Shown here: positions 1-64,000 of the stretch, in pieces | How the letters are laid out: every line of letters begins with the position of its first letter | How positions within the stretch are numbered: position 1 is the first letter of the stretch | NCBI GenBank assembly: GCA_028819475.1 | Contig: JAPPLJ010000048.1 | Location: forward strand, 17,905 to 81,904 | Reading direction: 5' to 3' | DNA: 64,000 bases | Source: Rhodospirillaceae bacterium | Lineage (GTDB): Bacteria > Pseudomonadota > Alphaproteobacteria > Bin65 | Notes under the pieces: model-generated | What the model was told of the DNA's origin: nothing | What the model saw: the letters and a program-made list of their open reading frames with translations, nothing else | Database searches by the model: none | Position numbers and translations under genes: made by a program

Positions 1-1384
1 CGGTCAGCTCGTCGACCCGCGGATTGGCGTAGCCCGTCGCGTTCCACGGCCCCTTCGAATGGTAGAGGTATGTGAACACATAGTGGCTATCGAGCGTCGG
101 CACGCCCCAGCCCAGCATGTAGAAATCGGTCACCCGCTTCTGGATCTTGGGGAAGTGCTTGGACTTCGGAATCGCGTCCAGATTGACCTTGATGCCGACC
201 TTGCCGAGCATCCCGACGACCGCGATGCAGATCTTCTCGTCGTTGTTGTAGCGGTTGTTCGGGCAGTCCAGGCGAACGGAAAAGCCGTTCGGATAGCCCG
301 CTTCGGCGAGCAGGGCCTTGGCCTTGGCCGGATCGTAGGACAGGCGCCCGTTCAGGGCTTGCGTGTAGCCGTGGACGCCCGGCGAGGTGATGATACCCGC
401 CGGCACGGCGAGGCCGCGCATCACGACCTTGCGGATCGCCGCGATGTCGATCGCCCGGTACATGGCCTCGCGCACCTTGGCGTCGGCGAACGGGTTCTTG
501 CCCTTGACGTCGGAGGTGCGCAGCTCCTTCACGCCGGTATCGAGGCCGAGGAAGATGGTCCGGATCTGCGGCGTCTGCACGACCTTCAGCTTGGCGCTGC
601 GGCCGATGCGGTTGAGATCCTGGAACGGCGGATCGAGCACGAAATCGACCTGGCCGGAAAGCAGCGCGGCGACCCGGGTCGCGGCGTTCTTGATCGGCGT
701 GTAGACGATCTCGTCGACGTTGCCGCCGGAGTCCTTCCAGCCCCACCAGTCCGGGTTGCGCACCAGAATCGTGCGGACGCCCGGCTCGCGCAGCTTCAGC
801 ATGTAGGGGCCGGTGCCGTTGGCGTGGCGCGCGGCGTAGCTCTCTTCGTTGTTCTTGAAGTCGAGGGGCTTCTCGACCTTGTGCTTCTTGGCCCAGGCGG
901 CGGACATGATGCCGATCTGGGTCAGCTGGTTGGGCAGGATCGGGTTCGGCCCCTTGGTGATGAGCTGCACCGTGTGGCTGTCGATCTTCTTCGCCTCGAC
1001 GACGCTCTTGACGTAGTTCTTGAAGTCCGAGGTCGGCAGCTTGATGCGCTGCATGGTGAAAACGACGTCGTCGGCGCTGAAGGCCGAGCCGTCATGGAAT
1101 TTGACGCCCTTGCGCAGCTTGAACTCCCACACATTCGGTTTGCCCGCGACGGTGGACCAGCTCGTGGCCAGCGCGGGAATCAGCTTCATGGCCGGATCGC
1201 GGAAGACCAGCCCCTCGTAGATCTGCAGGGTCGCCGAATTGGTCGGGCCCTCGTTCTGCGAATGGGGATCGGCGGTGAGCGCGTCGCCCTGGCTGGCCCA
1301 TTTCAGGACATTCTTGGCCGACGCCGGCATGGCGGCGACCGCAAGGGCGGCGGCAACCGCCGCCGCTGTCATCAGTCGTTTCAT
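1..1384 (-). CDS. ABC transporter substrate-binding protein, peptide/nickel family 5 (3' end runs off window)
   Basis: ATG at 1384 gives MKRLMTAAAVAAALAVAAMPASAKNVLKWASQGDALTADPHSQNEG...WEFKLRKGVKFHDGSAFSADDVVFT...NGTGPY: signal peptide plus SBP_bac_5 motifs. Absent from the ORF track because it has no stop in the window. Confidence 0.93.
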   Translation of the reverse strand, partial: MKRLMTAAAVAAALAVAAMPASAKNVLKWASQGDALTADPHSQNEGPTNSATLQIYEGLVFRDPAMKLIPALATSWSTVAGKPNVWEFKLRKGVKFHDGSAFSADDVVFTMQRIKLPTSDFKNYVKSVVEAKKIDSHTVQLITKGPNPILPNQLTQIGIMSAAWAKKHKVEKPLDFKNNEESYAARHANGTGPYMLKLREPGVRTILVRNPDWWGWKDSGGNVDEIVYTPIKNAATRVAALLSGQVDFVLDPPFQDLNRIGRSAKLKVVQTPQIRTIFLGLDTGVKELRTSDVKGKNPFADAKVREAMYRAIDIAAIRKVVMRGLAVPAGIITSPGVHGYTQALNGRLSYDPAKAKALLAEAGYPNGFSVRLDCPNNRYNNDEKICIAVVGMLGKVGIKVNLDAIPKSKHFPKIQKRVTDFYMLGWGVPTLDSHYVFTYLYHSKGPWNATGYANPRVDELT

Positions 1385-2170
1385 CGTCACCCCTCCAGGG
1401 TTTCCGTGATGTTGACGGTTCGGTTTCGCTTTTCGGCACGGCACCGGCCGGAAAGGCCGGCAACCGCGCCGTGTGCAGGGCGGCAGTCTTAGTCGAACCT
1501 GCGGCGCGGGTCACGATGGAATTGGCGCGCAGGCGCGGTGCTCAACCGCTTGTTACCGGAGCGTTTGGGCAAGGGTACGGATATCGGCCGGCAGCAGGCC
1601 CGGGGCGCCGGACGGGCCGGACGCCGGGAAACGGCCGGATTTTGAATAAATGTTCAAAATCATTTTCCCTAAGTCTTTGAAATTGCTTGACTTTTCTCAT
1701 TGGACAGACCGGTCTTTCTTATGTGTTTTTTTGCACCCGGCAGCCCTAACCCTTTGGAATCGTTGGAAAGACGTCTATCGGAAATGCGCAAAATCAATCC
1801 CGGTAGGAATTTTTCCAGCTTTCCGGCCGAACGGGAGCGCCGCGCGACACCGGGGGCGGCACCGCGGGGCAGGATCGGGGGCAGCATGGCCCGGCGGAAT
1901 CGGAGGGTCGAACCGGACGGTCGAATCGGACGGGGTCCGGCCGTCAAGCCCAATGGCGCACAGGGCGGCGCACAGGATGGCCGACTGGCGGCGGCGGGCC
2001 GGAAAGCGGGCAGTTCCCGCCTGTTTCTTCGTTCGCTTTTTTTGGGGCGTCGGCCGGCCGCGGCAGGCGCACTTCGGGCGTTGACGGGGCCGATATAGGG
2101 CGCGGGATCCACCATGTCAAGGCAAATTATCGTAAAAAAGGAAATAATTTTGAAAGAGCGCTGCCGCCCC

Positions 2171-2287
2171 AATCCCCATTGCCACCCCGGACGGAGCGCA
2201 GCGGAGATCCGGGGACCAGAGCCACGGGCAAAGGCCTTTCAAGTCGGCCCTGGGCCCCGGATCAGGTCCGGGGCGGCAAATTGGGTT
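2171..2287. repeat. Palindromic MITE/REP-like element, family A
   Basis: TTGCCACCCCGG (2179-2190) and CCGGGGCGGCAA (2268-2279) are near-perfect terminal inverted repeats. The left arm recurs inverted at 42642-42686. Confidence 0.75.
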
Positions 2288-2337
2288 GGGAATTCGGCGG
2301 GTCGGACCGGGGAGCGGAGACGTTTGATTCTTCCTAT

Positions 2338-2460
2338 CCCTCCCCCTCTTCAGAGGGGGAGGCTAGGTGGGGGTGCGGTGGCGCCGGCACAGCCTACAGA
2401 CACCGCACCCCCATCGACCTCGCTGCGCTCGGCCACTTCCCCCTCTGAAGAGGGGGAAGG
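2338..2460. repeat. Multi-hairpin palindromic intergenic element (alphaproteobacterial RIME/CIR/RPE-like)
   Basis: CCTCCCCCTCT-TC-AGAGGGGGAGG (2339-2362) and CTTCCCCCTCT-GA-AGAGGGGGAAG (2436-2459) flank a central stem GGTGGGGGTGCGGTG / CACCGCACCCCCATC. Confidence 0.8.
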
Positions 2461-2563
2461 ATAAGGTGGTGGCGGCCTGGCCCCTTTCGCAGAACAATTC
2501 TCCTCAGAGGAGGTGGCTCAATACAGAAAAGGGAGTGGGGGTGGCGCGGTGCTCAGCCGCTTG

Positions 2564-3751
2564 TTATCGGAGCGTTTGAGCAAAGGCGCGGATGTCGTCG
2601 AGCAGCAGGTCCGGCGCCTCCATGGCGGCGAAGTGGCCGCCGCGCTGCATGTCGGTCCAGCGGGCCACGTTGTAACCCTTCTCGACGTAGGGCCGCGGCG
2701 GGAAGGGGATGATCTCGCGCGGGAAGTTGGCGATGCCGGTCGGGACGCGCACGCGGCCGCCGGGCGGGAACAGGGAATCGCCGTCGCGGCTGTAGCCGTT
2801 ATAGGTCCACGAGGCGCTGCCGAAGGCGTCGTTCACGATATAGAGCATCAGGTTGGTGAGCAGCCGTTCGCGGCCGATCACCCGGTCCAGGCTGGCCTGT
2901 TGCCCGTCGATCCAGGTGCGGAATTTCTCGCCGATCCAGGCGGCGACGCCGACCGGGCTGTCCAGCATGGCGTAGGCGAGCGATTCGGGCTTGGTCGCCT
3001 GGACGTGGAAATAGCCGCCCTCCTTCATCCGCCAGCGTTCGCCCTTGCGCCGCCAAGCGTCCTCTTCCGCGTTCTGCGGCGGGACGGGTTCGATGCCGCC
3101 GCCTTCCCGTTCCCGGGACGGGCGGACGCCGAACATGTTGAGATGCACGCCGCCGCACCCGCCCTTTTTATTTCGGTCCGCATGGTCGTGGCCGATCCAG
3201 CCGCAGATCACGCTGCCCCAGTCGCCGCCCTGGGCGATGTAGCCGTCATAGCCCAGCACGTCGCCCATCAGAGCGGCGATGTGCCCGGCCATGCGCCGCG
3301 GGCCGATCGGGCCGGCCGGCTTTTCGGAAAAGGCGTAGCCCGGCAGCGACGGCGCGACGACATGGAAGGCCGGCGCATCCCGCGCGCCGTGGGCGGCGGG
3401 GTCGGTCAGCGGCCCGAGCATCTCCTCGAATTCGATGAAGGAACCCGGCCAGCCATGCACCAGAACGAGCGGCCTCGCGTCGGCCCGCGGCGAACGGCAG
3501 TGGACGAAATGCAGGTCCAGCCCATCGGCCGCGGCCGTGAAATGCGGCAGCGCGTTCAGCCGGGTCTCGACGGCGCGCCAGTCATACTCCTCTATCCAAT
3601 ACCGGCAGAAATCGCGCAGCCAGTCCGGGTCCGGCCCCAGCGCCCATCCGCTGTCGACCTTTTCTTCCGGCCAGGGAAAATCCCGCACCCGTTGCAGGAT
3701 CCGGTCGAGCTTTTTCTGTGGCACATGGATCGTGAAAGGCGTCGGACTCAT
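2564..3751 (-). CDS. Epoxide hydrolase (EHN N-terminal domain plus alpha/beta hydrolase)
   Basis: HGWP oxyanion motif, QGGDWG nucleophile motif, GGHFAAME catalytic His. Confidence 0.93.
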   Translation of the reverse strand: MSPTPFTIHVPQKKLDRILQRVRDFPWPEEKVDSGWALGPDPDWLRDFCRYWIEEYDWRAVETRLNALPHFTAAADGLDLHFVHCRSPRADARPLVLVHGWPGSFIEFEEMLGPLTDPAAHGARDAPAFHVVAPSLPGYAFSEKPAGPIGPRRMAGHIAALMGDVLGYDGYIAQGGDWGSVICGWIGHDHADRNKKGGCGGVHLNMFGVRPSREREGGGIEPVPPQNAEEDAWRRKGERWRMKEGGYFHVQATKPESLAYAMLDSPVGVAAWIGEKFRTWIDGQQASLDRVIGRERLLTNLMLYIVNDAFGSASWTYNGYSRDGDSLFPPGGRVRVPTGIANFPREIIPFPPRPYVEKGYNVARWTDMQRGGHFAAMEAPDLLLDDIRAFAQTLR

Positions 3752-3820
3752 AGTCGGGGATCGCTGTCTCGGACCTGGGCGCGCAGGAATTTGCGGCGCG
3801 CCGAACCTATCGCGCCGCGG

Positions 3821-4621
3821 TTGCCGACGCTATGGTTCCCTCGGCCCGGCCCTGCCGCCGGGCGCGTTGTCGTCCGGAGCCGCCCCATCCTCTATCTCTA
3901 TTTCGCGCTCGCCTTCTGCCTCGCCGGCACGGTGAAGGGCTTGATCGGCATGGGCCTGCCGCTGGTGGCGATCGCGCTCATGTCGATCGTCATCGAGCCC
4001 AGGGCCGCGGTGCCGTTCGTCCTGGTGTCCAGCCTGGTGCTGAACCTGGTGCAGATCCTCCAGATGGGGGGCGTGCGCGACATCGCCCGCCGCTACACGC
4101 TGCTGGCGCTTGCGGCGGCAGTCAGCGTTTGGGGCGGCACGGAACTGCTGTTCGCCGTCGACCAGCGGATCATCGAGGTGCTGCTCGGCCTCGTCGTGTG
4201 CGGCTATGTCGCCATCAACGTCACGCGCATTCCGCCCGCCCTGCCGCGGGTCTGGGAGGCGCGCCTGGCGATCCCCGTCGGCCTTGTGCTCGGCGTGCTC
4301 CAGGGCGCGACCGGCTCGCTCGCCGCGCCGCTCGCCGCCTGGTGGCAGGTGCTTGGCCTCAAGAAGGACGAGTTCATCCAGGCGTCCGGTTATGTGCTGT
4401 TCATCATCGTGGTGCCCTGGGCGGTGTCGGTCGTCGTCAAGGGGGCGGTCACCTGGGAGGTCGCCGCGGTTTCCGCCGGCCTGATGGTCCCGGCGCTCCT
4501 GGGTATGTTCGTCGGCGGTCGAATTCGCGCCCGGGTGCCGGAAGAGCGCTACCGCAACCTGATCCTGGCCCTGCTGTTCGTCGCAGGCGTCGGCCTGTTC
4601 GTCAAAGGGCTGGCGATGTGA
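3821..4621 (+). CDS. Sulfite exporter TauE/SafE family membrane protein (start uncertain)
   Basis: AGTVKGLIGMGLPLVA and GVLQGATGSLAAP repeat motifs, about 8 hydrophobic segments. An in-frame TTG lies at 3821; the upstream part of track ORF 2513..4621 is a shadow of the hydrolase. Confidence 0.82.
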   Translation: MPTLWFPRPGPAAGRVVVRSRPILYLYFALAFCLAGTVKGLIGMGLPLVAIALMSIVIEPRAAVPFVLVSSLVLNLVQILQMGGVRDIARRYTLLALAAAVSVWGGTELLFAVDQRIIEVLLGLVVCGYVAINVTRIPPALPRVWEARLAIPVGLVLGVLQGATGSLAAPLAAWWQVLGLKKDEFIQASGYVLFIIVVPWAVSVVVKGAVTWEVAAVSAGLMVPALLGMFVGGRIRARVPEERYRNLILALLFVAGVGLFVKGLAM

Positions 4622-4663
4622 CGGTTCGGCAGTCCGCCGGCCAGCCGCCCATTCAGGCGCCAC

Positions 4664-5803
4664 TCAGTTTCCGGGCCGGTCCACGGCAAACTCTGCCCGA
4701 ATGGCCGGGCCGTGCTGGTCCAGGGCCGGGACGGCGCCGAGCCGCGGCGCGCCCAATTCGCGGACCAGCGTGCCGGGCGGGACCATCTGCGCCGGGCCGT
4801 TCGGCGTCTCGACCGGCACCCGCCGCAGTTCGGGATGGGCCGAAAGGTCGGCGACGCTGTTGACCCGCCCCCAGGCGATCTGTGCCGCCTCGAGCCGGCG
4901 GATCGCCTCGCCGCGCGATAACGCGCCGAAGACGGCGCCCATCTCGGCTTCCAGCGCCGGCCGGTTCGCCACCCGCGCCCCGTTGTCGGCAAAGCGCGGG
5001 TCGTCCGCCATGTCCGGCCGCTCCAGCACCGCCTCGCACAGGCGCACCCATTCGCGGGCATTCTGGATCGCGAGCACGATCGGCTCGCCGCCGGCGCACA
5101 GGAACAGGCCGTAGGGCGCGATCGTCGGATGGCGCAAGCCGACCCGCGCGAAGCCGCCGTCCCCAAGGTCGTTGTGAAACAGCGGCACGTTCATCCAGTC
5201 GGCGAGGGTGTGGAACAGGGAGACGGAAATCGCCCGCCCTTCGCCGGTCTTCTCGCGCGCGTAGAGGGCTTCCATGATCGCGCCGTAGGCGTGCACCCCG
5301 GCGGAAAAATCGGCGACCGAGACGCCGACCCGCGCCGGCTCGTCCGGGCTGCCGGTGATCGCCGCGACGCCGGATTCCGCCTGCACCAGCAGGTCGTAGG
5401 CCTTCATGGCCTCGTAGGGCCCGCCGTCGCCGTAGCCGGAGATATCGCAGGCGATGAGCCGCGGATGCTGCGCGCGCAGGGCCTCCGAGCCGAAGCCGAG
5501 CTTCGCCGCCGCGCCGGGCGCGAGATTTTGCAGGAACACGTCGGCCCGGGCGATCATCCGGTGCAGCAGCGTCGCGTCTGCCGCGTCCTTGAGGTCGAGG
5601 ACGATGGATTGCTTGCCCCGGTTGAGCCAGACGAAATAGGCCGAAAGTCCGTTCACCGCGCTGTCGTAGTAGCGCGCAATATCGCCGCCCGGCCGCTCGA
5701 CCTTGATCACCCGCGCGCCGGCATCGGCCAGCTTGGCCGCGCACAGCGGCGCCGCCGCCGCCTGGTCGATGGAAATTACGAGAATGTCGGCGAAGGGGTT
5801 CAT
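4664..5803 (-). CDS. CaiB/BaiF family III CoA-transferase
   Basis: LADAGARVIKVERPGGD, LNRGKQS, ADVFLQN, VADFSAG motifs. Confidence 0.93.
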   Translation of the reverse strand: MNPFADILVISIDQAAAAPLCAAKLADAGARVIKVERPGGDIARYYDSAVNGLSAYFVWLNRGKQSIVLDLKDAADATLLHRMIARADVFLQNLAPGAAAKLGFGSEALRAQHPRLIACDISGYGDGGPYEAMKAYDLLVQAESGVAAITGSPDEPARVGVSVADFSAGVHAYGAIMEALYAREKTGEGRAISVSLFHTLADWMNVPLFHNDLGDGGFARVGLRHPTIAPYGLFLCAGGEPIVLAIQNAREWVRLCEAVLERPDMADDPRFADNGARVANRPALEAEMGAVFGALSRGEAIRRLEAAQIAWGRVNSVADLSAHPELRRVPVETPNGPAQMVPPGTLVRELGAPRLGAVPALDQHGPAIRAEFAVDRPGN

Positions 5804-5838
5804 GGGGCGCGATCCGGGTCAGTGGCGGTGCCGCACCC

Positions 5839-7062
5839 TCAAAACGACCTTGGCAGGCCGAGGACGTGCTCGGCGATGTAGCTGAGGATCAGGTTGGTCG
5901 AGATCGGCGCGGTCCGGTAGAGCCGGGTCTCGCGGAACTTGCGCTCGATATCGTATTCCTCGGCGAAGGCGAAGCCGCCATGAGCCTGCATGCACATGTC
6001 GGCGGCCTCCCAGGCGGCGTCGGCGGCGAGCATCTTGGCCATGTTGGCCTCGGCGCCGGGCTGCTCGCCGGCGTCGAACAGGCAGGCCGCCTTCTGCACC
6101 ATCAGGTCGGCGGCCTCGGTCGCGGCATAAGCCTTCGCGATCGGGAACTGGATGCCCTGGTTCCGGCCGATCGGCCGGCCGAACACCTGGCGCTCGGCGG
6201 CATAGTCGCGCGCCTTACCGATGAACCAGCGGGCGTCGCCGATGCATTCCGCGCCGATCAGCACCCGCTCGGCGTTCATGCCGTCCAGGATGTAACGGAA
6301 GCCCTGCCCCTCCGCGCCGACGAGATTCTCTGCCGGGACTTCCAGATCGTCGAAGAAGACTTCTGTGGTGGCGTGGTTGATCATGGTGCGGATCGGCCGG
6401 ATCGTCAGGCCGTTGCCCCGCGCCTCGCGCATGTCGACGACGAAGACGGACAGGCCCTCCGTGCGCTTTTTCACCTCCTCCTTCGGCGTCGTCCGGGCCA
6501 GCAGCAGCATCAGGTCGGAATGCTCGGCGCGCGAGGTCCAGACCTTCTGGCCGTTCACGACATAGCGGTCGTTGCCCCTCTTCTCGGCGACGGTGCGCAG
6601 CGAAAGCGTGTCGGTGCCGCTGCCCGGCTCGGTCACGCCGAACGCCTGCAGCCGCAGGTCGCCCGAGGCGATGCCCGGCAGCCAGCGTGTCTTCTGCGCC
6701 TCGGAGCCGTGGCGCAGGATCGTGCCCATGATGTACATCTGGGCATGGCAGGCCGCGCCGTTGCCGCCGCTCTTGTGGATCTCCTCAAGGATCGCGCAGG
6801 CCGCGCGCAGGCCGAGGCCGCTGCCGCCATAGGCCTCCGGCACCAGCACGGCGAGGAAGCCGGCCTCGGTGAGCGCGCGGACGAACTCCGTGGGATAGGC
6901 GCGCTCCCGGTCCTTCGCCCGCCAGTATTCGCCCGGATACCCGGCGCACAGCGCGCGCACGGACTGCCGGATCGCCTCGATCTCCGGGTCCGGGGCATAG
7001 GGGTTGCCGGCAACGCTCCCGGCAGGATCGGCGGCGGGTGTGGCGGTTTCGACGATGGTCAT
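5839..7062 (-). CDS. Acyl-CoA dehydrogenase
   Basis: FGVTEPGSGTD, VNGQKVWTS, QVFGRPIGRNQ and GGFAFAEEYDIE motifs. ATG at 7062. Confidence 0.93.
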   Translation of the reverse strand: MTIVETATPAADPAGSVAGNPYAPDPEIEAIRQSVRALCAGYPGEYWRAKDRERAYPTEFVRALTEAGFLAVLVPEAYGGSGLGLRAACAILEEIHKSGGNGAACHAQMYIMGTILRHGSEAQKTRWLPGIASGDLRLQAFGVTEPGSGTDTLSLRTVAEKRGNDRYVVNGQKVWTSRAEHSDLMLLLARTTPKEEVKKRTEGLSVFVVDMREARGNGLTIRPIRTMINHATTEVFFDDLEVPAENLVGAEGQGFRYILDGMNAERVLIGAECIGDARWFIGKARDYAAERQVFGRPIGRNQGIQFPIAKAYAATEAADLMVQKAACLFDAGEQPGAEANMAKMLAADAAWEAADMCMQAHGGFAFAEEYDIERKFRETRLYRTAPISTNLILSYIAEHVLGLPRSF

Positions 7063-7199
7063 GGTTCGCACTCTCCGGCGGCGATCCCGGCCTAGGGCAT
7101 GTCCGCCGCCAAGGGAAGCGGACACGCCCGCGCGGCGGCTCTCCGGCCGGCGGCAACCGGATGTCGTTGTTGTAAGGCGGCGCTTGACATATCCGGGCC

Positions 7200-7298
7200 G
7201 GCCGCTACGCCGTCCGCCTGACGGCCAACTACCGCGTCACCTTCGGATGGGACGGCGACGCGGCGACGGACGTGGACATAGAGGACTATCACCGATGA
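7200..7298 (+). pseudogene. higB: C-terminal remnant of HigB (RelE-family, plasmid-killer type) toxin
   Basis: Translates GRYAVRLTANYRVTFGWDGDAATDVDIEDYHR*, matching the HigB C-terminus. In-frame TGA at 7185-7187 with no start codon after it. The stop overlaps the higA ATG (ATGA). Confidence 0.8.
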
Positions 7299-7600
7299 TC
7301 GAACGGCATCCTTCCATCGATCCGGTGCATCCCGGAGAAATTCTGCGGGAAGACGTCCTGCCCGCCCTGTCGATGAGCAGGACGGCGGTGGCGGAAGCGC
7401 TCGGCATATCCCGCCAGACGCTCTACGCCATTCTCAACGAGAAGCAGCCGGTCACCGCCGAAATGGCGGTCCGTTTCGGCAAGCTGTTCGGCAACGGCGC
7501 CGGTTTCTGGATCAACCTGCAACGGCTCCACGATATGGCGCGTGCGGAACGCGAGGTCGACGTGTCCGGGATACCGACCCTCGAGGCGCGGGCCGGCTGA
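7295..7600 (+). CDS. higA: HigA family addiction-module antitoxin (HTH_3)
   Basis: HPGEILREDVL...AEALGISRQTL...VTAEMAVRFGKLFGNGAGFWINLQ. Confidence 0.93.
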   Translation: MIERHPSIDPVHPGEILREDVLPALSMSRTAVAEALGISRQTLYAILNEKQPVTAEMAVRFGKLFGNGAGFWINLQRLHDMARAEREVDVSGIPTLEARAG

Positions 7601-7704
7601 ATCGGCGGATGCCGCGGGCCGATGCGCCGCGCGGCCCGGCGGTGCACCGCAGGCAGGCGGAAGTTCGGCTTGCCAAGCGTTGCCGCCGCCGCTTGAATCC
7701 GGGC

Positions 7705-8556
7705 ATGGACGGCGCCGCCACCGCAACCGGGCTGAAGATCGTGCCGATCGCGCCGGCGATCGGCGCGGAAATCCGCGGCGTCGATCTGGCGGCCGACCTG
7801 CCGGACGCGACAGTGGCGGCGATCCGGCAGGCCCTGCTCGACCATCTCGTCGTCTTCTTCCGCGATCAGGAGATCACCCCGGCCCGGCAACTCGCCTTCG
7901 CCCGCCGCTTCGGCGACCCGGTGCCCTATCCCATGGTCGAGGGCATCGATGGCTTTCCGGAAATCGCGCCGGTCCTCAAGCTGGAGCACGAGCGGGTCAA
8001 TTTCGGCGGCATCTGGCATTCCGATACCACCTACACGGCAGAACCGCCGATGGGCGCGATGCTGGCGGCGCGGGAGCTGCCGCCGGCCGGCGGCGATACC
8101 CTGTTCGCCAACCAGTATCTCGCCTGGGAATCCCTCTCCGAAGGGATGAAGGCCGCGCTCCGGCCGCTCCGGGCGGTCAACAGTTCGGCCAAGGCGTCGG
8201 CCCAGATCACCCGCAACCGCGGCGACGCCGACGGGCCGGGCAAGGACGCGAAGACGCTGAAGGAGGCCGTCCACCCGGTCATGCGCACCCACCCGGAGAC
8301 CGGTCGGCCGGCGCTCTACGTCAATACCGGGCACACGACGCGCTTCGAGGGCATGACCGAGAGGGAAAGCGCCCCGATCCTGGGGTATCTGTTCCGGCAC
8401 CAGACGCAGGCGGAATTCACCTGCCGCTTCGTCTGGACGCCGGGCGCCGTCGCCTTCTGGGACAACCGGGCGTCCCAGCACTATCCGCTCAACGATTATC
8501 ACGGCCATCGGCGCCTTATGCACCGCATCTCGATCGCCGGCGACCGGCCGGCCTGA
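7705..8556 (+). CDS. TauD/TfdA family Fe(II)/2-oxoglutarate dioxygenase
   Basis: IGAEIRGVDL, WHSDTT (HxD), GGDTLF, WDNRASQH and RLMHR motifs. Confidence 0.93.
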   Translation: MDGAATATGLKIVPIAPAIGAEIRGVDLAADLPDATVAAIRQALLDHLVVFFRDQEITPARQLAFARRFGDPVPYPMVEGIDGFPEIAPVLKLEHERVNFGGIWHSDTTYTAEPPMGAMLAARELPPAGGDTLFANQYLAWESLSEGMKAALRPLRAVNSSAKASAQITRNRGDADGPGKDAKTLKEAVHPVMRTHPETGRPALYVNTGHTTRFEGMTERESAPILGYLFRHQTQAEFTCRFVWTPGAVAFWDNRASQHYPLNDYHGHRRLMHRISIAGDRPA

Positions 8557-8588
8557 CCGGGGCGCCCCGCATTGAACCAGAGCGCCGG

Positions 8589-10100
8589 ATGGCCGCTTTT
8601 CCGATGACAGTCTTCGAGGCCGCTGCGGCCCGTCCCGGGCGGTCGGTCGTGGCGCTGTGCGCGGCGCAGGCGTTGTTCTGGACCCTGGCGCCGGCGCTGA
8701 CCCACAGCGCGCCGCCGCTCGACGTCGTCGAGATGCTGGTTTGGGGCCGGGAAGGCGTCGTCGCCACCTACAAGCATCCCAACCTTCCCGGCCTGCTGCT
8801 CGAAGCGGTCCGCCTGGCCTCCTTCGGCGCGCTCTGGCCGGTCTATCTGTTCGGGCAAGGCTGCGTCGCCGCGACCTTCGCCGCCGTCTACCTGCTGGGC
8901 CGGGACCTGCTGGGGCCAGGCCGGGCGCTCGCCGGCACCCTCCTGCTGACCGGTATCTTCTATTATTCCTGGCCGACGCCGGAGGTGAACCACAATCTCC
9001 TGCAGATGCCCCTCTGGGCGTGGACCGGGCTCGCCCTTTGGCGCGCGGTCCAGAGCGAGCGCATTCTCTGGTGGTTCTTGCTCGGCCTGTTCGCCGGCTT
9101 GTCGCTGTGGGCGAAATACTCATCCGGCCTGTTGCTTCTGGCGGCCTTTGTGTGGCTGCTGGCCGACGGGCGCGGGCGCGCCTGCCTCTCCCGGCCGGGC
9201 CCGTGGCTCGCGCTGGCTGCGTGCGCGCTCGTCGCGCTGCCGCAGGCGATTTACCTGGTCGAGTCCGGGTTCCTGCCGCTCGACTATGCGACGACGCGGG
9301 CGGGATCGAGCAAGGCCGGAGGACCTGTCTCCTTCCTGCTCGCCCAGCTGGCGGACCATGCCGTGTTCGCGCTCATGGCGCTGGCCGCCGGGTTGTTCGG
9401 CGCCGGCGCCGCACGCGCGCCGGCAGAGGAATCCGGGGCGCGCCGCTTCCTCCTGATACTCGGCATCGGACCCCTCCTGCTGACAGTGCTGGCGGCCGTC
9501 GCAACCGGCCTGGGGCTGAAGGACATGTGGGGCATGCCGATGTTCAACTGGTCCGGCCTGCTGCTGATGGCGCTGCTGCCGGGGCGCTTCGACGGGCGGC
9601 GGCTCGCCCGGCTCGGCGCGATGGCCGCCGGCCTGCTGGTGCTGGTCCCGGCGGCCTATGCCGCCGCCGTGCTGTTCGGCGCATCGATCTCCGACAAGCC
9701 GGTGCGGGTCGCCTGGCCGCAGGATGCAATCGCCGGCCGGCTGCTGCGCGGCTATATCGAGGAGACCGGCGCCGCGCCCCGGATCGTCGTCGGGCATCAA
9801 TGGCTGGCCGGCCTGGTCGCGCTGAAGGCGCCGGGCGGTCCGTCCGTATCGATAAATGCCGATCCGGGAAAATCGCCCTGGGTTTCGGACCGGGATATCG
9901 CCGAGCGCGGCGCGCTGGCGGTCTGGCGGACCGGGCGAAAACTGCCGCCGGGAATGGCTGCGCTCGCCGCCGGGCGGCCGCTGCGCCGGGAGACATTCCG
10001 GTGGAGCGACTCGCCGACGGCCCGCCCGATCCGGATTACCTGGACGGTGATTCCGCCCCGGCCTCCCGGAACACGAAAAACCGGTTCAGCAGATAGGTGA
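8589..10100 (+). CDS. GT-C fold glycosyltransferase (GT39/ArnT/PMT_2-like) membrane protein
   Basis: LDVVE acidic loop, YKHPNLP, NHN, LWAKYS and multiple TM helices. ATG at 8589. Confidence 0.85.
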   Translation: MAAFPMTVFEAAAARPGRSVVALCAAQALFWTLAPALTHSAPPLDVVEMLVWGREGVVATYKHPNLPGLLLEAVRLASFGALWPVYLFGQGCVAATFAAVYLLGRDLLGPGRALAGTLLLTGIFYYSWPTPEVNHNLLQMPLWAWTGLALWRAVQSERILWWFLLGLFAGLSLWAKYSSGLLLLAAFVWLLADGRGRACLSRPGPWLALAACALVALPQAIYLVESGFLPLDYATTRAGSSKAGGPVSFLLAQLADHAVFALMALAAGLFGAGAARAPAEESGARRFLLILGIGPLLLTVLAAVATGLGLKDMWGMPMFNWSGLLLMALLPGRFDGRRLARLGAMAAGLLVLVPAAYAAAVLFGASISDKPVRVAWPQDAIAGRLLRGYIEETGAAPRIVVGHQWLAGLVALKAPGGPSVSINADPGKSPWVSDRDIAERGALAVWRTGRKLPPGMAALAAGRPLRRETFRWSDSPTARPIRITWTVIPPRPPGTRKTGSADR

Positions 10101-10443
10101 GGACCGCCGCCAACCCGGTAAACAACAGAAAGCCGATGCGGTAGTCCAGGCCGCCGAGATCCGCCCAGAGCGCCATCGCTCCGCCGTGCAGCGCGACGAC
10201 GGCGGCATAGCCGGCGAGAAAGCGCGGCCCGGCCCGGCGGTGCGGGGCGCGGCTTCGCAAGACGAAACTGCGATTGCCGATATAGGACACCGCGATGCCG
10301 CATACGGCCGCCAGCGCGTTGGCGATCGCCGCCGAGGCCATGCCGGCGCCTTCCACCAGGCCGGCGAGGACGGCGTAGTGCACCGCGGTCGCGAACAGTC
10401 CGTTCAGCACGAAGCGCAGGACCCGGCCGGCTTCCTCACGCAT
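10036..10443 (-). CDS. GtrA family small membrane protein (lipid-linked sugar translocation)
   Basis: RFVLNGLFATAVHY...ANALA...SYIGNRSFV...YLLNRFFVF, 4 TM helices. Confidence 0.9.
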   Translation of the reverse strand: MREEAGRVLRFVLNGLFATAVHYAVLAGLVEGAGMASAAIANALAAVCGIAVSYIGNRSFVLRSRAPHRRAGPRFLAGYAAVVALHGGAMALWADLGGLDYRIGFLLFTGLAAVLTYLLNRFFVFREAGAESPSR

Positions 10444-11446
10444 CGGAAGGATCGTCGGGGGCGGGATCGCCGGTGTCGGGATTGCCGGGCGCCGTTTCGG
10501 TCTCCAGGATCAGCGACACCGCCGCCGCTTCGAGGTCCGCCGGCGAGCGGTAGCCGAGCGCGTTCATGATCAGCGCCACCAGGCTGAGGATCGCGGTCTG
10601 GAGAAAGACCAGGACCAGGAACCCGGTTACGAAGGTCAGCCAGCCGGGCGTCGTCTGGCCGGCGAGCTTCAGCGCCAGGCCAACCAGGAATATCGCGACG
10701 CCCGACGCCGCCGCCCAGGCGCAGACCGCGCCCATCCGGGTCAGCACGGCGTCGTCGAACACCGCTACCGCGCGCAGGCCGTGGAGCGCCAGGTCGTAGA
10801 AATTCATCTGCGAGCGGCCCGAGTAGCGTGCGCCGCGGTCGCAAGGGATTTCTGCGCGCCTGAGACGGGACTTGATCAGCGCCGCGGCAAGGTGGATCCG
10901 CGTCTCCTGCATCGCCGTCAGGCGCAGCAGGGCGCGCCGGCCGAGGGCGCAGAAATTGCCGGACCGGATTTCGCGGCCCGTCATCAGGCCGAAGAACAGG
11001 CGGTAGATCCGGTAGAACAGCCGGAACGACAGCGATTCGCGCCGGCGCCCCCGGCGGGCCGCGGCGGCGTCGCAGTCCGGCCCCACCGCCGCGATCAGGC
11101 GCGGGATATCCTCCGGCCTGTCCTCGCCGTCGCTGTCCATGACGACGGCCCCGTCGTGGCGCGGGTCCGCGGCCGCCACCGTCAGGCCGACCCAGGCCGC
11201 CGTCTGGTGCCCGCAATTGCGCTTCAGGCGGACGATCCGGCCGGCGAGGCCCGCTTCGCGCATGGCGTCGATCGCAGGCGGCGAGCCGATCGAGCCGTCG
11301 TCGACCGCGAGGATCTCCAGGGTGACGCTGGCGTCGACGCGCGCCAGGTCCCGGCACAGCGCGGCGAAGGAGGCGCCGTCCTCGAAAACGGGGGTGACGA
11401 CGGCCCAGACCGAATCGGGCCGAGCCGCCTCACGGCTGTGCGACAT
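10436..11446 (-). CDS. GT2 polyprenol-phosphate glycosyltransferase (GtrB/ArnC-like)
   Basis: [27 protein letters not shown] (DxD), C-terminal TM pair with TPGW. Start at 11446 overlaps the end of the UXS gene. Confidence 0.88.
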
Positions 11447-12413
11447 CGATCCGGTGTTCCGGGACGGTGCGCAGCAGCTCGCGGAACCAGGCGACGGTCT
11501 CTGCGAGGCCGGATTCCAGGTCCGTATCCGGCGACCAGCCGAGCAGCCGGGCGGCGCGCGAAATGTCGGGCCGGCGGCGCACCGGGTCGTCCTCCTGCAG
11601 CGGAACGAAGACCGTGGACGAGCCGCTGCCGCAGAGCCGCACGATCGTCTCGGCGAGCCCGGCGATGGCGGTTTCCTGCGGATTGCCGAAATTGACCGGC
11701 CCCGGCGGCGCATCCTCGAGCGCCATGTAGGCCAGAAGCCCGTCGACCAGGTCGTCGACATAGCAGAAGGACCGGGTCTGGCTGCCGTCGCCGGCGACGG
11801 TCAGCGGCCGGCCGAGCAGGGCCTGGACGATGAAATTGGAGACCACCCGCCCGTCCGACGCGTGCATGTGGGGTCCGTAGGTGTTGAAAATGCGCGCGAC
11901 GCGGGTATCGACGCCGTACTGGCGGTGATAGTCGAAGAACAGGGTCTCGGCGCAGCGCTTGCCCTCGTCGTAGCAGGCGCGCGGGCCGATCGGGTTGACA
12001 TTGCCCCAGTCGTCTTCGGCCTGGGGATGGGTGAGCGGATCGCCATACACCTCGCTGGTCGAGGCCTGGAGGATACGCGCACCGCAGCGCCGGGCGAGGT
12101 CCAGCATGTTGATCGCGCCGTGCACCGAGGTTTTCACGGTCTGCACCGGATCGTGCTTGTAGTGCACCGGGCTCGCCGGGCAGGCGAGGTTGAAGATGCG
12201 GTCGACCTCGAGGCGCAGCGGCTCCGTCACGTCGTGGCGGATGAATTCGAAATTCGGCGCGCCGAGAAGCGGGGCGATGTTTGCCTTGGACCCTGTGAAC
12301 AGATTGTCGAGACAGATGACGTCGCAGCCCTCGCGGATCAGCCGTGCGCAGAGATGCGAGCCGATGAAGCCGGCTCCCCCGGTGACGAGTGTGCGTTCGG
12401 TGTAGTGCTTCAT
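11430..12413 (-). CDS. uxs: UDP-glucuronate decarboxylase (UDP-xylose synthase), extended SDR
   Basis: [58 protein letters not shown]. Confidence 0.9.
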
Positions 12414-12663
12414 CTGCGCGCCGGCGCCGGGTGATATGACCGCGGAATGCCGGTCCCGCCCCGTCCCGGCCGTTTCGGGCGCCTGCCGGTCCGGTATGCG
12501 ATGTTCGGCGGCCGGTTATATCACCGGGCGCGGCGGGCAAGTCTGCGGCTTTACGTCTGGCGGCGTCGGTGCCTGCAAGGCGGGCGATATGGCCGCTTTC
12601 CCGGCGGCGCGGCTTCTGGCACCTGTCTTCCGGCACAACCGCTCGCCCCGACCCGCTCCCGCC

Positions 12664-14367
<1,704 letters not shown>

Positions 14368-14481
14368 GAGACGGACGGGCTTGCACAGGGCGGACAGGGG
14401 ATGAAGCGCATGAGCGAAATGCGCTAGGATCGGCCGCACCCGCCCGCCGGTCTTTCGCAACGGCCTTCACAGGGAACCGCC

Positions 14482-17277
14482 ATGCCCGCCCCGCAGCTCT
14501 ATCTGATCGACGGCTCGGCCTATATCTTCCGGGCGTTTCACGCCATTCCGGTCGATTCCTTCAAGCGCTCCGACGGCGTGCACACCAACGCCGTCAACGG
14601 CTTCTGCAACATGATCGTGAAGCTGATCGAGCAGGTGCGCTCTGACGATGCGGAGGACTTTCTGGCGGTGATCTTCGACGCCTCCTCGAAGACGTTCCGC
14701 AACGATCTCTATCCCGAATACAAGGCAAACCGCGACGAGCCGCCGGAGGAGCTGCGCCCGCAGTTCGCCCTGGTGCGCGAGGCGACCCGCGCCTTCAACC
14801 TGCCCTGCATCGAGCTGGAGGGCTACGAGGCCGACGACCTGATCGCGACCTATGCGAAAGAGGCGACGGCCAAGGGCTTCGAGACCGTCATCGTGTCGTC
14901 CGACAAGGACCTGATGCAGCTGGTGAACGACAGCGTCACCATGTTCGATCCGATGAAGGACAAGCGGATCGCCGCGCCGGAGGTGGCCGAGAAGTTCGGC
15001 GTCGCGCCGGACAAGGTGGTCGACGTCCAGGCATTGATGGGCGACAGCACCGACAACGTGCCCGGCGTGCCCGGCATCGGCCAGAAGACGGCGGCGCAGC
15101 TGATCGGCGAATACGGCGATCTCGATACGCTGCTCGCCCGGGCGTCCGAGATCAAGCAGAACAAGCGCCGCGAAAACCTGATCGAATTCGCCGACATGGC
15201 GCGCCTGTCGCGCGATCTGGTCGTGCTGAAGGACGACGTGCCGACAGACGCGGCGGTCGAAGAATTCCGCCTGGAGCCGCCGGAGCCGGACGTGCTGCTC
15301 GGCTTCCTGCGCCAGCAGGAGTTCCGCACCATCACCCGGCGGATGGAGGCCGGGTTCGTCGAGGCCGGGCTGATCGAGGCGCAACCGGACGAGGCCGCCG
15401 ATCCCGCGCCGGCGCCGGAAGCCGCGGTCTACGAGGCGGTTCAGGACGAGGCGCGGCTCGCCGAATGGATTGCGCTGGCGCGCGAGCGCGGCACGGTCGC
15501 CTTCGATACCGAGACGACCTCGCTGAACGAGATGCGCGCCGAGCTGGTCGGCTTTTCGCTGGCGGTCGAGCCGGGCCGGGCCTGCTATGTGCCGCTCGCC
15601 CATGTCGCGCCGGGCTCGGACGGCGGCGCGGCCCTGGCGCTCGACGGCGCGGCGGCGCCGGAGCAGATCCCGTTCGAGCGGGCGCTCGCCCTGCTCAAGG
15701 ACCTGCTGGAGGACCCGGCGACCCTCAAGATCGGCCACAACATCAAGTATGACGCGGTGGTCATGGCCCGCTACGGCATCGCCATCGCGCCGGTCGACGA
15801 CACCATGCTGCTCAGCTATGTCTGCGACGCCGGCCGCCACAAGCACGGTCTCGACGATCTCGCCTGGCTGCATTTCGAGCACAGCACGATCAAGTACGCC
15901 GACGTCTGCGGCAAGGGCAAGGCGCAGATCGGCTTCGCCGAGGCGGACCTCGACAAGGCGACCGACTATGCCGCCGAGGACGCCGAGATCACCCTGCGCC
16001 TGCACCGGCTGCTCAAGCCGCGCCTGGTCGCCGGGCGGGTGACGACGGTCTACGAGACGCTGGAGCGGCCGCTGGTTCCGGTGCTGGCGCAGATGGAGCG
16101 CACCGGCATCCTGGTCGACGCCGGGCACCTCAAGCGGCTATCCGGCGATTTCGAGCAGCGCATGGCCGGGTACGAGGCAGAGATCCACGGTCTTGCCGGC
16201 GAGCCCTTCGCCATCGGCTCGCCCAAGCAGCTCGGCGAAATCCTGTTCGACCGGATGGGCCTGGAAGGCGGCCGCAAGACCAAGACCGGCGCCTGGGGCA
16301 CCGGGGCCGACGTGCTGGAGAGCCTCGCCGCCCAGGGCCACGACCTGCCGGCCCGGGTGCTCGACTGGCGGCAGCTCGCCAAGCTCAAGAGCACCTACAC
16401 CGATGCCCTGGTCGGCGAAATCAACCCGCAGACCGGCCGGGTCCACACCTCCTACGCCATGGCGGTGGCCTCGACCGGGCGGCTGTCGTCGAACGATCCG
16501 AACCTGCAGAACATCCCGGTGCGGACCGAGGAGGGACGGCGCATCCGCGAGGCCTTCGTTCCGGACGCCGGCTACACGCTGGTCTCGCTGGACTATTCCC
16601 AGATCGAATTGCGCCTGCTCGCCCATGTCGCCGACATGGCGGTATTGAAGCAGGCCTTCCGCGACGGCGTCGACATCCACGCCATGACGGCCTCCGAGGT
16701 GTTCGGCGTGCCGGTGGACGGCATGGACCCGATGGTGCGCCGCCGCGCCAAGGCGATCAATTTCGGCATCATCTACGGCATCTCGGCCTTCGGGCTGGCC
16801 AACCAGCTGCGCATCGACCGCGGCGAGGCCCGGGCCTTCATCGACGCCTATTTCGAGAAGTTCCCCGGCATCCGCGACTACATGGAGACGACCAAGGACT
16901 TCGCCCGGCGCAACGGGTATGTGGTGACGCCGTTCGGCCGCAGGATTCATGTCACCGGCATCGGCGACAAGAACCCGTCTCACCGCGCCTTCGCCGAGCG
17001 CCAGGCGATCAACGCGCCCTTGCAGGGCGGGGCGGCCGACATCATCAAGCGCGCGATGATCCGCGTGCCGGCGGCGCTGGCGGCCGAAGGGCTGGGCGCC
17101 CGGATGCTGCTCCAGGTCCATGACGAACTGTTGTTCGAAGTACCGGATGGCGAGGTCGAGGGCACGGTCGCCGCGCTCAAGCCGATGATGGAGCGCGCCG
17201 CCCTGCCGGCGGTCGACCTCTCCGTCCCCCTCGTCGTCGACGCCGGCGCCGCCGGCAACTGGGCCGCGGCGCACTAG
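14482..17277 (+). CDS. polA: DNA polymerase I
   Basis: 5'-3' exonuclease (DGSAYIFRAFH, YKANR, SSDKD), 3'-5' exonuclease (FDTET) and polymerase motifs (DYSQIELR, AKAINFGIIYG, QVHDEL). Confidence 0.98.
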   Translation: MPAPQLYLIDGSAYIFRAFHAIPVDSFKRSDGVHTNAVNGFCNMIVKLIEQVRSDDAEDFLAVIFDASSKTFRNDLYPEYKANRDEPPEELRPQFALVREATRAFNLPCIELEGYEADDLIATYAKEATAKGFETVIVSSDKDLMQLVNDSVTMFDPMKDKRIAAPEVAEKFGVAPDKVVDVQALMGDSTDNVPGVPGIGQKTAAQLIGEYGDLDTLLARASEIKQNKRRENLIEFADMARLSRDLVVLKDDVPTDAAVEEFRLEPPEPDVLLGFLRQQEFRTITRRMEAGFVEAGLIEAQPDEAADPAPAPEAAVYEAVQDEARLAEWIALARERGTVAFDTETTSLNEMRAELVGFSLAVEPGRACYVPLAHVAPGSDGGAALALDGAAAPEQIPFERALALLKDLLEDPATLKIGHNIKYDAVVMARYGIAIAPVDDTMLLSYVCDAGRHKHGLDDLAWLHFEHSTIKYADVCGKGKAQIGFAEADLDKATDYAAEDAEITLRLHRLLKPRLVAGRVTTVYETLERPLVPVLAQMERTGILVDAGHLKRLSGDFEQRMAGYEAEIHGLAGEPFAIGSPKQLGEILFDRMGLEGGRKTKTGAWGTGADVLESLAAQGHDLPARVLDWRQLAKLKSTYTDALVGEINPQTGRVHTSYAMAVASTGRLSSNDPNLQNIPVRTEEGRRIREAFVPDAGYTLVSLDYSQIELRLLAHVADMAVLKQAFRDGVDIHAMTASEVFGVPVDGMDPMVRRRAKAINFGIIYGISAFGLANQLRIDRGEARAFIDAYFEKFPGIRDYMETTKDFARRNGYVVTPFGRRIHVTGIGDKNPSHRAFAERQAINAPLQGGAADIIKRAMIRVPAALAAEGLGARMLLQVHDELLFEVPDGEVEGTVAALKPMMERAALPAVDLSVPLVVDAGAAGNWAAAH

Positions 17278-17286
17278 GGCGGCGCC

Positions 17287-18822
17287 TCACGCGGGACGCG
17301 CGTGCGCCGGCTCCCTGACGGTATTCTCCCGGCCGACCGTCGCCAGCGACTCGCTCAGTTCGGCCAGCGCCAGCGTATCGCGGGCGCAGTAGGCGCGCAG
17401 GTCGGCGAATGTGCGCCGGCGCTCTTCCGGATCGTCGGCCGCCAGCGCCCGGACGTAACGCGCGGCCGCCATCTGCCCGTCGGCGATCGAAAGGTCGGCG
17501 TAGTCCATGCCGGGAACGAGCGCGGGCAGCACGCTCTTGATCGAGAAGGAACCGCGGAACGCGGGGTGGTAGATGCTGTCGCGCACCGGCGGCAACAGGT
17601 CGAACAGCCGGGCCCCGATGGCGCGAAGCGCCGCCGCCCGTTCCGGCAGTGCCGCCGCAAGGTCGCGCAGGATGCGGCCCTCATAGCCGGAGTAGGTGCA
17701 AATGCTGCCGCTCCGGCCCAGCGCCTCGATCAGCCGGTCGGCCAGCGCCGGGCGGGGGTCGTCAGCGCCCTCGTGCAGATAGTCGGCATGGTCCGGCGGC
17801 GCGCCCCGGCGTTCGGTATGCACCGAGAAGAGAAAGGGGATCGCATCGTAGGGGCGCGTGCCGGCAAAGCGCGGGACCGCCGGTGAGAATGTCTCGAAAT
17901 CCAGATAGCGGACCGGCTGCCTCCGCCGGGCCAGTATGCCCGCGATGTCGCCATGCAGCACCGGGCGGCCTTCGATGACCGCGCGCCGGACGATGCGCTG
18001 CAACGGCGTGAGCGGGAAGCCGTCGGGAATGTCGCGTATCTCCTGGATTCCGCCAGCGTCGAGCCGGCCGCGTTCCGCCTTCCCCAGCCGGGGCAGTTCG
18101 TCGATACCGTGGTTCGGCGGTACGTCGTTGCGCGTGCAATGGGCGTGATACGGGCAATGATAGGGGTCGAAGCAATGGTCGCCGGCCGCGATGTCCGGCG
18201 CGGCCGGCGCGGCGAGCATGGCCTGCATCCCGTCCACTTCGGCCTCGACGGCCGCGAGCAGCGCCTCCGCCCGGCCGGTCACCGGGTGCAGCCGGAACAG
18301 CGCGCCGGGGTCGAGCCGCCGGCCGTCGTAGACATAGTCCCGGTCGAGGGTGAGGACGCAGGCCTCGCGCACGTCGAGCCCGGCGCCGCGCAAAACCCAG
18401 AGCTGGACCGCGGCGTCGAGGACGAAAAGGTCCTTGAGCCGGGTCGTCGACTTGACCTCGGTCAGGCGCCAGCCGCCGGCGGGCAGGCGCTCGATAATGT
18501 CGGCGCGGACCAGCACCCCGCGATGCCGGCACGCCGCCTCGAACAGGGCCGGCGCGTTTCCCGCCTCGATAACCCGGCGGGTTTCCTCCAGCGCCTCCGG
18601 GATATGGCGGTGGTCGTGCGCTACAAGATGGCCGCCGGGGATGCGCGCGCACGCCAGTTCGCCGACTTCGTGGCCGGTGTCGAACACCGCCCGGAGCGCC
18701 TCGTCCGGCGCCGCCGCCAGGTCGCGTTCGTAGCAGTCGTACCAGAGCCGCAGATGGCACTGTGCCCCGGAAATGTAGCGGGATTTGGAGAGGGAGGATT
18801 CGCGCGTCACTCGGTTGCCCAT
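17287..18822 (-). CDS. DUF2779-type protein (N-terminal PD-(D/E)xK/Cas4-like nuclease region, C-terminal RNase H-like domain)
   Basis: LSKSRYISGAQCHLRLWY, RADII...LTEVKSTT, C..PYHCPYHAHC Cys cluster, YLDFET, FRGSFSIKSVLPAL, YCARDT. Confidence 0.82.
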   Translation of the reverse strand: MGNRVTRESSLSKSRYISGAQCHLRLWYDCYERDLAAAPDEALRAVFDTGHEVGELACARIPGGHLVAHDHRHIPEALEETRRVIEAGNAPALFEAACRHRGVLVRADIIERLPAGGWRLTEVKSTTRLKDLFVLDAAVQLWVLRGAGLDVREACVLTLDRDYVYDGRRLDPGALFRLHPVTGRAEALLAAVEAEVDGMQAMLAAPAAPDIAAGDHCFDPYHCPYHAHCTRNDVPPNHGIDELPRLGKAERGRLDAGGIQEIRDIPDGFPLTPLQRIVRRAVIEGRPVLHGDIAGILARRRQPVRYLDFETFSPAVPRFAGTRPYDAIPFLFSVHTERRGAPPDHADYLHEGADDPRPALADRLIEALGRSGSICTYSGYEGRILRDLAAALPERAAALRAIGARLFDLLPPVRDSIYHPAFRGSFSIKSVLPALVPGMDYADLSIADGQMAAARYVRALAADDPEERRRTFADLRAYCARDTLALAELSESLATVGRENTVREPAHARPA

Positions 18823-19565
18823 ATCTTCCGGGGACCTGTGTTTCCCGCCTGAGTTGTCCATTTTCTGAGATAATTTGCAAACAACGGACCGAAAGAACCG
18901 CGATTTTCGACGATGCTTGAAACTTTACAGAAATCCAAATTTGTGAGGTAACTTTCCGAGGGAGAGTCTCCTGTTGGGGTAATGTAGACGATTTCACTTG
19001 TCCATGGTCTATCTTTGACTATTACATCATACTTAAACACATTTTCCCATTTTTGTCCATTTGGTAATTTCGACTCACAAATCGCTCTCTCTAGTTCGCT
19101 TTCATTGCAAATTTTCACGATAGAGGCATTGGCAAGAAGAAAAAGAAGATGAGCATATTTTTTCTTGTATGTGGTTGCGAGGCATATCTCCCGCAATGCT
19201 TCCAACAGATAACAAGGCCCCACCATTTTTGCCCTGCGCAGATATTCGAGTTGTCCTTCGTCAAATGACCTGCTGTCCGTTTTTAATTCTACAAAATAAG
19301 CTACGTTAGAATCTTTGGAGAAAACTACATAATCTGTCTTAACAGACTGATTTTTTCCCTTTATGTGTTCGCCGCATAATGTACCCTTTCGTAGGGGGAA
19401 TTCGGGTATGATTGTACAGTCTTCTCTCCCGATTCCGAGGATATCGGGCAGAAACAGTCCGAAGAACGGCGCGAGGTTGGGCTCCAGCCGGTAGCCGGGA
19501 AGATGCCGCCAGCGATTCAGTTTGCTGAATACATCGGCGAAGTTCGGACGGTTTTGATCGGTCAT
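18807..19565 (-). CDS. AT-rich hypothetical protein with restriction-endonuclease-like PD-(D/E)xK motif
   Basis: 252 aa ORF: IIPEFPLR...KTDYVVFSKDSNVAYFVELKTDSRS...Q (D-x12-ExK-type). Core is much lower in GC than the flanks. Confidence 0.7.
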   Translation of the reverse strand: MTDQNRPNFADVFSKLNRWRHLPGYRLEPNLAPFFGLFLPDILGIGREDCTIIPEFPLRKGTLCGEHIKGKNQSVKTDYVVFSKDSNVAYFVELKTDSRSFDEGQLEYLRRAKMVGPCYLLEALREICLATTYKKKYAHLLFLLANASIVKICNESELERAICESKLPNGQKWENVFKYDVIVKDRPWTSEIVYITPTGDSPSESYLTNLDFCKVSSIVENRGSFGPLFANYLRKWTTQAGNTGPRKIWATE

Positions 19566-19782
19566 GCCATTTCCTTACGCGGGTCTGCGCGCAGCGCACA
19601 GACGTTCCCGTGCGCTGCGGATCGACACGCATTCTGGACTGCATCCGCCGGCCGGACAATGCGCTGCCGCTTTCCCAGTCTTCGGGTTTCCCCTGCGAAG
19701 CCCGGAAACTGCGAAAACGGGGTCGCCAGCCCGGTCCCTCCGCTGCCGCAGGGGAGTCCCGCGGCCAGAAGCCGGCGGCCTC

Positions 19783-21462
19783 CTACCTAATCGCAAACCC
19801 CTCATACCCCGCGGCGGCGATTTCGGCGCAGCGGGCGGCGTAGGCGGGGTAGCCGCCGATATAGGGCATGAAGACCCGCGGTTTGCCGGGGATGTTGGCG
19901 CCGACATACCAGGACGAGCAGGTCGAGCGCAGGGAGGCGTCGGCCAGCTCGTTGACATGCGCGACCCAGGCATCCTGGGCGGCGCGCTCGGCCTCGATGA
20001 CGCCGGCGCCGCGGCCGCGCAGGGCTTCGATGCAGTCCGACACCCATTCGACATGTTGCTCGATCGACGGCATCATGTTGGTCAGCACCGAGGGGCTGCC
20101 CGGCCCGGTGATGGTGAACAGGTTCGGGAAGCCGTTGACCGCCAGCCCGAGATAGCTGCGCGGCCCGGCCTCCCAGGCCTCGCGCAGGGCCAGGCCGCCG
20201 CGGCCGCGGATGTCGATGCGCTTGAGCGTGCCGGTCATGGCGTCGAAGCCGGTGGCGAAGACAATGGCGTCGGCCGCGATCTCCTCGCCGCCGGTCTCGC
20301 CGCCGCTTTCCGCATCCCCGATCGCCACGCCGGCTTCGACGATCGCCCGGATCGGCCGCTCGTTGATATCGATCAGGCGCACGTTGGGCCGGTTGTAGGT
20401 CTCGAAATAGCCGGTATCGACGCACAGCCGTTTGCAGCCGATCACGTTGGTCGGCATCAGCTTGCGCGCCGTCTCGGGGTCGTCGACAGTCTCGCGGATC
20501 TTGGCGCGCACGAAGTCGGCCGCGGTTTCGTTGGCCGCCGCGTCGTACAGCAGATCCTCGTAGCTCGCCATGAAGGTGAGCCCGCCGGTCTCCCAGCGCC
20601 GCTCGAATTCGGCGGTCCGCGCCTCCGGGCTGTCGGCCAGCGCCGACGGCCGGGGCAGGTCGACCAGGAAGCAGCCGAAGCGCGTCTTGGCCTCCTCGCG
20701 CAGCGCCCGGTAGTCGGACTTGACGGCGGCGACCTCCGCCGCGCCGAGCGGACGGTTCTGCGCCGGGACGGAATAGTTCGCCGTGCGCTGGAACACGGTG
20801 AGCTGCGCGGCCTGCTGCGCGATCGCCGGAATCGACTGGATGGCCGAGGAGCCGGTGCCGATCACGGCGACGCGCAGGCCGGTGAAGTCGACCTCTTCGT
20901 GCGGCCAGCGCCCGGTGTGGTAGGTCGCGCCGCGAAAGCTGTCGCGGCCCGGTATGTCCGGCAGGTTGGCGGTCGAGAGGCAGCCGGTCGCCATGATGCA
21001 GAAGCGCGCCGTCACCCACTCCGGCGCGCCGCCCGCCGGCTCCAGTCGGACCCGCCACAGCCCGGCGGCCTCGTCCCAGTGCGCCGCCGCGACGCGGGTG
21101 TCGAAGCGTATGTCCGGCCACAGGGCGAAGCGGTCGACGACATGGTTGGCGTAGCGCAGGATGTCCGGCTGGACGGCGTAGCGCTCGGTCCACCCCCACT
21201 CCTGCTGCAGCGCCTCGTCGAACTGGTAGGAGTAGGACATGCTCTCGACGTCGCAGCGCGCGCCGGGATAGCGGTTCCAGTACCAGGTGCCGCCGACCCC
21301 GCCGCCGGCCTCGTAGACCCGCGCCCGGAAGCCGGCGCCGCGCAGCCGGTGCAGCAGATACAGGCCGGCAAACCCGGCGCCGACGATCAACGTGTCGAGA
21401 TCGGCGGCATCGGCCTCGGGAGCGCCGGGATCGGGCAAGGCGGAAGGAGGAGCCTCGGTCAT
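19783..21462 (-). CDS. Baeyer-Villiger monooxygenase (cyclohexanone/phenylacetone monooxygenase family)
   Basis: GAGFAG, GGTWYWNRYPGARCD, fingerprint FRGATYHTGRWP, second Rossmann IGTGSS, ATGF. Confidence 0.95.
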   Translation of the reverse strand: MTEAPPSALPDPGAPEADAADLDTLIVGAGFAGLYLLHRLRGAGFRARVYEAGGGVGGTWYWNRYPGARCDVESMSYSYQFDEALQQEWGWTERYAVQPDILRYANHVVDRFALWPDIRFDTRVAAAHWDEAAGLWRVRLEPAGGAPEWVTARFCIMATGCLSTANLPDIPGRDSFRGATYHTGRWPHEEVDFTGLRVAVIGTGSSAIQSIPAIAQQAAQLTVFQRTANYSVPAQNRPLGAAEVAAVKSDYRALREEAKTRFGCFLVDLPRPSALADSPEARTAEFERRWETGGLTFMASYEDLLYDAAANETAADFVRAKIRETVDDPETARKLMPTNVIGCKRLCVDTGYFETYNRPNVRLIDINERPIRAIVEAGVAIGDAESGGETGGEEIAADAIVFATGFDAMTGTLKRIDIRGRGGLALREAWEAGPRSYLGLAVNGFPNLFTITGPGSPSVLTNMMPSIEQHVEWVSDCIEALRGRGAGVIEAERAAQDAWVAHVNELADASLRSTCSSWYVGANIPGKPRVFMPYIGGYPAYAARCAEIAAAGYEGFAIR

Positions 21463-21677
21463 GGCGCGGCAGTGTCACCGAAGCGGGCGCGGGGTCAAGC
21501 CCGCGGCGCGCAGGGCGGTGTTTCAGGCAATGTTTTCCGGATTGGTTCCGGGTTGCCGTCTCTGACGCCTGTCACGGACTCCTTTCCGGGCGGAGAGATC
21601 GCGGGGGAAGGTTTCAAAGCTAATTTTACGACTAACCGCAAAACGCTTCGTGGTCTGTTGAGTTCGCACTACCGCCT

Positions 21678-22316
21678 TTAGTCTTTTGCCAAGCGGCCCG
21701 AACGAGTCCCGCAGTAAACGAGGGCCTGAACGAATCCCGAGTCACCAATTTCGGCGCATCTCATGAAGTAGTAGCAGTAATCGTTGATATCGCAGTATTC
21801 GAGCCTCGCGATAAAGTAGAGAGACTTGTCTGCCGAGATGATTGTCTTGATCTGTTGCCGAGATAGAGGCGGTGCAACAAATCTTCTTCCGACCTCGGTG
21901 GTGGACACATCACCGAGAAAATGCCCTTCCCTGTTGTTCCAATTTACATCGATAGCGGAAATGTAGTCGCGCTGTTTAGGCTTGTCCGAGGTGACGTAAT
22001 TCTTGAGCACCACGCGCTGTGCGCTGGTGGTGCCCCCGATCTCAAGAGGGGCAACAATTCGAATACCGGCAGGATCACCTATCCGTTCAAGTTGTATCCG
22101 TAAGGAAAGGCGCGGCCTTTGCTGCTCATTTCTGTCTCTAATCGTAACCCAGCCTTGATACGTCTGTATGGCAGCGAAGACCAGCGCGAGACAACCTATA
22201 GCGACTAAAGCCCAATTTGGAATCGCTGAATGTTTTTGCAACCAGTTCTTCAAGCGATTCGATTTTCTTGGTCGTTCATTGTCCATAAGTGTCATAACGG
22301 ATATTGCAGTACTCAA
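21678..22316 (-). CDS. Orphan AT-richer protein with one N-terminal TM helix (start may be 22295 or 22286)
   Basis: 212 aa ORF in lower-GC DNA; WALVAIGCLALVFAAI TM followed by a beta-rich Cys-containing domain. No family recognised. Confidence 0.65.
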   Translation of the reverse strand: MSTAISVMTLMDNERPRKSNRLKNWLQKHSAIPNWALVAIGCLALVFAAIQTYQGWVTIRDRNEQQRPRLSLRIQLERIGDPAGIRIVAPLEIGGTTSAQRVVLKNYVTSDKPKQRDYISAIDVNWNNREGHFLGDVSTTEVGRRFVAPPLSRQQIKTIISADKSLYFIARLEYCDINDYCYYFMRCAEIGDSGFVQALVYCGTRSGRLAKD

Positions 22317-22330
22317 TTTGGAATTGTGGC

Positions 22331-22433
22331 CTAGAAATTATTTCTCATTTCAGACCCTCCTCTACAGACTGTCCGGCTCACCTTCGGAGGTTGCAGGAAA
22401 AGGGCGTCGGGCGGGCTTGTAGAGAGCCGCCCG
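22331..22433 (-). promoter_or_regulatory. Candidate structured leader: hairpin loop complementary to SD-proximal sequence, plus 5-codon uORF
   Basis: Stem 22408-22433 has a 7-nt loop (minus strand CUCUACA) complementary to UGUAGAG at 22360-22366, abutting GGAGG (22356-22360). ATG 22348 encodes MRNNF*. Confidence 0.45.
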
Positions 22434-22445
22434 TATCTTCCGGCG

Positions 22446-22814
22446 TCAGCCGACCCGTTTGGTCGAGACGAAGGCGCGCCATTCGCACAATTTGTCGCCG
22501 CGCATCTTCCAGTGCTCGCCGGCGATCTGGCGCGCCTTCGTGCCGTCGGGATTGTCCCAGCCCGCGGTCCATTCGACGGCGATCCAGTCGCCGCTCGCCG
22601 CGATCAGCGTCTTGTCGAGCTGCACGTTGCAGATCGACGGATCGTAAAAGCGCTCGTGGAAGGCGCGCACCGCGTCGGCGCCGCGCGCGACCTCGCGGCC
22701 GTTCCAGACGATCACCGCATCGTCGGTATACAGCGCCATCGTCGCCTCAATATCGCGCCGGCGGTACACCGCCTCGGCCTGGCGCACGATCTTTTCGGCT
22801 TCTGTCTGATTCAC
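22446..22814 (-). CDS. SnoaL-like / NTF2 family protein
   Basis: AVYRRRDIEATMALYTDDA...GADAVRAF...IAVEW...EHWKMRGDKL. GTG at 22814. Confidence 0.82.
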   Translation of the reverse strand: MNQTEAEKIVRQAEAVYRRRDIEATMALYTDDAVIVWNGREVARGADAVRAFHERFYDPSICNVQLDKTLIAASGDWIAVEWTAGWDNPDGTKARQIAGEHWKMRGDKLCEWRAFVSTKRVG

Positions 22815-22857
22815 CGTTCCCGTCTTTCCTGAATGGCGAGTCCCCGCCCGGCCGCAG

Positions 22858-23889
22858 CTACGCCGCGACATCCCAGGTTGCGCCGCGGTGCAGCAGGGCG
22901 TTCATGTCGCCCCGGGTCGGCGCCTTGTCGGCGATCGCGCGATTCTGCGAGCGGACGGCGCGCTCGTAGCTCTGCTCTGCCGGGCTGCAATAGAGCACGC
23001 CGATGGCGACCGGGAAGTCCGGCGGCTTGAGGCGGGCGAGCGCACCGCCGATCGTCCGGTTGGTCTCGTCGTGGACGATGATATCCTCCTCGCGCACGCC
23101 GTCGTCGCCCAGCGTCACGACCTCCAGTTCCAGCGTGTGGCGGTTCATGCGCAGGCCCTTTTCCCGGTCCTTGCCGAACAGCAGCGGCTTGCCGTGCTCG
23201 GCCTCGAGCTGCATGTCCGCCTTCACCTCCTTCTCGGTGAAATGCTCGAACACGCCGTCGTTGTAGACGATGCAGTTCTGGATGATCTCGACGAAGGAGC
23301 AGCCCTTGTGGGCGTGGGCTCGGGCCAGCAGGCCGGGCAGGTGGTCCTGCCGCCGGTCGATGCCGCGGGCCACGAAGCGGGCGTTGACGCCGAGCGCGAA
23401 GCTCAGCGCATCGACCGGCGAATCGATCGAGCCGTGGGGTGTCGACGGCGAGCGGGTGCCGAGCCGCGAGGTCGGCGAATACTGGCCCTTGGTCAGGCCG
23501 TAGATCTCGTTGTTGAACAGCAGGTAGCTGATATCGACGTTGCGGCGGATGGCGTGCAGCGTGTGGTTGCCGCCGATCGACAGCCCGTCGCCGTCGCCGC
23601 CGACGACCCAGACGTCGAGGTCCGGGTTGGCAAGCTTGATCCCGGTCGCGAAGCTGGGCGCCCTTCCGTGGATCGTGTGGAAGCCGTAGGTTTCCATGTA
23701 GTAGGGAAATCGCGCGGCGCAGCCGATGCCCGAGACGAACACGGTGTTCGCCGGATCGGCGCCGATATCGGCCATCGCCTTCTGCACCGCCTTCAGGATG
23801 GCGTAGTCGCCGCAGCCGGGGCACCAGCGCACCTCCTGGTCGGTGGCGTAGTCCTTGGGGGACAGGCTCGCGGGGGTCTGAATGTTCAT
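22858..23889 (-). CDS. korB: 2-oxoacid:ferredoxin oxidoreductase beta subunit
   Basis: WCPGCGD, SGIGC, HGRA, GGDGDGLSIGGNH (TPP-binding), NNEIYGLTKGQYSPT. Confidence 0.95.
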   Translation of the reverse strand: MNIQTPASLSPKDYATDQEVRWCPGCGDYAILKAVQKAMADIGADPANTVFVSGIGCAARFPYYMETYGFHTIHGRAPSFATGIKLANPDLDVWVVGGDGDGLSIGGNHTLHAIRRNVDISYLLFNNEIYGLTKGQYSPTSRLGTRSPSTPHGSIDSPVDALSFALGVNARFVARGIDRRQDHLPGLLARAHAHKGCSFVEIIQNCIVYNDGVFEHFTEKEVKADMQLEAEHGKPLLFGKDREKGLRMNRHTLELEVVTLGDDGVREEDIIVHDETNRTIGGALARLKPPDFPVAIGVLYCSPAEQSYERAVRSQNRAIADKAPTRGDMNALLHRGATWDVAA

Positions 23890-23908
23890 CGCTCGGTCTC
23901 CGCCGGCC

Positions 23909-25765
23909 CTAGAGCCAGGCTTTCAGCGCCTCTTCGATTTCGACGATGCGGAACGGCTTGCCGTTCACCTTGTTCAGCGGTTTGGCATCGACGAGATATT
24001 CGGCGCGCAGCACGGTCACCAACTGGCCGGTGTTCATCTCCGGCACGAGGATCGTCTCGTAGCTCTTCAGCAGGTCGCCCAGATTGGGCGGCATCGGCCA
24101 GATATGGCGGATGTGGATGTGGGACACGTCGTGGCCCCGGGCGCGCATGTTGGAGACGGCCCGGCCGATCGGCCCGTGGGTCGAACCCCACCCGACGACC
24201 GCGATCCTGCCGCCTTCCCGGCCCTGGTCGACCGCCTGGTCCGGAATGTCCCCGGCGATGCCGAGAATCTTGTTCCGGCGGTTGTCGGTCATCTTCTGGT
24301 GGTTGTCGGCATCGTAGGAGATGTCGCCGGTCAGATGATGCTTCTCGATGCCGCCGATCCGGTGCAGCAGGCCGGGCGTGCCGGGCTTGACCCAGTCGCG
24401 GGCCAGGGTTTCCGGATCGCGCGCATAGACCTGGTAGCCCTCCGGATCGGTGCGGAAGGTCACCGGAAACGGTTCATGGTCGTCGAAATCCGGGATCAGC
24501 CAGGGTTCGGCGGCGTTGGCGATATAGCCGTCGGTCAGGAACATCACCGGCGTCATGTACTTGACCGCGAGGCGGCAGGCCTCGATGGCGGCGAAATAGG
24601 CATCGCCCGGCGAATGGCAGGCGACCACGGCGAGCGGCGCATCCGCGTTGCGGCCGTAGACCGCCTGATAGAGGTCCGACTGCTCGGTCTTGGTCGGCAG
24701 GCCGGTCGAGGGGCCGCCGCGCTGGGAATTGACGATGATCAGCGGCAGTTCGGTGGCGATCGCCAGGCCGACGGCTTCGGTCTTGAGCGCGATGCCGGGG
24801 CCCGAGCTGGAGGTGACGCCGAGCGCACCGGCATAGGAGCCGCCGATCGCCGCGCACACCGCCGCGATCTCGTCCTCGGCCTGGAAGGTCGTGACGCCGT
24901 AGTCCTTGAGCGGCGCCAGCAGATGCAGCAGCGCCGAGGCCGGCGTGATCGGATAGCCGGTGAACAGCAGCGGCAGGCCGGCCAGCCGGGCACCGGCGAC
25001 CAGGCCCATGGCCACGCCCTCCGCGCCGGTCAGCGCCCGGTAGGTGCCCGGCGCGATATCGGCCGGCGGCACCACGAAACTGCCGAATTCGCGCGCCATG
25101 TCGGCGGTTTCGCCGAAGGCGTGTCCGGCATTGAGCGCCGCGATGTTCGCGCCGGCAATGTCCGGCTTGCGGGCGAACTTCTGCTTCAGCCACTCTTCGT
25201 TAATCGATCGGTCGCGGCCGAACAGCCAGTCGACCAGCCCGAGCGCCCACATGTTCTTGCAGCGCTGCGCATCCTTGTTGCCCAGGCCGAACGGCTTGAC
25301 CGCCTCGACCGTCATGCGGGTCATGTCGACTTCGAGCTTGCGGTAGCCTTCGAGGGAGCCGTCCTCCAGCGGATTTTCCCCAAAGCCGGCCTTGCTCAGG
25401 TTGCGCGCCGTGAAGGCGCCGGTATCGACGATGACCAGCCCGCCGTTGCGCAGGTCGCCCAGGTTGGTCTTGAGCGCCGCCGGATTCATGGCGACCAGAA
25501 CGTCGACCGCGTCGCCCGAGGTCCGGATCGTGCGCGACCCGAAATGGATCTGGAAGGCCGAGACGCCGAAGGTCGTCCCGGCGGGGGCGCGGATCTCGGC
25601 CGGAAAGTCCGGGAAGGTTGCGAGATCGTTGCGGGCCATCGCGGTGGCCTGCGTGAACTGGGTGCCGGTGAGCTGCATGCCGTCGCCCGAATCGCCGGCG
25701 AAACGGACGACCGCGCTTTCGAGTTCGTTACCGGCTTCGTCCGATACGACCGAGCCGCCATCCAT
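23909..25765 (-). CDS. korA: 2-oxoacid:acceptor oxidoreductase alpha subunit (gamma-alpha fusion)
   Basis: RFAGDSGDGMQLTG, YPITPAS, QAEDEIAA, TSSSGPG, QRGGPSTGLPTKTEQSDL. Confidence 0.95.
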   Translation of the reverse strand: MDGGSVVSDEAGNELESAVVRFAGDSGDGMQLTGTQFTQATAMARNDLATFPDFPAEIRAPAGTTFGVSAFQIHFGSRTIRTSGDAVDVLVAMNPAALKTNLGDLRNGGLVIVDTGAFTARNLSKAGFGENPLEDGSLEGYRKLEVDMTRMTVEAVKPFGLGNKDAQRCKNMWALGLVDWLFGRDRSINEEWLKQKFARKPDIAGANIAALNAGHAFGETADMAREFGSFVVPPADIAPGTYRALTGAEGVAMGLVAGARLAGLPLLFTGYPITPASALLHLLAPLKDYGVTTFQAEDEIAAVCAAIGGSYAGALGVTSSSGPGIALKTEAVGLAIATELPLIIVNSQRGGPSTGLPTKTEQSDLYQAVYGRNADAPLAVVACHSPGDAYFAAIEACRLAVKYMTPVMFLTDGYIANAAEPWLIPDFDDHEPFPVTFRTDPEGYQVYARDPETLARDWVKPGTPGLLHRIGGIEKHHLTGDISYDADNHQKMTDNRRNKILGIAGDIPDQAVDQGREGGRIAVVGWGSTHGPIGRAVSNMRARGHDVSHIHIRHIWPMPPNLGDLLKSYETILVPEMNTGQLVTVLRAEYLVDAKPLNKVNGKPFRIVEIEEALKAWL

Positions 25766-25904
25766 CGGCTCTCTCCTTCTGTCCTGCGGGTCCGCCGGCG
25801 GTTTCCGGCCTGCCCCGAACGTCTTCGCGCCTGCCGCTTATAGCGGGGCGCAGCCGATCGTTAAAGTCCCGAACAATCAGTCATCCGAATATTTCATACC
25901 TAAA

Positions 25905-27239
25905 TCAATTTTCCGCGCCGGCCGCCGGTCGATCCAGCACGGCCAGCATTTCCGGTACCCGGCCGAACTTGCGGCGCGGTGCCGGCGGGGTTGCGGCGGC
26001 TTCCTCGGCGGCCTCGATCCGCTTCCAGTCGTCGAATGGCACATAGCGGATATTGTGGGCTTGCAGATGCTTTTCCAGCGCCTGGCGGCCGGGCTTGCCG
26101 GACCCGTTGCCGCAATCGCCGGCGATCTGCTCCGCCGCGGTCGCGCCGTCCGGCTTGTTGGAGCCGATCACGCCGGACGGGCCGCGCTTGATCCAGCCGA
26201 CCGCATAGAGGCCGGGCTCGATCCGCCCATCGCTGTTGCGGCTCCGGCCGCCGTCGAAGGGCACGCCGTCGACCGGCTCGGAAAAGTAGCCGATCGCCGG
26301 GATCACCAGCCCGCAGGCGATGTCGAAGGTCTCGCCGGTGCCGACCGCCCTTCCGTCCTCGATCCGCGTCCGCTCCATCCGGATGCCCTCGACCCGCGCG
26401 CCGCCGAGGATCTCGACCGGGCTGGCGCAGAAGCGGAAATGCACCCGCTTGGCCCGGCCGCCGGGCTCCATGCCCGAGAAGTCGCGCAGCGTCGCCAGGT
26501 TGCGCCGGATCATGCGCAGGTCGCGGTCGCTCATCGTCGCGGCGGTTTCCTCCGGCACGTCCTCCGGCACCTCGGCCGGGTCGAGGACCGGCGCGCTGTC
26601 CTCCAGCTGGCCCATCTCGCGCAGCTCGACATTGCTGAACTTGGCGTGGTGGGCGGCGCGCCGGCCGAACATGTAGACGTCGCGGATCGGCGCGGCATGG
26701 ATCGCCGCGGCGGCATAGTCGGTGAGGTCGGTCGCCGCCATTTCATCCGGCGTCTTGGTCAGCACCCGGGCGACGTCGACGGCGACATTGCCGACTCCGA
26801 TCACGGCGACCGTCCCGGTATCGAGCGGCGGGTCGAGATCGCGGAAATCCGGATGGCCGTTGTACCAGCCGACGAAGGCGGCGACGCCGAGCACGCCGGC
26901 CTTGTCGTCGCCGGGGATGCCGAGGCTGCGGTCGATGGCGGCGCCGGTCGCCAGGACAACGGCGTCGTACATGCCGCGCAGCGCATCGAGGCCGATATCT
27001 GTGCCGAGCGTGACGTTGCCGTAATAGCGGACCCGCGGGTCGCCCGCCGTCTTCTCGTAGGACCGCGCGACGTTCTTGGTCTTGGCATGGTCCGGCGCCA
27101 CGCCGCCACGGATCAGCCCGTAGGGCGTCGGCAGCTTCTCGATGAAGTCGATCTCGACCGCTTCCACCGAGCGCAGCAGGGAATCGGCCGTGTAAAATCC
27201 GCTCGGCCCGGAGCCGACGATCGCGACGCGGAGCGTCAT
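25905..27239 (-). CDS. FprA/adrenodoxin-reductase-like NADPH:ferredoxin (flavodoxin) oxidoreductase
   Basis: AIVGSGPSGFY, PYGLIRGGVAPDH, IGVGNVAVDVAR, GRR, AIGY, GWIKRGPSGVIGSNK. ATG at 27239. Confidence 0.92.
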   Translation of the reverse strand: MTLRVAIVGSGPSGFYTADSLLRSVEAVEIDFIEKLPTPYGLIRGGVAPDHAKTKNVARSYEKTAGDPRVRYYGNVTLGTDIGLDALRGMYDAVVLATGAAIDRSLGIPGDDKAGVLGVAAFVGWYNGHPDFRDLDPPLDTGTVAVIGVGNVAVDVARVLTKTPDEMAATDLTDYAAAAIHAAPIRDVYMFGRRAAHHAKFSNVELREMGQLEDSAPVLDPAEVPEDVPEETAATMSDRDLRMIRRNLATLRDFSGMEPGGRAKRVHFRFCASPVEILGGARVEGIRMERTRIEDGRAVGTGETFDIACGLVIPAIGYFSEPVDGVPFDGGRSRNSDGRIEPGLYAVGWIKRGPSGVIGSNKPDGATAAEQIAGDCGNGSGKPGRQALEKHLQAHNIRYVPFDDWKRIEAAEEAAATPPAPRRKFGRVPEMLAVLDRPAAGAEN

Positions 27240-27409
27240 CCTGTCAATTCGCCGTTGAAATCGTTCTCGTGCCGGATGGCGCGCGGCTGGCAAGCTAGTG
27301 CGTGCGCGCCTGTCTTGTGAAGCCCCTTTGTTGGCCCCTTCGCCGGCCCCGCCGTTTGCGAGGCGGCCGGGACGGGCAAACGACCGGGCGTCCGGTCCGG
27401 CCGGTCGCG

Positions 27410-27709
27410 TCAGTTCAGCCGGAGCACGCCGTCGACGAAGCGGAATTCCGCCGGCCGGACCAGCTGCCGGGACGCGACGCGCACGACATGCAGCGCGCCC
27501 TCCAGATTCTCCTCCCAGAAGCACAGGAACCGGCCCAGCTTCGGGAAGCGCGGCGCGATGTCCAGGCCCTGCCAGACATAGGTCTGCAACAGGGCGGGAT
27601 GATCGGGCAGGCGGTAGATGATCTCGGCGGTGGTCAGCCGGTGCCCCTGCAACTGTCGCAGCAGGCCCGGCGCGGCCGGCGGGCTGCGCGATCCCAGTTC
27701 GGTGCCCAT
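27410..27709 (-). CDS. usg: Usg family protein
   Basis: GHRLTTAEIIYRLPDHPALLQTYVWQ..D.APRFP.L..FL.FWE.NLEG.LH.V. Confidence 0.88.
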   Translation of the reverse strand: MGTELGSRSPPAAPGLLRQLQGHRLTTAEIIYRLPDHPALLQTYVWQGLDIAPRFPKLGRFLCFWEENLEGALHVVRVASRQLVRPAEFRFVDGVLRLN

Positions 27710-27781
27710 GCCGTCCTCCCCGCTTGCCGTATCAGGGACGCAAGCTTAACAGACGGACATTAATTCAACAATATCAATGAT

Positions 27782-27808
27782 TTAGCAGCGTTCCGATGGG
27801 AGTGCTGA
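27782..27808. promoter_or_regulatory. CIRCE-like element (HrcA operator) upstream of usg
   Basis: TTAGCAGCG-N9-GAGTGCTGA versus consensus TTAGCACTC-N9-GAGTGCTAA; exact 9-nt spacer, 4 mismatches. Confidence 0.65.
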
Positions 27809-27973
27809 TAGTGCGCGAGAGCGCTCCTCCCGAAGCAAAGATTAAGGACACTATGTTAGGATGATGCCCAATCGTTCAGTTTGCAGGTAGGCTCACGATA
27901 CTCGGTTGCAGTAGCAGATCGTCATCCAATGGGCGTTGAGCCGGTTATCTGCAACGGGCCGTCAGATCAAGTA

Positions 27974-28432
27974 TCAAGCGTTAGGTAGCGCATTACCGTC
28001 CTTCAAATAAAATTCTATATCTTCAATCGTTAATTGTCGGTGTTCAATTCCATCACACATCTCGAATTCATCGTCGCTCACTTCTTTGAACATTCGACTA
28101 GTTTGTCCTTTTGTCATGTCGTAGACGTTTATGTGGCATTCGTCGCCCGTTGATGATGGCTCACGGGTGAATCTTGCGTTTTCCGGAAATTCGGATGCTG
28201 GTATGCGCCAGAAAATGACGGGATGTCCGGAGATGGCCGGGTAGTAATAACGACCAATGTGTTCGCACTCGGATCCGCTTCGCTCTCTGGCACACCGTGT
28301 GTCGATGACCGATACGGCGCTCGTAGCAGAAGACCTCTGGAATACCATACTCTTAAATCTTTGCTCTCGTTGGCTAAAATGTTTTGGGTGAATAAGTCTG
28401 ATAACTTCATCGACTTCCACGACATCCTCCAA
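27974..28432 (-). CDS. AT-rich hypothetical protein, putative ART/RES-like fold toxin (start TTG 28432 or GTG 28420)
   Basis: 152 aa: VIRLIHP...SMVF...AVSVI...PSSTGDECHINV (R...SV...H pattern). GGAGG lies 5 nt before GTG 28420. Confidence 0.6.
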   Translation of the reverse strand: MEDVVEVDEVIRLIHPKHFSQREQRFKSMVFQRSSATSAVSVIDTRCARERSGSECEHIGRYYYPAISGHPVIFWRIPASEFPENARFTREPSSTGDECHINVYDMTKGQTSRMFKEVSDDEFEMCDGIEHRQLTIEDIEFYLKDGNALPNA

Positions 28433-28794
28433 AGATAATCTGTTAGTTCGTCAAACAGGATACCGTCTTTTTCGAATCTAGTATCTTGCTCAACTCTATG
28501 CTCAATTTCCAAATTACCATCGGCACTGCAAAATATCTCGAGAATGTCATCGGCATAGTATCCAGATACCAAAATACCTCCGCTAACATCAGGAAAAACT
28601 TCAATTTCATCCGCGTTATTTCTGACAAGTAGTGAGCTGATGGAGCGTGCCAAATTTACTGCAGTTTGCGTTGCGGCGCGTCCATCGCCATAGTGCCAAC
28701 CATCAGCCAAATCCAAAAATGACAAAATCCGACGCGAAATAAAGTCGTCTGTAGGGTCGGAGAAGTTCACGACTCGGTACAGTGAGGGCAACAA
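28129..28794 (-). CDS. AT-rich hypothetical protein with L..L.DGW.YG and P...GG motifs and a long S/T/P-rich tail overlapping the next gene
   Basis: 221 aa: RILSFLDLADGWHYGDG...EVFPDVSGGILVS...LEIFCSADGNLEI. Last 101 codons overlap ORF 27974..28432. Confidence 0.6.
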   Translation of the reverse strand: MLPSLYRVVNFSDPTDDFISRRILSFLDLADGWHYGDGRAATQTAVNLARSISSLLVRNNADEIEVFPDVSGGILVSGYYADDILEIFCSADGNLEIEHRVEQDTRFEKDGILFDELTDYLWRMSWKSMKLSDLFTQNILANESKDLRVWYSRGLLLRAPYRSSTHGVPESEADPSANTLVVITTRPSPDIPSFSGAYQHPNFRKTQDSPVSHHQRATNAT

Positions 28795-28796
28795 CT

Positions 28797-29153
28797 CTAT
28801 TCCTTCTCTCTTAAAGATTGATTTTGAATTTCTAAAAGTGCGGGCCGAATATCATGCATCGTCATAATATTATGGTCAGTCGCTTTTTCAAAATCGGCAA
28901 CAGCTCGACTCAATTCAGCTGCAAATGTCTTTGCTGTTGTGAACGACATATGGAGTGCGCACAACCGTTCACCATTTCGCATAAGAAGCGCGGTCATGTC
29001 TGATAGAGAAAGCCCAATTTCAACACCATTGAAATAGATTGCTTGAAGCGCAGTATCTGTTGCGGTGGAAGGTGGCGTAGAGTACGCTGAGCCGGTTTCA
29101 ACAGTTTCGTCTAATCCCGTTTCACTCATGCGTAGGGCTCTTTCGATATTCAA
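28797..29153 (-). CDS. DUF3467-like small protein
   Basis: IYFNGVEIGLSLSDMTALL...LHMSFTTAKTFAAELSRAVADFE resembles the DUF3467 pattern (Y.N...+...D...MS...AK.+...L). Ends 2 nt before the next start. Confidence 0.55.
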   Translation of the reverse strand: MNIERALRMSETGLDETVETGSAYSTPPSTATDTALQAIYFNGVEIGLSLSDMTALLMRNGERLCALHMSFTTAKTFAAELSRAVADFEKATDHNIMTMHDIRPALLEIQNQSLREKE

Positions 29154-29206
29154 ATGACGCGAATTGCAACTCAGTCGCGCTGAGATGCTGGCGGCGAATT
29201 GGTGTC

Positions 29207-29238
29207 AGTCATCATCGCCTTCCAAGGCGATGATGACT
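29207..29238. repeat. Perfect 15-bp inverted repeat (terminator or operator)
   Basis: AGTCATCATCGCCTT-CC-AAGGCGATGATGACT, between the boxB stop and the AT-rich cassette. Confidence 0.8.
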
Positions 29239-29348
29239 TGCTAGAGGAGAGAAGGGCAGCCAAAACCAGTGTGTCAAGGTAAACATATCATGAATCTTTC
29301 TGCATTTCTACCCCAATTTAGCGAATAAAGAGTCCTGCCGGCCGCCGG

Positions 29349-30776
29349 CTAAAGCCTCACATACTCATAGTCGACCGGGTTGTTGTTGATGCCGCGGTCG
29401 GGCGGGGCAATCCAGCCGGCCATCCGGCCCGGCGCGGTCACCTGCTTCATCAGGCTCTTGATGTGGGTCCGGTCGGCCTCCGACGGGATCCAGTCGTTTA
29501 TCCGGCTTTCGTAGGCCTCTTTCGAGACCGGCGTGCCGTCGGGCGCGAAATGGAAGCCGGCGAAGGGGCCGACCGTTCGGCGGAAGCGGTCCGACGGCAG
29601 GCTGAATTGGAGATCGACCCCGGCCTTCCGGATCATCCGGTTCCAGCGCGTGATGCCGATATCGCAGTCATTGGAATAGCCCTTGCGGGCGACCAGGTTC
29701 ATGGCGTTGCGCGTCGGGATTTCGATTTCCCGCACGCCGGCGCCGTCCTCGGTCGGCTCCTCGATGCGGTAGAGCGTGTCGGCTTCCAGATGGTCCTCGA
29801 ACCGGTCCTCGTCCGGCCGGCCCTTGAGGCCGTTGGCGAAATAGGCCGCGGCGTTGGTCGAGCGGTCGGCGCCGAACAGGTCGAGGGAGGAGGAGTACCA
29901 GTAGTTGATGTATTTCTGGACCAGGCCGAGATCGATCGCGCCGTGGTCGCGGATGCGCTGCGGGTCGTCGGTGTTCAACTCCTGCATGACCTCCAGCGCC
30001 CGCCGGATGACCCGGCCGAGGCCGGTCTCGCCGACGAACATGTGGTGGGCTTCCTCGGTCAGCATGAAGCGGCAGGTGCGCGACAGCGGATCGAAGGCGC
30101 TCTCGGCCAGCATCTTGAGCTGGAACTTGCCGTCCCGGTCGGTGAAGTAGGTGAAGCTGAAGAACGACATCCAGTCGTCGATCGGCTCGTTGAAGGTCGT
30201 CAGGATGCGCGGGTTGTTGACGTCGCCGGAATGGCGCTCCAGCAGGTCTTCGGCCTCCTCGCGTCCGTCGCGGCCGAAATGGGCGTGCAGCAGGTAAACC
30301 ATGGCCCAGAGGTGCCGGCCTTCCTCGACGTTGACCTGGAACAGGTTGCGCATGTCGTAGAGCGACGGGCAGGTGTAGGCGAGCATGCGCTGCTGTTCGA
30401 CTGAAGCAGGCTCGGTATCGCCCTGGGTGACGATCAGGCGGCGCAGATCGGAGCGGAACTCGCCCGGCACCTGCTGCCACACCGGCTGGCCGAAACTGTC
30501 GCCGAAGCCGATGGTGCGGTCCTCCGTCTTGTCGGCCAGGAAGATGCCCCAGCGGTAGTCCGGCATCTTGACGTGGCCGTAGGTCGCCCAGCCCTTGGCG
30601 TCGACCGAGGTCGCCGTGCGCAGGTAGACGTCCCGGGCCTGGAAATCGCCGTCCGGGCCCATCTCGCCCCACCAGTTCAGGAAGGCAGGCTGCCAGCGCT
30701 CCAGCGCGCGCTGGAGCTGGCGGTCGGCGCTCAGGTCGACGTTGTTGGGAATCTTCTCGGCGTAGTTGATCGACAT
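29349..30776 (-). CDS. boxB: Benzoyl-CoA 2,3-epoxidase subunit B
   Basis: INYAEKIPNNV, LRRLIVTQGDTEPASVEQQ, VNVEEGRHLWAM and MLTEEAHHM (di-iron EExH motifs). Confidence 0.97.
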   Translation of the reverse strand: MSINYAEKIPNNVDLSADRQLQRALERWQPAFLNWWGEMGPDGDFQARDVYLRTATSVDAKGWATYGHVKMPDYRWGIFLADKTEDRTIGFGDSFGQPVWQQVPGEFRSDLRRLIVTQGDTEPASVEQQRMLAYTCPSLYDMRNLFQVNVEEGRHLWAMVYLLHAHFGRDGREEAEDLLERHSGDVNNPRILTTFNEPIDDWMSFFSFTYFTDRDGKFQLKMLAESAFDPLSRTCRFMLTEEAHHMFVGETGLGRVIRRALEVMQELNTDDPQRIRDHGAIDLGLVQKYINYWYSSSLDLFGADRSTNAAAYFANGLKGRPDEDRFEDHLEADTLYRIEEPTEDGAGVREIEIPTRNAMNLVARKGYSNDCDIGITRWNRMIRKAGVDLQFSLPSDRFRRTVGPFAGFHFAPDGTPVSKEAYESRINDWIPSEADRTHIKSLMKQVTAPGRMAGWIAPPDRGINNNPVDYEYVRL

Positions 30777-30816
30777 GAACGGGATCCTCGGGCTGGGTGT
30801 TCCTGATCGGGCGGCG

Positions 30817-32472
<1,656 letters not shown>

Positions 32473-32524
32473 GGTCGCTCCCCGGCACAGCCGTTCCGCA
32501 CGCGGCGGGTTGTTCGGTCCGATC

Positions 32525-32540
32525 TATGCAATATAATGCA
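32525..32540. promoter_or_regulatory. TGCA-N6-TGCA operator upstream of boxC (BoxR/BzdR-type)
   Basis: TATGCAATATAATGCA; the first 15 nt recur exactly at 33522-33536. Confidence 0.7.
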
Positions 32541-32563
32541 TAATATTCTCGATGCAAGCAATA

Positions 32564-33487
32564 TTATTCGATGTTTCGTCGCGCATCGTTCAGCGCCAGG
32601 CCAAGGGCGTTCAACGCCGCTTCCGCCGAACGGTGCGAGGTGTCGAGCGTGACATCCGCCCGCGCGTAGAGGGCGTGCCGCGTCTCGAGGATGCGCTCCA
32701 GATCGGCCATCGCCTCGCCGCTGTTCTCCATCGGGCGGGTGTCGCCCTGTTCGCGCACCCGGCGCATATGGTCCTCCGGCGTCGCCTGCAGCCAGACGGT
32801 GAAACATTCCTCGAGCAGCCGCTCGTAGGTTTCCGGCTCCGAAACGATGCTGCCGCCGGTCGCGATCACGCATTCGGCATGCGCCGCCAGCGCATCTTCG
32901 AGCGCCCGGCGCTCGTAGCGGCGATAGGCGGCCTGGCCGGACAGGTCGAATATCTGGTCGACCGGCATGCCGGCTGTTCGCTCAACCTCGCGCGCCATTT
33001 CGATAAAGGGCACGCCCTGGCGCTGCGCCAGCGCCGCGCCGAGCGTCGATTTGCCGGCGCCGCGCAGGCCGGTCAGCGCGATCCGGTCCATCCGGTCCGC
33101 CCGCTTGCCAAGGCCGAGCGCATCGGTCAGCAGGCGGTTGGCGTGCGCCAGGTCATCGGGTTGCAGGCGTTCCAGCTTGCGAATGAGCAACGTCAGGTCG
33201 ACCGGCCGTTCGGCGCCCTCGCGCACCAGGTCGGCCAGCGGCACACTCATCGCGCCGGCGACGTTGCGCAGCAGGGCGATCGAAATATTGCCCTTGCCGG
33301 CCTCGAGCTGGGCCAGATAGCGTTCCGACACGCCCGAGGCGCGGGACAGGATCCGGCGCGACATGCCGCGGCGCGCGCGGGCCGCCCGGACGCGCTCGCC
33401 CAGCTGCGTCAGGAAAACGTCCGGCGTCGTGCGGTCCTGCGCTTCCGGGTCGGGCCGGGCGTCGGAGGATTGAGCGGAAATATCCAT
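32564..33487 (-). CDS. boxR: BoxR/BzdR family regulator (XRE HTH plus shikimate-kinase-like domain)
   Basis: LGERVRAARARRGMSRRIL...SERYLAQLEAGKGNISI, then IALTGLRGAGKSTLG and IATGGSIV. ATG at 33487. Confidence 0.92.
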   Translation of the reverse strand: MDISAQSSDARPDPEAQDRTTPDVFLTQLGERVRAARARRGMSRRILSRASGVSERYLAQLEAGKGNISIALLRNVAGAMSVPLADLVREGAERPVDLTLLIRKLERLQPDDLAHANRLLTDALGLGKRADRMDRIALTGLRGAGKSTLGAALAQRQGVPFIEMAREVERTAGMPVDQIFDLSGQAAYRRYERRALEDALAAHAECVIATGGSIVSEPETYERLLEECFTVWLQATPEDHMRRVREQGDTRPMENSGEAMADLERILETRHALYARADVTLDTSHRSAEAALNALGLALNDARRNIE

Positions 33488-33521
33488 GATACGGAACCGG
33501 TATCGGAGTCTGGCCAGAATA

Positions 33522-33536
33522 TATGCAATATAATGC
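33522..33536. promoter_or_regulatory. Second copy of the boxC operator in the boxR/flavodoxin divergent region
   Basis: TATGCAATATAATGC, identical to 32525-32539. Confidence 0.7.
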
Positions 33537-33680
33537 TTGAAATCAAGATGTATCGGTTCTATGTTGCGCATCGTTCGCCGCCCGGCTGCACACCGGCGGG
33601 ATCGGCCAGGACAGCGGCCAGGACAGCGCAGGCCCGCCCGCCGGAGGCCGGCACATCGAAGACATGTTGGAGCAACGGTC

Positions 33681-34151
33681 GTGGAACTGAAAATTCTCGT
33701 CGGTACGATGACCGGCACCGCGGAAATGGTGGCGGAGGAGATGGGCGATGCGCTCGCCGAACTCGGCCATGAGGTCGAGGTCGAGGCGATGGACGATCTC
33801 GACATCTCGGTGTTCGACGGCGGCGGCGATTTCCTGATCGTGTCCTCGACCTACGGCCAGGGCGACGTGCCGGACAACGCCATGGCGCTTTACGAGGGGC
33901 TGGTCCAGGACAAGCCGGACCTGAGCGCCGTGCGCTACGGCGTCTTCTCGCTCGGCGACATGACCTATTCGGACACGTTCAATTTCGGCGGCAAGCGGTT
34001 CGACAAGGCGCTCGAAGAGTGCGGCGCCGCGCGGATCGGCACGATCTTCACCCATGACGCCAGTTCCGGCACGATCCCCGAAGACGACGGCGTCGAATGG
34101 GTCAAGGAGTGGATCGGAAATTTTAGCGAAGCCCGCGCTCTCGCCGCCTGA
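33681..34151 (+). CDS. Short-chain flavodoxin (MioC/YqcA-like)
   Basis: GTMTGTAEMVA phosphate loop, SSTYGQGDVPDNA, FSLGDMTY..TFNFGG. GTG at 33681. Confidence 0.92.
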   Translation: MELKILVGTMTGTAEMVAEEMGDALAELGHEVEVEAMDDLDISVFDGGGDFLIVSSTYGQGDVPDNAMALYEGLVQDKPDLSAVRYGVFSLGDMTYSDTFNFGGKRFDKALEECGAARIGTIFTHDASSGTIPEDDGVEWVKEWIGNFSEARALAA

Positions 34152-34218
34152 CCGGCATCGCGGGGCGGCGCGGGCGTAACTCGTCCCCGGCCGGGGCCGG
34201 CGGCAGAAGCGGGCGTTC

Positions 34219-35205
34219 TCAGACCAGCGCTTCGATCACCCGGTCCGGCGGCTTGTGGCCGTCGACGAAGGTCTTGATGTTGACGATGACCTTCTCGCCC
34301 ATGTCGATCCGGCCGTCGATCGTCGCCGATCCCATGTGCGGCAGCAGCACGACATTGTCGAGGCCGAGCAGCTTCGGGTTGACCGCCGGCTCGTGCTCGA
34401 ACACGTCCAGCCCGGCGCCGGCGACCTCGCCGTTGGCCAGCATCCGGGTCAGCGCATTCTCGTCGATCACCTCGCCGCGCGCCGTGTTGACCACGATGGC
34501 GTGGGGCTTGAGCAGCTTGAGGCGCCGTGCCGACAGCAGGTGATAGGTCGCCGGGGTGTGCGGGCAGTTGACCGACAGGATGTCCATATGGGCGAGCATC
34601 TGGTCGAAGCTCTCCCAGAATGTCGCTTCGAGTTCGCCTTCCGTCGCGGCGTCGAGGCGCCGCCGGTTGTGATAATGCACCGACAGGCCGAAGCCCCGGG
34701 CGCGGCGCGCCAGCGCCCGGCCGATCCGGCCCATGCCCAGGATGCCCAGGCGCTTGCCCCATATCCGGTGGCCGAGCATGGTCGTCGGGCCCCAGCCCTT
34801 CCATTCACCCGAGCGCATCAGCCGCTCGCCTTCGGCGACCCGGCGCGACACGGCGAGGATCAGCGCCATCGTCATGTCCGCCGTGTCCTCGGTCAGCACG
34901 CCGGGCGTGTTGGTCACCGTGATGCCGCGCTCGCGCGCCGTGGCGAGATCGATATGGTCGACGCCGGTGCCGAAGGAGGCGATCAGGCGCAGCCGCGGCC
35001 CCGCCTGGGCCATGATCCCCTTGTCGATCCTGTCGGTCACGGTCGGCACCAGCACGTCGGCCATCTTGCAGGCCTCGATCAGCTCGGCGCCCGTCATCGG
35101 CTGGTCGTCGCGGTTCAGGCGCGTGTCGAACAGCTCCATCATGCGGGTTTCGATGGGGTCCGGCAGCTTGCGGGTCACGACGACGACCGGCTTTTCCTGC
35201 GCCAT
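34219..35205 (-). CDS. D-2-hydroxyacid dehydrogenase (glyoxylate/D-glycerate reductase, GyaR-like)
   Basis: GTGVDHIDL, NTPGVLTEDTAD, GILGMGRIG, VNTARG, DVFEHEP, LPHMGSAT. Confidence 0.93.
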   Translation of the reverse strand: MAQEKPVVVVTRKLPDPIETRMMELFDTRLNRDDQPMTGAELIEACKMADVLVPTVTDRIDKGIMAQAGPRLRLIASFGTGVDHIDLATARERGITVTNTPGVLTEDTADMTMALILAVSRRVAEGERLMRSGEWKGWGPTTMLGHRIWGKRLGILGMGRIGRALARRARGFGLSVHYHNRRRLDAATEGELEATFWESFDQMLAHMDILSVNCPHTPATYHLLSARRLKLLKPHAIVVNTARGEVIDENALTRMLANGEVAGAGLDVFEHEPAVNPKLLGLDNVVLLPHMGSATIDGRIDMGEKVIVNIKTFVDGHKPPDRVIEALV

Positions 35206-35347
35206 GGCGCTCCTCGTTTCATCCGGCGGGGCGAATCGGGCTGTGCCTCTGCCGCCGAAGATTGTGGGTAACAAGGGGCCATGGCGATGTCCAGCGTGCA
35301 GCGGCCTGCCGCTTGACGCGGGTTGCCGCGGATCGCATACCGCCGGC

Positions 35348-35884
35348 ATGTCTGCGCGCCGCCTCGCCTGTGTCTGCGCCCTGCTCGCCGCGCTCCCGCT
35401 GGCGCCATTGTGGCCGGACGGTGCCGGCCCGTTCGGCGCGGGGCTGTTCGGGGTGGGGCCGGCCCTGGCGTCGAAGCTGAAGGTGCCGCGCTTCGTCTCG
35501 CTGCGCTTCGGCACCGTCAACCTGCGCACCGGCCCCGGCCGCAAATACCCGATCGAGTGGGTCTACAAGCGGCGCGGCCTGCCGGTCGAGGTGATCCGCG
35601 ACCTCGATACCTGGCGGCGGGTGCGCGACCGCTGGGGCACGGTCGGCTGGATCCATGTCAGCAACCTGATGGGCCGGCGCACCGTGCTGATCGAGGCGCA
35701 GACCGTCCTGCTGCGCAACGGGCCGCAGGATGCGTCCGCCGCCGTCGCCAGGGCGGAAGCCGGCGCGATCGCCCAGCTCAGGAAATGCGCCGGCGCCTGG
35801 TGCCGGATTTCCGCCGAAGGCCACACCGGCTGGGTCCGGCGCACTGCGATCTGGGGCGTCCACGAAAAGGACGACGGCCGCTGA
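35348..35884 (+). CDS. Tandem bacterial SH3-domain protein
   Basis: VPRFVSLR...VNLRTGPGRKYPIEWVYKRRGLPVEV...WRRVRD..G..GWIH, second SH3 CAGAWCRI...GWV. Confidence 0.9.
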   Translation: MSARRLACVCALLAALPLAPLWPDGAGPFGAGLFGVGPALASKLKVPRFVSLRFGTVNLRTGPGRKYPIEWVYKRRGLPVEVIRDLDTWRRVRDRWGTVGWIHVSNLMGRRTVLIEAQTVLLRNGPQDASAAVARAEAGAIAQLRKCAGAWCRISAEGHTGWVRRTAIWGVHEKDDGR

Positions 35885-35930
35885 GGGCGCGCCGGGCGAC
35901 CGCCGCTTCGAGCGAAGCAAATCCACGCCC

Positions 35931-36061
35931 GTCATATCGACCGAAGCAGTCCGGAGGACTGCGGAGCGGAGATATCTTTCACTCGCGGTGCCGGGCCGAA
36001 GCGCCTGCGCAGAAAGATTTCTCCACTACATGGTCCTGCGGACCATTCCGGTCGAAATGAC
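35931..36061. repeat. Structured palindromic element, family B copy 1
   Basis: GTCATATCGACCG...GGAGATATCTTTC...GAAAGATTTCTCC...CGGTCGAAATGAC; second copy at 62035-62167. Confidence 0.88.
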
Positions 36062-36114
36062 GGGAATGGGAATTACCGGCCGTTCCGTTCGGAACGGCGG
36101 ATCGGCGAAAGCGC

Positions 36115-36678
36115 CTAATCCGCTTCCAGCTCGGAATCCCAATAGAGGTAGTCCGCCCAGCTTTCGTGCAGGAAGTTGGGCGGGAAGCTGCGGCCGTTGT
36201 TCTGCAGGTAGTGGTTGGTCGGCACCCGGGGCATACGCCGGGGCCGGATGCCGCTTTCCTTCGGCACCCGGTTGCCCTTGCGCAGGTTGCAGGGCGCGCA
36301 GGCGGTGACGATGTTCTCCCACTGGGTCCGGCCGCCGCGCGAGCGCGGGATGACATGGTCGAAGGTCAGTTCCTGTGTCGAACCGGGAACGCCGCAATAC
36401 TGGCAGGTGAACCTGTCGCGCAGGAACACGTTGAAGCGCGTGAAGGCCGGCCGCCGGTTCGCCGGGATATACTGCTTGAGCGAGATCACGCTGGGCAGCG
36501 CCATCTCGACCGACGGCGAGCGCACCGTGCGGTCGTATTCCGACAGGACGATCACCCGGTCGAGGAAGACGGCCTTGATCGCCTCCTGCCACGACCAGAG
36601 CGACAGGGGGAAATAGCTGAGCGGCCGGAAATCCGCGTTCAGGACCAGGGCAGGGCAGGCGTTCAGCGCTACGGTCAT
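36115..36678 (-). CDS. HNH endonuclease (conserved alphaproteobacterial family)
   Basis: ALVLNADFRPLSY, FTRFNVFLRDRFTCQYCG, LTFDHVIPRSRGG, WENIVTACAPCNLRKG. ATG at 36678. Confidence 0.93.
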   Translation of the reverse strand: MTVALNACPALVLNADFRPLSYFPLSLWSWQEAIKAVFLDRVIVLSEYDRTVRSPSVEMALPSVISLKQYIPANRRPAFTRFNVFLRDRFTCQYCGVPGSTQELTFDHVIPRSRGGRTQWENIVTACAPCNLRKGNRVPKESGIRPRRMPRVPTNHYLQNNGRSFPPNFLHESWADYLYWDSELEAD

Positions 36679-36963
36679 GGCGTTTCGTCGATCCTGCCGG
36701 CGGGCTGTCCGGTTCGGTCTGTCCGGTTGGGGGCGCCGGGCTATCCGGTTGCCGGCGTGTCGCCCGGCCGTCCGTGACGGGCCGGTGACAATCGCCGAAC
36801 CATTCCCCAGGGTATTGCGGGTGCGGGTTTCATCGCCGCACTGTCTATCGGCTGAGGCCGACCGGCGCAACCCGGCGAAACCGCCGGTAGCGTCCCGGCC
36901 GGAACGGCGGGGAACGAACGGGTTCGGTCCGCCGCCGCGCGTCAGACCGGGACACGACCCGCC

Positions 36964-37617
36964 CTAGACGGGAAGGCTGTCGTCGCCGCTCCGGCGGGCG
37001 GGGCGGGTTTCGCTGAAATAGCGCCACAGCAGATGGGCGACCGCGCCGCGCCAGGGCCGCCAGATTTCGGCGCGCTCCAGGAGCCCGCCCGGCGCCGGGC
37101 GTTCCGGCAAGCCGAACAGGCGCTGCGCCGCGGTCAGCAGCGCCAGGTCGCCGGCCGGCAGCACGTCGCGCCGGCCGAGCGCGAACAGGAGATAGACTTC
37201 CGCCGTCCAGCGGCCGATGCCCTTGACCGCGACAAGGGCGGCGACCGCGTCTTCGTCCGGCAGCCCCTCCAGCCGGTCGAGATCGAGCGCACCGGATTCG
37301 CACCCTTCGGCGAGCGCCCGGGCATAGCGGATCTTCGGCCCGCTGAGGCCGAGGGCGCGCAGGGTTGCATCGTCGAGCGCCAGCAGCGCCCCCGGCGCGA
37401 CCGGGCGGACCGCCGCTTCGAGCCGGCCCCAGATCGCGCCGGCGCTGGCGACCGAAAGCTGCTGGCCGACAATGGCGCGCAGCAGGGCGGCGAAACCGGG
37501 CTCGCGCCGGCGCAGTTCGGGATAGCCGGCCTCGGCAAGCGCCCGCGCCACGGCCGGGCAGCGCCGGGCCGTTTCGTCCAGCCCGGCGACCAGGCTTTGC
37601 TCGGTCAGTTCGCGCAT
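36964..37617 (-). CDS. AlkA-like DNA-3-methyladenine glycosylase (HhH-GPD)
   Basis: LLRAIVGQQLSVASA, LGLSGPK, VKGIGRWTAEVYLLFALGR.DV.PAGDL, WRPWRG. Confidence 0.92.
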   Translation of the reverse strand: MRELTEQSLVAGLDETARRCPAVARALAEAGYPELRRREPGFAALLRAIVGQQLSVASAGAIWGRLEAAVRPVAPGALLALDDATLRALGLSGPKIRYARALAEGCESGALDLDRLEGLPDEDAVAALVAVKGIGRWTAEVYLLFALGRRDVLPAGDLALLTAAQRLFGLPERPAPGGLLERAEIWRPWRGAVAHLLWRYFSETRPARRSGDDSLPV

Positions 37618-37687
37618 GGCTCTGCTATAACCGCGCGCACCGGCCGCCGCCAGCCGGCACGCAGGACGCCGGGAAAGGAGATCCCGC

Positions 37688-38635
37688 ATTTCGCCCGTCA
37701 CCCGCTTCGCGCCGAGCCCGACCGGCCATCTCCATCTCGGCCATGCCTGGTCCGCCTGGCAGGCCTGGCGCCGCGCCCGGGACGGCGATGGGGACGCGGG
37801 CGGGGGCGGGCGCTTCCTGCTGCGCATCGAGGATATCGACACCGGGCGCTGCCGGCCGGAATACGAAGCGGCGATTTTCGAGGACCTCGCCTGGCTCGGC
37901 CTGGAGTGGGAACGGCCGGTGTTGCGCCAGTCGGAGCATTTCGGCCGCTACCGGGCGGCGCTGGCGGCGATCCGGGAACAGGGCCTCGCCTATCCCTGCT
38001 TTTGCACCCGGGCCGACATCCGCCGCGAGATCGAGGCCGCCGGCGGCGCGCCCCACGGCCCGCCCGGCAGTTCGCCCGACAACCCGGTCGCGAACCCGCC
38101 TGACAGTCGACAAGCGCCGGGCGGCGGCCTGCGCTACCCGGGCACCTGCCGCGGTCTCCCGGCGGCGGAAACCGACGCGCGGATCGAACGCGGCGAGCCT
38201 CATGCCTGGCGGCTCGATACGGTGGCGGCCGCCGACCGGTTCGGCGCTTTGATCTGGCGCGACGAGGCGGCGGGCGATGTTACAGCCGATCCGGCGGTCT
38301 TCGGCGATGTCGTCCTCGCGCGCAAGGACGTCCCGACCAGCTACCATCTCGCCGTCACGGTGGACGACGCCCGGCAGGGCGTCACCCTGGTCGTGCGCGG
38401 CGAAGACCTGTTCGCCGCCACCCACATCCACCGGCTGCTCCAGGCCATCCTCGGCCTGCCGGCGCCGGCCTACGTCCACCATCCGCTGCTGCTGGACGCC
38501 GGGGGCAAGCGCTTCGCCAAACGCGACCGGTCCCTGACGATCCGCAGCCTGCGGGAGCGGGGGCTGTCGCCCTCGGAAGTCATCGTGATGGCGGAGAATT
38601 GGCGGCGGTCCTATGAGCCGTACGCCCAAGAATGA
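37688..38635 (+). CDS. gluQ: tRNA glutamyl-Q(34) synthetase (probable ATT start)
   Basis: VTRFAPSPTGHLHLGH begins at 37697; LLRIEDID, YPCFCTR, YHLAVTVDD, RGEDL, RFAKRD; no anticodon-binding domain. No ATG/GTG/TTG between the in-frame TAA at 37628 and the motif. Confidence 0.88.
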   Translation: MSPVTRFAPSPTGHLHLGHAWSAWQAWRRARDGDGDAGGGGRFLLRIEDIDTGRCRPEYEAAIFEDLAWLGLEWERPVLRQSEHFGRYRAALAAIREQGLAYPCFCTRADIRREIEAAGGAPHGPPGSSPDNPVANPPDSRQAPGGGLRYPGTCRGLPAAETDARIERGEPHAWRLDTVAAADRFGALIWRDEAAGDVTADPAVFGDVVLARKDVPTSYHLAVTVDDARQGVTLVVRGEDLFAATHIHRLLQAILGLPAPAYVHHPLLLDAGGKRFAKRDRSLTIRSLRERGLSPSEVIVMAENWRRSYEPYAQE

Positions 38636-38716
38636 CATTTCTCCGCCCGATACGGCAGCTTGACGAAAGTGCGGCAATGCCGCATTCAATCGCTTGCCCG
38701 CATTTTTCACAAGACT

Positions 38717-38897
38717 TGTCGCCCCGGCCCCCGAGCCGGGGCCCAGAGCCACAGGGCAAAGCGGCGGATACGAATCCGGGTGACGGCAACGATCCGCGGT
38801 GCGGATTGGATTGCAGGACTGCGGAAACCCAGTCCCCCTCTCCGGACGCACCGCCCATCGTGCGCTTCTGGACCCCGGCTCGGGGGCCGGGGTAACA
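38717..38897. repeat. MITE-like element with 25-bp terminal inverted repeats, family A-related
   Basis: TGTCGCCCCGGCCCCCGAGCCGGGG ... CCCCGGCTCGGGGGCCGGGGTAACA (2 mismatches). Shares internal CCAGAGCCAC(A)GGGCAAAG with the 2171-2287 element. Confidence 0.82.
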
Positions 38898-38960
38898 TGA
38901 TTCTTTGTGTTAACCTGCTATCGCGAAAGAATTTTCTTGCACATAAATCCTGGATACCCC

Positions 38961-38978
38961 GATTTCTTGCAAGAAATC
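38961..38978. promoter_or_regulatory. Perfect 18-bp palindrome, possible operator of the downstream HTH protein
   Basis: GATTTCTTGCAAGAAATC is its own reverse complement. Confidence 0.5.
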
Positions 38979-39033
38979 CGGATTAATGCAGATTTTCTCC
39001 ACGCGCATGAGTGAGCGTACCATTTGCAAGTTG

Positions 39034-39129
39034 ATGACCAAGCAGACCCGCGACGACCTGACTCCGGCAGACGTCAAGGCTCTGTCGCGCCTTGTGGCAA
39101 CAATTCGGAAGGAGGCGGGGAAGCGATGA
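39034..39129 (+). pseudogene. C-terminal remnant of a RelE/HigB-2-type toxin
   Basis: MTKQTRDDLTPADVKALSRLVATIRKEAGKR* resembles the K..+.DL+..+.K.L..LV..+ C-terminal helix of this toxin class. The stop overlaps the HTH gene ATG (ATGA). Confidence 0.65.
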
Positions 39130-39470
39130 CGGCAGAACGAAGCGAACTCGGGCGCGAGATCGAAACGGCGCTGGAAGAAGTGCTCGCCCATGCTCGCGGC
39201 GAAGCGACCCTCCCCTGCCGGATTGTCGACGATCCCACCGTCGAACGGATTGTCGCCGTCCGCAGGCGGTTGCGGCTGAGCCGGCAGAAATTTGCCGACC
39301 GGTTCGGTCTCGACGCCCGTGCGGTGCAGGATTGGGAACAGGGTCGCCGCGTCCCCGACCGGGCGGCCCGTGTGCTGCTGACCGTTATAGACCGGGATCC
39401 CGACGCCGTGGTCAGGGCGCTTCGCGCGGACGGCGCGGAGGAAGCGCGGGACGCTCTCCCGGCATCGTAA
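39126..39470 (+). CDS. XRE/HTH antitoxin-like regulator (HigA-2/YiaG type)
   Basis: ALEEVLAHARG...IVAVRRRLRLSRQKFADRFGLDARAVQDWEQGRRVPDRAARVLLTVI. Confidence 0.9.
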   Translation: MTAERSELGREIETALEEVLAHARGEATLPCRIVDDPTVERIVAVRRRLRLSRQKFADRFGLDARAVQDWEQGRRVPDRAARVLLTVIDRDPDAVVRALRADGAEEARDALPAS

Positions 39471-39480
39471 TGACGACCGG

Positions 39481-40392
39481 CTATTCGCCTTTCGACAGGT
39501 TTCGGTCAGCCCTCTCCGCCTCGATCAGCGCCTCCTTCCGCGTGACGCCCCAGCGGTAGCCGGCGAGGCCGCCGTCGCTGCGTTTGGCGCGGTGGCAGGG
39601 GATGACGATGGAGACCGGATTGGTCGCACAGGCCCGGCCGACGGCGCGCTGCGCGGCGGGCTTGCCGAGGCCGCGCGCGATCTCGCTGTAGGTCCGGGTC
39701 TCGCCCTGCGGAATTTCGGTGAGCGCCCGCCACACCCGCTGCTGGAACGCGGTCGCCCGGACGTCGAGCGGCAGGGTCGCGCGCGGCGGCCGGCCCTCGA
39801 CCCGGCGCAGCACCTCGGCGGTCCAGGCCTCCAGGATGCCGATGTCCGGGACGATCTCGGCGTGCGGGAACTCGGCGCCCAATTCGGTCAGCAGGTCTGC
39901 TTCGCTGTCGTCGAAGGCGACGAAGCAGATGCCGCGCTCGGTCGCGGCGACCAGCAGCAGGCCGAGGGCGCAGGGCGCCACCGTCCACGCGATGCGCGCG
40001 CCGGCGCCGCCCCTGCGGTAGGTGGCAGGCGTCATGCCCAGGGTGGCGTCGGAGGATTCGTAGAGCCGGCTCGACGAGCCGTAGCCCGCCTCGTAGAGCG
40101 CGCCGGTCACCTCGTCGCCCTCGCGCAGCAGGGATTTCAGCCGCTCGCGCCGCCGCTGGTCGGCATACTGCTTGGGCGACACGCCGAGCGCCTCGCTGAA
40201 GCGCTTCTGCAGCCAGGCCGGGCTGAGGCCGACATGGTCGGCGATCTCGCGCAGGGTCGGCACGCCGTCGTCGAACCCGTCGATGAAGCGGCAGGCCCGC
40301 TCGATCCGCCGGTCCTGCAGCGCCGGTGCGGACGCCGCCGGCGGATGTGCGGAATGCCGTGTTGAAATTCGGGCGGTTGCTCGGTCGTTCAT
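39481..40392 (-). CDS. Ada-like AraC-HTH plus O6-methylguanine methyltransferase, lacking the N-terminal Zn domain
   Basis: HTH GLSPAWLQKRFSEALGVSPKQY, AGYGSSSRLYE, TAFQQRVWRAL, RAVGRACATNP, active site IPCHR. Confidence 0.9.
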   Translation of the reverse strand: MNDRATARISTRHSAHPPAASAPALQDRRIERACRFIDGFDDGVPTLREIADHVGLSPAWLQKRFSEALGVSPKQYADQRRRERLKSLLREGDEVTGALYEAGYGSSSRLYESSDATLGMTPATYRRGGAGARIAWTVAPCALGLLLVAATERGICFVAFDDSEADLLTELGAEFPHAEIVPDIGILEAWTAEVLRRVEGRPPRATLPLDVRATAFQQRVWRALTEIPQGETRTYSEIARGLGKPAAQRAVGRACATNPVSIVIPCHRAKRSDGGLAGYRWGVTRKEALIEAERADRNLSKGE

Positions 40393-40500
40393 GGTCGCAT
40401 CCTGTCCTGCGAGCCCTTTAGCGGGCCCTTTAGCGGGTCGGGACAAAGATTGGTACAGACCGGCCGCCGGCGCTATCCGATGCGTGTCCTGCCGCTCCGG

Positions 40501-41202
40501 TCAGGCGGCGCCGTAGGCGTGCAGGCGCGGGCCGTGCCTGCGCAGCCAGGACCGGCCGAAATCCGCGTGATCCGTCAGCGTATCGACCAGACGCCAGAAG
40601 CGGTCCGAGTGGTTCGGCTCCGCGAGATGGGCGACCTCGTGGGCCACGACATAGTCCAGCACCCCGGCCGGCGCGAGGATCAGCCGCCACGAGAAATTCA
40701 GATTCCCGGTCGTGCTGCACGAGCCCCAGCGGCTCTGCTGGTCGCGCACGGAAACCCGCGCCACCGTCCGGCCGATGCGGGCCGCCTTGTCGTGCGCCAG
40801 TCCGGCGATGCGGCGCCGGGCCTCGCGCCTGAGCCAGTCGTGCAGCCGGCGGGCGAAGAACTCGCGATCGCCCGAAACGATCAGCCGGCCGCCGTCCAGC
40901 ACGACGCCGGCGCGCGCCTCCGGGTCATGGACCAGCAGGCGGTCCCGTCCGAGGACCGGCACCGTCCCGCCGGGTTCGAAGGGCATGGCTTCCGGCAGCA
41001 GCGCCAGCCGGTTGCGCAGCCACAGCGCCTTCTTCTCGGCGAAGGCCCGGCCCTCGGCGACCGACGCGCCCGGCGGCAGCACCAGTTCGGCCTCGCGCGC
41101 GTTGCGGTCGATCCGCAGCAGGATGCGCCGCGCCCGGGCGCTGCGCCGCACGCCCACCGTCACCGGCAGTCCGGCGGCGTCGAGCGTCAGGAAATCCGTC
41201 AC
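40501..41202 (-). CDS. M48/SprT-like zinc metalloprotease (YgjP/DUF45 family)
   Basis: RDQQSRWGSCS, LNFSWRL, DYVVAHEVAHL..NHS..FW. Confidence 0.92.
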   Translation of the reverse strand: MTDFLTLDAAGLPVTVGVRRSARARRILLRIDRNAREAELVLPPGASVAEGRAFAEKKALWLRNRLALLPEAMPFEPGGTVPVLGRDRLLVHDPEARAGVVLDGGRLIVSGDREFFARRLHDWLRREARRRIAGLAHDKAARIGRTVARVSVRDQQSRWGSCSTTGNLNFSWRLILAPAGVLDYVVAHEVAHLAEPNHSDRFWRLVDTLTDHADFGRSWLRRHGPRLHAYGAA

Positions 41203-42452
41203 GGGGGGAGCGGGCCGCCCGAAGCGTGGGCGGCGCGGATGAAGTCGCGGACCTGCGGACAGATCAGTTCGCGCCAGCGGCGGCCGTTGAAAATGCCGTA
41301 GTGGCCGACGTCAGGCTGCAGGATGTGGCGGCGGCGGTCGTGCGGGATGCCGGTGCACAGGTCGTGCGCCGCCCGGGTCTGGCCGACCGCCGAAATATCG
41401 TCCAGTTCGCCTTCCACGGTGAGCAGGGCGGTGTTTTCGATCGCGGCCGGCTCGATCCTGCGCCCGCGCGAGACCCATTCGCCCCTGGGCAGGGCGTGCT
41501 GCCGGAACACGACATCGACGGTCTGGAGATAGAACTCCGCGGTCATATCCATCACCGACATGTATTCGTCGTAGAATTTGCGGTGCGCTTCGGCGCTGTC
41601 GCCGTCGCCCCGGATCAGATGCTCGAACAGCTTGAGATGGGCGCCGAAGTGGCGGTCGAAATTCATCGACATGAAGCCGGTGAGCTGGAGGAATCCGGGA
41701 TAGACCCGCCGGTTGAATCCTTCGTAGCCGAACGGCACCCGGGTGATGACCGAGCGCTCGAACCAGCCGAGGCTGTGCCGCTTGGCGAAATCGTTGACCC
41801 GGGTCGGGTTGATCCTCGTATCGACCGGCCCGCCCATCAGCGTCATGGACGCCGGCCGGCACGGGTCGCCGTCTGCCGCCATCAGGGAAACCGCGCCCAG
41901 CACCGGCACCGAGGGCTGGCACACCGCGACGACATGGGCGCCGGGACCGAGCCGTTGCAGGAAGGCGATGACGTGGTCGACATAATCGTCGAGATCGAAC
42001 CGGCCCCGCGAAACCGGCACCCGGCCGGCGTCGATCCAGTCGGTGATGTAGACGTCGTGCTCCGGCAGCAGGGCGGCGACCGTGCCGCGCAGCAGCGTGG
42101 CGTGATGGCCCGACATCGGGGCGACGACGAGAACCTTCAGATCGTCGCCCGCCGCGGAACCGCCCGCATCGCGCCGGAAATGCAGCAGGTTGCAGTGCGG
42201 CCGGGCCTCGACGATCTCTTCCGTCACCGCAACCGGCGCGCCGCCGATCCGGGTTCGGTCCAGGCCCCAGGCCGGCTTCTCGTAGCGCCGGGTGACGCGC
42301 TCGAACAGTTCGCAGCCGGCGGCGACGCCGCGGAAGAACCGGCTCTCGGTGAACGGAAAGTCCGGATTGGTCAGGAAACTCCGGCCGGCGACCGCCATCG
42401 TGCGCATCGGGGCAAAGGCGGCGAGCTGCCAGTCGTACAGGGAATAGAGCAT
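41199..42452 (-). CDS. phaZ: Intracellular polyhydroxyalkanoate depolymerase
   Basis: VVAPMSGHHATLLRGTV, VYITDW, AVCQP, MGGPVD, VYPGFLQL, FYDEY, TVEGELDDIS, GHYGIFNG. Confidence 0.95.
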   Translation of the reverse strand: MLYSLYDWQLAAFAPMRTMAVAGRSFLTNPDFPFTESRFFRGVAAGCELFERVTRRYEKPAWGLDRTRIGGAPVAVTEEIVEARPHCNLLHFRRDAGGSAAGDDLKVLVVAPMSGHHATLLRGTVAALLPEHDVYITDWIDAGRVPVSRGRFDLDDYVDHVIAFLQRLGPGAHVVAVCQPSVPVLGAVSLMAADGDPCRPASMTLMGGPVDTRINPTRVNDFAKRHSLGWFERSVITRVPFGYEGFNRRVYPGFLQLTGFMSMNFDRHFGAHLKLFEHLIRGDGDSAEAHRKFYDEYMSVMDMTAEFYLQTVDVVFRQHALPRGEWVSRGRRIEPAAIENTALLTVEGELDDISAVGQTRAAHDLCTGIPHDRRRHILQPDVGHYGIFNGRRWRELICPQVRDFIRAAHASGGPLPP

Positions 42453-42641
42453 GAGCGGTGCGCTCCCGGCCGCCGTTGTTTCGGATCCGAACTCTTCCGG
42501 AGGCACTGTGCCGCCCGGCCCCCCTGTTGCACTGCAACAAACCACGCTGCGGTGCGCTGCACAACGATTTAACGCATTATCGGCATTCACGGATTCGATA
42601 GCGGCTGCCGCTTCGTCCGTCTGCGGCCAAGAGAACCAATT

Positions 42642-42686
42642 GTGCCGCCCCGGATCTCCGCCGCGCTCCGTCCGGGGCGGCAATGG
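42642..42686. repeat. Single-arm copy of family A repeat
   Basis: Reverse complement CCATTGCCGCCCCGGACGGAGCGCGGCGGAGATCCGGGG matches 2176-2214 with 2 mismatches. Confidence 0.82.
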
Positions 42687-42806
42687 AGGGATGGGTAACG
42701 ACGTCGATTATCGCAATGGCCGTGGGCCGCGGACGCATAGTCAGGAACATCAACCCTTTTCAAACCCTCCCCTACGAACGGATCGACGCGCGCGGCCGGC
42801 CCGGCG

Positions 42807-43439
42807 TCAGCGCAAACCACCCACACCATATCCGTTAAGCAGGTTGAGCATCCAGCGGGCGCCCCGGCCCGGCTCCTCGACCAGGTCCATCTGGGTCAGG
42901 GAGCTGTTGCCGATGGTCAGGCTGAGCGCCATCGCCGAGGGCAGATCGAAGGCGCCGACGAGCGCCGCCCGGATCGTCCCGCCGTGGGCGACGGCGACGA
43001 TGTCCCGCCCGCGATGCTCGGCGGACAGCCGCTGCACCGCAGCGCCGATCCGCCGGCGCAGGTCGTTGAAGCTCTCGCCGTTCGGCGGCGCCTTGTCCAG
43101 AACGCTCATCCAGAAGCCGTAAAAGCCGCCGTGTTTCTCGTAGGCCGGCGCGCGCGGCGTGCCCTGCCAGTCGCCGAAATGCTGCTCGGCCAGGTCCCGG
43201 TGATGGGCGACCTCGGGCAGCGGATAGCCGGCCGCGCCGATGGCGGCCGCGGTCTGGTGGGTGCGCCGGAGATGGGAGGAGACCCACACCGCGTCCGGCG
43301 GCAGGGCTTTGGCGAGGGCGCGGTGGGCCGCCATGTCCCCGGTATCGGCCTCCAGGTCCGCCTGGCCGTAGAAGCGGCCGCCGTCGTCGATGACCGGCGC
43401 GTGGCGGACCCACCACCACCGGGTTACGGTTACAGTCAT
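42807..43439 (-). CDS. Histidine phosphatase family protein (CobC/phosphoglycerate-mutase-like)
   Basis: WVRHA, SSHLRRTHQT, EQHFGDWQG, GESF, VAHGGTIR. Confidence 0.9.
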   Translation of the reverse strand: MTVTVTRWWWVRHAPVIDDGGRFYGQADLEADTGDMAAHRALAKALPPDAVWVSSHLRRTHQTAAAIGAAGYPLPEVAHHRDLAEQHFGDWQGTPRAPAYEKHGGFYGFWMSVLDKAPPNGESFNDLRRRIGAAVQRLSAEHRGRDIVAVAHGGTIRAALVGAFDLPSAMALSLTIGNSSLTQMDLVEEPGRGARWMLNLLNGYGVGGLR

Positions 43440-43459
43440 GCCGGAAACCTCGTGCTCGA

Positions 43460-44296
43460 TCAACTGACGGCGACCACCGTTACGATGACCGCAAGTTCAG
43501 ACTTGATGCGCAGGGTGTGGAGAAGGTTCCTGTCGCGCGGCATCCCGAACAGGTCTGCGGACACGAAGACCAGTGCGCCGACGATCAGGCTCACGGCCGC
43601 CGCCAGCAGGGCCGTCCACAGGCCGAGGAACAGGATGGCGAGCAGCAGGGCGGCGGCGGCGCTGATCCACAGGGCGACGTTGCCGCCCCTGTCGGACCGG
43701 GGGTTATCGCGTTGGGCGTCGAACAGCGGATCGGCGTCGCCGTCCCCGCCCGGCAGGGTCGCGAGCGCCATGGTCGCGGTCGAAAGGACCTGCGCGGCGA
43801 GCAGCGCGGCAAGCATGGCGGTGAGCGGCGCCAGGGCGGCGAGGCCGGCAATCCGGGCGAGCAGCACGGCGCCGACGGCGGCCGCAACAACGGCAAAACG
43901 CGCGTCGGAGCCTTCCTCCGCGCCGGCAAGGTTCGCAGCCGCAGCGGCTGCGGCGCCCTCGGCCCGGGCATGGGAGAGCGTAGCGAGCGTGACCGCGGCG
44001 AACACGGCGGCGCCGAAGGCCTGGAGGCCGAGGAGATCGGCGAGCCAGGCGAACAGGGCCGCCGCCAGGCCGAGCGCCAGGCCGACCAGGACGAAGGCGC
44101 GGCGGCTGTCCGCCTCGGCGGCCCGGCCGATCTCGCCGCGCCGGCCGAACGGCCAGCCGGTCAGGATGATCGCGGCGTTGCGGCAGTCGCGAAACCAGCC
44201 GCCGCCTTCGAGCGGGCCGCCGCCACTCTTCCTCGACAGGCCGAGCCAGGAGTCCGGATCGTCGCCGCGCTCGCCCTTGGGATCGTCGGTACTCAT
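43460..44296 (-). CDS. Degenerate CobS (adenosylcobinamide-GDP ribazoletransferase)-like membrane protein
   Basis: WFRDCRNAAIILTGWPF...RAFVLVGLALG and the TM layout follow CobS, but the HEDGLADTADG motif is replaced by RAEGAAAAAAA. Confidence 0.6.
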   Translation of the reverse strand: MSTDDPKGERGDDPDSWLGLSRKSGGGPLEGGGWFRDCRNAAIILTGWPFGRRGEIGRAAEADSRRAFVLVGLALGLAAALFAWLADLLGLQAFGAAVFAAVTLATLSHARAEGAAAAAAANLAGAEEGSDARFAVVAAAVGAVLLARIAGLAALAPLTAMLAALLAAQVLSTATMALATLPGGDGDADPLFDAQRDNPRSDRGGNVALWISAAAALLLAILFLGLWTALLAAAVSLIVGALVFVSADLFGMPRDRNLLHTLRIKSELAVIVTVVAVS

Positions 44297-44445
44297 CGTC
44301 CCGCTTCCTCATGTGCGCCCGGCCGGCCCCGGTCGAACCGCGCCTGCCGGGGCCGGCCGGGCACTTCGATCCGGATTATAGGCTATCCCGCCCGGTGCCG
44401 ACAGGACCAGCCCGTCCGTACGGCCGGCGCCTGTCCGAATCGGTT

Positions 44446-44474
44446 GTAGGGGAGGGTTTGAAACCCTCCCCTAC
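44446..44474. repeat. GTAG-family REP-like palindrome
   Basis: GTAGGGGAGGGTTT-G-AAACCCTCCCCTAC perfect 14-bp stem; half copy AAACCCTCCCCTAC at 42762-42775. Confidence 0.8.
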
Positions 44475-44509
44475 GGTCCCTCCGGCGGGCTCTGTGTCCG
44501 GAACGCCGC

Positions 44510-45340
44510 CTATTCTCCGATCTGCAGGATCAGGCCGCGTTCGCGCGCGGAGCGGAAGAAGCGCAGGAAAACGACGACGGAAATGGTGAGGTAGATGGCG
44601 TTCAGGGCGACGGCGTTGACCAATAGATCGGTCCGGAAGGTCTCGTCGACCAGGACCGCCCGCATCCCCTCGAAGACATGGGTCGACGGCAGGATTCCGG
44701 CGATCCATTGCAGCCAGTCCGGCATGACCGACAGGGGATAGTAGATGGCGCTGAACGGCGCGACCGCGAAGATCGCGAACCAGGCGATGCTCTCCGCGCC
44801 CAGGCCGTAGCGCATCAGCAGGCCGCACACGACCAGCCCGAACGACCAGCCCATGACCTGGAGGTTGGCGAAGAAGGCGATCAGCGGCAGCCCCATGTCG
44901 AAGATCGAATAGGCGTAGAGCCAGATCGCGAGCAGGGCGGCGGGGATCACCCCGATCAGCACGCGGATCGCCGACATCAGCGTCAGCGCGGCGACGAATT
45001 CGCCGGGCCGGAGCGGGCTGACGAACAGGTGGCCGAGGTTGCGCGACCACATTTCCTCCAGGAAGGACAGGCTGACGCCGAGCGAGGCGCGGAACAGCAC
45101 GTCCCACAGCAGGACGGCAGCGATCAGCACCCCGGCGGCCTGGACGAAAAACCCGGACTTGCTCGCCAGGAAGATCGTGAGAAAGCCCCACATGATCATC
45201 TGCAGGGTCGGCCAGTAGGCCATTTCCAGGATGCGCGGCCACGACCCGCGGTAGAGATAGACGTAGCGCAGCACCATCGCCCGGATGCGCCGCCATGTGG
45301 CGAACGCGCCCCGGGTCCCGGCGGCAGCGGACCCGCTCAT
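44510..45340 (-). CDS. ABC-2 type transporter permease
   Basis: RAMVLRYVYL..SWPRILEMAYWP, EEMWSRNLGHLFVSPL, YYPLSVMPDWLQ. Confidence 0.92.
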   Translation of the reverse strand: MSGSAAAGTRGAFATWRRIRAMVLRYVYLYRGSWPRILEMAYWPTLQMIMWGFLTIFLASKSGFFVQAAGVLIAAVLLWDVLFRASLGVSLSFLEEMWSRNLGHLFVSPLRPGEFVAALTLMSAIRVLIGVIPAALLAIWLYAYSIFDMGLPLIAFFANLQVMGWSFGLVVCGLLMRYGLGAESIAWFAIFAVAPFSAIYYPLSVMPDWLQWIAGILPSTHVFEGMRAVLVDETFRTDLLVNAVALNAIYLTISVVVFLRFFRSARERGLILQIGE

Positions 45341-46143
45341 GCCGCCCTGCCCTTTTGTTCGGGGCCCTTTTGCTCGTCGCGCCGGTCTGCACGGTGCCGG
45401 TTGCGCGCGATGTCGAGAAAGACATCCTCCAGATTGGCGCGGCCGTAGCGGCGGATCAGTTCGGCCGGGCTGCCCTGGTCGACGATCCGGCCGGCGCGCA
45501 TCATCATCACCCGGCCGCACAGGCGCTCGACCTCGGCCATGTTGTGCGAGGCGAGCAGGATGGTGGCGCGGCGCGTATCCCGGTAGGTTTCGAGATAGGT
45601 CCGGATCCGGTCGCCGGTATCCGGGTCGAGCGAGGCGGTCGGTTCGTCGAGCAGCAGGACGTCCGGCTCGTTGAGCAGCGCCTTGGCGAGCGCCAGCCGG
45701 GTCCGCTGCCCGGCGGACAGCGTGCCGCTCGGCCGGTCCATGAAGGCAGTCAGGTCCAGCTCCTCGGCCAGTTCGCCGATCCGCCGCGCCGCCCGCCCGA
45801 TGCCGTAGAGCCCGGCGTAGACCTTCAGGTTCTCCCGCGCGGTCAGGCGCTTGGGCAGGTCGACATAGGGCGAGGAGAAATTCATCCGCGGCAGGGCATC
45901 GTAGCGATGCGTCAGCATGTCGACGCCGAGCACCGAAATCCGCCCCCTGGTCGGCAGGAGCAGGCCCAGGATCATCGAGATCGTCGTGGTCTTACCCGCG
46001 CCGTTGCCGCCGAGCAGCGCCGCCGTCGTGCCCTCCGCCACGCTGAACGACAGGCGGTTGACGGCCAGCACGTCGTCGTAGGATTTGGTCAGCTTGGAGA
46101 CCCGTATGGCGGGGGGCGGCGCTTCGGCCTGGGCCACGCTCAC
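45337..46143 (-). CDS. ABC transporter ATP-binding protein
   Basis: GGNGAGKTT Walker A, LSAGQ signature, LLLDEPT, SHNM. Confidence 0.95.
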   Translation of the reverse strand: MSVAQAEAPPPAIRVSKLTKSYDDVLAVNRLSFSVAEGTTAALLGGNGAGKTTTISMILGLLLPTRGRISVLGVDMLTHRYDALPRMNFSSPYVDLPKRLTARENLKVYAGLYGIGRAARRIGELAEELDLTAFMDRPSGTLSAGQRTRLALAKALLNEPDVLLLDEPTASLDPDTGDRIRTYLETYRDTRRATILLASHNMAEVERLCGRVMMMRAGRIVDQGSPAELIRRYGRANLEDVFLDIARNRHRADRRDEQKGPEQKGRAA

Positions 46144-46301
46144 CGCTCTGCCGCCGGAAACTGCATCAATCGCCTTGCGAACATCGCCTGTCTTCGCCAG
46201 TACTGAGGCCCGTTACCGAACCCTGCTTCCGGGCGGTCGGGCCCGGAAGCAATTCGCCCCCGGAAGCAGTTCGCCCCCGAAGGGGCCATGACAGCCGGAC
46301 A

Positions 46302-47666
46302 ATGAGATCCAAACTCGCCGCGATCCAGCGCTTCACCGCCCCGAAACCGGGGCGGGTGCGCCTGCGGACGCTCGTCTACATAAGGTGGTTCGCTGTCGGG
46401 GGACAGTTGGCGGCGGTGCTGATCGTCAATTTTGGGCTGAACTACCCGCTGCCGCTGCTCGCCTGCCTGGCAACGGTCGCCGTCTCGGCGGCGGTCAATA
46501 TCGGCATCATGCTGACCCGGCCGATGAGCGGCACGCTCTCCGACCGGTCCGCGGCGCTCTGGCTGACCTACGATATCCTGCAATTGTCGACGCTGCTCTA
46601 TCTCACCGGCGGCCTGCAGAATCCGTTTGCTGTGATGCTCCTCGCTTCGGTGGTGGTCTCGGCCTCGGTCCTGTCGCGCATCAGCACGCTCAGCCTCGGC
46701 CTGCTCGTCGCGGTCTGCATCAGCGTGCTCGCGTTCCGGTACGAACCGCTGCCGGGGCCGGAGCCGCTTCTCGAACTGCCGGTGTTCTATGTGCTGGGCG
46801 TCTGGCAGGCGCTGGTGATCGGTGGCCTGTTCATCGCCGCCTTCGTCGGCAGCGTCGCCGAGGAGGGCCGGCGCATGCAGGATGCGCTGAACGCGGCGCA
46901 GGTGGCGCTGGAACACGAGCAGCGCCTGTCGTCGCTCGGGGGGCTGGCCGCGGCGGCGGCCCACGAGCTCGGCACGCCGCTGGCGACGATTGCGGTCACC
47001 GCAAAGGAGCTGAGCCACGATCTGAAGCCCGGCAGCCCGATGGCAGAGGATGTCGAGCTGATCCTGGAACAGACCGGCCGCTGCCGCGAAATCCTGATGG
47101 AGCTGAGCCGCCAGCCCGAGACCGAGGGCGGCGAGCCCTACAGCCGGCTGCCGCTCAGCACCATGCTCGCCGAAGCCGCCCGGCCGTACCTGACCGCGAC
47201 CGTCAATCTGACATACGATTTCCGCCCGGTCGGCGAGGCGCTGGGCAGCCCCGAGCCGGTCCTGACCCGCAGCCCGGAATTCCTCCGCGCCGTCGGCACC
47301 CTGATCCAGAACGCCACCCAGTTCGCCGAGGCCGAAGTCATCCTGCGGGCACGCTGGGACGACGAAACGGTGACCGTCGAGATCATCGACGACGGCCCCG
47401 GATTTTCGGCGCACTTGCTAGACCGCCTCGGCGAGCCTTATGTTTCGACTCGTGCCGGTGCGGACGGCGAAGGCGAGCATATGGGGCTGGGCGTGTTCAT
47501 CGCCCAGAACCTGCTCAATCGTACGGGCGCCACACTCCGGTTCGCCAATCAGGATTGGTGGGACTGGTGGGGGGCCGGCGCCATCGTTCGGATAACCTGG
47601 CCGCGCCGGGAGCTCGAACACGCAACTTCGGAGACCGGACGTGTCGGAGAACACGCAGGACAGTAA
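46302..47666 (+). CDS. regB: RegB/PrrB/ActS redox sensor histidine kinase
   Basis: TM region with LTGGLQNPF, H-box AAAAAHELGTPL, GRCREI, DDGPGF, EPYVSTR, GLGVFIA. Confidence 0.95.
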   Translation: MRSKLAAIQRFTAPKPGRVRLRTLVYIRWFAVGGQLAAVLIVNFGLNYPLPLLACLATVAVSAAVNIGIMLTRPMSGTLSDRSAALWLTYDILQLSTLLYLTGGLQNPFAVMLLASVVVSASVLSRISTLSLGLLVAVCISVLAFRYEPLPGPEPLLELPVFYVLGVWQALVIGGLFIAAFVGSVAEEGRRMQDALNAAQVALEHEQRLSSLGGLAAAAAHELGTPLATIAVTAKELSHDLKPGSPMAEDVELILEQTGRCREILMELSRQPETEGGEPYSRLPLSTMLAEAARPYLTATVNLTYDFRPVGEALGSPEPVLTRSPEFLRAVGTLIQNATQFAEAEVILRARWDDETVTVEIIDDGPGFSAHLLDRLGEPYVSTRAGADGEGEHMGLGVFIAQNLLNRTGATLRFANQDWWDWWGAGAIVRITWPRRELEHATSETGRVGEHAGQ

Positions 47667-48201
47667 AGGAAAACTTCTGGTCGTTGACGACGACCGCCCC
47701 CTGCGGCAGCGCCTGATCCTGGCGATGGAGCGGCGCGGCTTCAGCGTTGTGGCGGCCGAAAGCGCCGCCCAGGGCGTCGCCTGCGCCAAGTCGGAAATGC
47801 CGGACTACGCGGTGATCGACCTGCGCCTGGGCGACGGCAGCGGCCTCGACGTCGTGGCCGCCCTGCACGAGGTCAAGCCCGACTGCCGCGTCATCATGCT
47901 GACCGGCTATGGCAACATCGCGACCGCCGTCGCCGCCGTGAAAGCCGGCGCCGTGGACTACCTGCCCAAGCCGGCCGACGCCGACCAGATCGAGGCGGCG
48001 CTCCTGAATACCGACCGGCCGCTGCCCGGCCCGCCGGAAAACCCGATGTCGGCCGACCGGGTGCGCTGGGAGCATATCCAGCGGGTCTACGAGCAGTGCG
48101 ACCGCAACGTGTCGGAAACCGCCCGCCGGCTGAACATGCACCGGCGCACGCTGCAGCGCATCCTCAACAAATACGCCCCGCGCGAAACGCCGAACAACTA
48201 G
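47641..48201 (+). CDS. regA: RegA/PrrA/ActR response regulator
   Basis: VDDD, VIDLRL, LTGYGNIATAVAAVK, ENPMSADRVRWEHIQRVYEQCDRNVSETARRLNMHRRTLQRIL. Confidence 0.97.
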   Translation: MSENTQDSKGKLLVVDDDRPLRQRLILAMERRGFSVVAAESAAQGVACAKSEMPDYAVIDLRLGDGSGLDVVAALHEVKPDCRVIMLTGYGNIATAVAAVKAGAVDYLPKPADADQIEAALLNTDRPLPGPPENPMSADRVRWEHIQRVYEQCDRNVSETARRLNMHRRTLQRILNKYAPRETPNN

Positions 48202-48297
48202 GGGTGGTCAGGTGGGTGTGACGTGCCGCGAAACGCGCAGCGCTGCAACCACAATCCCCTCCCTCGGATTCCTCTGCGAAAGGGGCACTAACCGAAT

Positions 48298-48320
48298 CCC
48301 CCTCCCCTTGGGGGAGGGGG
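48298..48320. repeat. Short palindrome related to the 2338-2460 element arms
   Basis: CCCCCTCCCC-TTG-GGGGAGGGGG. Confidence 0.6.
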
Positions 48321-48381
48321 AAATTGTGCAGACCGGACAGATGGGTAACTGTCTGGACCGGATACATGGGTAACAGGTCCG

Positions 48382-48573
48382 ATGACCGGCGAAGAGAAAC
48401 TTGCCGACCGGCGCAAGAGGACGGGAACGGCGATCGAGCCCGATGCAGACCCGGAATTCGATCCGGATACCGCGCCGGACCTGTCGCGCGAGGGATGGCC
48501 GGACAAATTCGACAGAGCCAAAGTCAACCGGAACCGTCCGCCAGACCCGCCGCCTACTTCCCCGGCGGTTTGA
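48382..48573 (+). pseudogene. N-terminal remnant of a BrnA-type antitoxin
   Basis: DPDTAPDLSREGWPDKFDRAKVNRNRP resembles the BrnA DPDDAPDL...W..KF..A.V.RGRP segment. The C-terminal DNA-binding part is absent and the frame runs into the hinT 3' end. Confidence 0.5.
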
Positions 48574-48922
48574 TCATGCGGCCCAGCGGCTGGCCGCCGA
48601 ACAGGTGGACGTGGAAGTGCGGCACTTCCTGCAGCCCGTGCTCGCCGATGTTGGTGAGCGCCCGGTAGCCGCCGTCCGTAATGCCGAGCATCTGCGCCGT
48701 CTCGCCGAGCGCGCGCACGAAGCCCTCGATCTCGTCGGCCGGGGCGTTGGCCGCGAAGTCGGTCAGGTCGGCGTAGGCGCCCTTCGGGATGACCAGGACA
48801 TGGACCGGCGTCTGCGGGTTGATGTCCCGGAAGGCCAGCGCATGATCGTTCTCGTGAACCCTGTCGCAGGGAATCTCGCCGCGCAGGATTTTGGCGAAGA
48901 TGTTGTTCGGATCGTAGCTCAT
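48554..48922 (-). CDS. hinT: Histidine triad nucleotide-binding protein
   Basis: NIFAKILRGEIP, AFRDINPQTPVHVLVIPK, QEVPHFHVH. Confidence 0.92.
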   Translation of the reverse strand: MSYDPNNIFAKILRGEIPCDRVHENDHALAFRDINPQTPVHVLVIPKGAYADLTDFAANAPADEIEGFVRALGETAQMLGITDGGYRALTNIGEHGLQEVPHFHVHLFGGQPLGRMIKPPGK

Positions 48923-48975
48923 CGGCGGGCCGGTCTCGCGCTAGTGCGGTTTTTCTGTCTCTTCGTTATGGGCCG

Positions 48976-49338
48976 TTATGGGGTCCGGGCGGCTTTCTCG
49001 GCAAGGCCCGACGTGCCTTCGCGCCGCTCCAGTTCACGCCACACCCGATCCGGCGTCACGCCGCAGGCCGCCCACAGCACCAGCAGGTGATAGAGCAGGT
49101 CGGCGCTCTCGGCCGCCAGCGCGTCGGGGTCTTCCGCCATGGCGGCGAGGATGGCCTCGACCGCTTCCTCGCCGGTCTTCTTCGCCACGGCCGGAACGCC
49201 GCCGGCGAGCAGCCGGGCGGTCCAGGAGGACGCCGGATCCGCGCCGCGCCGGCTCTCGACAGTTTCATACAGAACGTCCAGCACATGCCGGGCGCCTGAA
49301 TTGCTTTGGGCATCGCGTTGGGCGTCGCGCGCGCTCAC
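48976..49338 (-). CDS. hisE: Phosphoribosyl-ATP diphosphatase
   Basis: SWTARLL..G...[10 protein letters not shown]...[16 protein letters not shown] at 49338. Confidence 0.95.
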
Positions 49339-50192
49339 GCCGCTTCCTCCGTTGCTTTCTTTATTGCCGCTTTCGGGGCCGCTTTCGGGGCCGCTCTCGG
49401 GGCCGCTTCCGGGGCCGCACGGTGCGGGCGCACCGGCACGCCGGCCGCCGCCATATGGGCCTTGGCCTCGGCGATGGTATAGGTGCCGAAATGGAAGATG
49501 GAGGCCGCGAGCACCGCCGAGGCGCGGCCCTGCGTGACGCCCTCGACCAGATGGTCGAGCGTGCCGACGCCGCCGGACGCGATCACCGGAACCGGCACCG
49601 CATCGGCGATCGCCCGGGTCAGTTCCAGGTCGAAGCCGGCCTTGGTGCCGTCCCGGTCCATCGAGGTCAGCAGCAGTTCGCCGGCGCCGTAATCCGCCAT
49701 GCGCCGGGCCCAGGCGACGGCTTCGATCCCGGTCGGCGTGCGCCCGCCATGGGTGTAGATCTCGAAATCGCCGGCGTTGGGGCCAACCGTCGTCCGCTTG
49801 GCGTCGATGGCGACCACGATGCACTGGCGGCCGAACTTGTTGGCGGCTTCCTGCACGAAGTCCGGCCGGTGCACGGCGGCGGTGTTGATCGAGACCTTGT
49901 CCGTGCCGGCGAGCAGCAGCTTGCGGATGTCCTCAACCTCGCGCACGCCGCCGCCGACGGTCACCGGCATGAAGCAGGAGGCGACCGTGCGGTCGACGAC
50001 GTCGTAGATCGTGTCGCGGTTTTCGTGGCTCGCCGTGATGTCCAGGAAGCACAGTTCGTCTGCGCCTTCCCGGTCGTAAAGCTTCGCCTGCTCGACCGGA
50101 TCGCCGGCATCGACCAGGTCGACGAAGTTCACGCCCTTGACGACGCGGCCGTCCTTGACGTCGAGGCAGGGGATGATGCGGGTCTTCAGCAT
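49335..50192 (-). CDS. hisF: Imidazole glycerol phosphate synthase cyclase subunit with a basic AAPK tail
   Basis: [62 protein letters not shown]. Confidence 0.97.
49366..49413. repeat. 12-bp tandem repeat x4 inside the hisF 3' end
   Basis: GCCGCT(T/C)(T/C)CGGG x4 encoding [16 protein letters not shown]-type units. Confidence 0.88.
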
Positions 50193-50326
50193 GCCGTCAC
50201 CGGATGGGCCGGCGGGCGCGTCGCGGCGGCACTGCCGGCAGCGCGGCGATCATGCGCGAGCGCCGGCGAAAAGAAAAGTCCGGCCGCCGGTAACGGCCGG
50301 ACCGGATGGATGACCGCCCGGATGCC

Positions 50327-50983
50327 TTACGGCTGCGGAACGTAGCGGAGATACGGCTTCTCCGTGCGCCAGCCGTCCGGATACTTCTCCTTCGCGGCCT
50401 CGTCGGACACCGCGGGCACGATGATGCATTCCTCGCCATGCCGCCAGTCGGCCGGGGTCGCCACCTGGTGCGCCGCCGTGAGCTGGCAGGAATCGATCAG
50501 CCGGAGGATTTCGTTGAAGTTGCGGCCTGAGCTCATCGGATAGGTGAGCGTCGCCTTCACCTTCTTGTCGGGGCCGACGATGAAGACCGAGCGCACGGTG
50601 GCGTTGTCCGCCGCGGTCCGCGCCTTCGCCTCGCCGCGCGCATTCGGGTGCAGCATGTCGTAGAGCTTGGCCACGGTCATCTCGGTGTCGCCGACCAGCG
50701 GGTAGGTCACCGCCGCGCCCTGGGTTTCCTCGATATCGTTCTTCCAGGCGTTGTGGTCCTCGACGGAATCGACCGACAGGCCCATGACCTTGCAGTTCCG
50801 CTTGTGGAATTCCGGCATCAGGCGCGCCACGCTGCCCAGTTCGGTGGTGCAGACCGGGGTGAAGTCCTTGGGATGCGAGAACAGCACGCACCAGCCGTCG
50901 CCGACATAATCGTGGAACGTGATCTCGCCTTCGGTCGTGTCGGCGGTAAAGTTCGGCGCCTCGTCGCCAATTCTGACAGCCAT
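50327..50983 (-). CDS. 1-Cys peroxiredoxin (Prx6 family)
   Basis: FSHPKDFTPVCTTELG, YPMSSGRNFNEILR, VATPADW, KPYLR. Confidence 0.95.
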   Translation of the reverse strand: MAVRIGDEAPNFTADTTEGEITFHDYVGDGWCVLFSHPKDFTPVCTTELGSVARLMPEFHKRNCKVMGLSVDSVEDHNAWKNDIEETQGAAVTYPLVGDTEMTVAKLYDMLHPNARGEAKARTAADNATVRSVFIVGPDKKVKATLTYPMSSGRNFNEILRLIDSCQLTAAHQVATPADWRHGEECIIVPAVSDEAAKEKYPDGWRTEKPYLRYVPQP

Positions 50984-51087
50984 CGTCTTCTTCCTCCATC
51001 GCTCGGCAGGCGGACGCCGGCTGCAGCGCCCAGCGCTCCGCCCGGTTTGGCAAACGCCCGGATGAACTAATATGCGCAGGCAGTGGA

Positions 51088-51681
51088 TCAAACGGCGTCG
51101 GCCGATTCGCCCGACAGGCCGGCATAGCGCTGGACGACGCGCGGCGAGGGATGCGCGTCGAAGCCCTGTTCGAAGGCAAGCGTCGCCAGGCGGCCCTCGA
51201 AGACCGACCGCAGTTCGCCGTCCCGCAGCAGGAAATCCGGGTTGCGCGGCCGGCCGTAGGCCTCGTTGCCCACCATGAAGGTCTCGTAGATCAGCCGCCC
51301 GCCCGGCTTCAGCAGCGCCGGCAGATGCGGCAACAGCGGGCGGTGCAGGTAATTGCAGACGATGACGATGCCGAACGGTCCGGCAGCGCCGACGGCCCGC
51401 ACCGTTGCATCGGCGTCGCCGGACTCCAGGTCCATCTCCAGCGCGGCGATGCCCGTGTCTTCCGCGGCCAGAGCGGCCAGCGCGCCGGTTTCCCGGTCCA
51501 CGGCGGTCACCCGCCAGCCGCGCGCGCGGGCGAGCTTCGTGTGGCGCCCCTTGCCGGCTGCGAGGTCCAGGAGACGGCCGCCGTCCGCCGGAGCCGGCGG
51601 CAGGAAGCGCGACACCCAGGGGCTGGGCGCCGCCAAGGCCGGTTCGGGTTTCGCCGGTTCCGGTCTCGCCGGTTCAGTCAT
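51088..51681 (-). CDS. Class I SAM-dependent methyltransferase (TehB-like)
   Basis: LLDLAAGKGRH, VDR, CNYLHRPL, LIYETF, NPDFLL. Confidence 0.87.
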   Translation of the reverse strand: MTEPARPEPAKPEPALAAPSPWVSRFLPPAPADGGRLLDLAAGKGRHTKLARARGWRVTAVDRETGALAALAAEDTGIAALEMDLESGDADATVRAVGAAGPFGIVIVCNYLHRPLLPHLPALLKPGGRLIYETFMVGNEAYGRPRNPDFLLRDGELRSVFEGRLATLAFEQGFDAHPSPRVVQRYAGLSGESADAV

Positions 51682-51780
51682 CGCGCCGCCGGGCCTTCCG
51701 TTGACGCGCAAAAATCCCTAAATGCATGCTATGACGCGCGAACGCCGCGAACAGGGGCGTTGCTGCATGCAGGGTACGCG

Positions 51781-52338
51781 ATGATCCGTTACACCGTCCG
51801 CTGCGAGGCCGGCCACGAATTCGAAGGCTGGTACAGGGATTCGAAGACCTACGAAACCCTGCAGGCTGCCGGTGCGGTCTCCTGCCCGGACTGCGGCTCG
51901 GTCAAGGTGCGCCGCGCCCCGATGGCCCCGGCGCTCTCCGGGACCAAGGCGACCCGGCATGATGGGCCGGCGCCTGCCGATCCCCCAGACGCCGACAGAG
52001 GCGGGGACGGGTCCGATACGCCTGCCTCGCCCCCGATCCCTTCGCCCGGGCCCGCCGGGCCGCCGGCGCCCGTCTCGCGCCCGGTCTCGCATGAGGACGC
52101 CAAGCGCATCCATGTCATGGGCAAGATCCGCGAGGCGATGGTGGAAATGCGCCGGCACGTGGAGAAGAATGCCGACTATGTCGGCCCGAAATTCGCCGAC
52201 GAGGCGCGCAAGATCCACCATGGCGAGACCCGGGAGCGCAGCATCTACGGCGAGGCGACGGACGCCGAATCCGAGGCCCTGCGCGACGAGGGCATCGAGT
52301 TCGGCCGCATCCCCTGGGTCTCCAAGACCGACGCCTGA
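51781..52338 (+). CDS. DUF1178 family protein
   Basis: MIRYTVRCEAGHEFEGWYRDS...CPDCGS.KVRRAPMAP...VEKNADYVGPKFADEARKIHHGE..ERSIYGEA. Confidence 0.9.
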   Translation: MIRYTVRCEAGHEFEGWYRDSKTYETLQAAGAVSCPDCGSVKVRRAPMAPALSGTKATRHDGPAPADPPDADRGGDGSDTPASPPIPSPGPAGPPAPVSRPVSHEDAKRIHVMGKIREAMVEMRRHVEKNADYVGPKFADEARKIHHGETRERSIYGEATDAESEALRDEGIEFGRIPWVSKTDA

Positions 52339-52395
52339 GCGTCTTCCGGCGCGCCGCAGGTTCCTCGCAAATCCCGCCCCGCCGACGCGCCCGGC

Positions 52396-53151
52396 TCAAT
52401 AATTGTGCCTGCCGCCGTCGATGTTGAATGTCTGTCCGGTCACGAAGTCGCTGTCTTCGCTCGCCAGGAACAGCAGCGTCCCGATCAGGTCTTCCGACAC
52501 CATCTCCCGCTTGATGGCGCGCGCCTGCAACGTCGGCGCGCGGGCGACGTGAAGATCGGGGTGGTTCCGCACGCCTTCGGTCTCGACCAGGCCGGGCGCG
52601 ATGCAGTTCACCTTGATGTTCTTGTCGCCGAATTCCCGCGACGCCGAACGCGTGAAGGCGATGACCGCGCCTTTCGAGCAGACATAGTGCGCGATGCCGG
52701 GCCCGCCGTAGAAAAAGGTGCCCGAACTGATATTGATGATCTTGCCCCCTCCGTTCTTGAGCATGCTGGGAACGACGGCCTTGGTGGTCTGGAACGTGCC
52801 CCGCATGTTAACCGTCATCACCCGGTCCCATTCCTCGTTCGTGAGCTGCATGATCGGGGTCAGGCGCAGCTCCGAGAAAAGCCCCGCGTTGTTGACCAGG
52901 ATATCGATCGGCCCGAACGCCGATTCGGCAGCCTCGACGAGACCCGAAAGCGACGCGTCGTCGGTCACGTCGGCGATCCTGCCGATCGCCTCGCCGCCGG
53001 CGCCCGTTATCGCGTCGACCACGCGGGACGGATCGGCGATATCCGATACCACCACCCGGGCGCCCTCCGCCGCGAGCGCTTTCGAATAGGTCTCCCCGAT
53101 GCCCTGGGCGGCGCCGGTGACGACCGCGACCTTGCCATCCAGTCTGCTCAT
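52396..53151 (-). CDS. Short-chain dehydrogenase/reductase
   Basis: TGAAQGIG, NNAG, YVCSK (YxxxK), NCIAPG, TGQTFNIDGG. Confidence 0.95.
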   Translation of the reverse strand: MSRLDGKVAVVTGAAQGIGETYSKALAAEGARVVVSDIADPSRVVDAITGAGGEAIGRIADVTDDASLSGLVEAAESAFGPIDILVNNAGLFSELRLTPIMQLTNEEWDRVMTVNMRGTFQTTKAVVPSMLKNGGGKIINISSGTFFYGGPGIAHYVCSKGAVIAFTRSASREFGDKNIKVNCIAPGLVETEGVRNHPDLHVARAPTLQARAIKREMVSEDLIGTLLFLASEDSDFVTGQTFNIDGGRHNY

Positions 53152-53330
53152 TCCAGTCTCTCCTTTGTTGGTCCGGCCGTCCTGTCATCCCCAGCGCCCC
53201 TTGGCAAGCGCGAAGGCGCAGGCCTGAATCGTCGTCGGGGCGAGGCCGCCGCTCCGGAGCAGTGCGACCCAGACCGTCTCCGACGATTGCCGGACGAACC
53301 GATCGCCTAAAATGGCGGGATGAGGAAACT

Positions 53331-53906
53331 CTATTCGTTGCTGGACATCAGGTTCGAGACATCCAGGTTCTCGCCGATCCGGTGGAACGGACGGCCCGAA
53401 TCGCTGACCGCGATGACGACCACGATCTCGTCGCCGCGCGGGGCGTCGGTGACCGAGACCTGCATGGCGTCGAAATGGCTGAACGTCCACATTTCGTCCT
53501 TGTGATGCAGCGGGCAGTCGATCACCGTGCCCGGCCCGCCGATCTTCTTGGTCGACGGCATGATCGACTTCGCCGGCCCGACGATCGCGCGCACCGGCTT
53601 GCCCATCGTGGGGTGCATCACCGCCGCCGCGTGCTCGCGCTCGCCTTTCACGCCGACGATCGCCGCCTTGCCGTAGCTCGCGACCGACGCCCCGTCGATG
53701 CCGAGCGCGTCCATCGCGCGCTGCACCAGGAGAGCGCCGAGTTCGGCGCCGGCCTGCTGCAGTTCTTCCAGTTCCTCGTCGTAGACCCCGGCATAGGGGT
53801 TCGCGATCACCGCGATGGCCGCGGCCTGGCGGGCCGCCGGCTCCACCGGCCGGTCGAGCTCGCGCCTTGTCTCCTCGACGACGGTGACGATCTTGCGGAT
53901 CTTCAT
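53331..53906 (-). CDS. Amino-acid-synthesis family protein (DUF1185/AA_synth)
   Basis: IRKIVT.VEET, AAAIAVIANPYAG, YGKAAIVG..GE.EHAAA, PLHHKD, HFD, DAPRGDEIVV. Confidence 0.88.
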   Translation of the reverse strand: MKIRKIVTVVEETRRELDRPVEPAARQAAAIAVIANPYAGVYDEELEELQQAGAELGALLVQRAMDALGIDGASVASYGKAAIVGVKGEREHAAAVMHPTMGKPVRAIVGPAKSIMPSTKKIGGPGTVIDCPLHHKDEMWTFSHFDAMQVSVTDAPRGDEIVVVIAVSDSGRPFHRIGENLDVSNLMSSNE

Positions 53907-54106
53907 CCCGTTTTCTCCCGATCGTGGCAGTCATGGCTGGTTCGGGGCACTATGCCACCGCCGATCCCCGTTGCAACGCCCGCGTTCGGCCTGCAAGCCT
54001 GCCTCCCCTGTCGTAAATCCGGGGTGCTCCGGTCCGGCCGGGCCGCCGCAAACCGAATGAGCGATTTTGCACCGAGAGCCCAGCATCGCCGATGGAGCGC
54101 CGATAA

Positions 54107-55207
54107 ATGAAGCCCGAAACACTGACCTTCCACAGCATCGATGTGCGCGCCGTGGTTCTCAAGCTGCGGCGCCCGGTCGTCGCCAGGATCGCGACCATTA
54201 CGGAATGGCCGCTTATCCTGATCGATTTGAAGACCGGGGAAGGGATCGTCGGGCGCAGCTATCTGGAGCCCTACATCGTCAAGTCGATGCACTATCTCGT
54301 GCCCGCCCTGCACGACCTGGCGGCGATGCTCGAGGGCCGGACGCTGGCGCCGGCCGAACTCTACGAGACCGCGCGAAAGTCGCTGCACTTCGTCGGCTAC
54401 GAAGGCCTGTCGATGATCGCCGTTTCCGGCATCGACATGGCGGTGTGGGACGCGCTGGCCAAGGCCGCCGGCATGCCGCTCTGCACCCTGCTCGGCGGGT
54501 CGCCCGGCCCGGTGCGCGCCTACAACAGCAACGGGCTCTGGCTCATGTCGCCGTCCGAAGTTGCCGCCGAGGCCGTCGAGATCCGCGACGAAGGACAGTT
54601 CGAAGGCCTGAAACTGCGTCTCGGCCGGGACAATCCCCGGGACGACCTCGCCACGATCGATGCGGTTCGCCGGTCGGTCGGCGAAGACATGCATCTGATG
54701 ATCGATTTCAACCAGGGCCTCGACATGGCGGAGGCCCTGCGCCGGTGCCACATGCTCGACGATCTGGGCCTCGCCTGGCTGGAAGAGCCGGTCGTCTACG
54801 ACAATTTCGACGGCTGCGCCCAGCTCGCCCGGGAGCTCAGGACGCCCCTGCAGATCGGCGAGAATTTTTACGGGCCCCGCGATCTGCACCGGGCGTTGCG
54901 TGCGCAGGCCTGCGATTATGTCATGCCGGATTTCATGCGCATCGGCGGCGTTACCGGATGGATGCGCGCGGCGGCCATCGCCGGCGCGGCCGGCGTCCCG
55001 GTGTCGACGCATCTCTATCCCGAGGTCGGCGCCCACATGATGCGGGTGACCGAGACCGCCCACTGGCTGGAGTGGCAGGACTGGGCCGAACCGATCCTGC
55101 AGAAGCCCTACGAGGTCAGGGACAGCCATCTGCACATCCCGGACGTCCCCGGCGTGGGCCTGGAGTGGAACGAGGATGTCGTCGCCAGGAACCTGTACGA
55201 GGGTTGA
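54107..55207 (+). CDS. Mandelate racemase/muconate lactonising (enolase superfamily) enzyme
   Basis: SGIDMAVWD, metal ligands DFNQ / EEP / GENF, MPD, STH, LEW; KxR at the KxK position. Confidence 0.92.
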   Translation: MKPETLTFHSIDVRAVVLKLRRPVVARIATITEWPLILIDLKTGEGIVGRSYLEPYIVKSMHYLVPALHDLAAMLEGRTLAPAELYETARKSLHFVGYEGLSMIAVSGIDMAVWDALAKAAGMPLCTLLGGSPGPVRAYNSNGLWLMSPSEVAAEAVEIRDEGQFEGLKLRLGRDNPRDDLATIDAVRRSVGEDMHLMIDFNQGLDMAEALRRCHMLDDLGLAWLEEPVVYDNFDGCAQLARELRTPLQIGENFYGPRDLHRALRAQACDYVMPDFMRIGGVTGWMRAAAIAGAAGVPVSTHLYPEVGAHMMRVTETAHWLEWQDWAEPILQKPYEVRDSHLHIPDVPGVGLEWNEDVVARNLYEG

Positions 55208-55388
55208 CCGCCGGGAAACCTACGCCGTTCCCGTCCGCCGGCCCGCGTAAGGCCCCGCTGCCTGGCCCCTGTAGCCGGGACAGCCGCCTCCCCACCCCCG
55301 GGGGCGTTGCTCGGAACCGGCCCCGCGGCGTATCGAAGGGCGGACGGCACACCCGTTACGAGCCCGTTACGAGAAAACAGGCGCATCC

Positions 55389-56750
55389 TTGGCCTCATCC
55401 GCTCCTTCCGCCGCACCGGACGGCGGCGTTACCCATCGCCGCGTGCTCCGGCTCGCCGTGCCGATCATCCTGGCGAATATCGGCCAGCCGCTGCTCGGCG
55501 CGGTCGATACCGCGGTCATGGGGCACCTGCCGTCGCCGGCCTATATCGGCGGCGTCGCCGTCGGCGCGCTGATCTTCAGTTTCCTGTACTGGGCCTTCGG
55601 CTTCCTGCGCATGGCGACCACCGGCTTCGTCGCGCAGGCGCGCGGCGCCGGCGACCATCAGGAAATCCGCAACGTCGCGCTGCGCACGGCCCTGCTGGCG
55701 GCGGCGCTCGGACTCGCCATCGTTGCGTTGCAGGCGCCGGCGCAGTGGTTCGCCTTCTGGGCCGTGGAGGCGCCGCCGCGGGTCGAAGGCCTGGCCGGCG
55801 CCTATTTCGACATCCGGGTCTGGGGCGCGCCGGCGGCGCTGCTGGTCTACGTCTGCATCGGCTGGCTGATCGGCATGGAGCGGACCGGCACGGTCCTCGC
55901 GCTCACCCTCTACATGAACGGCCTGAACATCGCGCTCGACCTGCTGTTCGTGCCGGTCTTCGGCTGGGGCATCGAGGGCGTAGCGCTGGCGACCCTGATC
56001 GCCGAGGTCTCGACCGCGGCCATCGGCCTGGCCGTCGTCGCGCGGCTGCATCGGCCGCTCGGCGGGCGCTGGCGCCTGCGCCGGCTGTTCGCGGACCGCA
56101 GCCGGACGGCCGGGCTGCTGCGCGCCAACGCCGATATCTTCCTGCGCACCCTGTGCCTGATCTTCGGCTTCGCCTGGTTCACCGCCCAGGGCGCGAAGCT
56201 GGGCGAGACGGTGCTGGCGGCCAACGCCGTGCTGTTCCACTTCTTCCTGCTGATCGGCCACGGCTTGGACGGCTTCGCCTTCGCCGCCGAGGCGCTGGTC
56301 GGCGGCGCCATCGGCGGCCGGAACCGGGCGCAATACCGCGCTGCCGCCCGGCTGACCACCCTGTGGGCGGGGATCGTCGCGGCCGGCTTCGCGCTGGCCT
56401 ATCTCGCCGTCGGCGGCCTGGTTATCGATACGCTGACCGACATCGCGGAGGTGCGCGAGACGGCCCGGGCCTACCTGCCCTGGGCCATCGCGATCCCGCT
56501 CGCCGGCGTGTGGAGCTTCCAGCTCGACGGCATCTTCATCGGCGCGACCCGGACCCGCGAAATGCGCAACGGCATGGCGCTGGCGCTCGCCGTCTACCTG
56601 GCGGCCGGCCATGCGCTGCTCGACCTCTGGGGCAACGACGGGCTGTGGCTGTCGCTCTACGTCTTCCTGCTCGCCCGGGCGGCCTTTCTGCTGCTCTGGC
56701 TGCCGCGCATCGCCGCGTCCTTCGAGACGGGCGTTTCGAGACGGCGCTAG
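55389..56750 (+). CDS. MATE family efflux transporter (DinF-like)
   Basis: LAVPIILANI.QPLLGAVDTAVMGH, FGFLRMATTG, NIALD, LAAN, DGFAFAAE, DGIFIGA. Confidence 0.94.
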   Translation: MASSAPSAAPDGGVTHRRVLRLAVPIILANIGQPLLGAVDTAVMGHLPSPAYIGGVAVGALIFSFLYWAFGFLRMATTGFVAQARGAGDHQEIRNVALRTALLAAALGLAIVALQAPAQWFAFWAVEAPPRVEGLAGAYFDIRVWGAPAALLVYVCIGWLIGMERTGTVLALTLYMNGLNIALDLLFVPVFGWGIEGVALATLIAEVSTAAIGLAVVARLHRPLGGRWRLRRLFADRSRTAGLLRANADIFLRTLCLIFGFAWFTAQGAKLGETVLAANAVLFHFFLLIGHGLDGFAFAAEALVGGAIGGRNRAQYRAAARLTTLWAGIVAAGFALAYLAVGGLVIDTLTDIAEVRETARAYLPWAIAIPLAGVWSFQLDGIFIGATRTREMRNGMALALAVYLAAGHALLDLWGNDGLWLSLYVFLLARAAFLLLWLPRIAASFETGVSRRR

Positions 56751-56875
56751 CGCGCCTCCTCAACGCCCTCCTCAGGATGAAGCCGAACGTGTCGAGCCAA
56801 AAAACCTCTTCATCCTGAAGAGGGGCTGAGGAGCGGTGCGAAGCACCGCGTCGCGAAGCCCCATCTCGAAGGACG
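56716..56875. repeat. Nested inverted pair of TCATCCTGAGGAG...TCTCGAAGGA-type palindromic elements overlapping the MATE stop
   Basis: Left arm CGTCCTTCGAGACG...CTCCTCAGGATGAAG (56716-56782) and right arm CTTCATCCTGAAGAG...ATCTCGAAGGACG (56808-56875). Each arm contains an internal second core. Confidence 0.82.
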
Positions 56876-57070
56876 GAAATCCATCTTGAAATTGCCTTGT
56901 TTGCGCGCATCTATAGCGGCGGCACGGCGAACGGGTGCGAATCCTGCGCCCGGTTCGGAGCCTCTTGCGTTCCGTCCGTCGCCGCCCGGCCGGTTTGTTC
57001 AAGCCGTTCAGCCGGGTTTTTTGCACCTATCGCTGCACCTGCCCACTACACGTGTCAGGCGTTGGACCGA

Positions 57071-58048
57071 ATGATCGAAGTTCAGTCGCTTACCAAGCAT
57101 TTCGGCCCGATCCGGGCGGTCGACGACGTTTCCTTTTCGGTCGAGCGGGGCGAGGTGCTCGGCTTTCTCGGCCCGAACGGCGCCGGCAAGTCGACGACCA
57201 TGAAAATGATCACCGGCTTCATCACCCCGACGGCCGGCACCGCCGCCGTGTGCGGCCACGACATCCGCACCGCGCCGATCGCCGCCAAGTCCCGCATCGG
57301 CTACCTGCCGGAAGGCGCGCCGCTCTACGCCGACATGACGGCGCGGAGCTTCCTGAACTTCATCGGCGCCAGCCGCGGCCTGGGCGGCGCCGAACGCGCC
57401 GGGGCGGTCGACCGGGTCGTCGAGATCGCGCAGCTCGATACGGTGCTCGACCAGCCGATCGAGACCCTGTCGAAGGGCTTCACCCGGCGGGTCGGCCTGG
57501 CCCAGGCGCTGCTGCACGATCCGGACGTGCTGATCCTGGACGAGCCGACCGACGGCCTGGACCCGAACCAGAAGCACCATGTGCGCCAGGTCATCAACGA
57601 CATGGCGCCGGACAAGGCCATCGTCATTTCGACCCACATTCTCGAAGAGGTCCACGCGGTGTGCAGCCGGGCGATGATCATCGCCCAGGGACGGCTGCTG
57701 GCCGACAGCACGCCCGCCGAACTCGAAGCGCGGGCGCAGCACCACAATACCGTCACCCTGCGCACCCTCGCCATGCCGTCCGCCGAAGAGCGCGCCGCGC
57801 TCGGGCAGCTCGACGGTGTGCTCACGGTCGAGGAAGGCGGCTCGGCCGGCGAGCCGGTGTTCCGGGTCATCCCCCGGGAGGGCGCGAGCGTGCTGCCGGC
57901 GGTAACTGCCTTCGTCGCCGAAAAGGGCTGGAAGGTCGACGAATTGCGCCTGGAGCAGGGCCGGCTGGACGACGTGTTCCGCGAACTGACCGCCCCCGGC
58001 GCGGCCGGTGACGGCGCTGCCGGCAGCGGTGCGGAGGCTGCGCAATGA
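57071..58048 (+). CDS. ABC transporter ATP-binding protein (GldA-like)
   Basis: GPNGAGKSTT, LSKG, LILDEPTDGLDPNQ, STHIL. ATG at 57071. Confidence 0.93.
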   Translation: MIEVQSLTKHFGPIRAVDDVSFSVERGEVLGFLGPNGAGKSTTMKMITGFITPTAGTAAVCGHDIRTAPIAAKSRIGYLPEGAPLYADMTARSFLNFIGASRGLGGAERAGAVDRVVEIAQLDTVLDQPIETLSKGFTRRVGLAQALLHDPDVLILDEPTDGLDPNQKHHVRQVINDMAPDKAIVISTHILEEVHAVCSRAMIIAQGRLLADSTPAELEARAQHHNTVTLRTLAMPSAEERAALGQLDGVLTVEEGGSAGEPVFRVIPREGASVLPAVTAFVAEKGWKVDELRLEQGRLDDVFRELTAPGAAGDGAAGSGAEAAQ

Positions 58049-58788
58049 GCGCCGCCCGCACCGTCGCCGTCGTCTTCCGGCGCGAGTTCGCCGCCTATTT
58101 CGCCAGTCCGGTCGCCTATGTCTTCCTGATCGTCTTCCTGGCCCTGGCCGGGGCGCTGACCTTCTTCTTCGGCAACTTCTTCCTGCGCAACCAGGCGGAT
58201 CTGGACGCCTTCTTCGTCTTCCACCCCTGGGTCTACCTCTTCCTGATGCCGGCGATCGCCATGCGGCTGTGGGCCGAGGAGCGCAAAACCGGGACGGTCG
58301 AGCTGCTGTTCACCCTGCCGATCGCGACCTGGCATGCCGTTATGGGCAAATTCCTGGCGGCCTGGCTGTTCGCCGGCATCGCGCTGGCGCTGACCTTCCC
58401 GATCTGGCTCACCGTGGCGAGCCTGGGCGCGCCCGACCACGGGCCGATCGCCGCCGGCTATCTCGGCAGCTTCCTGATGGCCGGCGGCTATCTCGCCATC
58501 GGCTCCTGCCTGTCGGCGACGACCAGGAACCAGGTCATCGCCTTCGTGCTGGCGGCGATCGTCTGCTTCGTCTTTTCGATGGCGGGGGCAGAGGTCGTGC
58601 TCGGCCTGATCCGGGATTTTCTGCCCCAGGACTTCGTCAACCTGGTCGCGTCCTTCAGCTTCCTGAACCATTTCGCCGAAATGCGCAAAGGCGTGATCGA
58701 CCTGCGCAACCTGCTCTACTTCCTCTCGGTCATCGGCGTGTTCCTTTTCGCGACCGTGCTCGTCCTCGACCTCAAGAAGGCGGAGTAG
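58045..58788 (+). CDS. ABC-2 permease (GldF-like)
   Basis: RREFAAYFASPVAYVF, MRLWAEERKTGTVELL, GKFLA, NQVIAF, GVIDLRNLLYF. Confidence 0.92.
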   Translation: MSAARTVAVVFRREFAAYFASPVAYVFLIVFLALAGALTFFFGNFFLRNQADLDAFFVFHPWVYLFLMPAIAMRLWAEERKTGTVELLFTLPIATWHAVMGKFLAAWLFAGIALALTFPIWLTVASLGAPDHGPIAAGYLGSFLMAGGYLAIGSCLSATTRNQVIAFVLAAIVCFVFSMAGAEVVLGLIRDFLPQDFVNLVASFSFLNHFAEMRKGVIDLRNLLYFLSVIGVFLFATVLVLDLKKAE

Positions 58789-58792
58789 GCCG

Positions 58793-60751
58793 ATGGCGTT
58801 CCTCAACGACCGGCGCAGCCTCACGATCGCCACCCTGATCGTCGCCTTCGTCTTCCTGTTCGCCTTCAACGCCTTTGTCGGCAACGCCCTTGTCGGAATC
58901 GCAGGGCGCAACGTCTCGGTCGATCTGACCGAGGACGCGGAGTTCACCCTGTCCGACGGAACCGTGCGGGTGCTGAAATCGCTCGAAGAGCCGGTCGTCC
59001 TGCGCCTGTTCCTCTCGCCCGCGCTGGTCGACCGGGTGGCCAGCTACGGACCGGCGGCGGAGCGGGTGCGCAACCTGCTGGAGCGCTATGCCGCCCTGGC
59101 GGACGGCAAGATCCGGCTGGAGACCTACCGGCCCGAGCCCTACTCGGTCGACGAGGACAAGGCCGAGGCCTACGGCATGGAAGGCGTGCCGATCGATGCC
59201 AGCGGAACGCTGGTCTATTTCGGCCTCGCCGGGACCAACACGGTGGATGCGGAAGAAAAGATCGCCTTCTTCCATCCGTCGCGCCAGCGCTTCATCGAAT
59301 ACGACATCACCCGGCTGGTCTACAGCCTGGGCGTGAAGAAGAAGGTCGTCGGCCTGATCGCCAGCCTGCCGATCGACGGCACCTTCAGCATGCAGGGCGG
59401 CATGCAGCAGCCCTGGCCGATCATGGACGAGATCAAGAAGCCCTTCGAGGTCGAGACGATCGACGAAAGCAAGGGCAGTATCCCGGACAATGTCGACGTC
59501 TTGATGATCGTCCATCCGCGGAGCCTGTCGGACAAGGCGCTCTACGCCATCGACCAGTTCGTCCTCAAGGGCGGCAAGGCGCTGATCGCGCTCGATCCGG
59601 TGCCGGAGACGGCGCCGCGGCGCCGCACCTTCATGGGCGCCGGGCCGGTCCCGCCCGGTTCGGACCTGCCCAGGCTGCTCAAGGCCTGGGGCGTCGACTA
59701 TGACAAGGAGGCCGTCGCGACCGACGCCAACCGCTTTATCCGGATACCCTATAACTTCCAGGGCCAGACGGTCAGCGTGCCCCACATCGGCTATCTGGAA
59801 CTGCGCGAGGAGGACCGCAGCGCGGCCGACCCGGTCACCGCCCGGATCAAGACCCTGATCTTCGGCATTCCCGGCCACTTCGCGAAGGCCGAGGGCGGCA
59901 GCACAACCGTCACGCCGCTGGTGACGACGACCGACATCGCCGCCGCCGGAAAGTCCGCGGACTACCGGCAGCAGCCGGACCTGCTCAGCCTCTACCGGAA
60001 CTATGTCCCCGGCGACCGGAAACTGTGGCTTGCGGTGCGTGTCACCGGCAACGCGGACAGCGCTTTCCCGAAAGGGCCGCCGATCGACGAGGAAGCCGGG
60101 AAATCGGACAAGAAGGACGATAGCGACAAGGCCGCCGGAGACGACGCAAAGAAAGCGGAAAAACCTGTTCATATCGCAAAGTCGCAAAAGCCGCTGAACC
60201 TCATCCTGGTCGCCGATGCCGACTTCATGGAAACCGGTTTCTGGGCCCAGAAAGCCAATGCCGGCGAGGGCGCGGTGTATGTGCCGTTCGCCAACAACGC
60301 CGACTTCGTCGTCAACGCGCTGGACGACCTTGCCCGCCCCGAACCCCTGATCGGCCTGCGCGGGCGCGGCGCGCCGGTCCGGCCGTTCACGGTGGTCGAC
60401 GATCTGCGCAAGGCGTCCGAGAACAAGCTGCGCGCCAAACAGCTCGAACTGTCGCAACAGCTCGAAGACCTCAGGAAGAAAATCGCCGATACCCGGACCA
60501 GGGCCGGGGACGGCAAGACCGTCCTCACCGCGGAGCAGGAGGAAACGCTGCGCGGCTATCTGGCGAAATTCATCACCGTCCGGCAGGAGCAGCGCGCCGT
60601 CCTCGCCGACCTGCGCAAGGATGTCGAGGCGCTGGAGGCGCGCACGAAATTCTACAATATCGCGCTGATCCCGCTGATCGTCGCGGTGCTCGCCATCATG
60701 GTCGCGGTCTGGCGCGCCCGCCGGCGCCGCCGGCGCTACGAAACCGCCTGA
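58793..60751 (+). CDS. GldG-like ABC auxiliary component (ABC_transp_aux)
   Basis: DLTEDAEFTLSDGT, YFGL, EYDITRL, IDQFVLKGGKALI..DP, NADFVVNALDDL, coiled coil and C-terminal TM. Confidence 0.9.
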   Translation: MAFLNDRRSLTIATLIVAFVFLFAFNAFVGNALVGIAGRNVSVDLTEDAEFTLSDGTVRVLKSLEEPVVLRLFLSPALVDRVASYGPAAERVRNLLERYAALADGKIRLETYRPEPYSVDEDKAEAYGMEGVPIDASGTLVYFGLAGTNTVDAEEKIAFFHPSRQRFIEYDITRLVYSLGVKKKVVGLIASLPIDGTFSMQGGMQQPWPIMDEIKKPFEVETIDESKGSIPDNVDVLMIVHPRSLSDKALYAIDQFVLKGGKALIALDPVPETAPRRRTFMGAGPVPPGSDLPRLLKAWGVDYDKEAVATDANRFIRIPYNFQGQTVSVPHIGYLELREEDRSAADPVTARIKTLIFGIPGHFAKAEGGSTTVTPLVTTTDIAAAGKSADYRQQPDLLSLYRNYVPGDRKLWLAVRVTGNADSAFPKGPPIDEEAGKSDKKDDSDKAAGDDAKKAEKPVHIAKSQKPLNLILVADADFMETGFWAQKANAGEGAVYVPFANNADFVVNALDDLARPEPLIGLRGRGAPVRPFTVVDDLRKASENKLRAKQLELSQQLEDLRKKIADTRTRAGDGKTVLTAEQEETLRGYLAKFITVRQEQRAVLADLRKDVEALEARTKFYNIALIPLIVAVLAIMVAVWRARRRRRRYETA

Positions 60752-60816
60752 GCGCGTCTTCGCTTCGGAACCGCCCCACAACGATCCCGCAACGATCCCG
60801 CAACGATAATGCCGTC

Positions 60817-61983
60817 ATGAACAAAACCGGCTTCCTGATCCTGACTGCCGTGACCGCCGCCCTGATCGCCGGCGCGGCGGCGCTGCGGCCGGCGGCGACC
60901 ACCACCGGGCCTGCGGCGGGCGCCCGGTTCTTCCCGAACCTGGACGCGAAGGCGGTCAACGCGGTGGACCGCCTGCGCGTCACCGCCGAGGGCAAGAATT
61001 TCACCCTCGATCGCAAGGCCGGCACATGGATCGTCCGGGAGAAAGGCGGCTATCCGGCGACGTTCGCCAGGGTAAAGGAGGCGCTGGTCTCGCTGTCGCA
61101 GCTCAAGCAGTTCGAACGCAAGACCAGCGACCCGTCGCGCTACGACAAGCTCGATCTCGAGGATCCCGCGAAGAAGGGCGCGTCGTCCAAGCGGCTGACC
61201 GCTTTCGCCGGCGGCAAGGCCGTGGCCGACGTGATCGTGGGCAAGAGCAATGCCAAGGAAATCCTGTTCGGCCGCTCGCTGGTCTATATCCGCCTGCCCG
61301 GAGACAAGCAGAGCTGGCTTGCCGCGGGCGATCCGAAGCTGGCCGCCGAGATCGGCGACTGGCTCGACCGCAAGCTGCTCGACGTCAAGACCGGGCGGAT
61401 CCGGGAAGCGGTCCTGACCGCCGCCGCCGGTACGGACAAGGACGCGGCCGAACCCGACCGGATTATCGTGGGCAAGGCGAAGGCCGGCGACGCCGAATTC
61501 GCCCTGCGCAATCTGCCGGACGACCGCGAAATCAAGGGCGAGCGCTTCCTGCGCTATATCGGCGAGAGCCTCGACAACCTGACGCTGGAGGATGTCAGGC
61601 CGGCCGGCGAGATCGATTTCGCCGGCAAGGCTGCGGGCGGCGCCGAGTTCAGGACCTTCGACGGCCTGGTCGTCACCGCAAGGCTCGCCCGGACCGGCAA
61701 GCCGGACGAGGACGACAAATACTGGATGACCTTCGAGGCTGCTGTCGACGAAGCGGCGCTGCTGAAGGACAAGCCGAAGGCCGAGTCGAAACTCAAACCG
61801 GCCGCCGAAGTCCGCAAGGAAGCCGCGGCGATCAACGCGCGGACCGCCGGCTGGGCCTACAAGGTCTCGTCCACGGTCACCCGCTTCCTGCGCTACACCA
61901 TGGCCGACATCCTGAAACCGCCGGCGGAAAAGAAGGCCGGGGACGGTGCGGACTCCGAGACGCAGGAGAAGACAGAAGAGTAG
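60817..61983 (+). CDS. DUF4340 domain protein
   Basis: N-terminal anchor, W.V..KGGYPA, YDKLDL, VIVGKS, YIRLPGDKQSWL, W-D motif, FRTFDGL, GWAYKV; last gene of a gldA/F/G-like operon. Confidence 0.85.
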   Translation: MNKTGFLILTAVTAALIAGAAALRPAATTTGPAAGARFFPNLDAKAVNAVDRLRVTAEGKNFTLDRKAGTWIVREKGGYPATFARVKEALVSLSQLKQFERKTSDPSRYDKLDLEDPAKKGASSKRLTAFAGGKAVADVIVGKSNAKEILFGRSLVYIRLPGDKQSWLAAGDPKLAAEIGDWLDRKLLDVKTGRIREAVLTAAAGTDKDAAEPDRIIVGKAKAGDAEFALRNLPDDREIKGERFLRYIGESLDNLTLEDVRPAGEIDFAGKAAGGAEFRTFDGLVVTARLARTGKPDEDDKYWMTFEAAVDEAALLKDKPKAESKLKPAAEVRKEAAAINARTAGWAYKVSSTVTRFLRYTMADILKPPAEKKAGDGADSETQEKTEE

Positions 61984-62034
61984 CCCGCCGCCGCGTCCCG
62001 GCCGGTTCGGAATCGACTTTGTCTTTCACCGCGC

Positions 62035-62167
62035 GTCATATCGACCGGAGCCCCGGATTCAATCCGGGGCGGAGCGGAGATATCTTTCACGCGCGGTGCA
62101 GGATCCATTGCACTGTGCCGGAAAGATTTCTCCACTACGCGCCTGGCGGCGCTTCGGTCGAAATGAC
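62035..62167. repeat. Structured palindromic element, family B copy 2
   Basis: Same ends and internal arms as 35931-36061, with different hairpin sequences. Confidence 0.88.
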
Positions 62168-62315
62168 CGAAGGGAAAAGACGGCGCGGCTAAATTCAATC
62201 CGGGTCGCTGCCGGCTCTCGCCACCGCAAAACCGGCGGGCTATGATCCGACCATAGGGTTATATCGGCATGCCGCTGCGCCGCCGGCGCGGCCGCGGCGG
62301 ATCGGGAGGAACGAC

Positions 62316-63581
62316 ATGGCCGGCGACTTCATCGACATTCCCGCCGCGGACGGCGGCACGTTCCAGGGTTATCTGGCCCTACCAGAGGGCGGCAAGGGCC
62401 CCGGCCTGATGATCCTGCAGGAAATCTTCGGCGTGAACGAAGCGATCCGCGCGACCTGCGATTACTTCGCCGAAGAGGGCTATGTCGTGCTCGCGCCGGA
62501 CATGTTCCACCGGCTGGAGAAGCGGGTCGACCTCAGCTATTCCGACGACGAACGCGCCCGGGCGTTCGACTTTCTCGGCCGGTTCGATTTCGGAAAGGCG
62601 GTCGAGGACATGACCGCCGCCGTCGCGCATCTCAAGGGCATGGACGCGGTGCAGGGCCAGGGCAAGGGCGGCGCCACCCAGGTCGCGGCGCTCGGCTACT
62701 GCCTGGGCGGGGCGCTGGCCTACCAGGCGGCGGCCCATTGCGGCGTCGCGGCGGCGGCCAGCTACTACGGCGTGCAGATCGAGAAGCAACTGCACCTCAA
62801 GGACAAGATCGCCTGCCCGACGGTGCTGCATTTCGGCGGCGTGGACGAGCATGTGCCGATGGAAGCGGTCGAGCAGGTCCGCGAGGCTTTCGCGGACACG
62901 GACCATGTGCTGATCAACGTCTACGAGGGCGCCCCCCACGGCTTCGCCAACCGCTTCCGCGACAGCTACGACAAGGCCGCGGCCGGCATGGCGCATTCCC
63001 GCACCATCGCGCTGCTGCGCGGCACGATGGGGCCGGGCTACGACCTCGAGCATCTGTGGGATATGCACTGCTACTACGAGTTCGCGACCCGCGACGTCGA
63101 CGCCACGATGGCGACGATGGTGGCGCAGCCCTACGTCAACCACATCCCGACCATGACCGGCGGCGTCGGCTATACCGAGCTGCACCGCTTCTACAAGAAC
63201 CATTTCGTCAACGCGAACCCGGACGATACGGCGCTGATCCCGGTGTCGCGAACCGTCGGCGCAGACCGGGTGGTCGACGAGATGATCTTCGAATTCACCC
63301 ACGACCGGGAGATCGACTGGATGCTGCCCGGCGTGGCGCCGACCGGCAAACGGGTGCGCATCCCGCTCGTCGCGATCATCAACTTCCGCGGCCCGAAGCT
63401 GTATCACGAGCATATCTACTGGGATCAGGCCTCGGTGCTGGTCCAGATCGGCGCGCTCGACGCGAAGGACCTGCCGACCGCGGGCATGGCGACCGCGGCG
63501 AAGATGCTCGACGAAACGCAGCCGTCCAACACGCTGATGGAACGCTGGGCCGAGAGCGCCCCGGCGGAAGCCGCCGAATAG
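62316..63581 (+). CDS. Dienelactone hydrolase fused to a C-terminal SnoaL/NTF2-like domain
   Basis: QEIFGVN, GYCLGG nucleophile, HGF; then WDMHCYYEF..RDVDATMATMV..PYVNHIPT...EHIYWDQASVL. Confidence 0.92.
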   Translation: MAGDFIDIPAADGGTFQGYLALPEGGKGPGLMILQEIFGVNEAIRATCDYFAEEGYVVLAPDMFHRLEKRVDLSYSDDERARAFDFLGRFDFGKAVEDMTAAVAHLKGMDAVQGQGKGGATQVAALGYCLGGALAYQAAAHCGVAAAASYYGVQIEKQLHLKDKIACPTVLHFGGVDEHVPMEAVEQVREAFADTDHVLINVYEGAPHGFANRFRDSYDKAAAGMAHSRTIALLRGTMGPGYDLEHLWDMHCYYEFATRDVDATMATMVAQPYVNHIPTMTGGVGYTELHRFYKNHFVNANPDDTALIPVSRTVGADRVVDEMIFEFTHDREIDWMLPGVAPTGKRVRIPLVAIINFRGPKLYHEHIYWDQASVLVQIGALDAKDLPTAGMATAAKMLDETQPSNTLMERWAESAPAEAAE

Positions 63582-63622
63582 GCCGGCCCCGGCCGACCGG
63601 ATAAAACCCCAGGGAGGAAACC

Positions 63623-64000
63623 ATGACCCATCTCGACCGCAGGCAGTTCCTGCACACCGCGGGCGCAGCCGGCGCCGCGACCGGCCTCGGCTCGCTGCTG
63701 TTCAACCGGGCGGCGGCGGCCGCCATCGGCGATACGCTGACCATCGCATACCATGTGCCGCTGCCGGCCTGGGACCCGACGACCGGCCTGTCCTCGGTCA
63801 ACCCGCAGCTCATGTCGATCTACAAATGCGTGTTCGACCAGTATGTCGACCAGAACGCCGATCTGAGTTTCCGGCCCGGTCTGCTGACCAAGTGGGGCTG
63901 GACCGACGACAAGACGAAGATCCGCATGGAGGTGCGCCAGGGCGCCAAATGGTCGGACGGCACGCCGATCACGGCGCAGGATATCGTCTGGAACCTGCAG
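63623..64000 (+). CDS. Tat-exported ABC substrate-binding protein, family 5 (partial)
   Basis: GGAGG then MTHLDRRQFLHTAG twin-arginine signal; PGLLTKW..., VRQGAKWSDGTPITAQDIVW. Confidence 0.9.
   Translation, partial: MTHLDRRQFLHTAGAAGAATGLGSLLFNRAAAAAIGDTLTIAYHVPLPAWDPTTGLSSVNPQLMSIYKCVFDQYVDQNADLSFRPGLLTKWGWTDDKTKIRMEVRQGAKWSDGTPITAQDIVWNLQ

Follow-up and report, generated by a model that had tools for sequence, protein, structure and literature searches.

A boxA-less box cluster in which a flavodoxin is the likely substitute for BoxA

The best-described box clusters are those of Aromatoleum (Azoarcus) evansii and the Burkholderiales, where boxR-boxCBA lies opposite a divergent boxD-bclA operon. 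In the canonical two-component BoxAB system, BoxA is encoded in the genome, normally beside boxB. BoxA (TIGR03224) consists of two [4Fe-4S] clusters and an FNR-like FAD/NADPH module. Minor amounts of BoxA suffice for BoxB, the BoxB-BoxA interaction is transient, and BoxB is homologous in structure to PaaA (PMC4498308). Clusters without boxA have been scored as incomplete in published surveys (PMC10803450).

Another diiron enzyme that epoxidizes an aromatic CoA thioester is the phenylacetyl-CoA 1,2-epoxidase PaaABC(D)E, which relies on structural subunits and on PaaE, an FNR-like protein with [2Fe-2S]. In class Ib ribonucleotide reductase, the small flavodoxin-like FMN protein NrdI serves the ferritin-like two-metal protein NrdF. 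NrdI helps to assemble the metallocofactor rather than supplying electrons at each turnover, and its flavodoxin subfamily is not the one described here. A chain that runs from NADPH through cindoxin reductase and cindoxin to P450cin has also been described (PMC9687028).

Layout of the cluster and the search for BoxA

We analyzed a 64,000-nucleotide stretch of DNA (the window) that contains a box cluster. The host bacterium is sponge associated. We found the following features.

22858-23889, minus strand: korB (TIGR02177, 261 bits, just under the cut-off of 261.9)
23909-25765, minus strand: korA (TIGR03710, 611.7 bits; cut-off, 482.75)
22858-25765, minus strand: korA and korB together, a predicted two-subunit 2-oxoacid:acceptor oxidoreductase (subunit models as above)
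25905-27239, minus strand: fprA, adrenodoxin-reductase-family NADPH:ferredoxin/flavodoxin reductase (1LQT and 1CJC matches; tree)
27413-27709, minus strand: usg-like gene at the head of the usg-fprA-korAB block (PF06233, 124 bits)
27809-29336: low-GC orphan insert in the boxB-usg gap (composition and locus comparison)
29349-30776, minus strand: boxB, diiron benzoyl-CoA 2,3-epoxidase of the flavodoxin-linked ("type II") clade (TIGR03225)
30817-32472, minus strand: boxC, 2,3-epoxybenzoyl-CoA dihydrolase (TIGR03222)
32522-32546: operator-like repeat, copy 2, in the boxR-boxC gap (contains the palindrome ATGCA-N6-TGCAT)
32564-33487, minus strand: boxR, 307-residue regulator of the BoxR/BzdR type with XRE-HTH and shikimate-kinase-like parts (PRK08154)
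33488-33680: fld-boxR intergenic region (operator-like repeat, promoter-like sites, tandem duplication)
33681-34151, plus strand: fld, short-chain MioC/YqcA-like flavodoxin of 156 residues with a GTG start (PF00258)

The first-pass annotation had described an intact boxR-boxC-boxB set without boxA, a flavodoxin divergent from boxR that shares its operator-repeat region, and fprA and korAB downstream of and co-oriented with boxB. We found every one of these genes at its coordinates with whole reading frames, and all the genes said to be co-oriented are on the minus strand. The usg-like gene and the low-GC insert between boxB and fprA were absent from that annotation.

BoxB matched the TIGR03225 equivalog over model positions 1 to 471 of 471 (757.8 bits; cut-off, 499.1) and A. 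evansii BoxB (3PER) with 647 bits, and the diiron motifs NVEEGRHLW and LTEEAHH are conserved. We also saw a weak PaaA_PaaC match. BoxC, encoded 40 bp from boxB, scored 885.6 bits against the TIGR03222 equivalog (cut-off, 712.3). BoxR, whose start codon was taken from the sequence, scored 396.6 bits against PRK08154 (NF006015; cut-off, 204). With its HTH_3 and SKI domains and the putative TGCA-repeat operators nearby, it has the marks of a predicted BoxR/BzdR regulator.

We searched for BoxA across the whole 4.48-Mb assembly (96.4% complete), as the first-pass annotation had proposed. The best TIGR03224 match scored 23.6 bits against a cut-off of 459.2, and these subthreshold matches covered the ferredoxin-like N terminus alone. 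Searching the assembly by tblastn with seven real BoxA proteins returned nothing at an E value of ≤1e-4. BoxA is likewise missing from the complete chromosomes of the same group. Thus, this genome falls outside the canonical two-component BoxAB system.

The locus shares BoxB, BoxC, a BoxR-type regulator, the divergent-operon layout, and the TGCA-repeat operators (predicted here) with the Aromatoleum and Burkholderiales clusters (PMC6449761). Unlike those clusters, this one comes from a genome that encodes no BoxA, has a flavodoxin gene in first place on its divergent side, and was found to have neither boxD nor bclA near the box genes; its BoxB also belongs to a distinct clade marked by 16 signature substitutions. 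Compared with Paa, BoxB is a single subunit, and the cluster holds no PaaE-like or BoxA-like partner.

Could the cluster be a decaying or silent remnant that has lost boxA and boxD? With no adjacent ligase and foreign DNA next to boxB, such a remnant would need no electron donor. No BoxD orthologue was found in the genome (best match, 30% identity), the window contains no bclA, and the orphan insert lies directly after boxB. However, the frames are intact, and boxB, boxC, fld, and fprA have dN/dS ratios of 0.07 to 0.16 against congeners (0.07 to 0.12 for fld). At least 12 related genomes preserve this gene arrangement, and two benzoate-CoA ligase family genes lie elsewhere in the genome (608 and 502 bits; cut-off, 375). 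The insert sits between genes and interrupts none. It is 1.5 kb long, with a GC content of about 45% versus 68%, and has three orphan open reading frames, all on the minus strand (28797-29153, 28129-28794, and 27974-28432). These gave no Pfam, NCBIfam, or PHROGs match, very weak PADLOC matches, and three distant homologues in 5.8 billion proteins. At the same site, loci L005 and L021 have just 90 to 266 bp. We concluded that the insert is strain specific and no part of the box system and that boxR, boxC, and boxB have whole reading frames and evolve under purifying selection. We consider a remnant very improbable.

A BoxB clade that travels with a flavodoxin gene

The fld product scored 96.5 bits against PF00258 (gathering score, 25) and fell below the cut-offs of NCBIfam PRK08105 (116 bits; cut-off, 160) and MioC (112 bits; cut-off, 158). 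It is a predicted flavodoxin outside both of these equivalogs. Its closest solved relatives are YqcA (2M6R), MioC (2HNA), and, third best with 78 bits, cindoxin (4OXX).

We found that the window BoxB is nested in a sharply separated clade of 96 sequences from Alphaproteobacteria, Burkholderiales/Gammaproteobacteria, and Acidobacteriota (stem length, 0.33; SH-like support, 100; SH-aLRT, 100). This clade carries the 16 signature positions, and the nearest sequence to the window BoxB is that of L021, with 99% identity. One of the sets of loci that we compared, of 80 loci, was picked by likeness to the window BoxB.

The first-pass annotation had proposed looking for co-occurrence of this flavodoxin with boxA-less box clusters, and the association appeared in three lineages: fld is present at no fewer than 78 of the 96 clade loci, 5 have no fld nearby, 3 have BoxA, and 10 lie on contigs too short to tell. 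All three BoxA-bearing loci are boxB1-boxA-boxB2 clusters. Four further genomes have both BoxB types, and there BoxA lies beside the second BoxB (55 to 58% identical) on another contig. BoxA is therefore found beside a BoxB of this clade solely where a second, canonical BoxB is also present. We use "type II" as an operational term for a box cluster whose BoxB belongs to the 96-member clade, whose fld is divergent from boxR, and which has no BoxA unless there is a second BoxB; the window cluster has all three features.

The divergent fld-boxR arrangement occurs at 80 of 87 loci, and at 45 of those 80, fld is followed directly by boxD (NF008868, 730 bits) or bclA (TIGR02262, 815 bits). In the window's own group, fld is solitary, with no bclA or boxD behind it. 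One genome has the order boxC-boxB-fld-boxR, in which a gene for a 35%-identical flavodoxin takes the very place of boxA, with its start 31 bp beyond boxB. Canonical boxA clusters have no such flavodoxin: in Mycetohabitans, the fld position is taken by a DUF4863 gene, and the flavodoxin was absent from all 12 alphaproteobacterial boxA loci examined. Gene order across three lineages thus supports a tie between fld and this BoxB clade.

The region between fld and boxR is also consistent with shared control. Two copies of the repeat ATMTATGCAATATAATGC are present, one between boxR and boxC (32522-32546) and one in the gap between fld and boxR (33519-33543), where it forms an operator-like TGCA-N6-TGC(A/T). 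Divergent, overlapping sigma-70-like promoter-like sites lie at 33537-33565 (plus strand) and 33546-33518 (minus strand), and a 12-nt tandem duplication lies at 33603-33626. Across 76 loci, we found the operator motif in 33 fld-boxR gaps, nearly all proteobacterial, with 35 sites observed versus 2.9 expected. Published BoxR/BzdR sites are TGCA repeats inside longer palindromes (PMC6449761).

We then have the evenly drawn alphaproteobacterial sample, with 83 BoxB loci. BoxA adjoined 14 of them and fld adjoined 22; none had both and 47 had neither. That is, fld stood beside BoxB at 0 of the 14 BoxA-adjacent loci versus 22 of the remaining 69 (P = 0.016, a statistic that ignores kinship). At ≥50% identity, the flavodoxin was encoded in 32 of 80 BoxB-positive versus 2 of 80 BoxB-negative genomes (P = 2e-9, again ignoring kinship); among genomes of ≥3 Mb alone, the counts were 30 of 65 and 1 of 22. 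BoxA was present in 14 of the 80 sampled BoxB-bearing genomes.

The 47 loci with neither partner mean that the flavodoxin is not the sole way around BoxA. About two dozen of these genomes have no such flavodoxin anywhere, so that BoxB is evidently able to use other donors. One may argue from this that BoxB is fed by general carriers, such as a housekeeping ferredoxin or another reductase, and that the flavodoxin is general, redundant, or has some other part in the pathway, such as holding the diiron site in its reduced state or mending it. Consistently with such an account, no other conserved redox gene turned up in 20 BoxB loci lacking both partners, and BoxB reportedly needs little BoxA and touches it transiently (PMC4498308). 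Moreover, fld is the sole strong PF00258 match in the genome and stands alone, so it could be a general carrier. Against this, the flavodoxin subfamily is rare in BoxB-negative Alphaproteobacteria (the 2 of 80 above) and missing from most BoxA-type genomes. It is encoded inside box operons in three lineages, excludes an adjacent BoxA, and once fills the BoxA slot exactly. We judge general carriers to be an unlikely explanation, if one with some weight. As judged from these comparisons, the flavodoxin likely substitutes for BoxA in this cluster.

FprA, KorAB, and reduction of the flavodoxin

The first-pass annotation had proposed that the flavodoxin could replace BoxA and that the neighboring FprA-like enzyme or KorAB could charge it, in a chain that might spare iron. 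Clade synteny, the phyletic link, and the operator region favor the first part; gene order lends the second no support. FprA matched M. tuberculosis FprA (1LQT; 317 bits, residues 5 to 433) and bovine adrenodoxin reductase (1CJC; 301 bits) over their full lengths, as expected of a member of the adrenodoxin reductase/FprA family. KorA likewise gave a full-length match to a KorAB-type 2-oxoglutarate:ferredoxin oxidoreductase, its best solved relative being 6N2N/6N2O (245 bits), and the Kor translation shows CPGCGD and GDGD motifs.

The fprA-korAB pair abuts the box cluster in this lineage, whereas it stands alone in other Alphaproteobacteria. In relatives, usg is conserved upstream of fprA, and fprA usually adjoins korAB. 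The usg-fprA-korAB block lies 160 kb from the box genes in the complete chromosome of a congener and adjoins no box gene in eight other families; in all, nine other genomes, including that congener, have an fprA-korAB block without adjoining box genes. The nearness of fprA to boxB is thus not conserved even within the genus, and usg-fprA-korAB is a separately conserved housekeeping block. In our tree, the window FprA falls in a Kor-linked housekeeping clade, outside a box-dedicated AdR-like clade from which it is split with SH-like support of 100. In 26 Acidobacteriota and in three families of Alphaproteobacteria, a gene of the box-dedicated clade comes directly after type II boxB.

Twelve congeners have korAB three genes downstream of boxB, which would suit a route from 2-oxoglutarate through KorAB and the flavodoxin to BoxB, with FprA merely balancing the pool against NADPH. 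The family reduces ferredoxin or flavodoxin (its nearest structure here is 6N2N), and the genome encodes no other strong flavodoxin. However, the block is free of box genes in the genomes just described, no KorAB lies near the box genes in Burkholderiales or Acidobacteriota, and the 1.5-kb foreign insert and usg separate the korAB block from boxB. We regard charging by KorAB as improbable. FprA as the NADPH:flavodoxin reductase is reasonable on biochemical grounds only.

A proposed electron chain and its meaning

We favor, with moderate confidence, a working variant of the box pathway in which the fld product, not BoxA, feeds BoxB, with reduction by FprA and control by BoxR. In each turnover, BoxB would take its two electrons from the fld product, an FMN protein. 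The flavodoxin would most probably be reduced with NADPH by FprA, the cell's sole adrenodoxin-reductase-type enzyme, whose position downstream of boxB would be incidental to its membership in the housekeeping block. BoxR probably represses the fld and boxR/boxCB promoters through the common putative TGCA-N6-TGCA operators, with benzoyl-CoA as the inducer. All three elements are inferred: that the flavodoxin passes electrons to BoxB, that FprA is its reductase, and that BoxR regulates the genes.

This proposed chain from NADPH through an FAD reductase and an FMN flavodoxin to an oxygenase would follow the same logic as that of P450cin. Several lineages carry a reductase of the AdR family next to boxB, and cindoxin (4OXX) is related to the fld product. 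The oxygenases themselves differ: that of the P450cin chain is a haem P450, BoxB is ferritin-like, has a diiron site, and acts on a CoA thioester, and the comparison does not imply that they are homologous. We found no publication linking a flavodoxin to the box pathway.

A broader claim, which we put forward tentatively as a possibility somewhat short of our main proposal, is that BoxB throughout the 96-member clade is flavodoxin dependent and BoxA free. Since many BoxB loci also have neither BoxA nor fld, the BoxAB system of the textbooks would then be a minority form. To our knowledge, such a BoxB would also be the first diiron oxygenase of aromatic rings with an FMN protein shown to be its electron source. 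Predictions that insist on boxA would moreover underestimate aerobic benzoyl-CoA degradation in oceans, sponges, and acid soils.

The 16 clade-specific BoxB residues offer a concrete case of how a diiron oxygenase switches its electron donor. For biocatalysis, the flavodoxin would be of interest as a simple redox partner that lacks iron-sulfur clusters and serves an epoxidase of aromatic rings. The box pathway is also used to recognize low-oxygen degradation of aromatics in genomes. Since the flavodoxin likely substitutes for BoxA, clusters called "incomplete" probably work. If flavodoxin or other donors replace BoxA, most alphaproteobacterial box clusters and all the acidobacterial ones that we encountered would be functional, and seawater, sponge holobionts, and peat soils would need new estimates of which organisms degrade benzoate-type compounds.

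The box cluster and the absence of boxA

The first-pass annotation reported that no boxA lies in the window, and we found that this is true of the whole assembly, by both model search and tblastn, and of its twelve closest genomes. Against the 4.48-Mb assembly (96.4% complete), the BoxA model reached at most 23.6 bits (cut-off, 459), and these weak matches covered only a ferredoxin-like N terminus. Seven genuine BoxA proteins from other genomes gave no tblastn match to the genome at an E value of ≤1e-4. These twelve genomes include three complete chromosomes and the single-contig genome of a congener; thus, the absence is not an assembly gap. The cluster is also not decaying, since fld, fprA, boxB, boxC, and korAB have dN/dS ratios of 0.07 to 0.16 against congeners.

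Features of the box region in the window and related genes elsewhere
22858-23889 (-), korB
23909-25765 (-), korA; nearest solved relative, 6N2N
25905-27239 (-), FprA/adrenodoxin-reductase-like gene
27413-27709, Usg-like gene, added to the first-pass description
27809-29336, low-GC insert of 1.5 kb between boxB and usg, added to the first-pass description
29349-30776 (-), boxB (TIGR03225, 758 bits; cut-off, 499)
30817-32472 (-), boxC (TIGR03222, 886 bits; cut-off, 712)
32564-33487 (-), boxR (PRK08154, 397 bits; cut-off, 204)
33681-34151 (+), flavodoxin gene fld, 156 aa, divergent from boxR (PF00258)
C9:320213-321793 and C12:13389-14888, same genome, away from the box cluster, benzoate-CoA-ligase family genes
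C25:24845-25591, same genome, away from the box cluster, lactonase-like hydrolase
L025-L083 (Acidobacteriaceae), L151, L152, and L169, loci in other genomes, box-dedicated adrenodoxin-reductase-like clade, directly downstream of boxB

The crystallized BoxB of A. evansii aligned end to end with the window BoxB (647 bits), and both diiron motifs are kept. The two ligase family genes elsewhere in the genome scored 608 and 502 bits (cut-off, 375); the one on contig C12 is close to PaaA-like and PaaE-like genes. We found no BoxD orthologue in this genome, where the top match had 30% identity. The downstream neighbors (17287-22871), among them a DUF2779 protein, are unconnected with benzoate; a flavin-binding (Baeyer-Villiger-type) monooxygenase (19783-21462) and a SnoaL-like protein (22446-22871) are also encoded there.

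The insert after boxB has about 45% G+C, versus 68% in the flanking DNA, and the whole of it is absent from all relatives. It holds two or three orphan open reading frames (ORFs) of 118, 221, and 152 aa; a frameshift may explain why the 221- and 152-aa ORFs overlap in different frames. These ORFs matched no family in Pfam, NCBIfam, or PHROGs and gave only very weak PADLOC matches, and a set of 5.8 billion proteins contained just three homologues of the 221-aa ORF, all distant. The boxB-proximal end of the insert carries a perfect hairpin (about 29211-29241). We rejected the idea that the insert is a degraded boxA because it gave no tblastn signal, its site in the closest relatives aligns to only 90 to 266 bp, and its ORFs are orphans.

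Flavodoxin and its clade of BoxB

Among 401 evenly drawn Alphaproteobacteria, we found BoxB in 80, only 14 of which have BoxA. The 83 BoxB loci of this sample comprise 14 with an adjacent BoxA, 22 with an adjacent flavodoxin, none with both, and 47 with neither (Fisher P = 0.016, kinship ignored). In the 22 loci, the flavodoxin typically lies 2.7 to 3.7 kb from BoxB, the span of boxR plus boxC. Two architectures recur. The first, bclA-lactonase-(boxD)-boxC-boxB-boxA-boxR, runs in one direction without flavodoxin (12/12 loci); the second, (lactonase-bclA/boxD-fld) divergent from (boxR-boxC-boxB), is without BoxA. At one further locus (L137; G308:C1:1248071-1249951), the order is boxC-boxB-fld-boxR; the flavodoxin there is distantly related (35% identity), and its gene begins 31 bp downstream of boxB, precisely where the nearest relatives have boxA. 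In Mycetohabitans rhizoxinica, the canonical cluster is annotated as boxCBA, and a DUF4863 gene takes the flavodoxin's place. In a plasmid collection, the only matches were the canonical boxCBA clusters of Mycetohabitans and some actinomycete sequences without annotation.

The main rival explanation is that BoxB is fed by general carriers and that the flavodoxin is non-specific. The 47 loci with neither partner favor it, as does the content of the 20 that we inspected (L097-L116), which hold no other conserved redox gene, only DUF4863, GNAT acetyltransferase, CoA-transferase, and transporter genes. Weighing against it is the finding that the flavodoxin subfamily follows BoxB phyletically. Of 80 BoxB-positive Alphaproteobacteria, 32 encode a homologue with ≥50% identity, versus 2 of 80 BoxB-negative ones (P = 2e-9, kinship ignored); among genomes of 3 Mb or more, the figures are 30/65 versus 1/22.

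With the window BoxB as the query, a scan of species genomes yielded 80 loci; most of the genomes in our analysis are metagenome assembled. By tblastn and ORF clustering, fld is divergent from boxR-boxC-boxB in 67 of these, which belong to sponge-associated and other Alphaproteobacteria, small-genome Burkholderiales, one gammaproteobacterium, and many Acidobacteriaceae. In Acidobacteriota and Burkholderiales, fld heads the divergent operon and is followed by boxD (NF008868, 730 bits) or bclA (TIGR02262, 815 bits) and then by a lactonase-like hydrolase and a thioesterase. Of 87 loci, 80 have fld and boxR in divergent orientation, and in 45 the gene directly after fld is boxD or bclA.

A true BoxA was present in 7 of 50 genomes from the scan. 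In four, it is on another contig, adjoining a second BoxB with 55 to 58% identity to the window BoxB. The other three (L024, about 7000-11419; L033; L038) have the order boxC-boxB1-boxA-boxB2, with a canonical boxB1 and a flavodoxin-linked boxB2; in L024, the flavodoxin gene is present as well, divergent from boxR.

In a tree of 148 BoxB sequences, the window BoxB falls in a clade of 96 (stem length, 0.33; SH-like support, 100), which IQ-TREE recovered from 93 rows (SH-aLRT, 100). We found that all clade members share at least 66.7% identity with the window BoxB and all other BoxB proteins at most 63.3%, and 16 signature positions set the clade apart, among them H291W, L353R, H392S, and A394R (approximate A. 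evansii numbering). A. evansii BoxB, the enzyme studied by experiment, groups with BoxA-linked sequences outside the clade. Five clade loci are without a flavodoxin nearby, and 10 are on contigs too short for this to be judged. The co-occurrence of flavodoxin with boxA-less boxBC that the first-pass annotation had raised was borne out within this clade: 78 clade loci have the flavodoxin, and BoxA stands beside a clade BoxB only in the three double-BoxB clusters.

FprA and KorAB beside the box cluster

The FprA-like protein gave full-length matches to M. tuberculosis FprA (1LQT, 317 bits) and bovine adrenodoxin reductase (301 bits). Of 79 Alphaproteobacteria with BoxB, 49 carry FprA-like genes, for the most part distant from boxB. 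The earlier proposal had tied FprA and KorAB to BoxB from gene position, and this did not hold: in the single-contig congener genome, 160 kb separate usg-fprA-korA-korB from the box cluster, and in eight other families fprA adjoins korAB with no box gene nearby. At L157, L159-L161, L163-L166, and L172, usg-fprA-korA-korB or fprA beside korAB is conserved across many alphaproteobacterial families. This conservation suggests coupling between a 2-oxoglutarate:acceptor oxidoreductase and an NADPH:ferredoxin/flavodoxin reductase.

The FprA tree has two clades (support, 100), so we rejected a single orthologous group of box-adjacent FprA-like genes. One clade is Kor linked and alphaproteobacterial and includes the window FprA. 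The other, the box-dedicated clade, occurs only directly downstream of boxB of the flavodoxin-linked type, in 26 Acidobacteriota and three alphaproteobacterial families. Because the block is conserved apart from box genes and the window FprA is Kor linked, we rejected FprA and KorAB as box-specific partners by position and concluded that a housekeeping block came to adjoin the box cluster in this lineage. In the window strain, the low-GC insert parts the two again. In Acidobacteriota, the box-dedicated reductase is followed by a protein of about 190 aa that looks membrane bound and matches no family.

The box-dedicated clade supports a general scheme in which an NADPH-dependent FAD reductase is paired with a flavodoxin. 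FprA is the only adrenodoxin-reductase-type enzyme of the window's genome, which has only three FNR-type modules (one beside a PaaA-like gene), and the box-linked flavodoxin is its only strong flavodoxin. FprA is thus the most likely flavodoxin reductase, an assignment that we make tentatively and on indirect grounds.

Putative operator sites and a candidate electron chain

Both the boxR-boxC gap and the 193-bp fld-boxR gap carry a 17- to 25-nt repeat with TGCA-N6-TGC(A/T); divergent sigma-70-like promoter matches overlap the copy between fld and boxR. Published BoxR/BzdR sites are TGCA repeats within longer palindromes (PMC6449761). Of 76 loci, 33 have the motif between fld and boxR, comprising nearly all the proteobacterial ones and no acidobacterial ones (35 sites seen versus 2.9 expected); the acidobacterial gaps, searched for the proteobacterial TGCA-N6-TGCA form, had none. 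These sites are consistent with the flavodoxin being a predicted member of the BoxR regulon. In the 5' leader of fld (33603-33626), the 12-nt sequence CGGCCAGGACAG is duplicated exactly and in tandem.

A full-text literature search found no paper that ties either BoxB or the box pathway to a flavodoxin. One survey counts BoxA-less clusters as incomplete (PMC10803450). The betaproteobacterial BoxR regulons listed in one comparative study contain boxCBA and no flavodoxin, and databases have only the names "flavodoxin domain-containing protein" and "MioC protein" for the window flavodoxin. Among solved structures, it is closest to YqcA, MioC, and cindoxin. As a functional precedent, the P450cin system comes closest; in it, electrons pass from NADPH through cindoxin reductase and cindoxin to P450cin (PMC9687028).

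Taken together, we favor the flavodoxin as the probable physiological donor of BoxB in this organism. In the proposed chain, NADPH would reduce the FAD of FprA, which would pass electrons to the FMN of the flavodoxin and on to the diiron center of BoxB, with fld and boxCB under BoxR control. The reduced center would then epoxidize benzoyl-CoA, and BoxC would open the ring.

What the first reader, a model, noticed from the sequence alone, without database searches (positions are those of the whole stretch)
28129..28432. 101-codon out-of-frame overlap between putative antitoxin tail and putative toxin
Seen: the 221 aa ORF continues 304 nt into the 152 aa ORF on the same strand in a different frame, with no stop, in AT-rich DNA where stops are common. 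A rough estimate of 5% stop chance per codon gives under 1% for such a run. The overlapping tail is S/T/P-rich and looks unstructured, like chaperone-addiction (ChAD) tails. Both frames share the junction TTTGGAGGATGTCGTG. Recalled, to be verified: a long out-of-frame overlap was reported for the E. coli anti-phage system PD-T4-10. Inference: the overlap is selected, locking toxin and antitoxin together, or one product arises by frameshifting.
Basis: partly seen in the sequence, partly recalled or inferred. Interest (0 to 1): 0.7.

Follow-up and report, generated by a model that had tools for sequence, protein, structure and literature searches.

The report
Conserved long two-frame gene overlap
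About 300 bases in a small, horizontally acquired three-gene cassette are read in two frames, as the floppy tail of one protein and the folded front half of the next, and all 16 intact related loci found keep this overlap, which is several times longer than same-direction bacterial overlaps usually accepted as real.

Summary
On the minus strand, ORF2 (28129-28794, 221 aa) runs 304 nt into ORF3. The overlap is 292 nt if ORF3 starts at its better-supported GTG (28420), which follows a GGAGG. ORF3 lies in the -1 frame of ORF2.

The overlap is selected rather than accidental.
- All 16 intact related loci (Alpha- and Gammaproteobacteria, metagenomes, one viral contig) keep the same frame relation, with 200-304 nt of overlap.
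- The ORF2 frame has no stop for 66-100 codons in each of the 15 loci measured. The same frame carries 4-7% stops elsewhere in the cassette.
- Four-fold sites change half as often inside the overlap (20/80 vs 115/240).
- About 85-90% of 152 representative ORF2 homologues carry the tail; the family has about 1,900 clusters.

The substitution pattern and the structure model say ORF3 is the dominant, folded frame. The ORF2 tail is a disordered, basic, S/T/P-rich extension.

Programmed frameshifting is not supported: there is no conserved slippery site, and ORF3 has its own start.

The toxin/antitoxin roles and the ChAD analogy are untested. No protein matches a known family, and ORF1 is not detectably SecB-like.

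Best reading: a real dual-coding overlap in an undescribed, mobile, TA- or defence-like cassette.

The parts
27809..29336 (.). Low-GC island (1,528 nt, 46% GC) that carries the three-gene cassette. It was inserted between a usg-like gene and boxB.
   Evidence: Composition profile. The same-genus genomes G010 and G002 have 90 nt and 266 nt of unrelated GC-rich filler between the same flanks, which are 95-97% identical.
28797..29153 (-). ORF1, 118 aa. Small conserved protein with the core YFNG.EIGLSLSD...LHMSFTTAKTLA..L..A...FE. Distantly DUF3467-like. Role unknown.
   Evidence: One of 8 members hits Pfam DUF3467 at E=3e-4. No similarity to SecB.
28129..28794 (-). ORF2, 221 aa. A folded acidic N-domain followed by a disordered basic tail.
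   Evidence: About 1,910 family clusters at E<=1e-3.
28420..28758 (-). ORF2 N-domain (residues ~13-125). Layout alpha-alpha-beta5-alpha, with motifs DGWHYGEG and FPDVSGGILVSGY.
   Evidence: AlphaFold2 pLDDT ~90 over this stretch. Weak similarity to the C-terminal region of PADLOC candidate PDC-M32A, best E 2.3e-5.
28129..28420 (-). Dual-coding segment of 292 nt (304 nt if ORF3 started at TTG 28432). It encodes ORF2 tail residues 126-221 in one frame and ORF3 residues 1-97 in the -1 frame.
27974..28420 (-). ORF3, 148 aa from GTG 28420 (152 aa from TTG 28432). Folded protein with invariant His/Cys motifs: LHP.H, RF.S.AF, C...EC.H, GD.CH.N, .CDG.
   Evidence: AF2 model pLDDT 78.6, pTM 0.77. No PDB or BFVD fold match and no family match.
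28426..28430 (-). GGAGG Shine-Dalgarno motif, 5 nt upstream of ORF3's GTG and inside ORF2 codons 122-124.
   Evidence: Sequence. An SD-like motif precedes the aligned start codon in 10 of 15 loci.
29207..29238 (.). Perfect 15+15 nt palindrome (AGTCATCATCGCCTT / AAGGCGATGATGACT) in the leader, 54 nt upstream of ORF1. It could be an operator or a stem-loop. It is not conserved in other loci.

Best explanation
This is a genuine, selected dual-coding overlap inside a small, horizontally moving three-gene cassette (ORF1-ORF2-ORF3) of an undescribed family.

Shown here:
- ORF3 is a folded ~145-aa protein, and its 5' two-thirds is the dominant reading frame of the shared DNA.
- ORF3 has its own Shine-Dalgarno sequence and start codon inside ORF2.
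- ORF2 is a folded ~125-aa domain whose reading frame continues for 66-101 further codons in the +1 frame of ORF3.
- That continuation gives a disordered, basic, S/T/P-rich tail.
- Family-wide selection keeps the tail frame free of stops and moderately constrains its sequence.

Inferred, not shown:
- The tail arose by overprinting: ORF2 lost its stop and extended into ORF3.
- Both products are made from one mRNA by independent initiation.
- The cassette works like a toxin-antitoxin or abortive-infection module. ORF3 would be the effector. ORF2 would be its neutraliser, using the flexible tail as the ORF3-binding or stability-controlling element.
- Because the neutraliser's tail is written inside the effector gene, the two cannot be separated by recombination or deletion. 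ORF2-translating ribosomes also run over ORF3's start site and would hold ORF3 output below ORF2 output.
For: 1. Conserved architecture. All 16 intact loci keep ORF3 in the -1 frame of ORF2 with 200-304 nt of overlap. The loci are the window, L001-L007, L009-L012, L016, L018, L020 and L022.
2. Stop avoidance. In 15 loci there are 0 stops in 1,285 tail-frame codons. The +1 frame of ORF1, the ORF2 N-domain and the ORF3 C-part carries 4.2-6.8% stops. The third frame of the overlap carries 5.0%.
3. Randomisation. Synonymous redrawing of ORF3 leaves the ORF2 frame open in 0.7-31% of trials per locus. The product of P(open for the first 60 codons) over 13 lineages is ~1e-11.
4. Suppressed synonymous change. 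ORF3 third positions changed at 33/167 sites in the overlap vs 60/125 outside (p=5e-7). Four-fold sites changed at 20/80 vs 115/240 in three independent close pairs (p=4e-4).
5. Extra tail conservation. ORF2-frame identity exceeds the simulated value by 0.061 in the overlap, vs 0.018-0.026 in control regions.
6. ORF3 is really coding in the overlap. Position 3 is the most variable position there. Amino-acid identity is higher than in its C-part. The model is confident over this stretch.
7. The tail is general in the family. Of 152 representative ORF2 homologues, 123 have a tail of at least 55 aa and 135 match a tail HMM.
8. The tail is disordered and compositionally biased.
9. ORF3 has its own start, and no slippery site is conserved.
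10. The cassette is mobile and its neighbours are TA- or defence-like. It is an island absent from sister species. It sits next to PIN/PhdYeFM pairs, TIR/DruA genes and transposases, and it occurs on a viral contig.
Against: - There is no expression, toxicity or binding evidence.
- None of the three proteins matches a known toxin, antitoxin, chaperone or DNA-binding family.
- At deep divergence the extra synonymous conservation is weak (0.44 vs 0.36, p=0.02).
- Within the overlap the most variable position is ORF2's codon position 2. The tail sequence is therefore only loosely constrained.
- Tail length varies from 66 to 101 codons.
- Some homologues lack the tail. Eight of 152 have a tail under 30 aa and three are fused to ORF3.
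- The statistics rest on 15 loci that are not fully independent.
Confidence: 0.6

Rival explanations
1. The act of translation is selected, not the peptide. Ribosomes reading ORF2 must continue across ORF3's initiation region and 5' half in order to set ORF3 expression or mRNA stability. They could do this by occluding or unmasking its Shine-Dalgarno site, or by protecting the mRNA from Rho or RNases. The tail peptide itself would have no function.
For: - The tail sequence is weakly constrained at deep divergence.
- The most variable position in the overlap is ORF2's codon position 2.
- Tail length varies from 66 to 101 codons.
- ORF3's SD and start codon lie inside ORF2.
Against: - Occluding a start site needs only a few codons beyond it, not 66 or more.
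- Four-fold sites are constrained across the whole overlap.
- The ORF2-frame sequence is conserved 2-3 times more than control frames.
- In the fused variant L015 the tail frame stays open for 97 codons and has its own ATG.
Confidence: 0.17
2. The tail is a tolerated, functionless read-through. ORF2's real product is the N-domain, and the open frame behind it is a by-product of ORF3's sequence and codon choice.
For: - The tail is disordered and evolves fast.
- Truncated forms exist. Eight of 152 homologues have a tail under 30 aa, and L021 has one nonsense codon in the tail.
- Per-locus P(open) reaches 0.3 in the more GC-rich loci.
Against: - The open frame is kept in every intact locus, including lineages with 40-60% protein identity. 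The joint probability is ~1e-11.
- The same frame accumulates 4-7% stops immediately after ORF2's stop.
- Synonymous change is suppressed in the overlap.
- The two truncated loci that were examined at the DNA level are decaying. In L021 ORF1 is truncated. In L023 ORF3 is frameshifted twice.
Confidence: 0.1
3. Programmed -1 ribosomal frameshifting joins the ORF2 N-domain to ORF3, as in IS3 orfAB or dnaX. The long zero-frame tail would be incidental.
For: - ORF3 is in the -1 frame in every locus.
- Single-frame N-domain-ORF3 fusion proteins exist in databases: P0082, P0056 and P0021.
Against: - No X_XXY_YYZ heptamer is conserved near the start of the overlap. There are isolated, non-homologous hits in 3 of 15 loci.
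- ORF3 has an aligned start codon in all 15 loci, with an SD-like motif in 10.
- The three fusions join at three different positions, as sporadic indels would. L015 differs from its relative L016 by a 2-nt deletion.
- Frameshifting does not explain a zero-frame tail of 66 or more codons.
Confidence: 0.04
4. The overlap is real, but the cassette is not a toxin-antitoxin or defence module. The three proteins could, for example, form a small enzyme or metal-binding complex with another role.
For: - There is no homology to any toxin, antitoxin or defence family beyond a weak domain match to an untested PADLOC candidate.
- No DNA-binding domain was detected in ORF1 or ORF2.
- ORF3's conserved Cys and His residues could simply bind a metal.
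Against: - The cassette is ~1.5 kb, low in GC and patchily distributed. It is in 4 of 61 relatives and 4 of 401 genomes of the phylum.
- It is inserted at unrelated sites.
- It is found beside TA pairs, defence genes and transposases, and on a viral contig.
- This behaviour is typical of addiction or defence modules.
Confidence: 0.3

Closest known systems
Phage lambda Rz/Rz1, and the overprinted genes of phiX174-type phages (from my own knowledge)
   Same: Two proteins are read from the same strand in different frames. Each has its own start. Both are needed for one function. The newer frame encodes a short, Pro/Ser-rich, poorly structured product.
   Different: Rz1 is wholly nested inside Rz, and those pairs are viral. 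Here the 3' part of one gene overlaps the 5' two-thirds of the next gene, in a chromosomal cassette spread across Proteobacteria. The proteins are unrelated to Rz or Rz1.
PD-T4-10 of E. coli (Vassallo et al. 2022, PMC9519451)
   Same: A small cassette of proteins with no predicted function and 'two overlapping ORFs'. The downstream product is toxic and the upstream one neutralises it. It gives abortive-infection defence.
   Different: PD-T4-10 has two genes, not three. No PADLOC PD-T4-10 model matches any of the three proteins here. The overlap length of PD-T4-10 was not given in the text read. Toxicity and defence are untested here.
TAC (toxin-antitoxin-chaperone) systems with a ChAD tail on the antitoxin (Mycobacterium tuberculosis HigBA-SecB-like; mentioned in PMC9519451)
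   Same: A three-gene module in which the middle-sized protein carries a disordered C-terminal extension.
   Different: The third gene here is DUF3467-like, not SecB-like (hhalign probability 0.3%). The gene order differs. The toxin and antitoxin families differ. In TAC systems the tail is not encoded inside the toxin gene.
holD/rimI overlap of Enterobacteria (Palleja et al. 2008, PMC2478687)
   Same: A co-directional out-of-frame overlap judged to be real because both genes keep orthologue-consistent lengths.
   Different: That overlap is 32-56 bp. [quoted passage not shown] The overlap here is 200-304 nt.
IS3-family orfA/orfB and dnaX (-1 programmed frameshifting; from my own knowledge)
   Same: The downstream frame is -1 relative to the upstream one, and fusion proteins are conceivable.
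   Different: There is no slippery heptamer. The downstream gene has its own start. The zero frame runs on for 66-101 codons.

Membership tests
Overprinted dual-coding gene pair | Both frames stay open across diverged homologues | tested here: met
   16 of 16 intact loci. There are 0 stops in 1,285 tail-frame codons, against 4-7% elsewhere.
Overprinted dual-coding gene pair | Synonymous variation is reduced in the overlap relative to the non-overlapping parts | tested here: met
   Four-fold sites changed at 20/80 vs 115/240, p=4e-4. ORF3 position 3 changed at 33/167 vs 60/125, p=5e-7. The effect is weaker at deep divergence.
Overprinted dual-coding gene pair | Both products are actually translated | not testable with these tools
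No proteomics is available.
Type II toxin-antitoxin module | Sequence or fold homology of either partner to a known toxin or antitoxin family | tested here: not met
   No hit in Pfam, NCBIfam, PHROGs, PADLOC, PDB sequences or Foldseek.
Type II toxin-antitoxin module | One product is toxic and is neutralised by its neighbour | not testable with these tools
   This needs expression tests in a laboratory strain.
Type II toxin-antitoxin module | The antitoxin has a DNA-binding domain and autoregulates through an operator | tested here: inconclusive
   No HTH, RHH or AbrB domain was detected. There is a 30-nt palindrome upstream in the window, but it is not conserved.
TAC / ChAD system | A SecB-like chaperone gene in the operon | tested here: not met
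   ORF1 profile vs SecB profile: hhalign probability 0.3%. There is no SecB Pfam hit.
TAC / ChAD system | A disordered C-terminal extension on the antitoxin | tested here: inconclusive
   ORF2 residues 138-221 have pLDDT 31-41. Dependence on a chaperone is untested.
PD-T4-10 | Homology to PD-T4-10A or PD-T4-10B | tested here: not met
   The PADLOC scan of ORF1-3 and of 8 members each of ORF2 and ORF3 gave no PD-T4-10 hit.
PADLOC candidate PDC-M32 | A full-length match to PDC-M32A (375-384 aa) | tested here: not met
   Only the ORF2 N-domain aligns, to model positions ~258-369. The best E is 2.3e-5, in 5 of 8 members.
Programmed -1 frameshift gene (IS3 orfAB, dnaX type) | A conserved X_XXY_YYZ slippery site at the start of the overlap | tested here: not met
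   None is conserved. There are isolated, non-homologous hits in 3 of 15 loci.
Programmed -1 frameshift gene (IS3 orfAB, dnaX type) | The downstream frame lacks its own initiation signals | tested here: not met
   An aligned ATG, GTG or TTG is present in all 15 loci, with an SD-like motif in 10.
Pfam DUF3467 (ORF1) | A score above the Pfam gathering threshold | tested here: inconclusive
   One of 8 members matches at E=3e-4 and the window's ORF1 gives no hit. A genome search with PF11950 found nothing in G000.

The most novel reading that the evidence does not exclude
ORF2-ORF3 would be a new toxin-antitoxin or anti-phage family with about 1,900 sequence clusters. In it, the neutraliser's working part is a disordered tail of 66-101 residues written inside the effector's own coding sequence in another frame.

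This would be a genetic interlock. Deletion, recombination or nonsense mutation could not remove the neutraliser's tail without also hitting the effector, and translation of the two would be mechanically coupled. It would be the longest family-wide, same-strand dual-coding overlap documented in cellular prokaryotic genes. It would also be a clear case of a functional disordered region born by overprinting.
Probability: 0.3. Interest if true: 0.85.

Novelty: new variant of a known kind. Interest (0 to 1): 0.7.

Why it matters
- It runs against a long-standing view. The 2008 survey of 338 genomes found no real co-directional overlap among 715 longer than 60 bp. The longest it accepted was 56 bp (PMC2478687). 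Here a 200-304 nt overlap passes that survey's own test: both genes keep orthologue-consistent lengths. It also passes independent tests of two-frame constraint, across a family of roughly 1,900 clusters.
- It shows a blind spot in annotation. Gene callers dropped ORF3 entirely (L001, L002, L018) or truncated it to 72 or 48 aa (L003, L016), so public protein databases barely contain it.
- If the tail is the neutralising part of a toxin-antitoxin-like pair, the overlap gives a simple physical reason why the two genes cannot be uncoupled. It would also be a tractable model for how a functional disordered region arises by overprinting.
- The three proteins have no known family or fold relatives. 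The cassette is therefore a candidate new mobile addiction or defence module.

Tried and rejected
- Family scans. Pfam, NCBIfam, PHROGs and PADLOC scans of all three proteins gave nothing except a weak PDC-M32A domain match for ORF2 and one DUF3467 hit for an ORF1 homologue.
- PDB sequence search. Profiles of ORF1, ORF2 and ORF3 against PDB sequences gave only chance-level hits.
- Fold search. Foldseek of the ORF3 model against PDB and BFVD, and of the ORF2 model against PDB, gave no match at E<=0.001. The best TM-scores were 0.2-0.4.
- ORF3 in protein databases. A protein-database search with ORF3 found nothing, because gene callers omit it. The metagenome contigs pattern scan found no relative.
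- SecB-like chaperone idea for ORF1: rejected at the sequence level.
- Programmed frameshifting: rejected.
- ORF3 starting downstream of ORF2's stop, so that there is no real overlap: rejected. ORF3's N-terminal 66-100 residues are its best conserved and most confidently folded part, and they show a position-3-dominated substitution pattern.
- Upstream palindrome as a family-wide operator: it is not conserved.
- Target-site duplication or repeats at the island ends: none were seen.
- Literature searches for DUF3467 and for dual-coding antitoxin overlaps returned nothing relevant.

Full report
THE OBSERVATION

On the minus strand the window carries three co-oriented ORFs inside a low-GC patch:
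- ORF1, 28797-29153, 118 aa
- ORF2, 28129-28794, 221 aa
- ORF3, 27974-28432, 152 aa

ORF2 and ORF3 share 28129-28432, which is 304 nt. ORF3 is in the -1 frame of ORF2. As a result, ORF3 codon position 3 is ORF2 codon position 2. GC falls from ~0.68-0.73 in the flanks to 0.40-0.52 across 27800-29350.

ORF3 most likely starts at GTG 28420. That codon lies 5 nt after GGAGG (28426-28430) and aligns with the GTG start of the nearest homologues. The overlap is then 292 nt.

WHAT THE REGION IS

The cassette is a 1,528-nt island (27809-29336, 46% GC). In two same-genus genomes the flanks are 95-97% identical, but they enclose only 90 nt (G010) or 266 nt (G002) of unrelated GC-rich sequence. The flanks are a usg-like gene and boxB. 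The cassette was therefore gained, or swapped in, at a variable intergenic spot. I saw no terminal repeats and no target-site duplication.

The cassette is patchily distributed. It occurs in 4 of 61 relatives and in 4 of 401 genomes sampled across the phylum.

RELATED LOCI

ORF2 has database homologues of 201-220 aa whose tails align with the window's tail. ORF3 found nothing in protein databases. The reason became clear from the DNA of the homologous loci: gene callers either skip ORF3 or truncate it to the part downstream of ORF2.

I read the DNA of 16 intact loci. They come from Alphaproteobacteria, Pseudomonadales, Azotimanducaceae, Rhodobacteraceae, ocean and other metagenomes, and one IMG/VR viral contig. 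Every one has ORF2 followed by ORF3 in the -1 frame with 200-304 nt of overlap.

ORF1 precedes the pair in most loci. In L011 and L023 (and in protein P0104) an unrelated ~80-aa gene takes its place.

IS THE SECOND FRAME OPEN BY CHANCE?

The evidence says no.
- In 15 loci the tail frame has 0 stops in 1,285 codons. The +1 frame has 5.4% stops in ORF1, 4.2% in the ORF2 N-domain and 6.8% in ORF3 downstream of ORF2's stop. The third frame of the overlap has 5.0%.
- I kept each ORF3 protein and redrew its synonymous codons from the locus's own usage. The ORF2 frame stayed open over the observed overlap in 0.7-31% of trials per locus.
- To avoid defining the test by its outcome, I also asked only for the first 60 codons. 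The product over 13 lineages that share at most 64% ORF3 identity is ~1e-11. The lineages are not fully independent, so this figure is an indication, not an exact probability.

IS THERE TWO-FRAME CONSTRAINT?

- In the two closest independent pairs, ORF3 third positions differ at 33 of 167 codons in the overlap and at 60 of 125 outside it (p=5e-7).
- I then restricted the count to four-fold degenerate sites and used ORF1, the ORF2 N-domain and the ORF3 C-part as controls. Three independent pairs give 20/80 vs 115/240 (p=4e-4).
- Across deep divergences the effect is small. The same-codon pair fraction is 0.44 vs 0.36 (p=0.02).
- The ORF2-frame translation is more conserved than expected from ORF3's protein alone. 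The excess is 0.061. The same test gives only 0.018-0.026 on control regions.

WHICH FRAME DOMINATES?

Within the overlap, substitutions follow ORF3's frame. Its position 3 varies most, and that position is ORF2's position 2. ORF3's overlapped part is its most conserved part. It folds confidently in the model (pLDDT 78.6, pTM 0.77).

ORF2 is modelled as a well-folded N-domain (residues ~13-125, pLDDT ~90) followed by a disordered tail (residues 138-221, pLDDT 31-41). The tail has 51.6% S/T/P/R/Q/N/G, against 32.6% in the N-domain. The tail is basic and the N-domain is acidic.

This is the usual signature of overprinting. ORF3 is the older frame, and the ORF2 tail is a younger extension under weaker constraint.

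A profile of ORF2 finds 1,910 clusters at E<=1e-3 and 1,060 at E<=1e-10. Of the 152 sequences in hand:
- 123 have at least 55 residues after the N-domain (median 84.5)
- 135 match a tail HMM
- 8 have a tail under 30 aa
- 3 are fused to ORF3

Homologues therefore do not usually stop at the ORF3 start.

I could inspect two of the shorter-tailed loci at the DNA level: P0049, one of the 8 with a tail under 30 aa, and P0041, which has a tail of intermediate length. Both are decaying. L021 has a single nonsense codon in an otherwise open tail frame, and its ORF1 is truncated. L023 has ORF3 broken by two frameshifts.

FRAMESHIFTING

No slippery heptamer is conserved. An aligned start codon precedes the EVIRL motif in all 15 loci, with an SD-like motif in 10.

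The three fused proteins join at three different places. L015 differs from its relative L016 by a 2-nt deletion, and it still keeps a 97-codon open tail frame with its own ATG. These look like sporadic indels, real or from assembly, not like a programmed site. They do suggest that the N-domain and ORF3 work together.

FUNCTION

Function is inferred, not shown. No Pfam, NCBIfam, PHROG or PDB relative exists for any of the three proteins. There are two weak leads:
- The ORF2 N-domain weakly resembles the C-terminal region of the untested PADLOC candidate PDC-M32A (best E 2.3e-5).
- One ORF1 homologue touches DUF3467 (E=3e-4).

ORF3 has invariant His and Cys residues but no fold match. ORF1 is not detectably SecB-like, so the ChAD/TAC analogy is only a resemblance of form.

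Several features fit a toxin-antitoxin or abortive-infection-like module:
- The cassette is small and foreign in composition.
- It is patchily distributed and inserted at unrelated sites.
- Its neighbours include two PhdYeFM genes and a PIN gene, TIR_2/LD_cluster2/DruA genes and transposases.
- It occurs on a viral contig.

In such a module ORF3 would be the effector. ORF2 would be its partner, using the flexible tail for binding or stability.

PD-T4-10 is indeed described as having 'two overlapping ORFs', with a toxic downstream product (PMC9519451). It is not homologous to this cassette.

CONTEXT IN THE LITERATURE

Palleja et al. [quoted passage not shown] The longest they accepted was holD/rimI at up to 56 bp. 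A later preprint repeats that such overlaps are essentially non-existent (abstract seen). By the criterion of that survey, which is orthologue-consistent lengths of both genes, the present overlap is real and four to five times longer.

Other notes from this scan describe long overlaps in other TA-like loci. I treat them as leads only.

VERDICT

The claim that the overlap is selected is supported. Frameshifting is not supported. The toxin/antitoxin and ChAD roles are plausible but untested.

My confidence that the overlap is a selected dual-coding segment is about 0.85. My confidence in the whole best explanation, including the TA-like mechanism, is about 0.6.

Noticed in passing
window 29207-29238: Perfect 15+15-nt palindrome (AGTCATCATCGCCTT / AAGGCGATGATGACT), 54 nt upstream of ORF1. 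L016 has an unrelated 21+21-nt palindrome 100 nt upstream of its ORF1. The other loci have none. It may be a locus-specific operator or insulator.
   Followed up: partly
L001 1830-2276; L002 5336-5782; L003 5387-5824; L016 940-1374; L018 2887-3309: Public gene calls omit ORF3 (L001, L002, L018) or cut it down to the 72- or 48-aa piece downstream of ORF2 (L003, L016). ORF1 is also missed in L001 and L002. The family is therefore nearly invisible in protein databases.
   Followed up: yes
L015 805-1620 and 1181-1474; proteins P0082, P0056, P0021: Three database proteins are in-frame fusions of the ORF2 N-domain with ORF3, and they join at three different points. In L015 a 2-nt deletion relative to L016 causes the fusion. 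The orphaned tail frame there stays open for 97 codons and has its own ATG.
   Followed up: partly
L011 (reverse complement) 817-1071; L023 2257-2496; protein P0104: In some loci an unrelated ~80-aa gene replaces ORF1 (motif ...P.T.K..TGT..DIV......L.L.DGT..RIK.SI..V..LD...). In P0104 this gene is fused to the ORF2 N-domain. The upstream partner is therefore exchangeable, while the ORF2-ORF3 pair is constant.
   Followed up: no
L023 1-1276 and 4442-5474; L021 3339-4377: Neighbours of two cassettes are defence or TA genes. L023 has TIR_2, LD_cluster2 and DruA/transposase genes. L021 has a PIN gene and two PhdYeFM genes. Both of these cassettes are themselves degenerate.
   Followed up: no
L020 3018-4059 (IMGVR_UViG_3300037420_001535): A complete ORF1-ORF2-ORF3 cassette with a 247-nt overlap lies on a 14-kb contig that IMG/VR classes as viral.
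   Followed up: no
window 27974-28420 (ORF3): Invariant His and Cys residues are spread along ORF3. In the numbering of alignment A5 they are H11, H14, C43, C52, H54, C95, H96 and C122. In the model C43 sits at the start of a helix and H96 at the start of a strand. This suggests a thiol/His active site or a metal site, but no fold relative was found.
   Followed up: partly
window 27410-27709 (minus strand): A Usg-like protein gene (PF06233, E=3e-36) directly flanks the island. boxB (29349-30776) flanks the other side.
   Followed up: no
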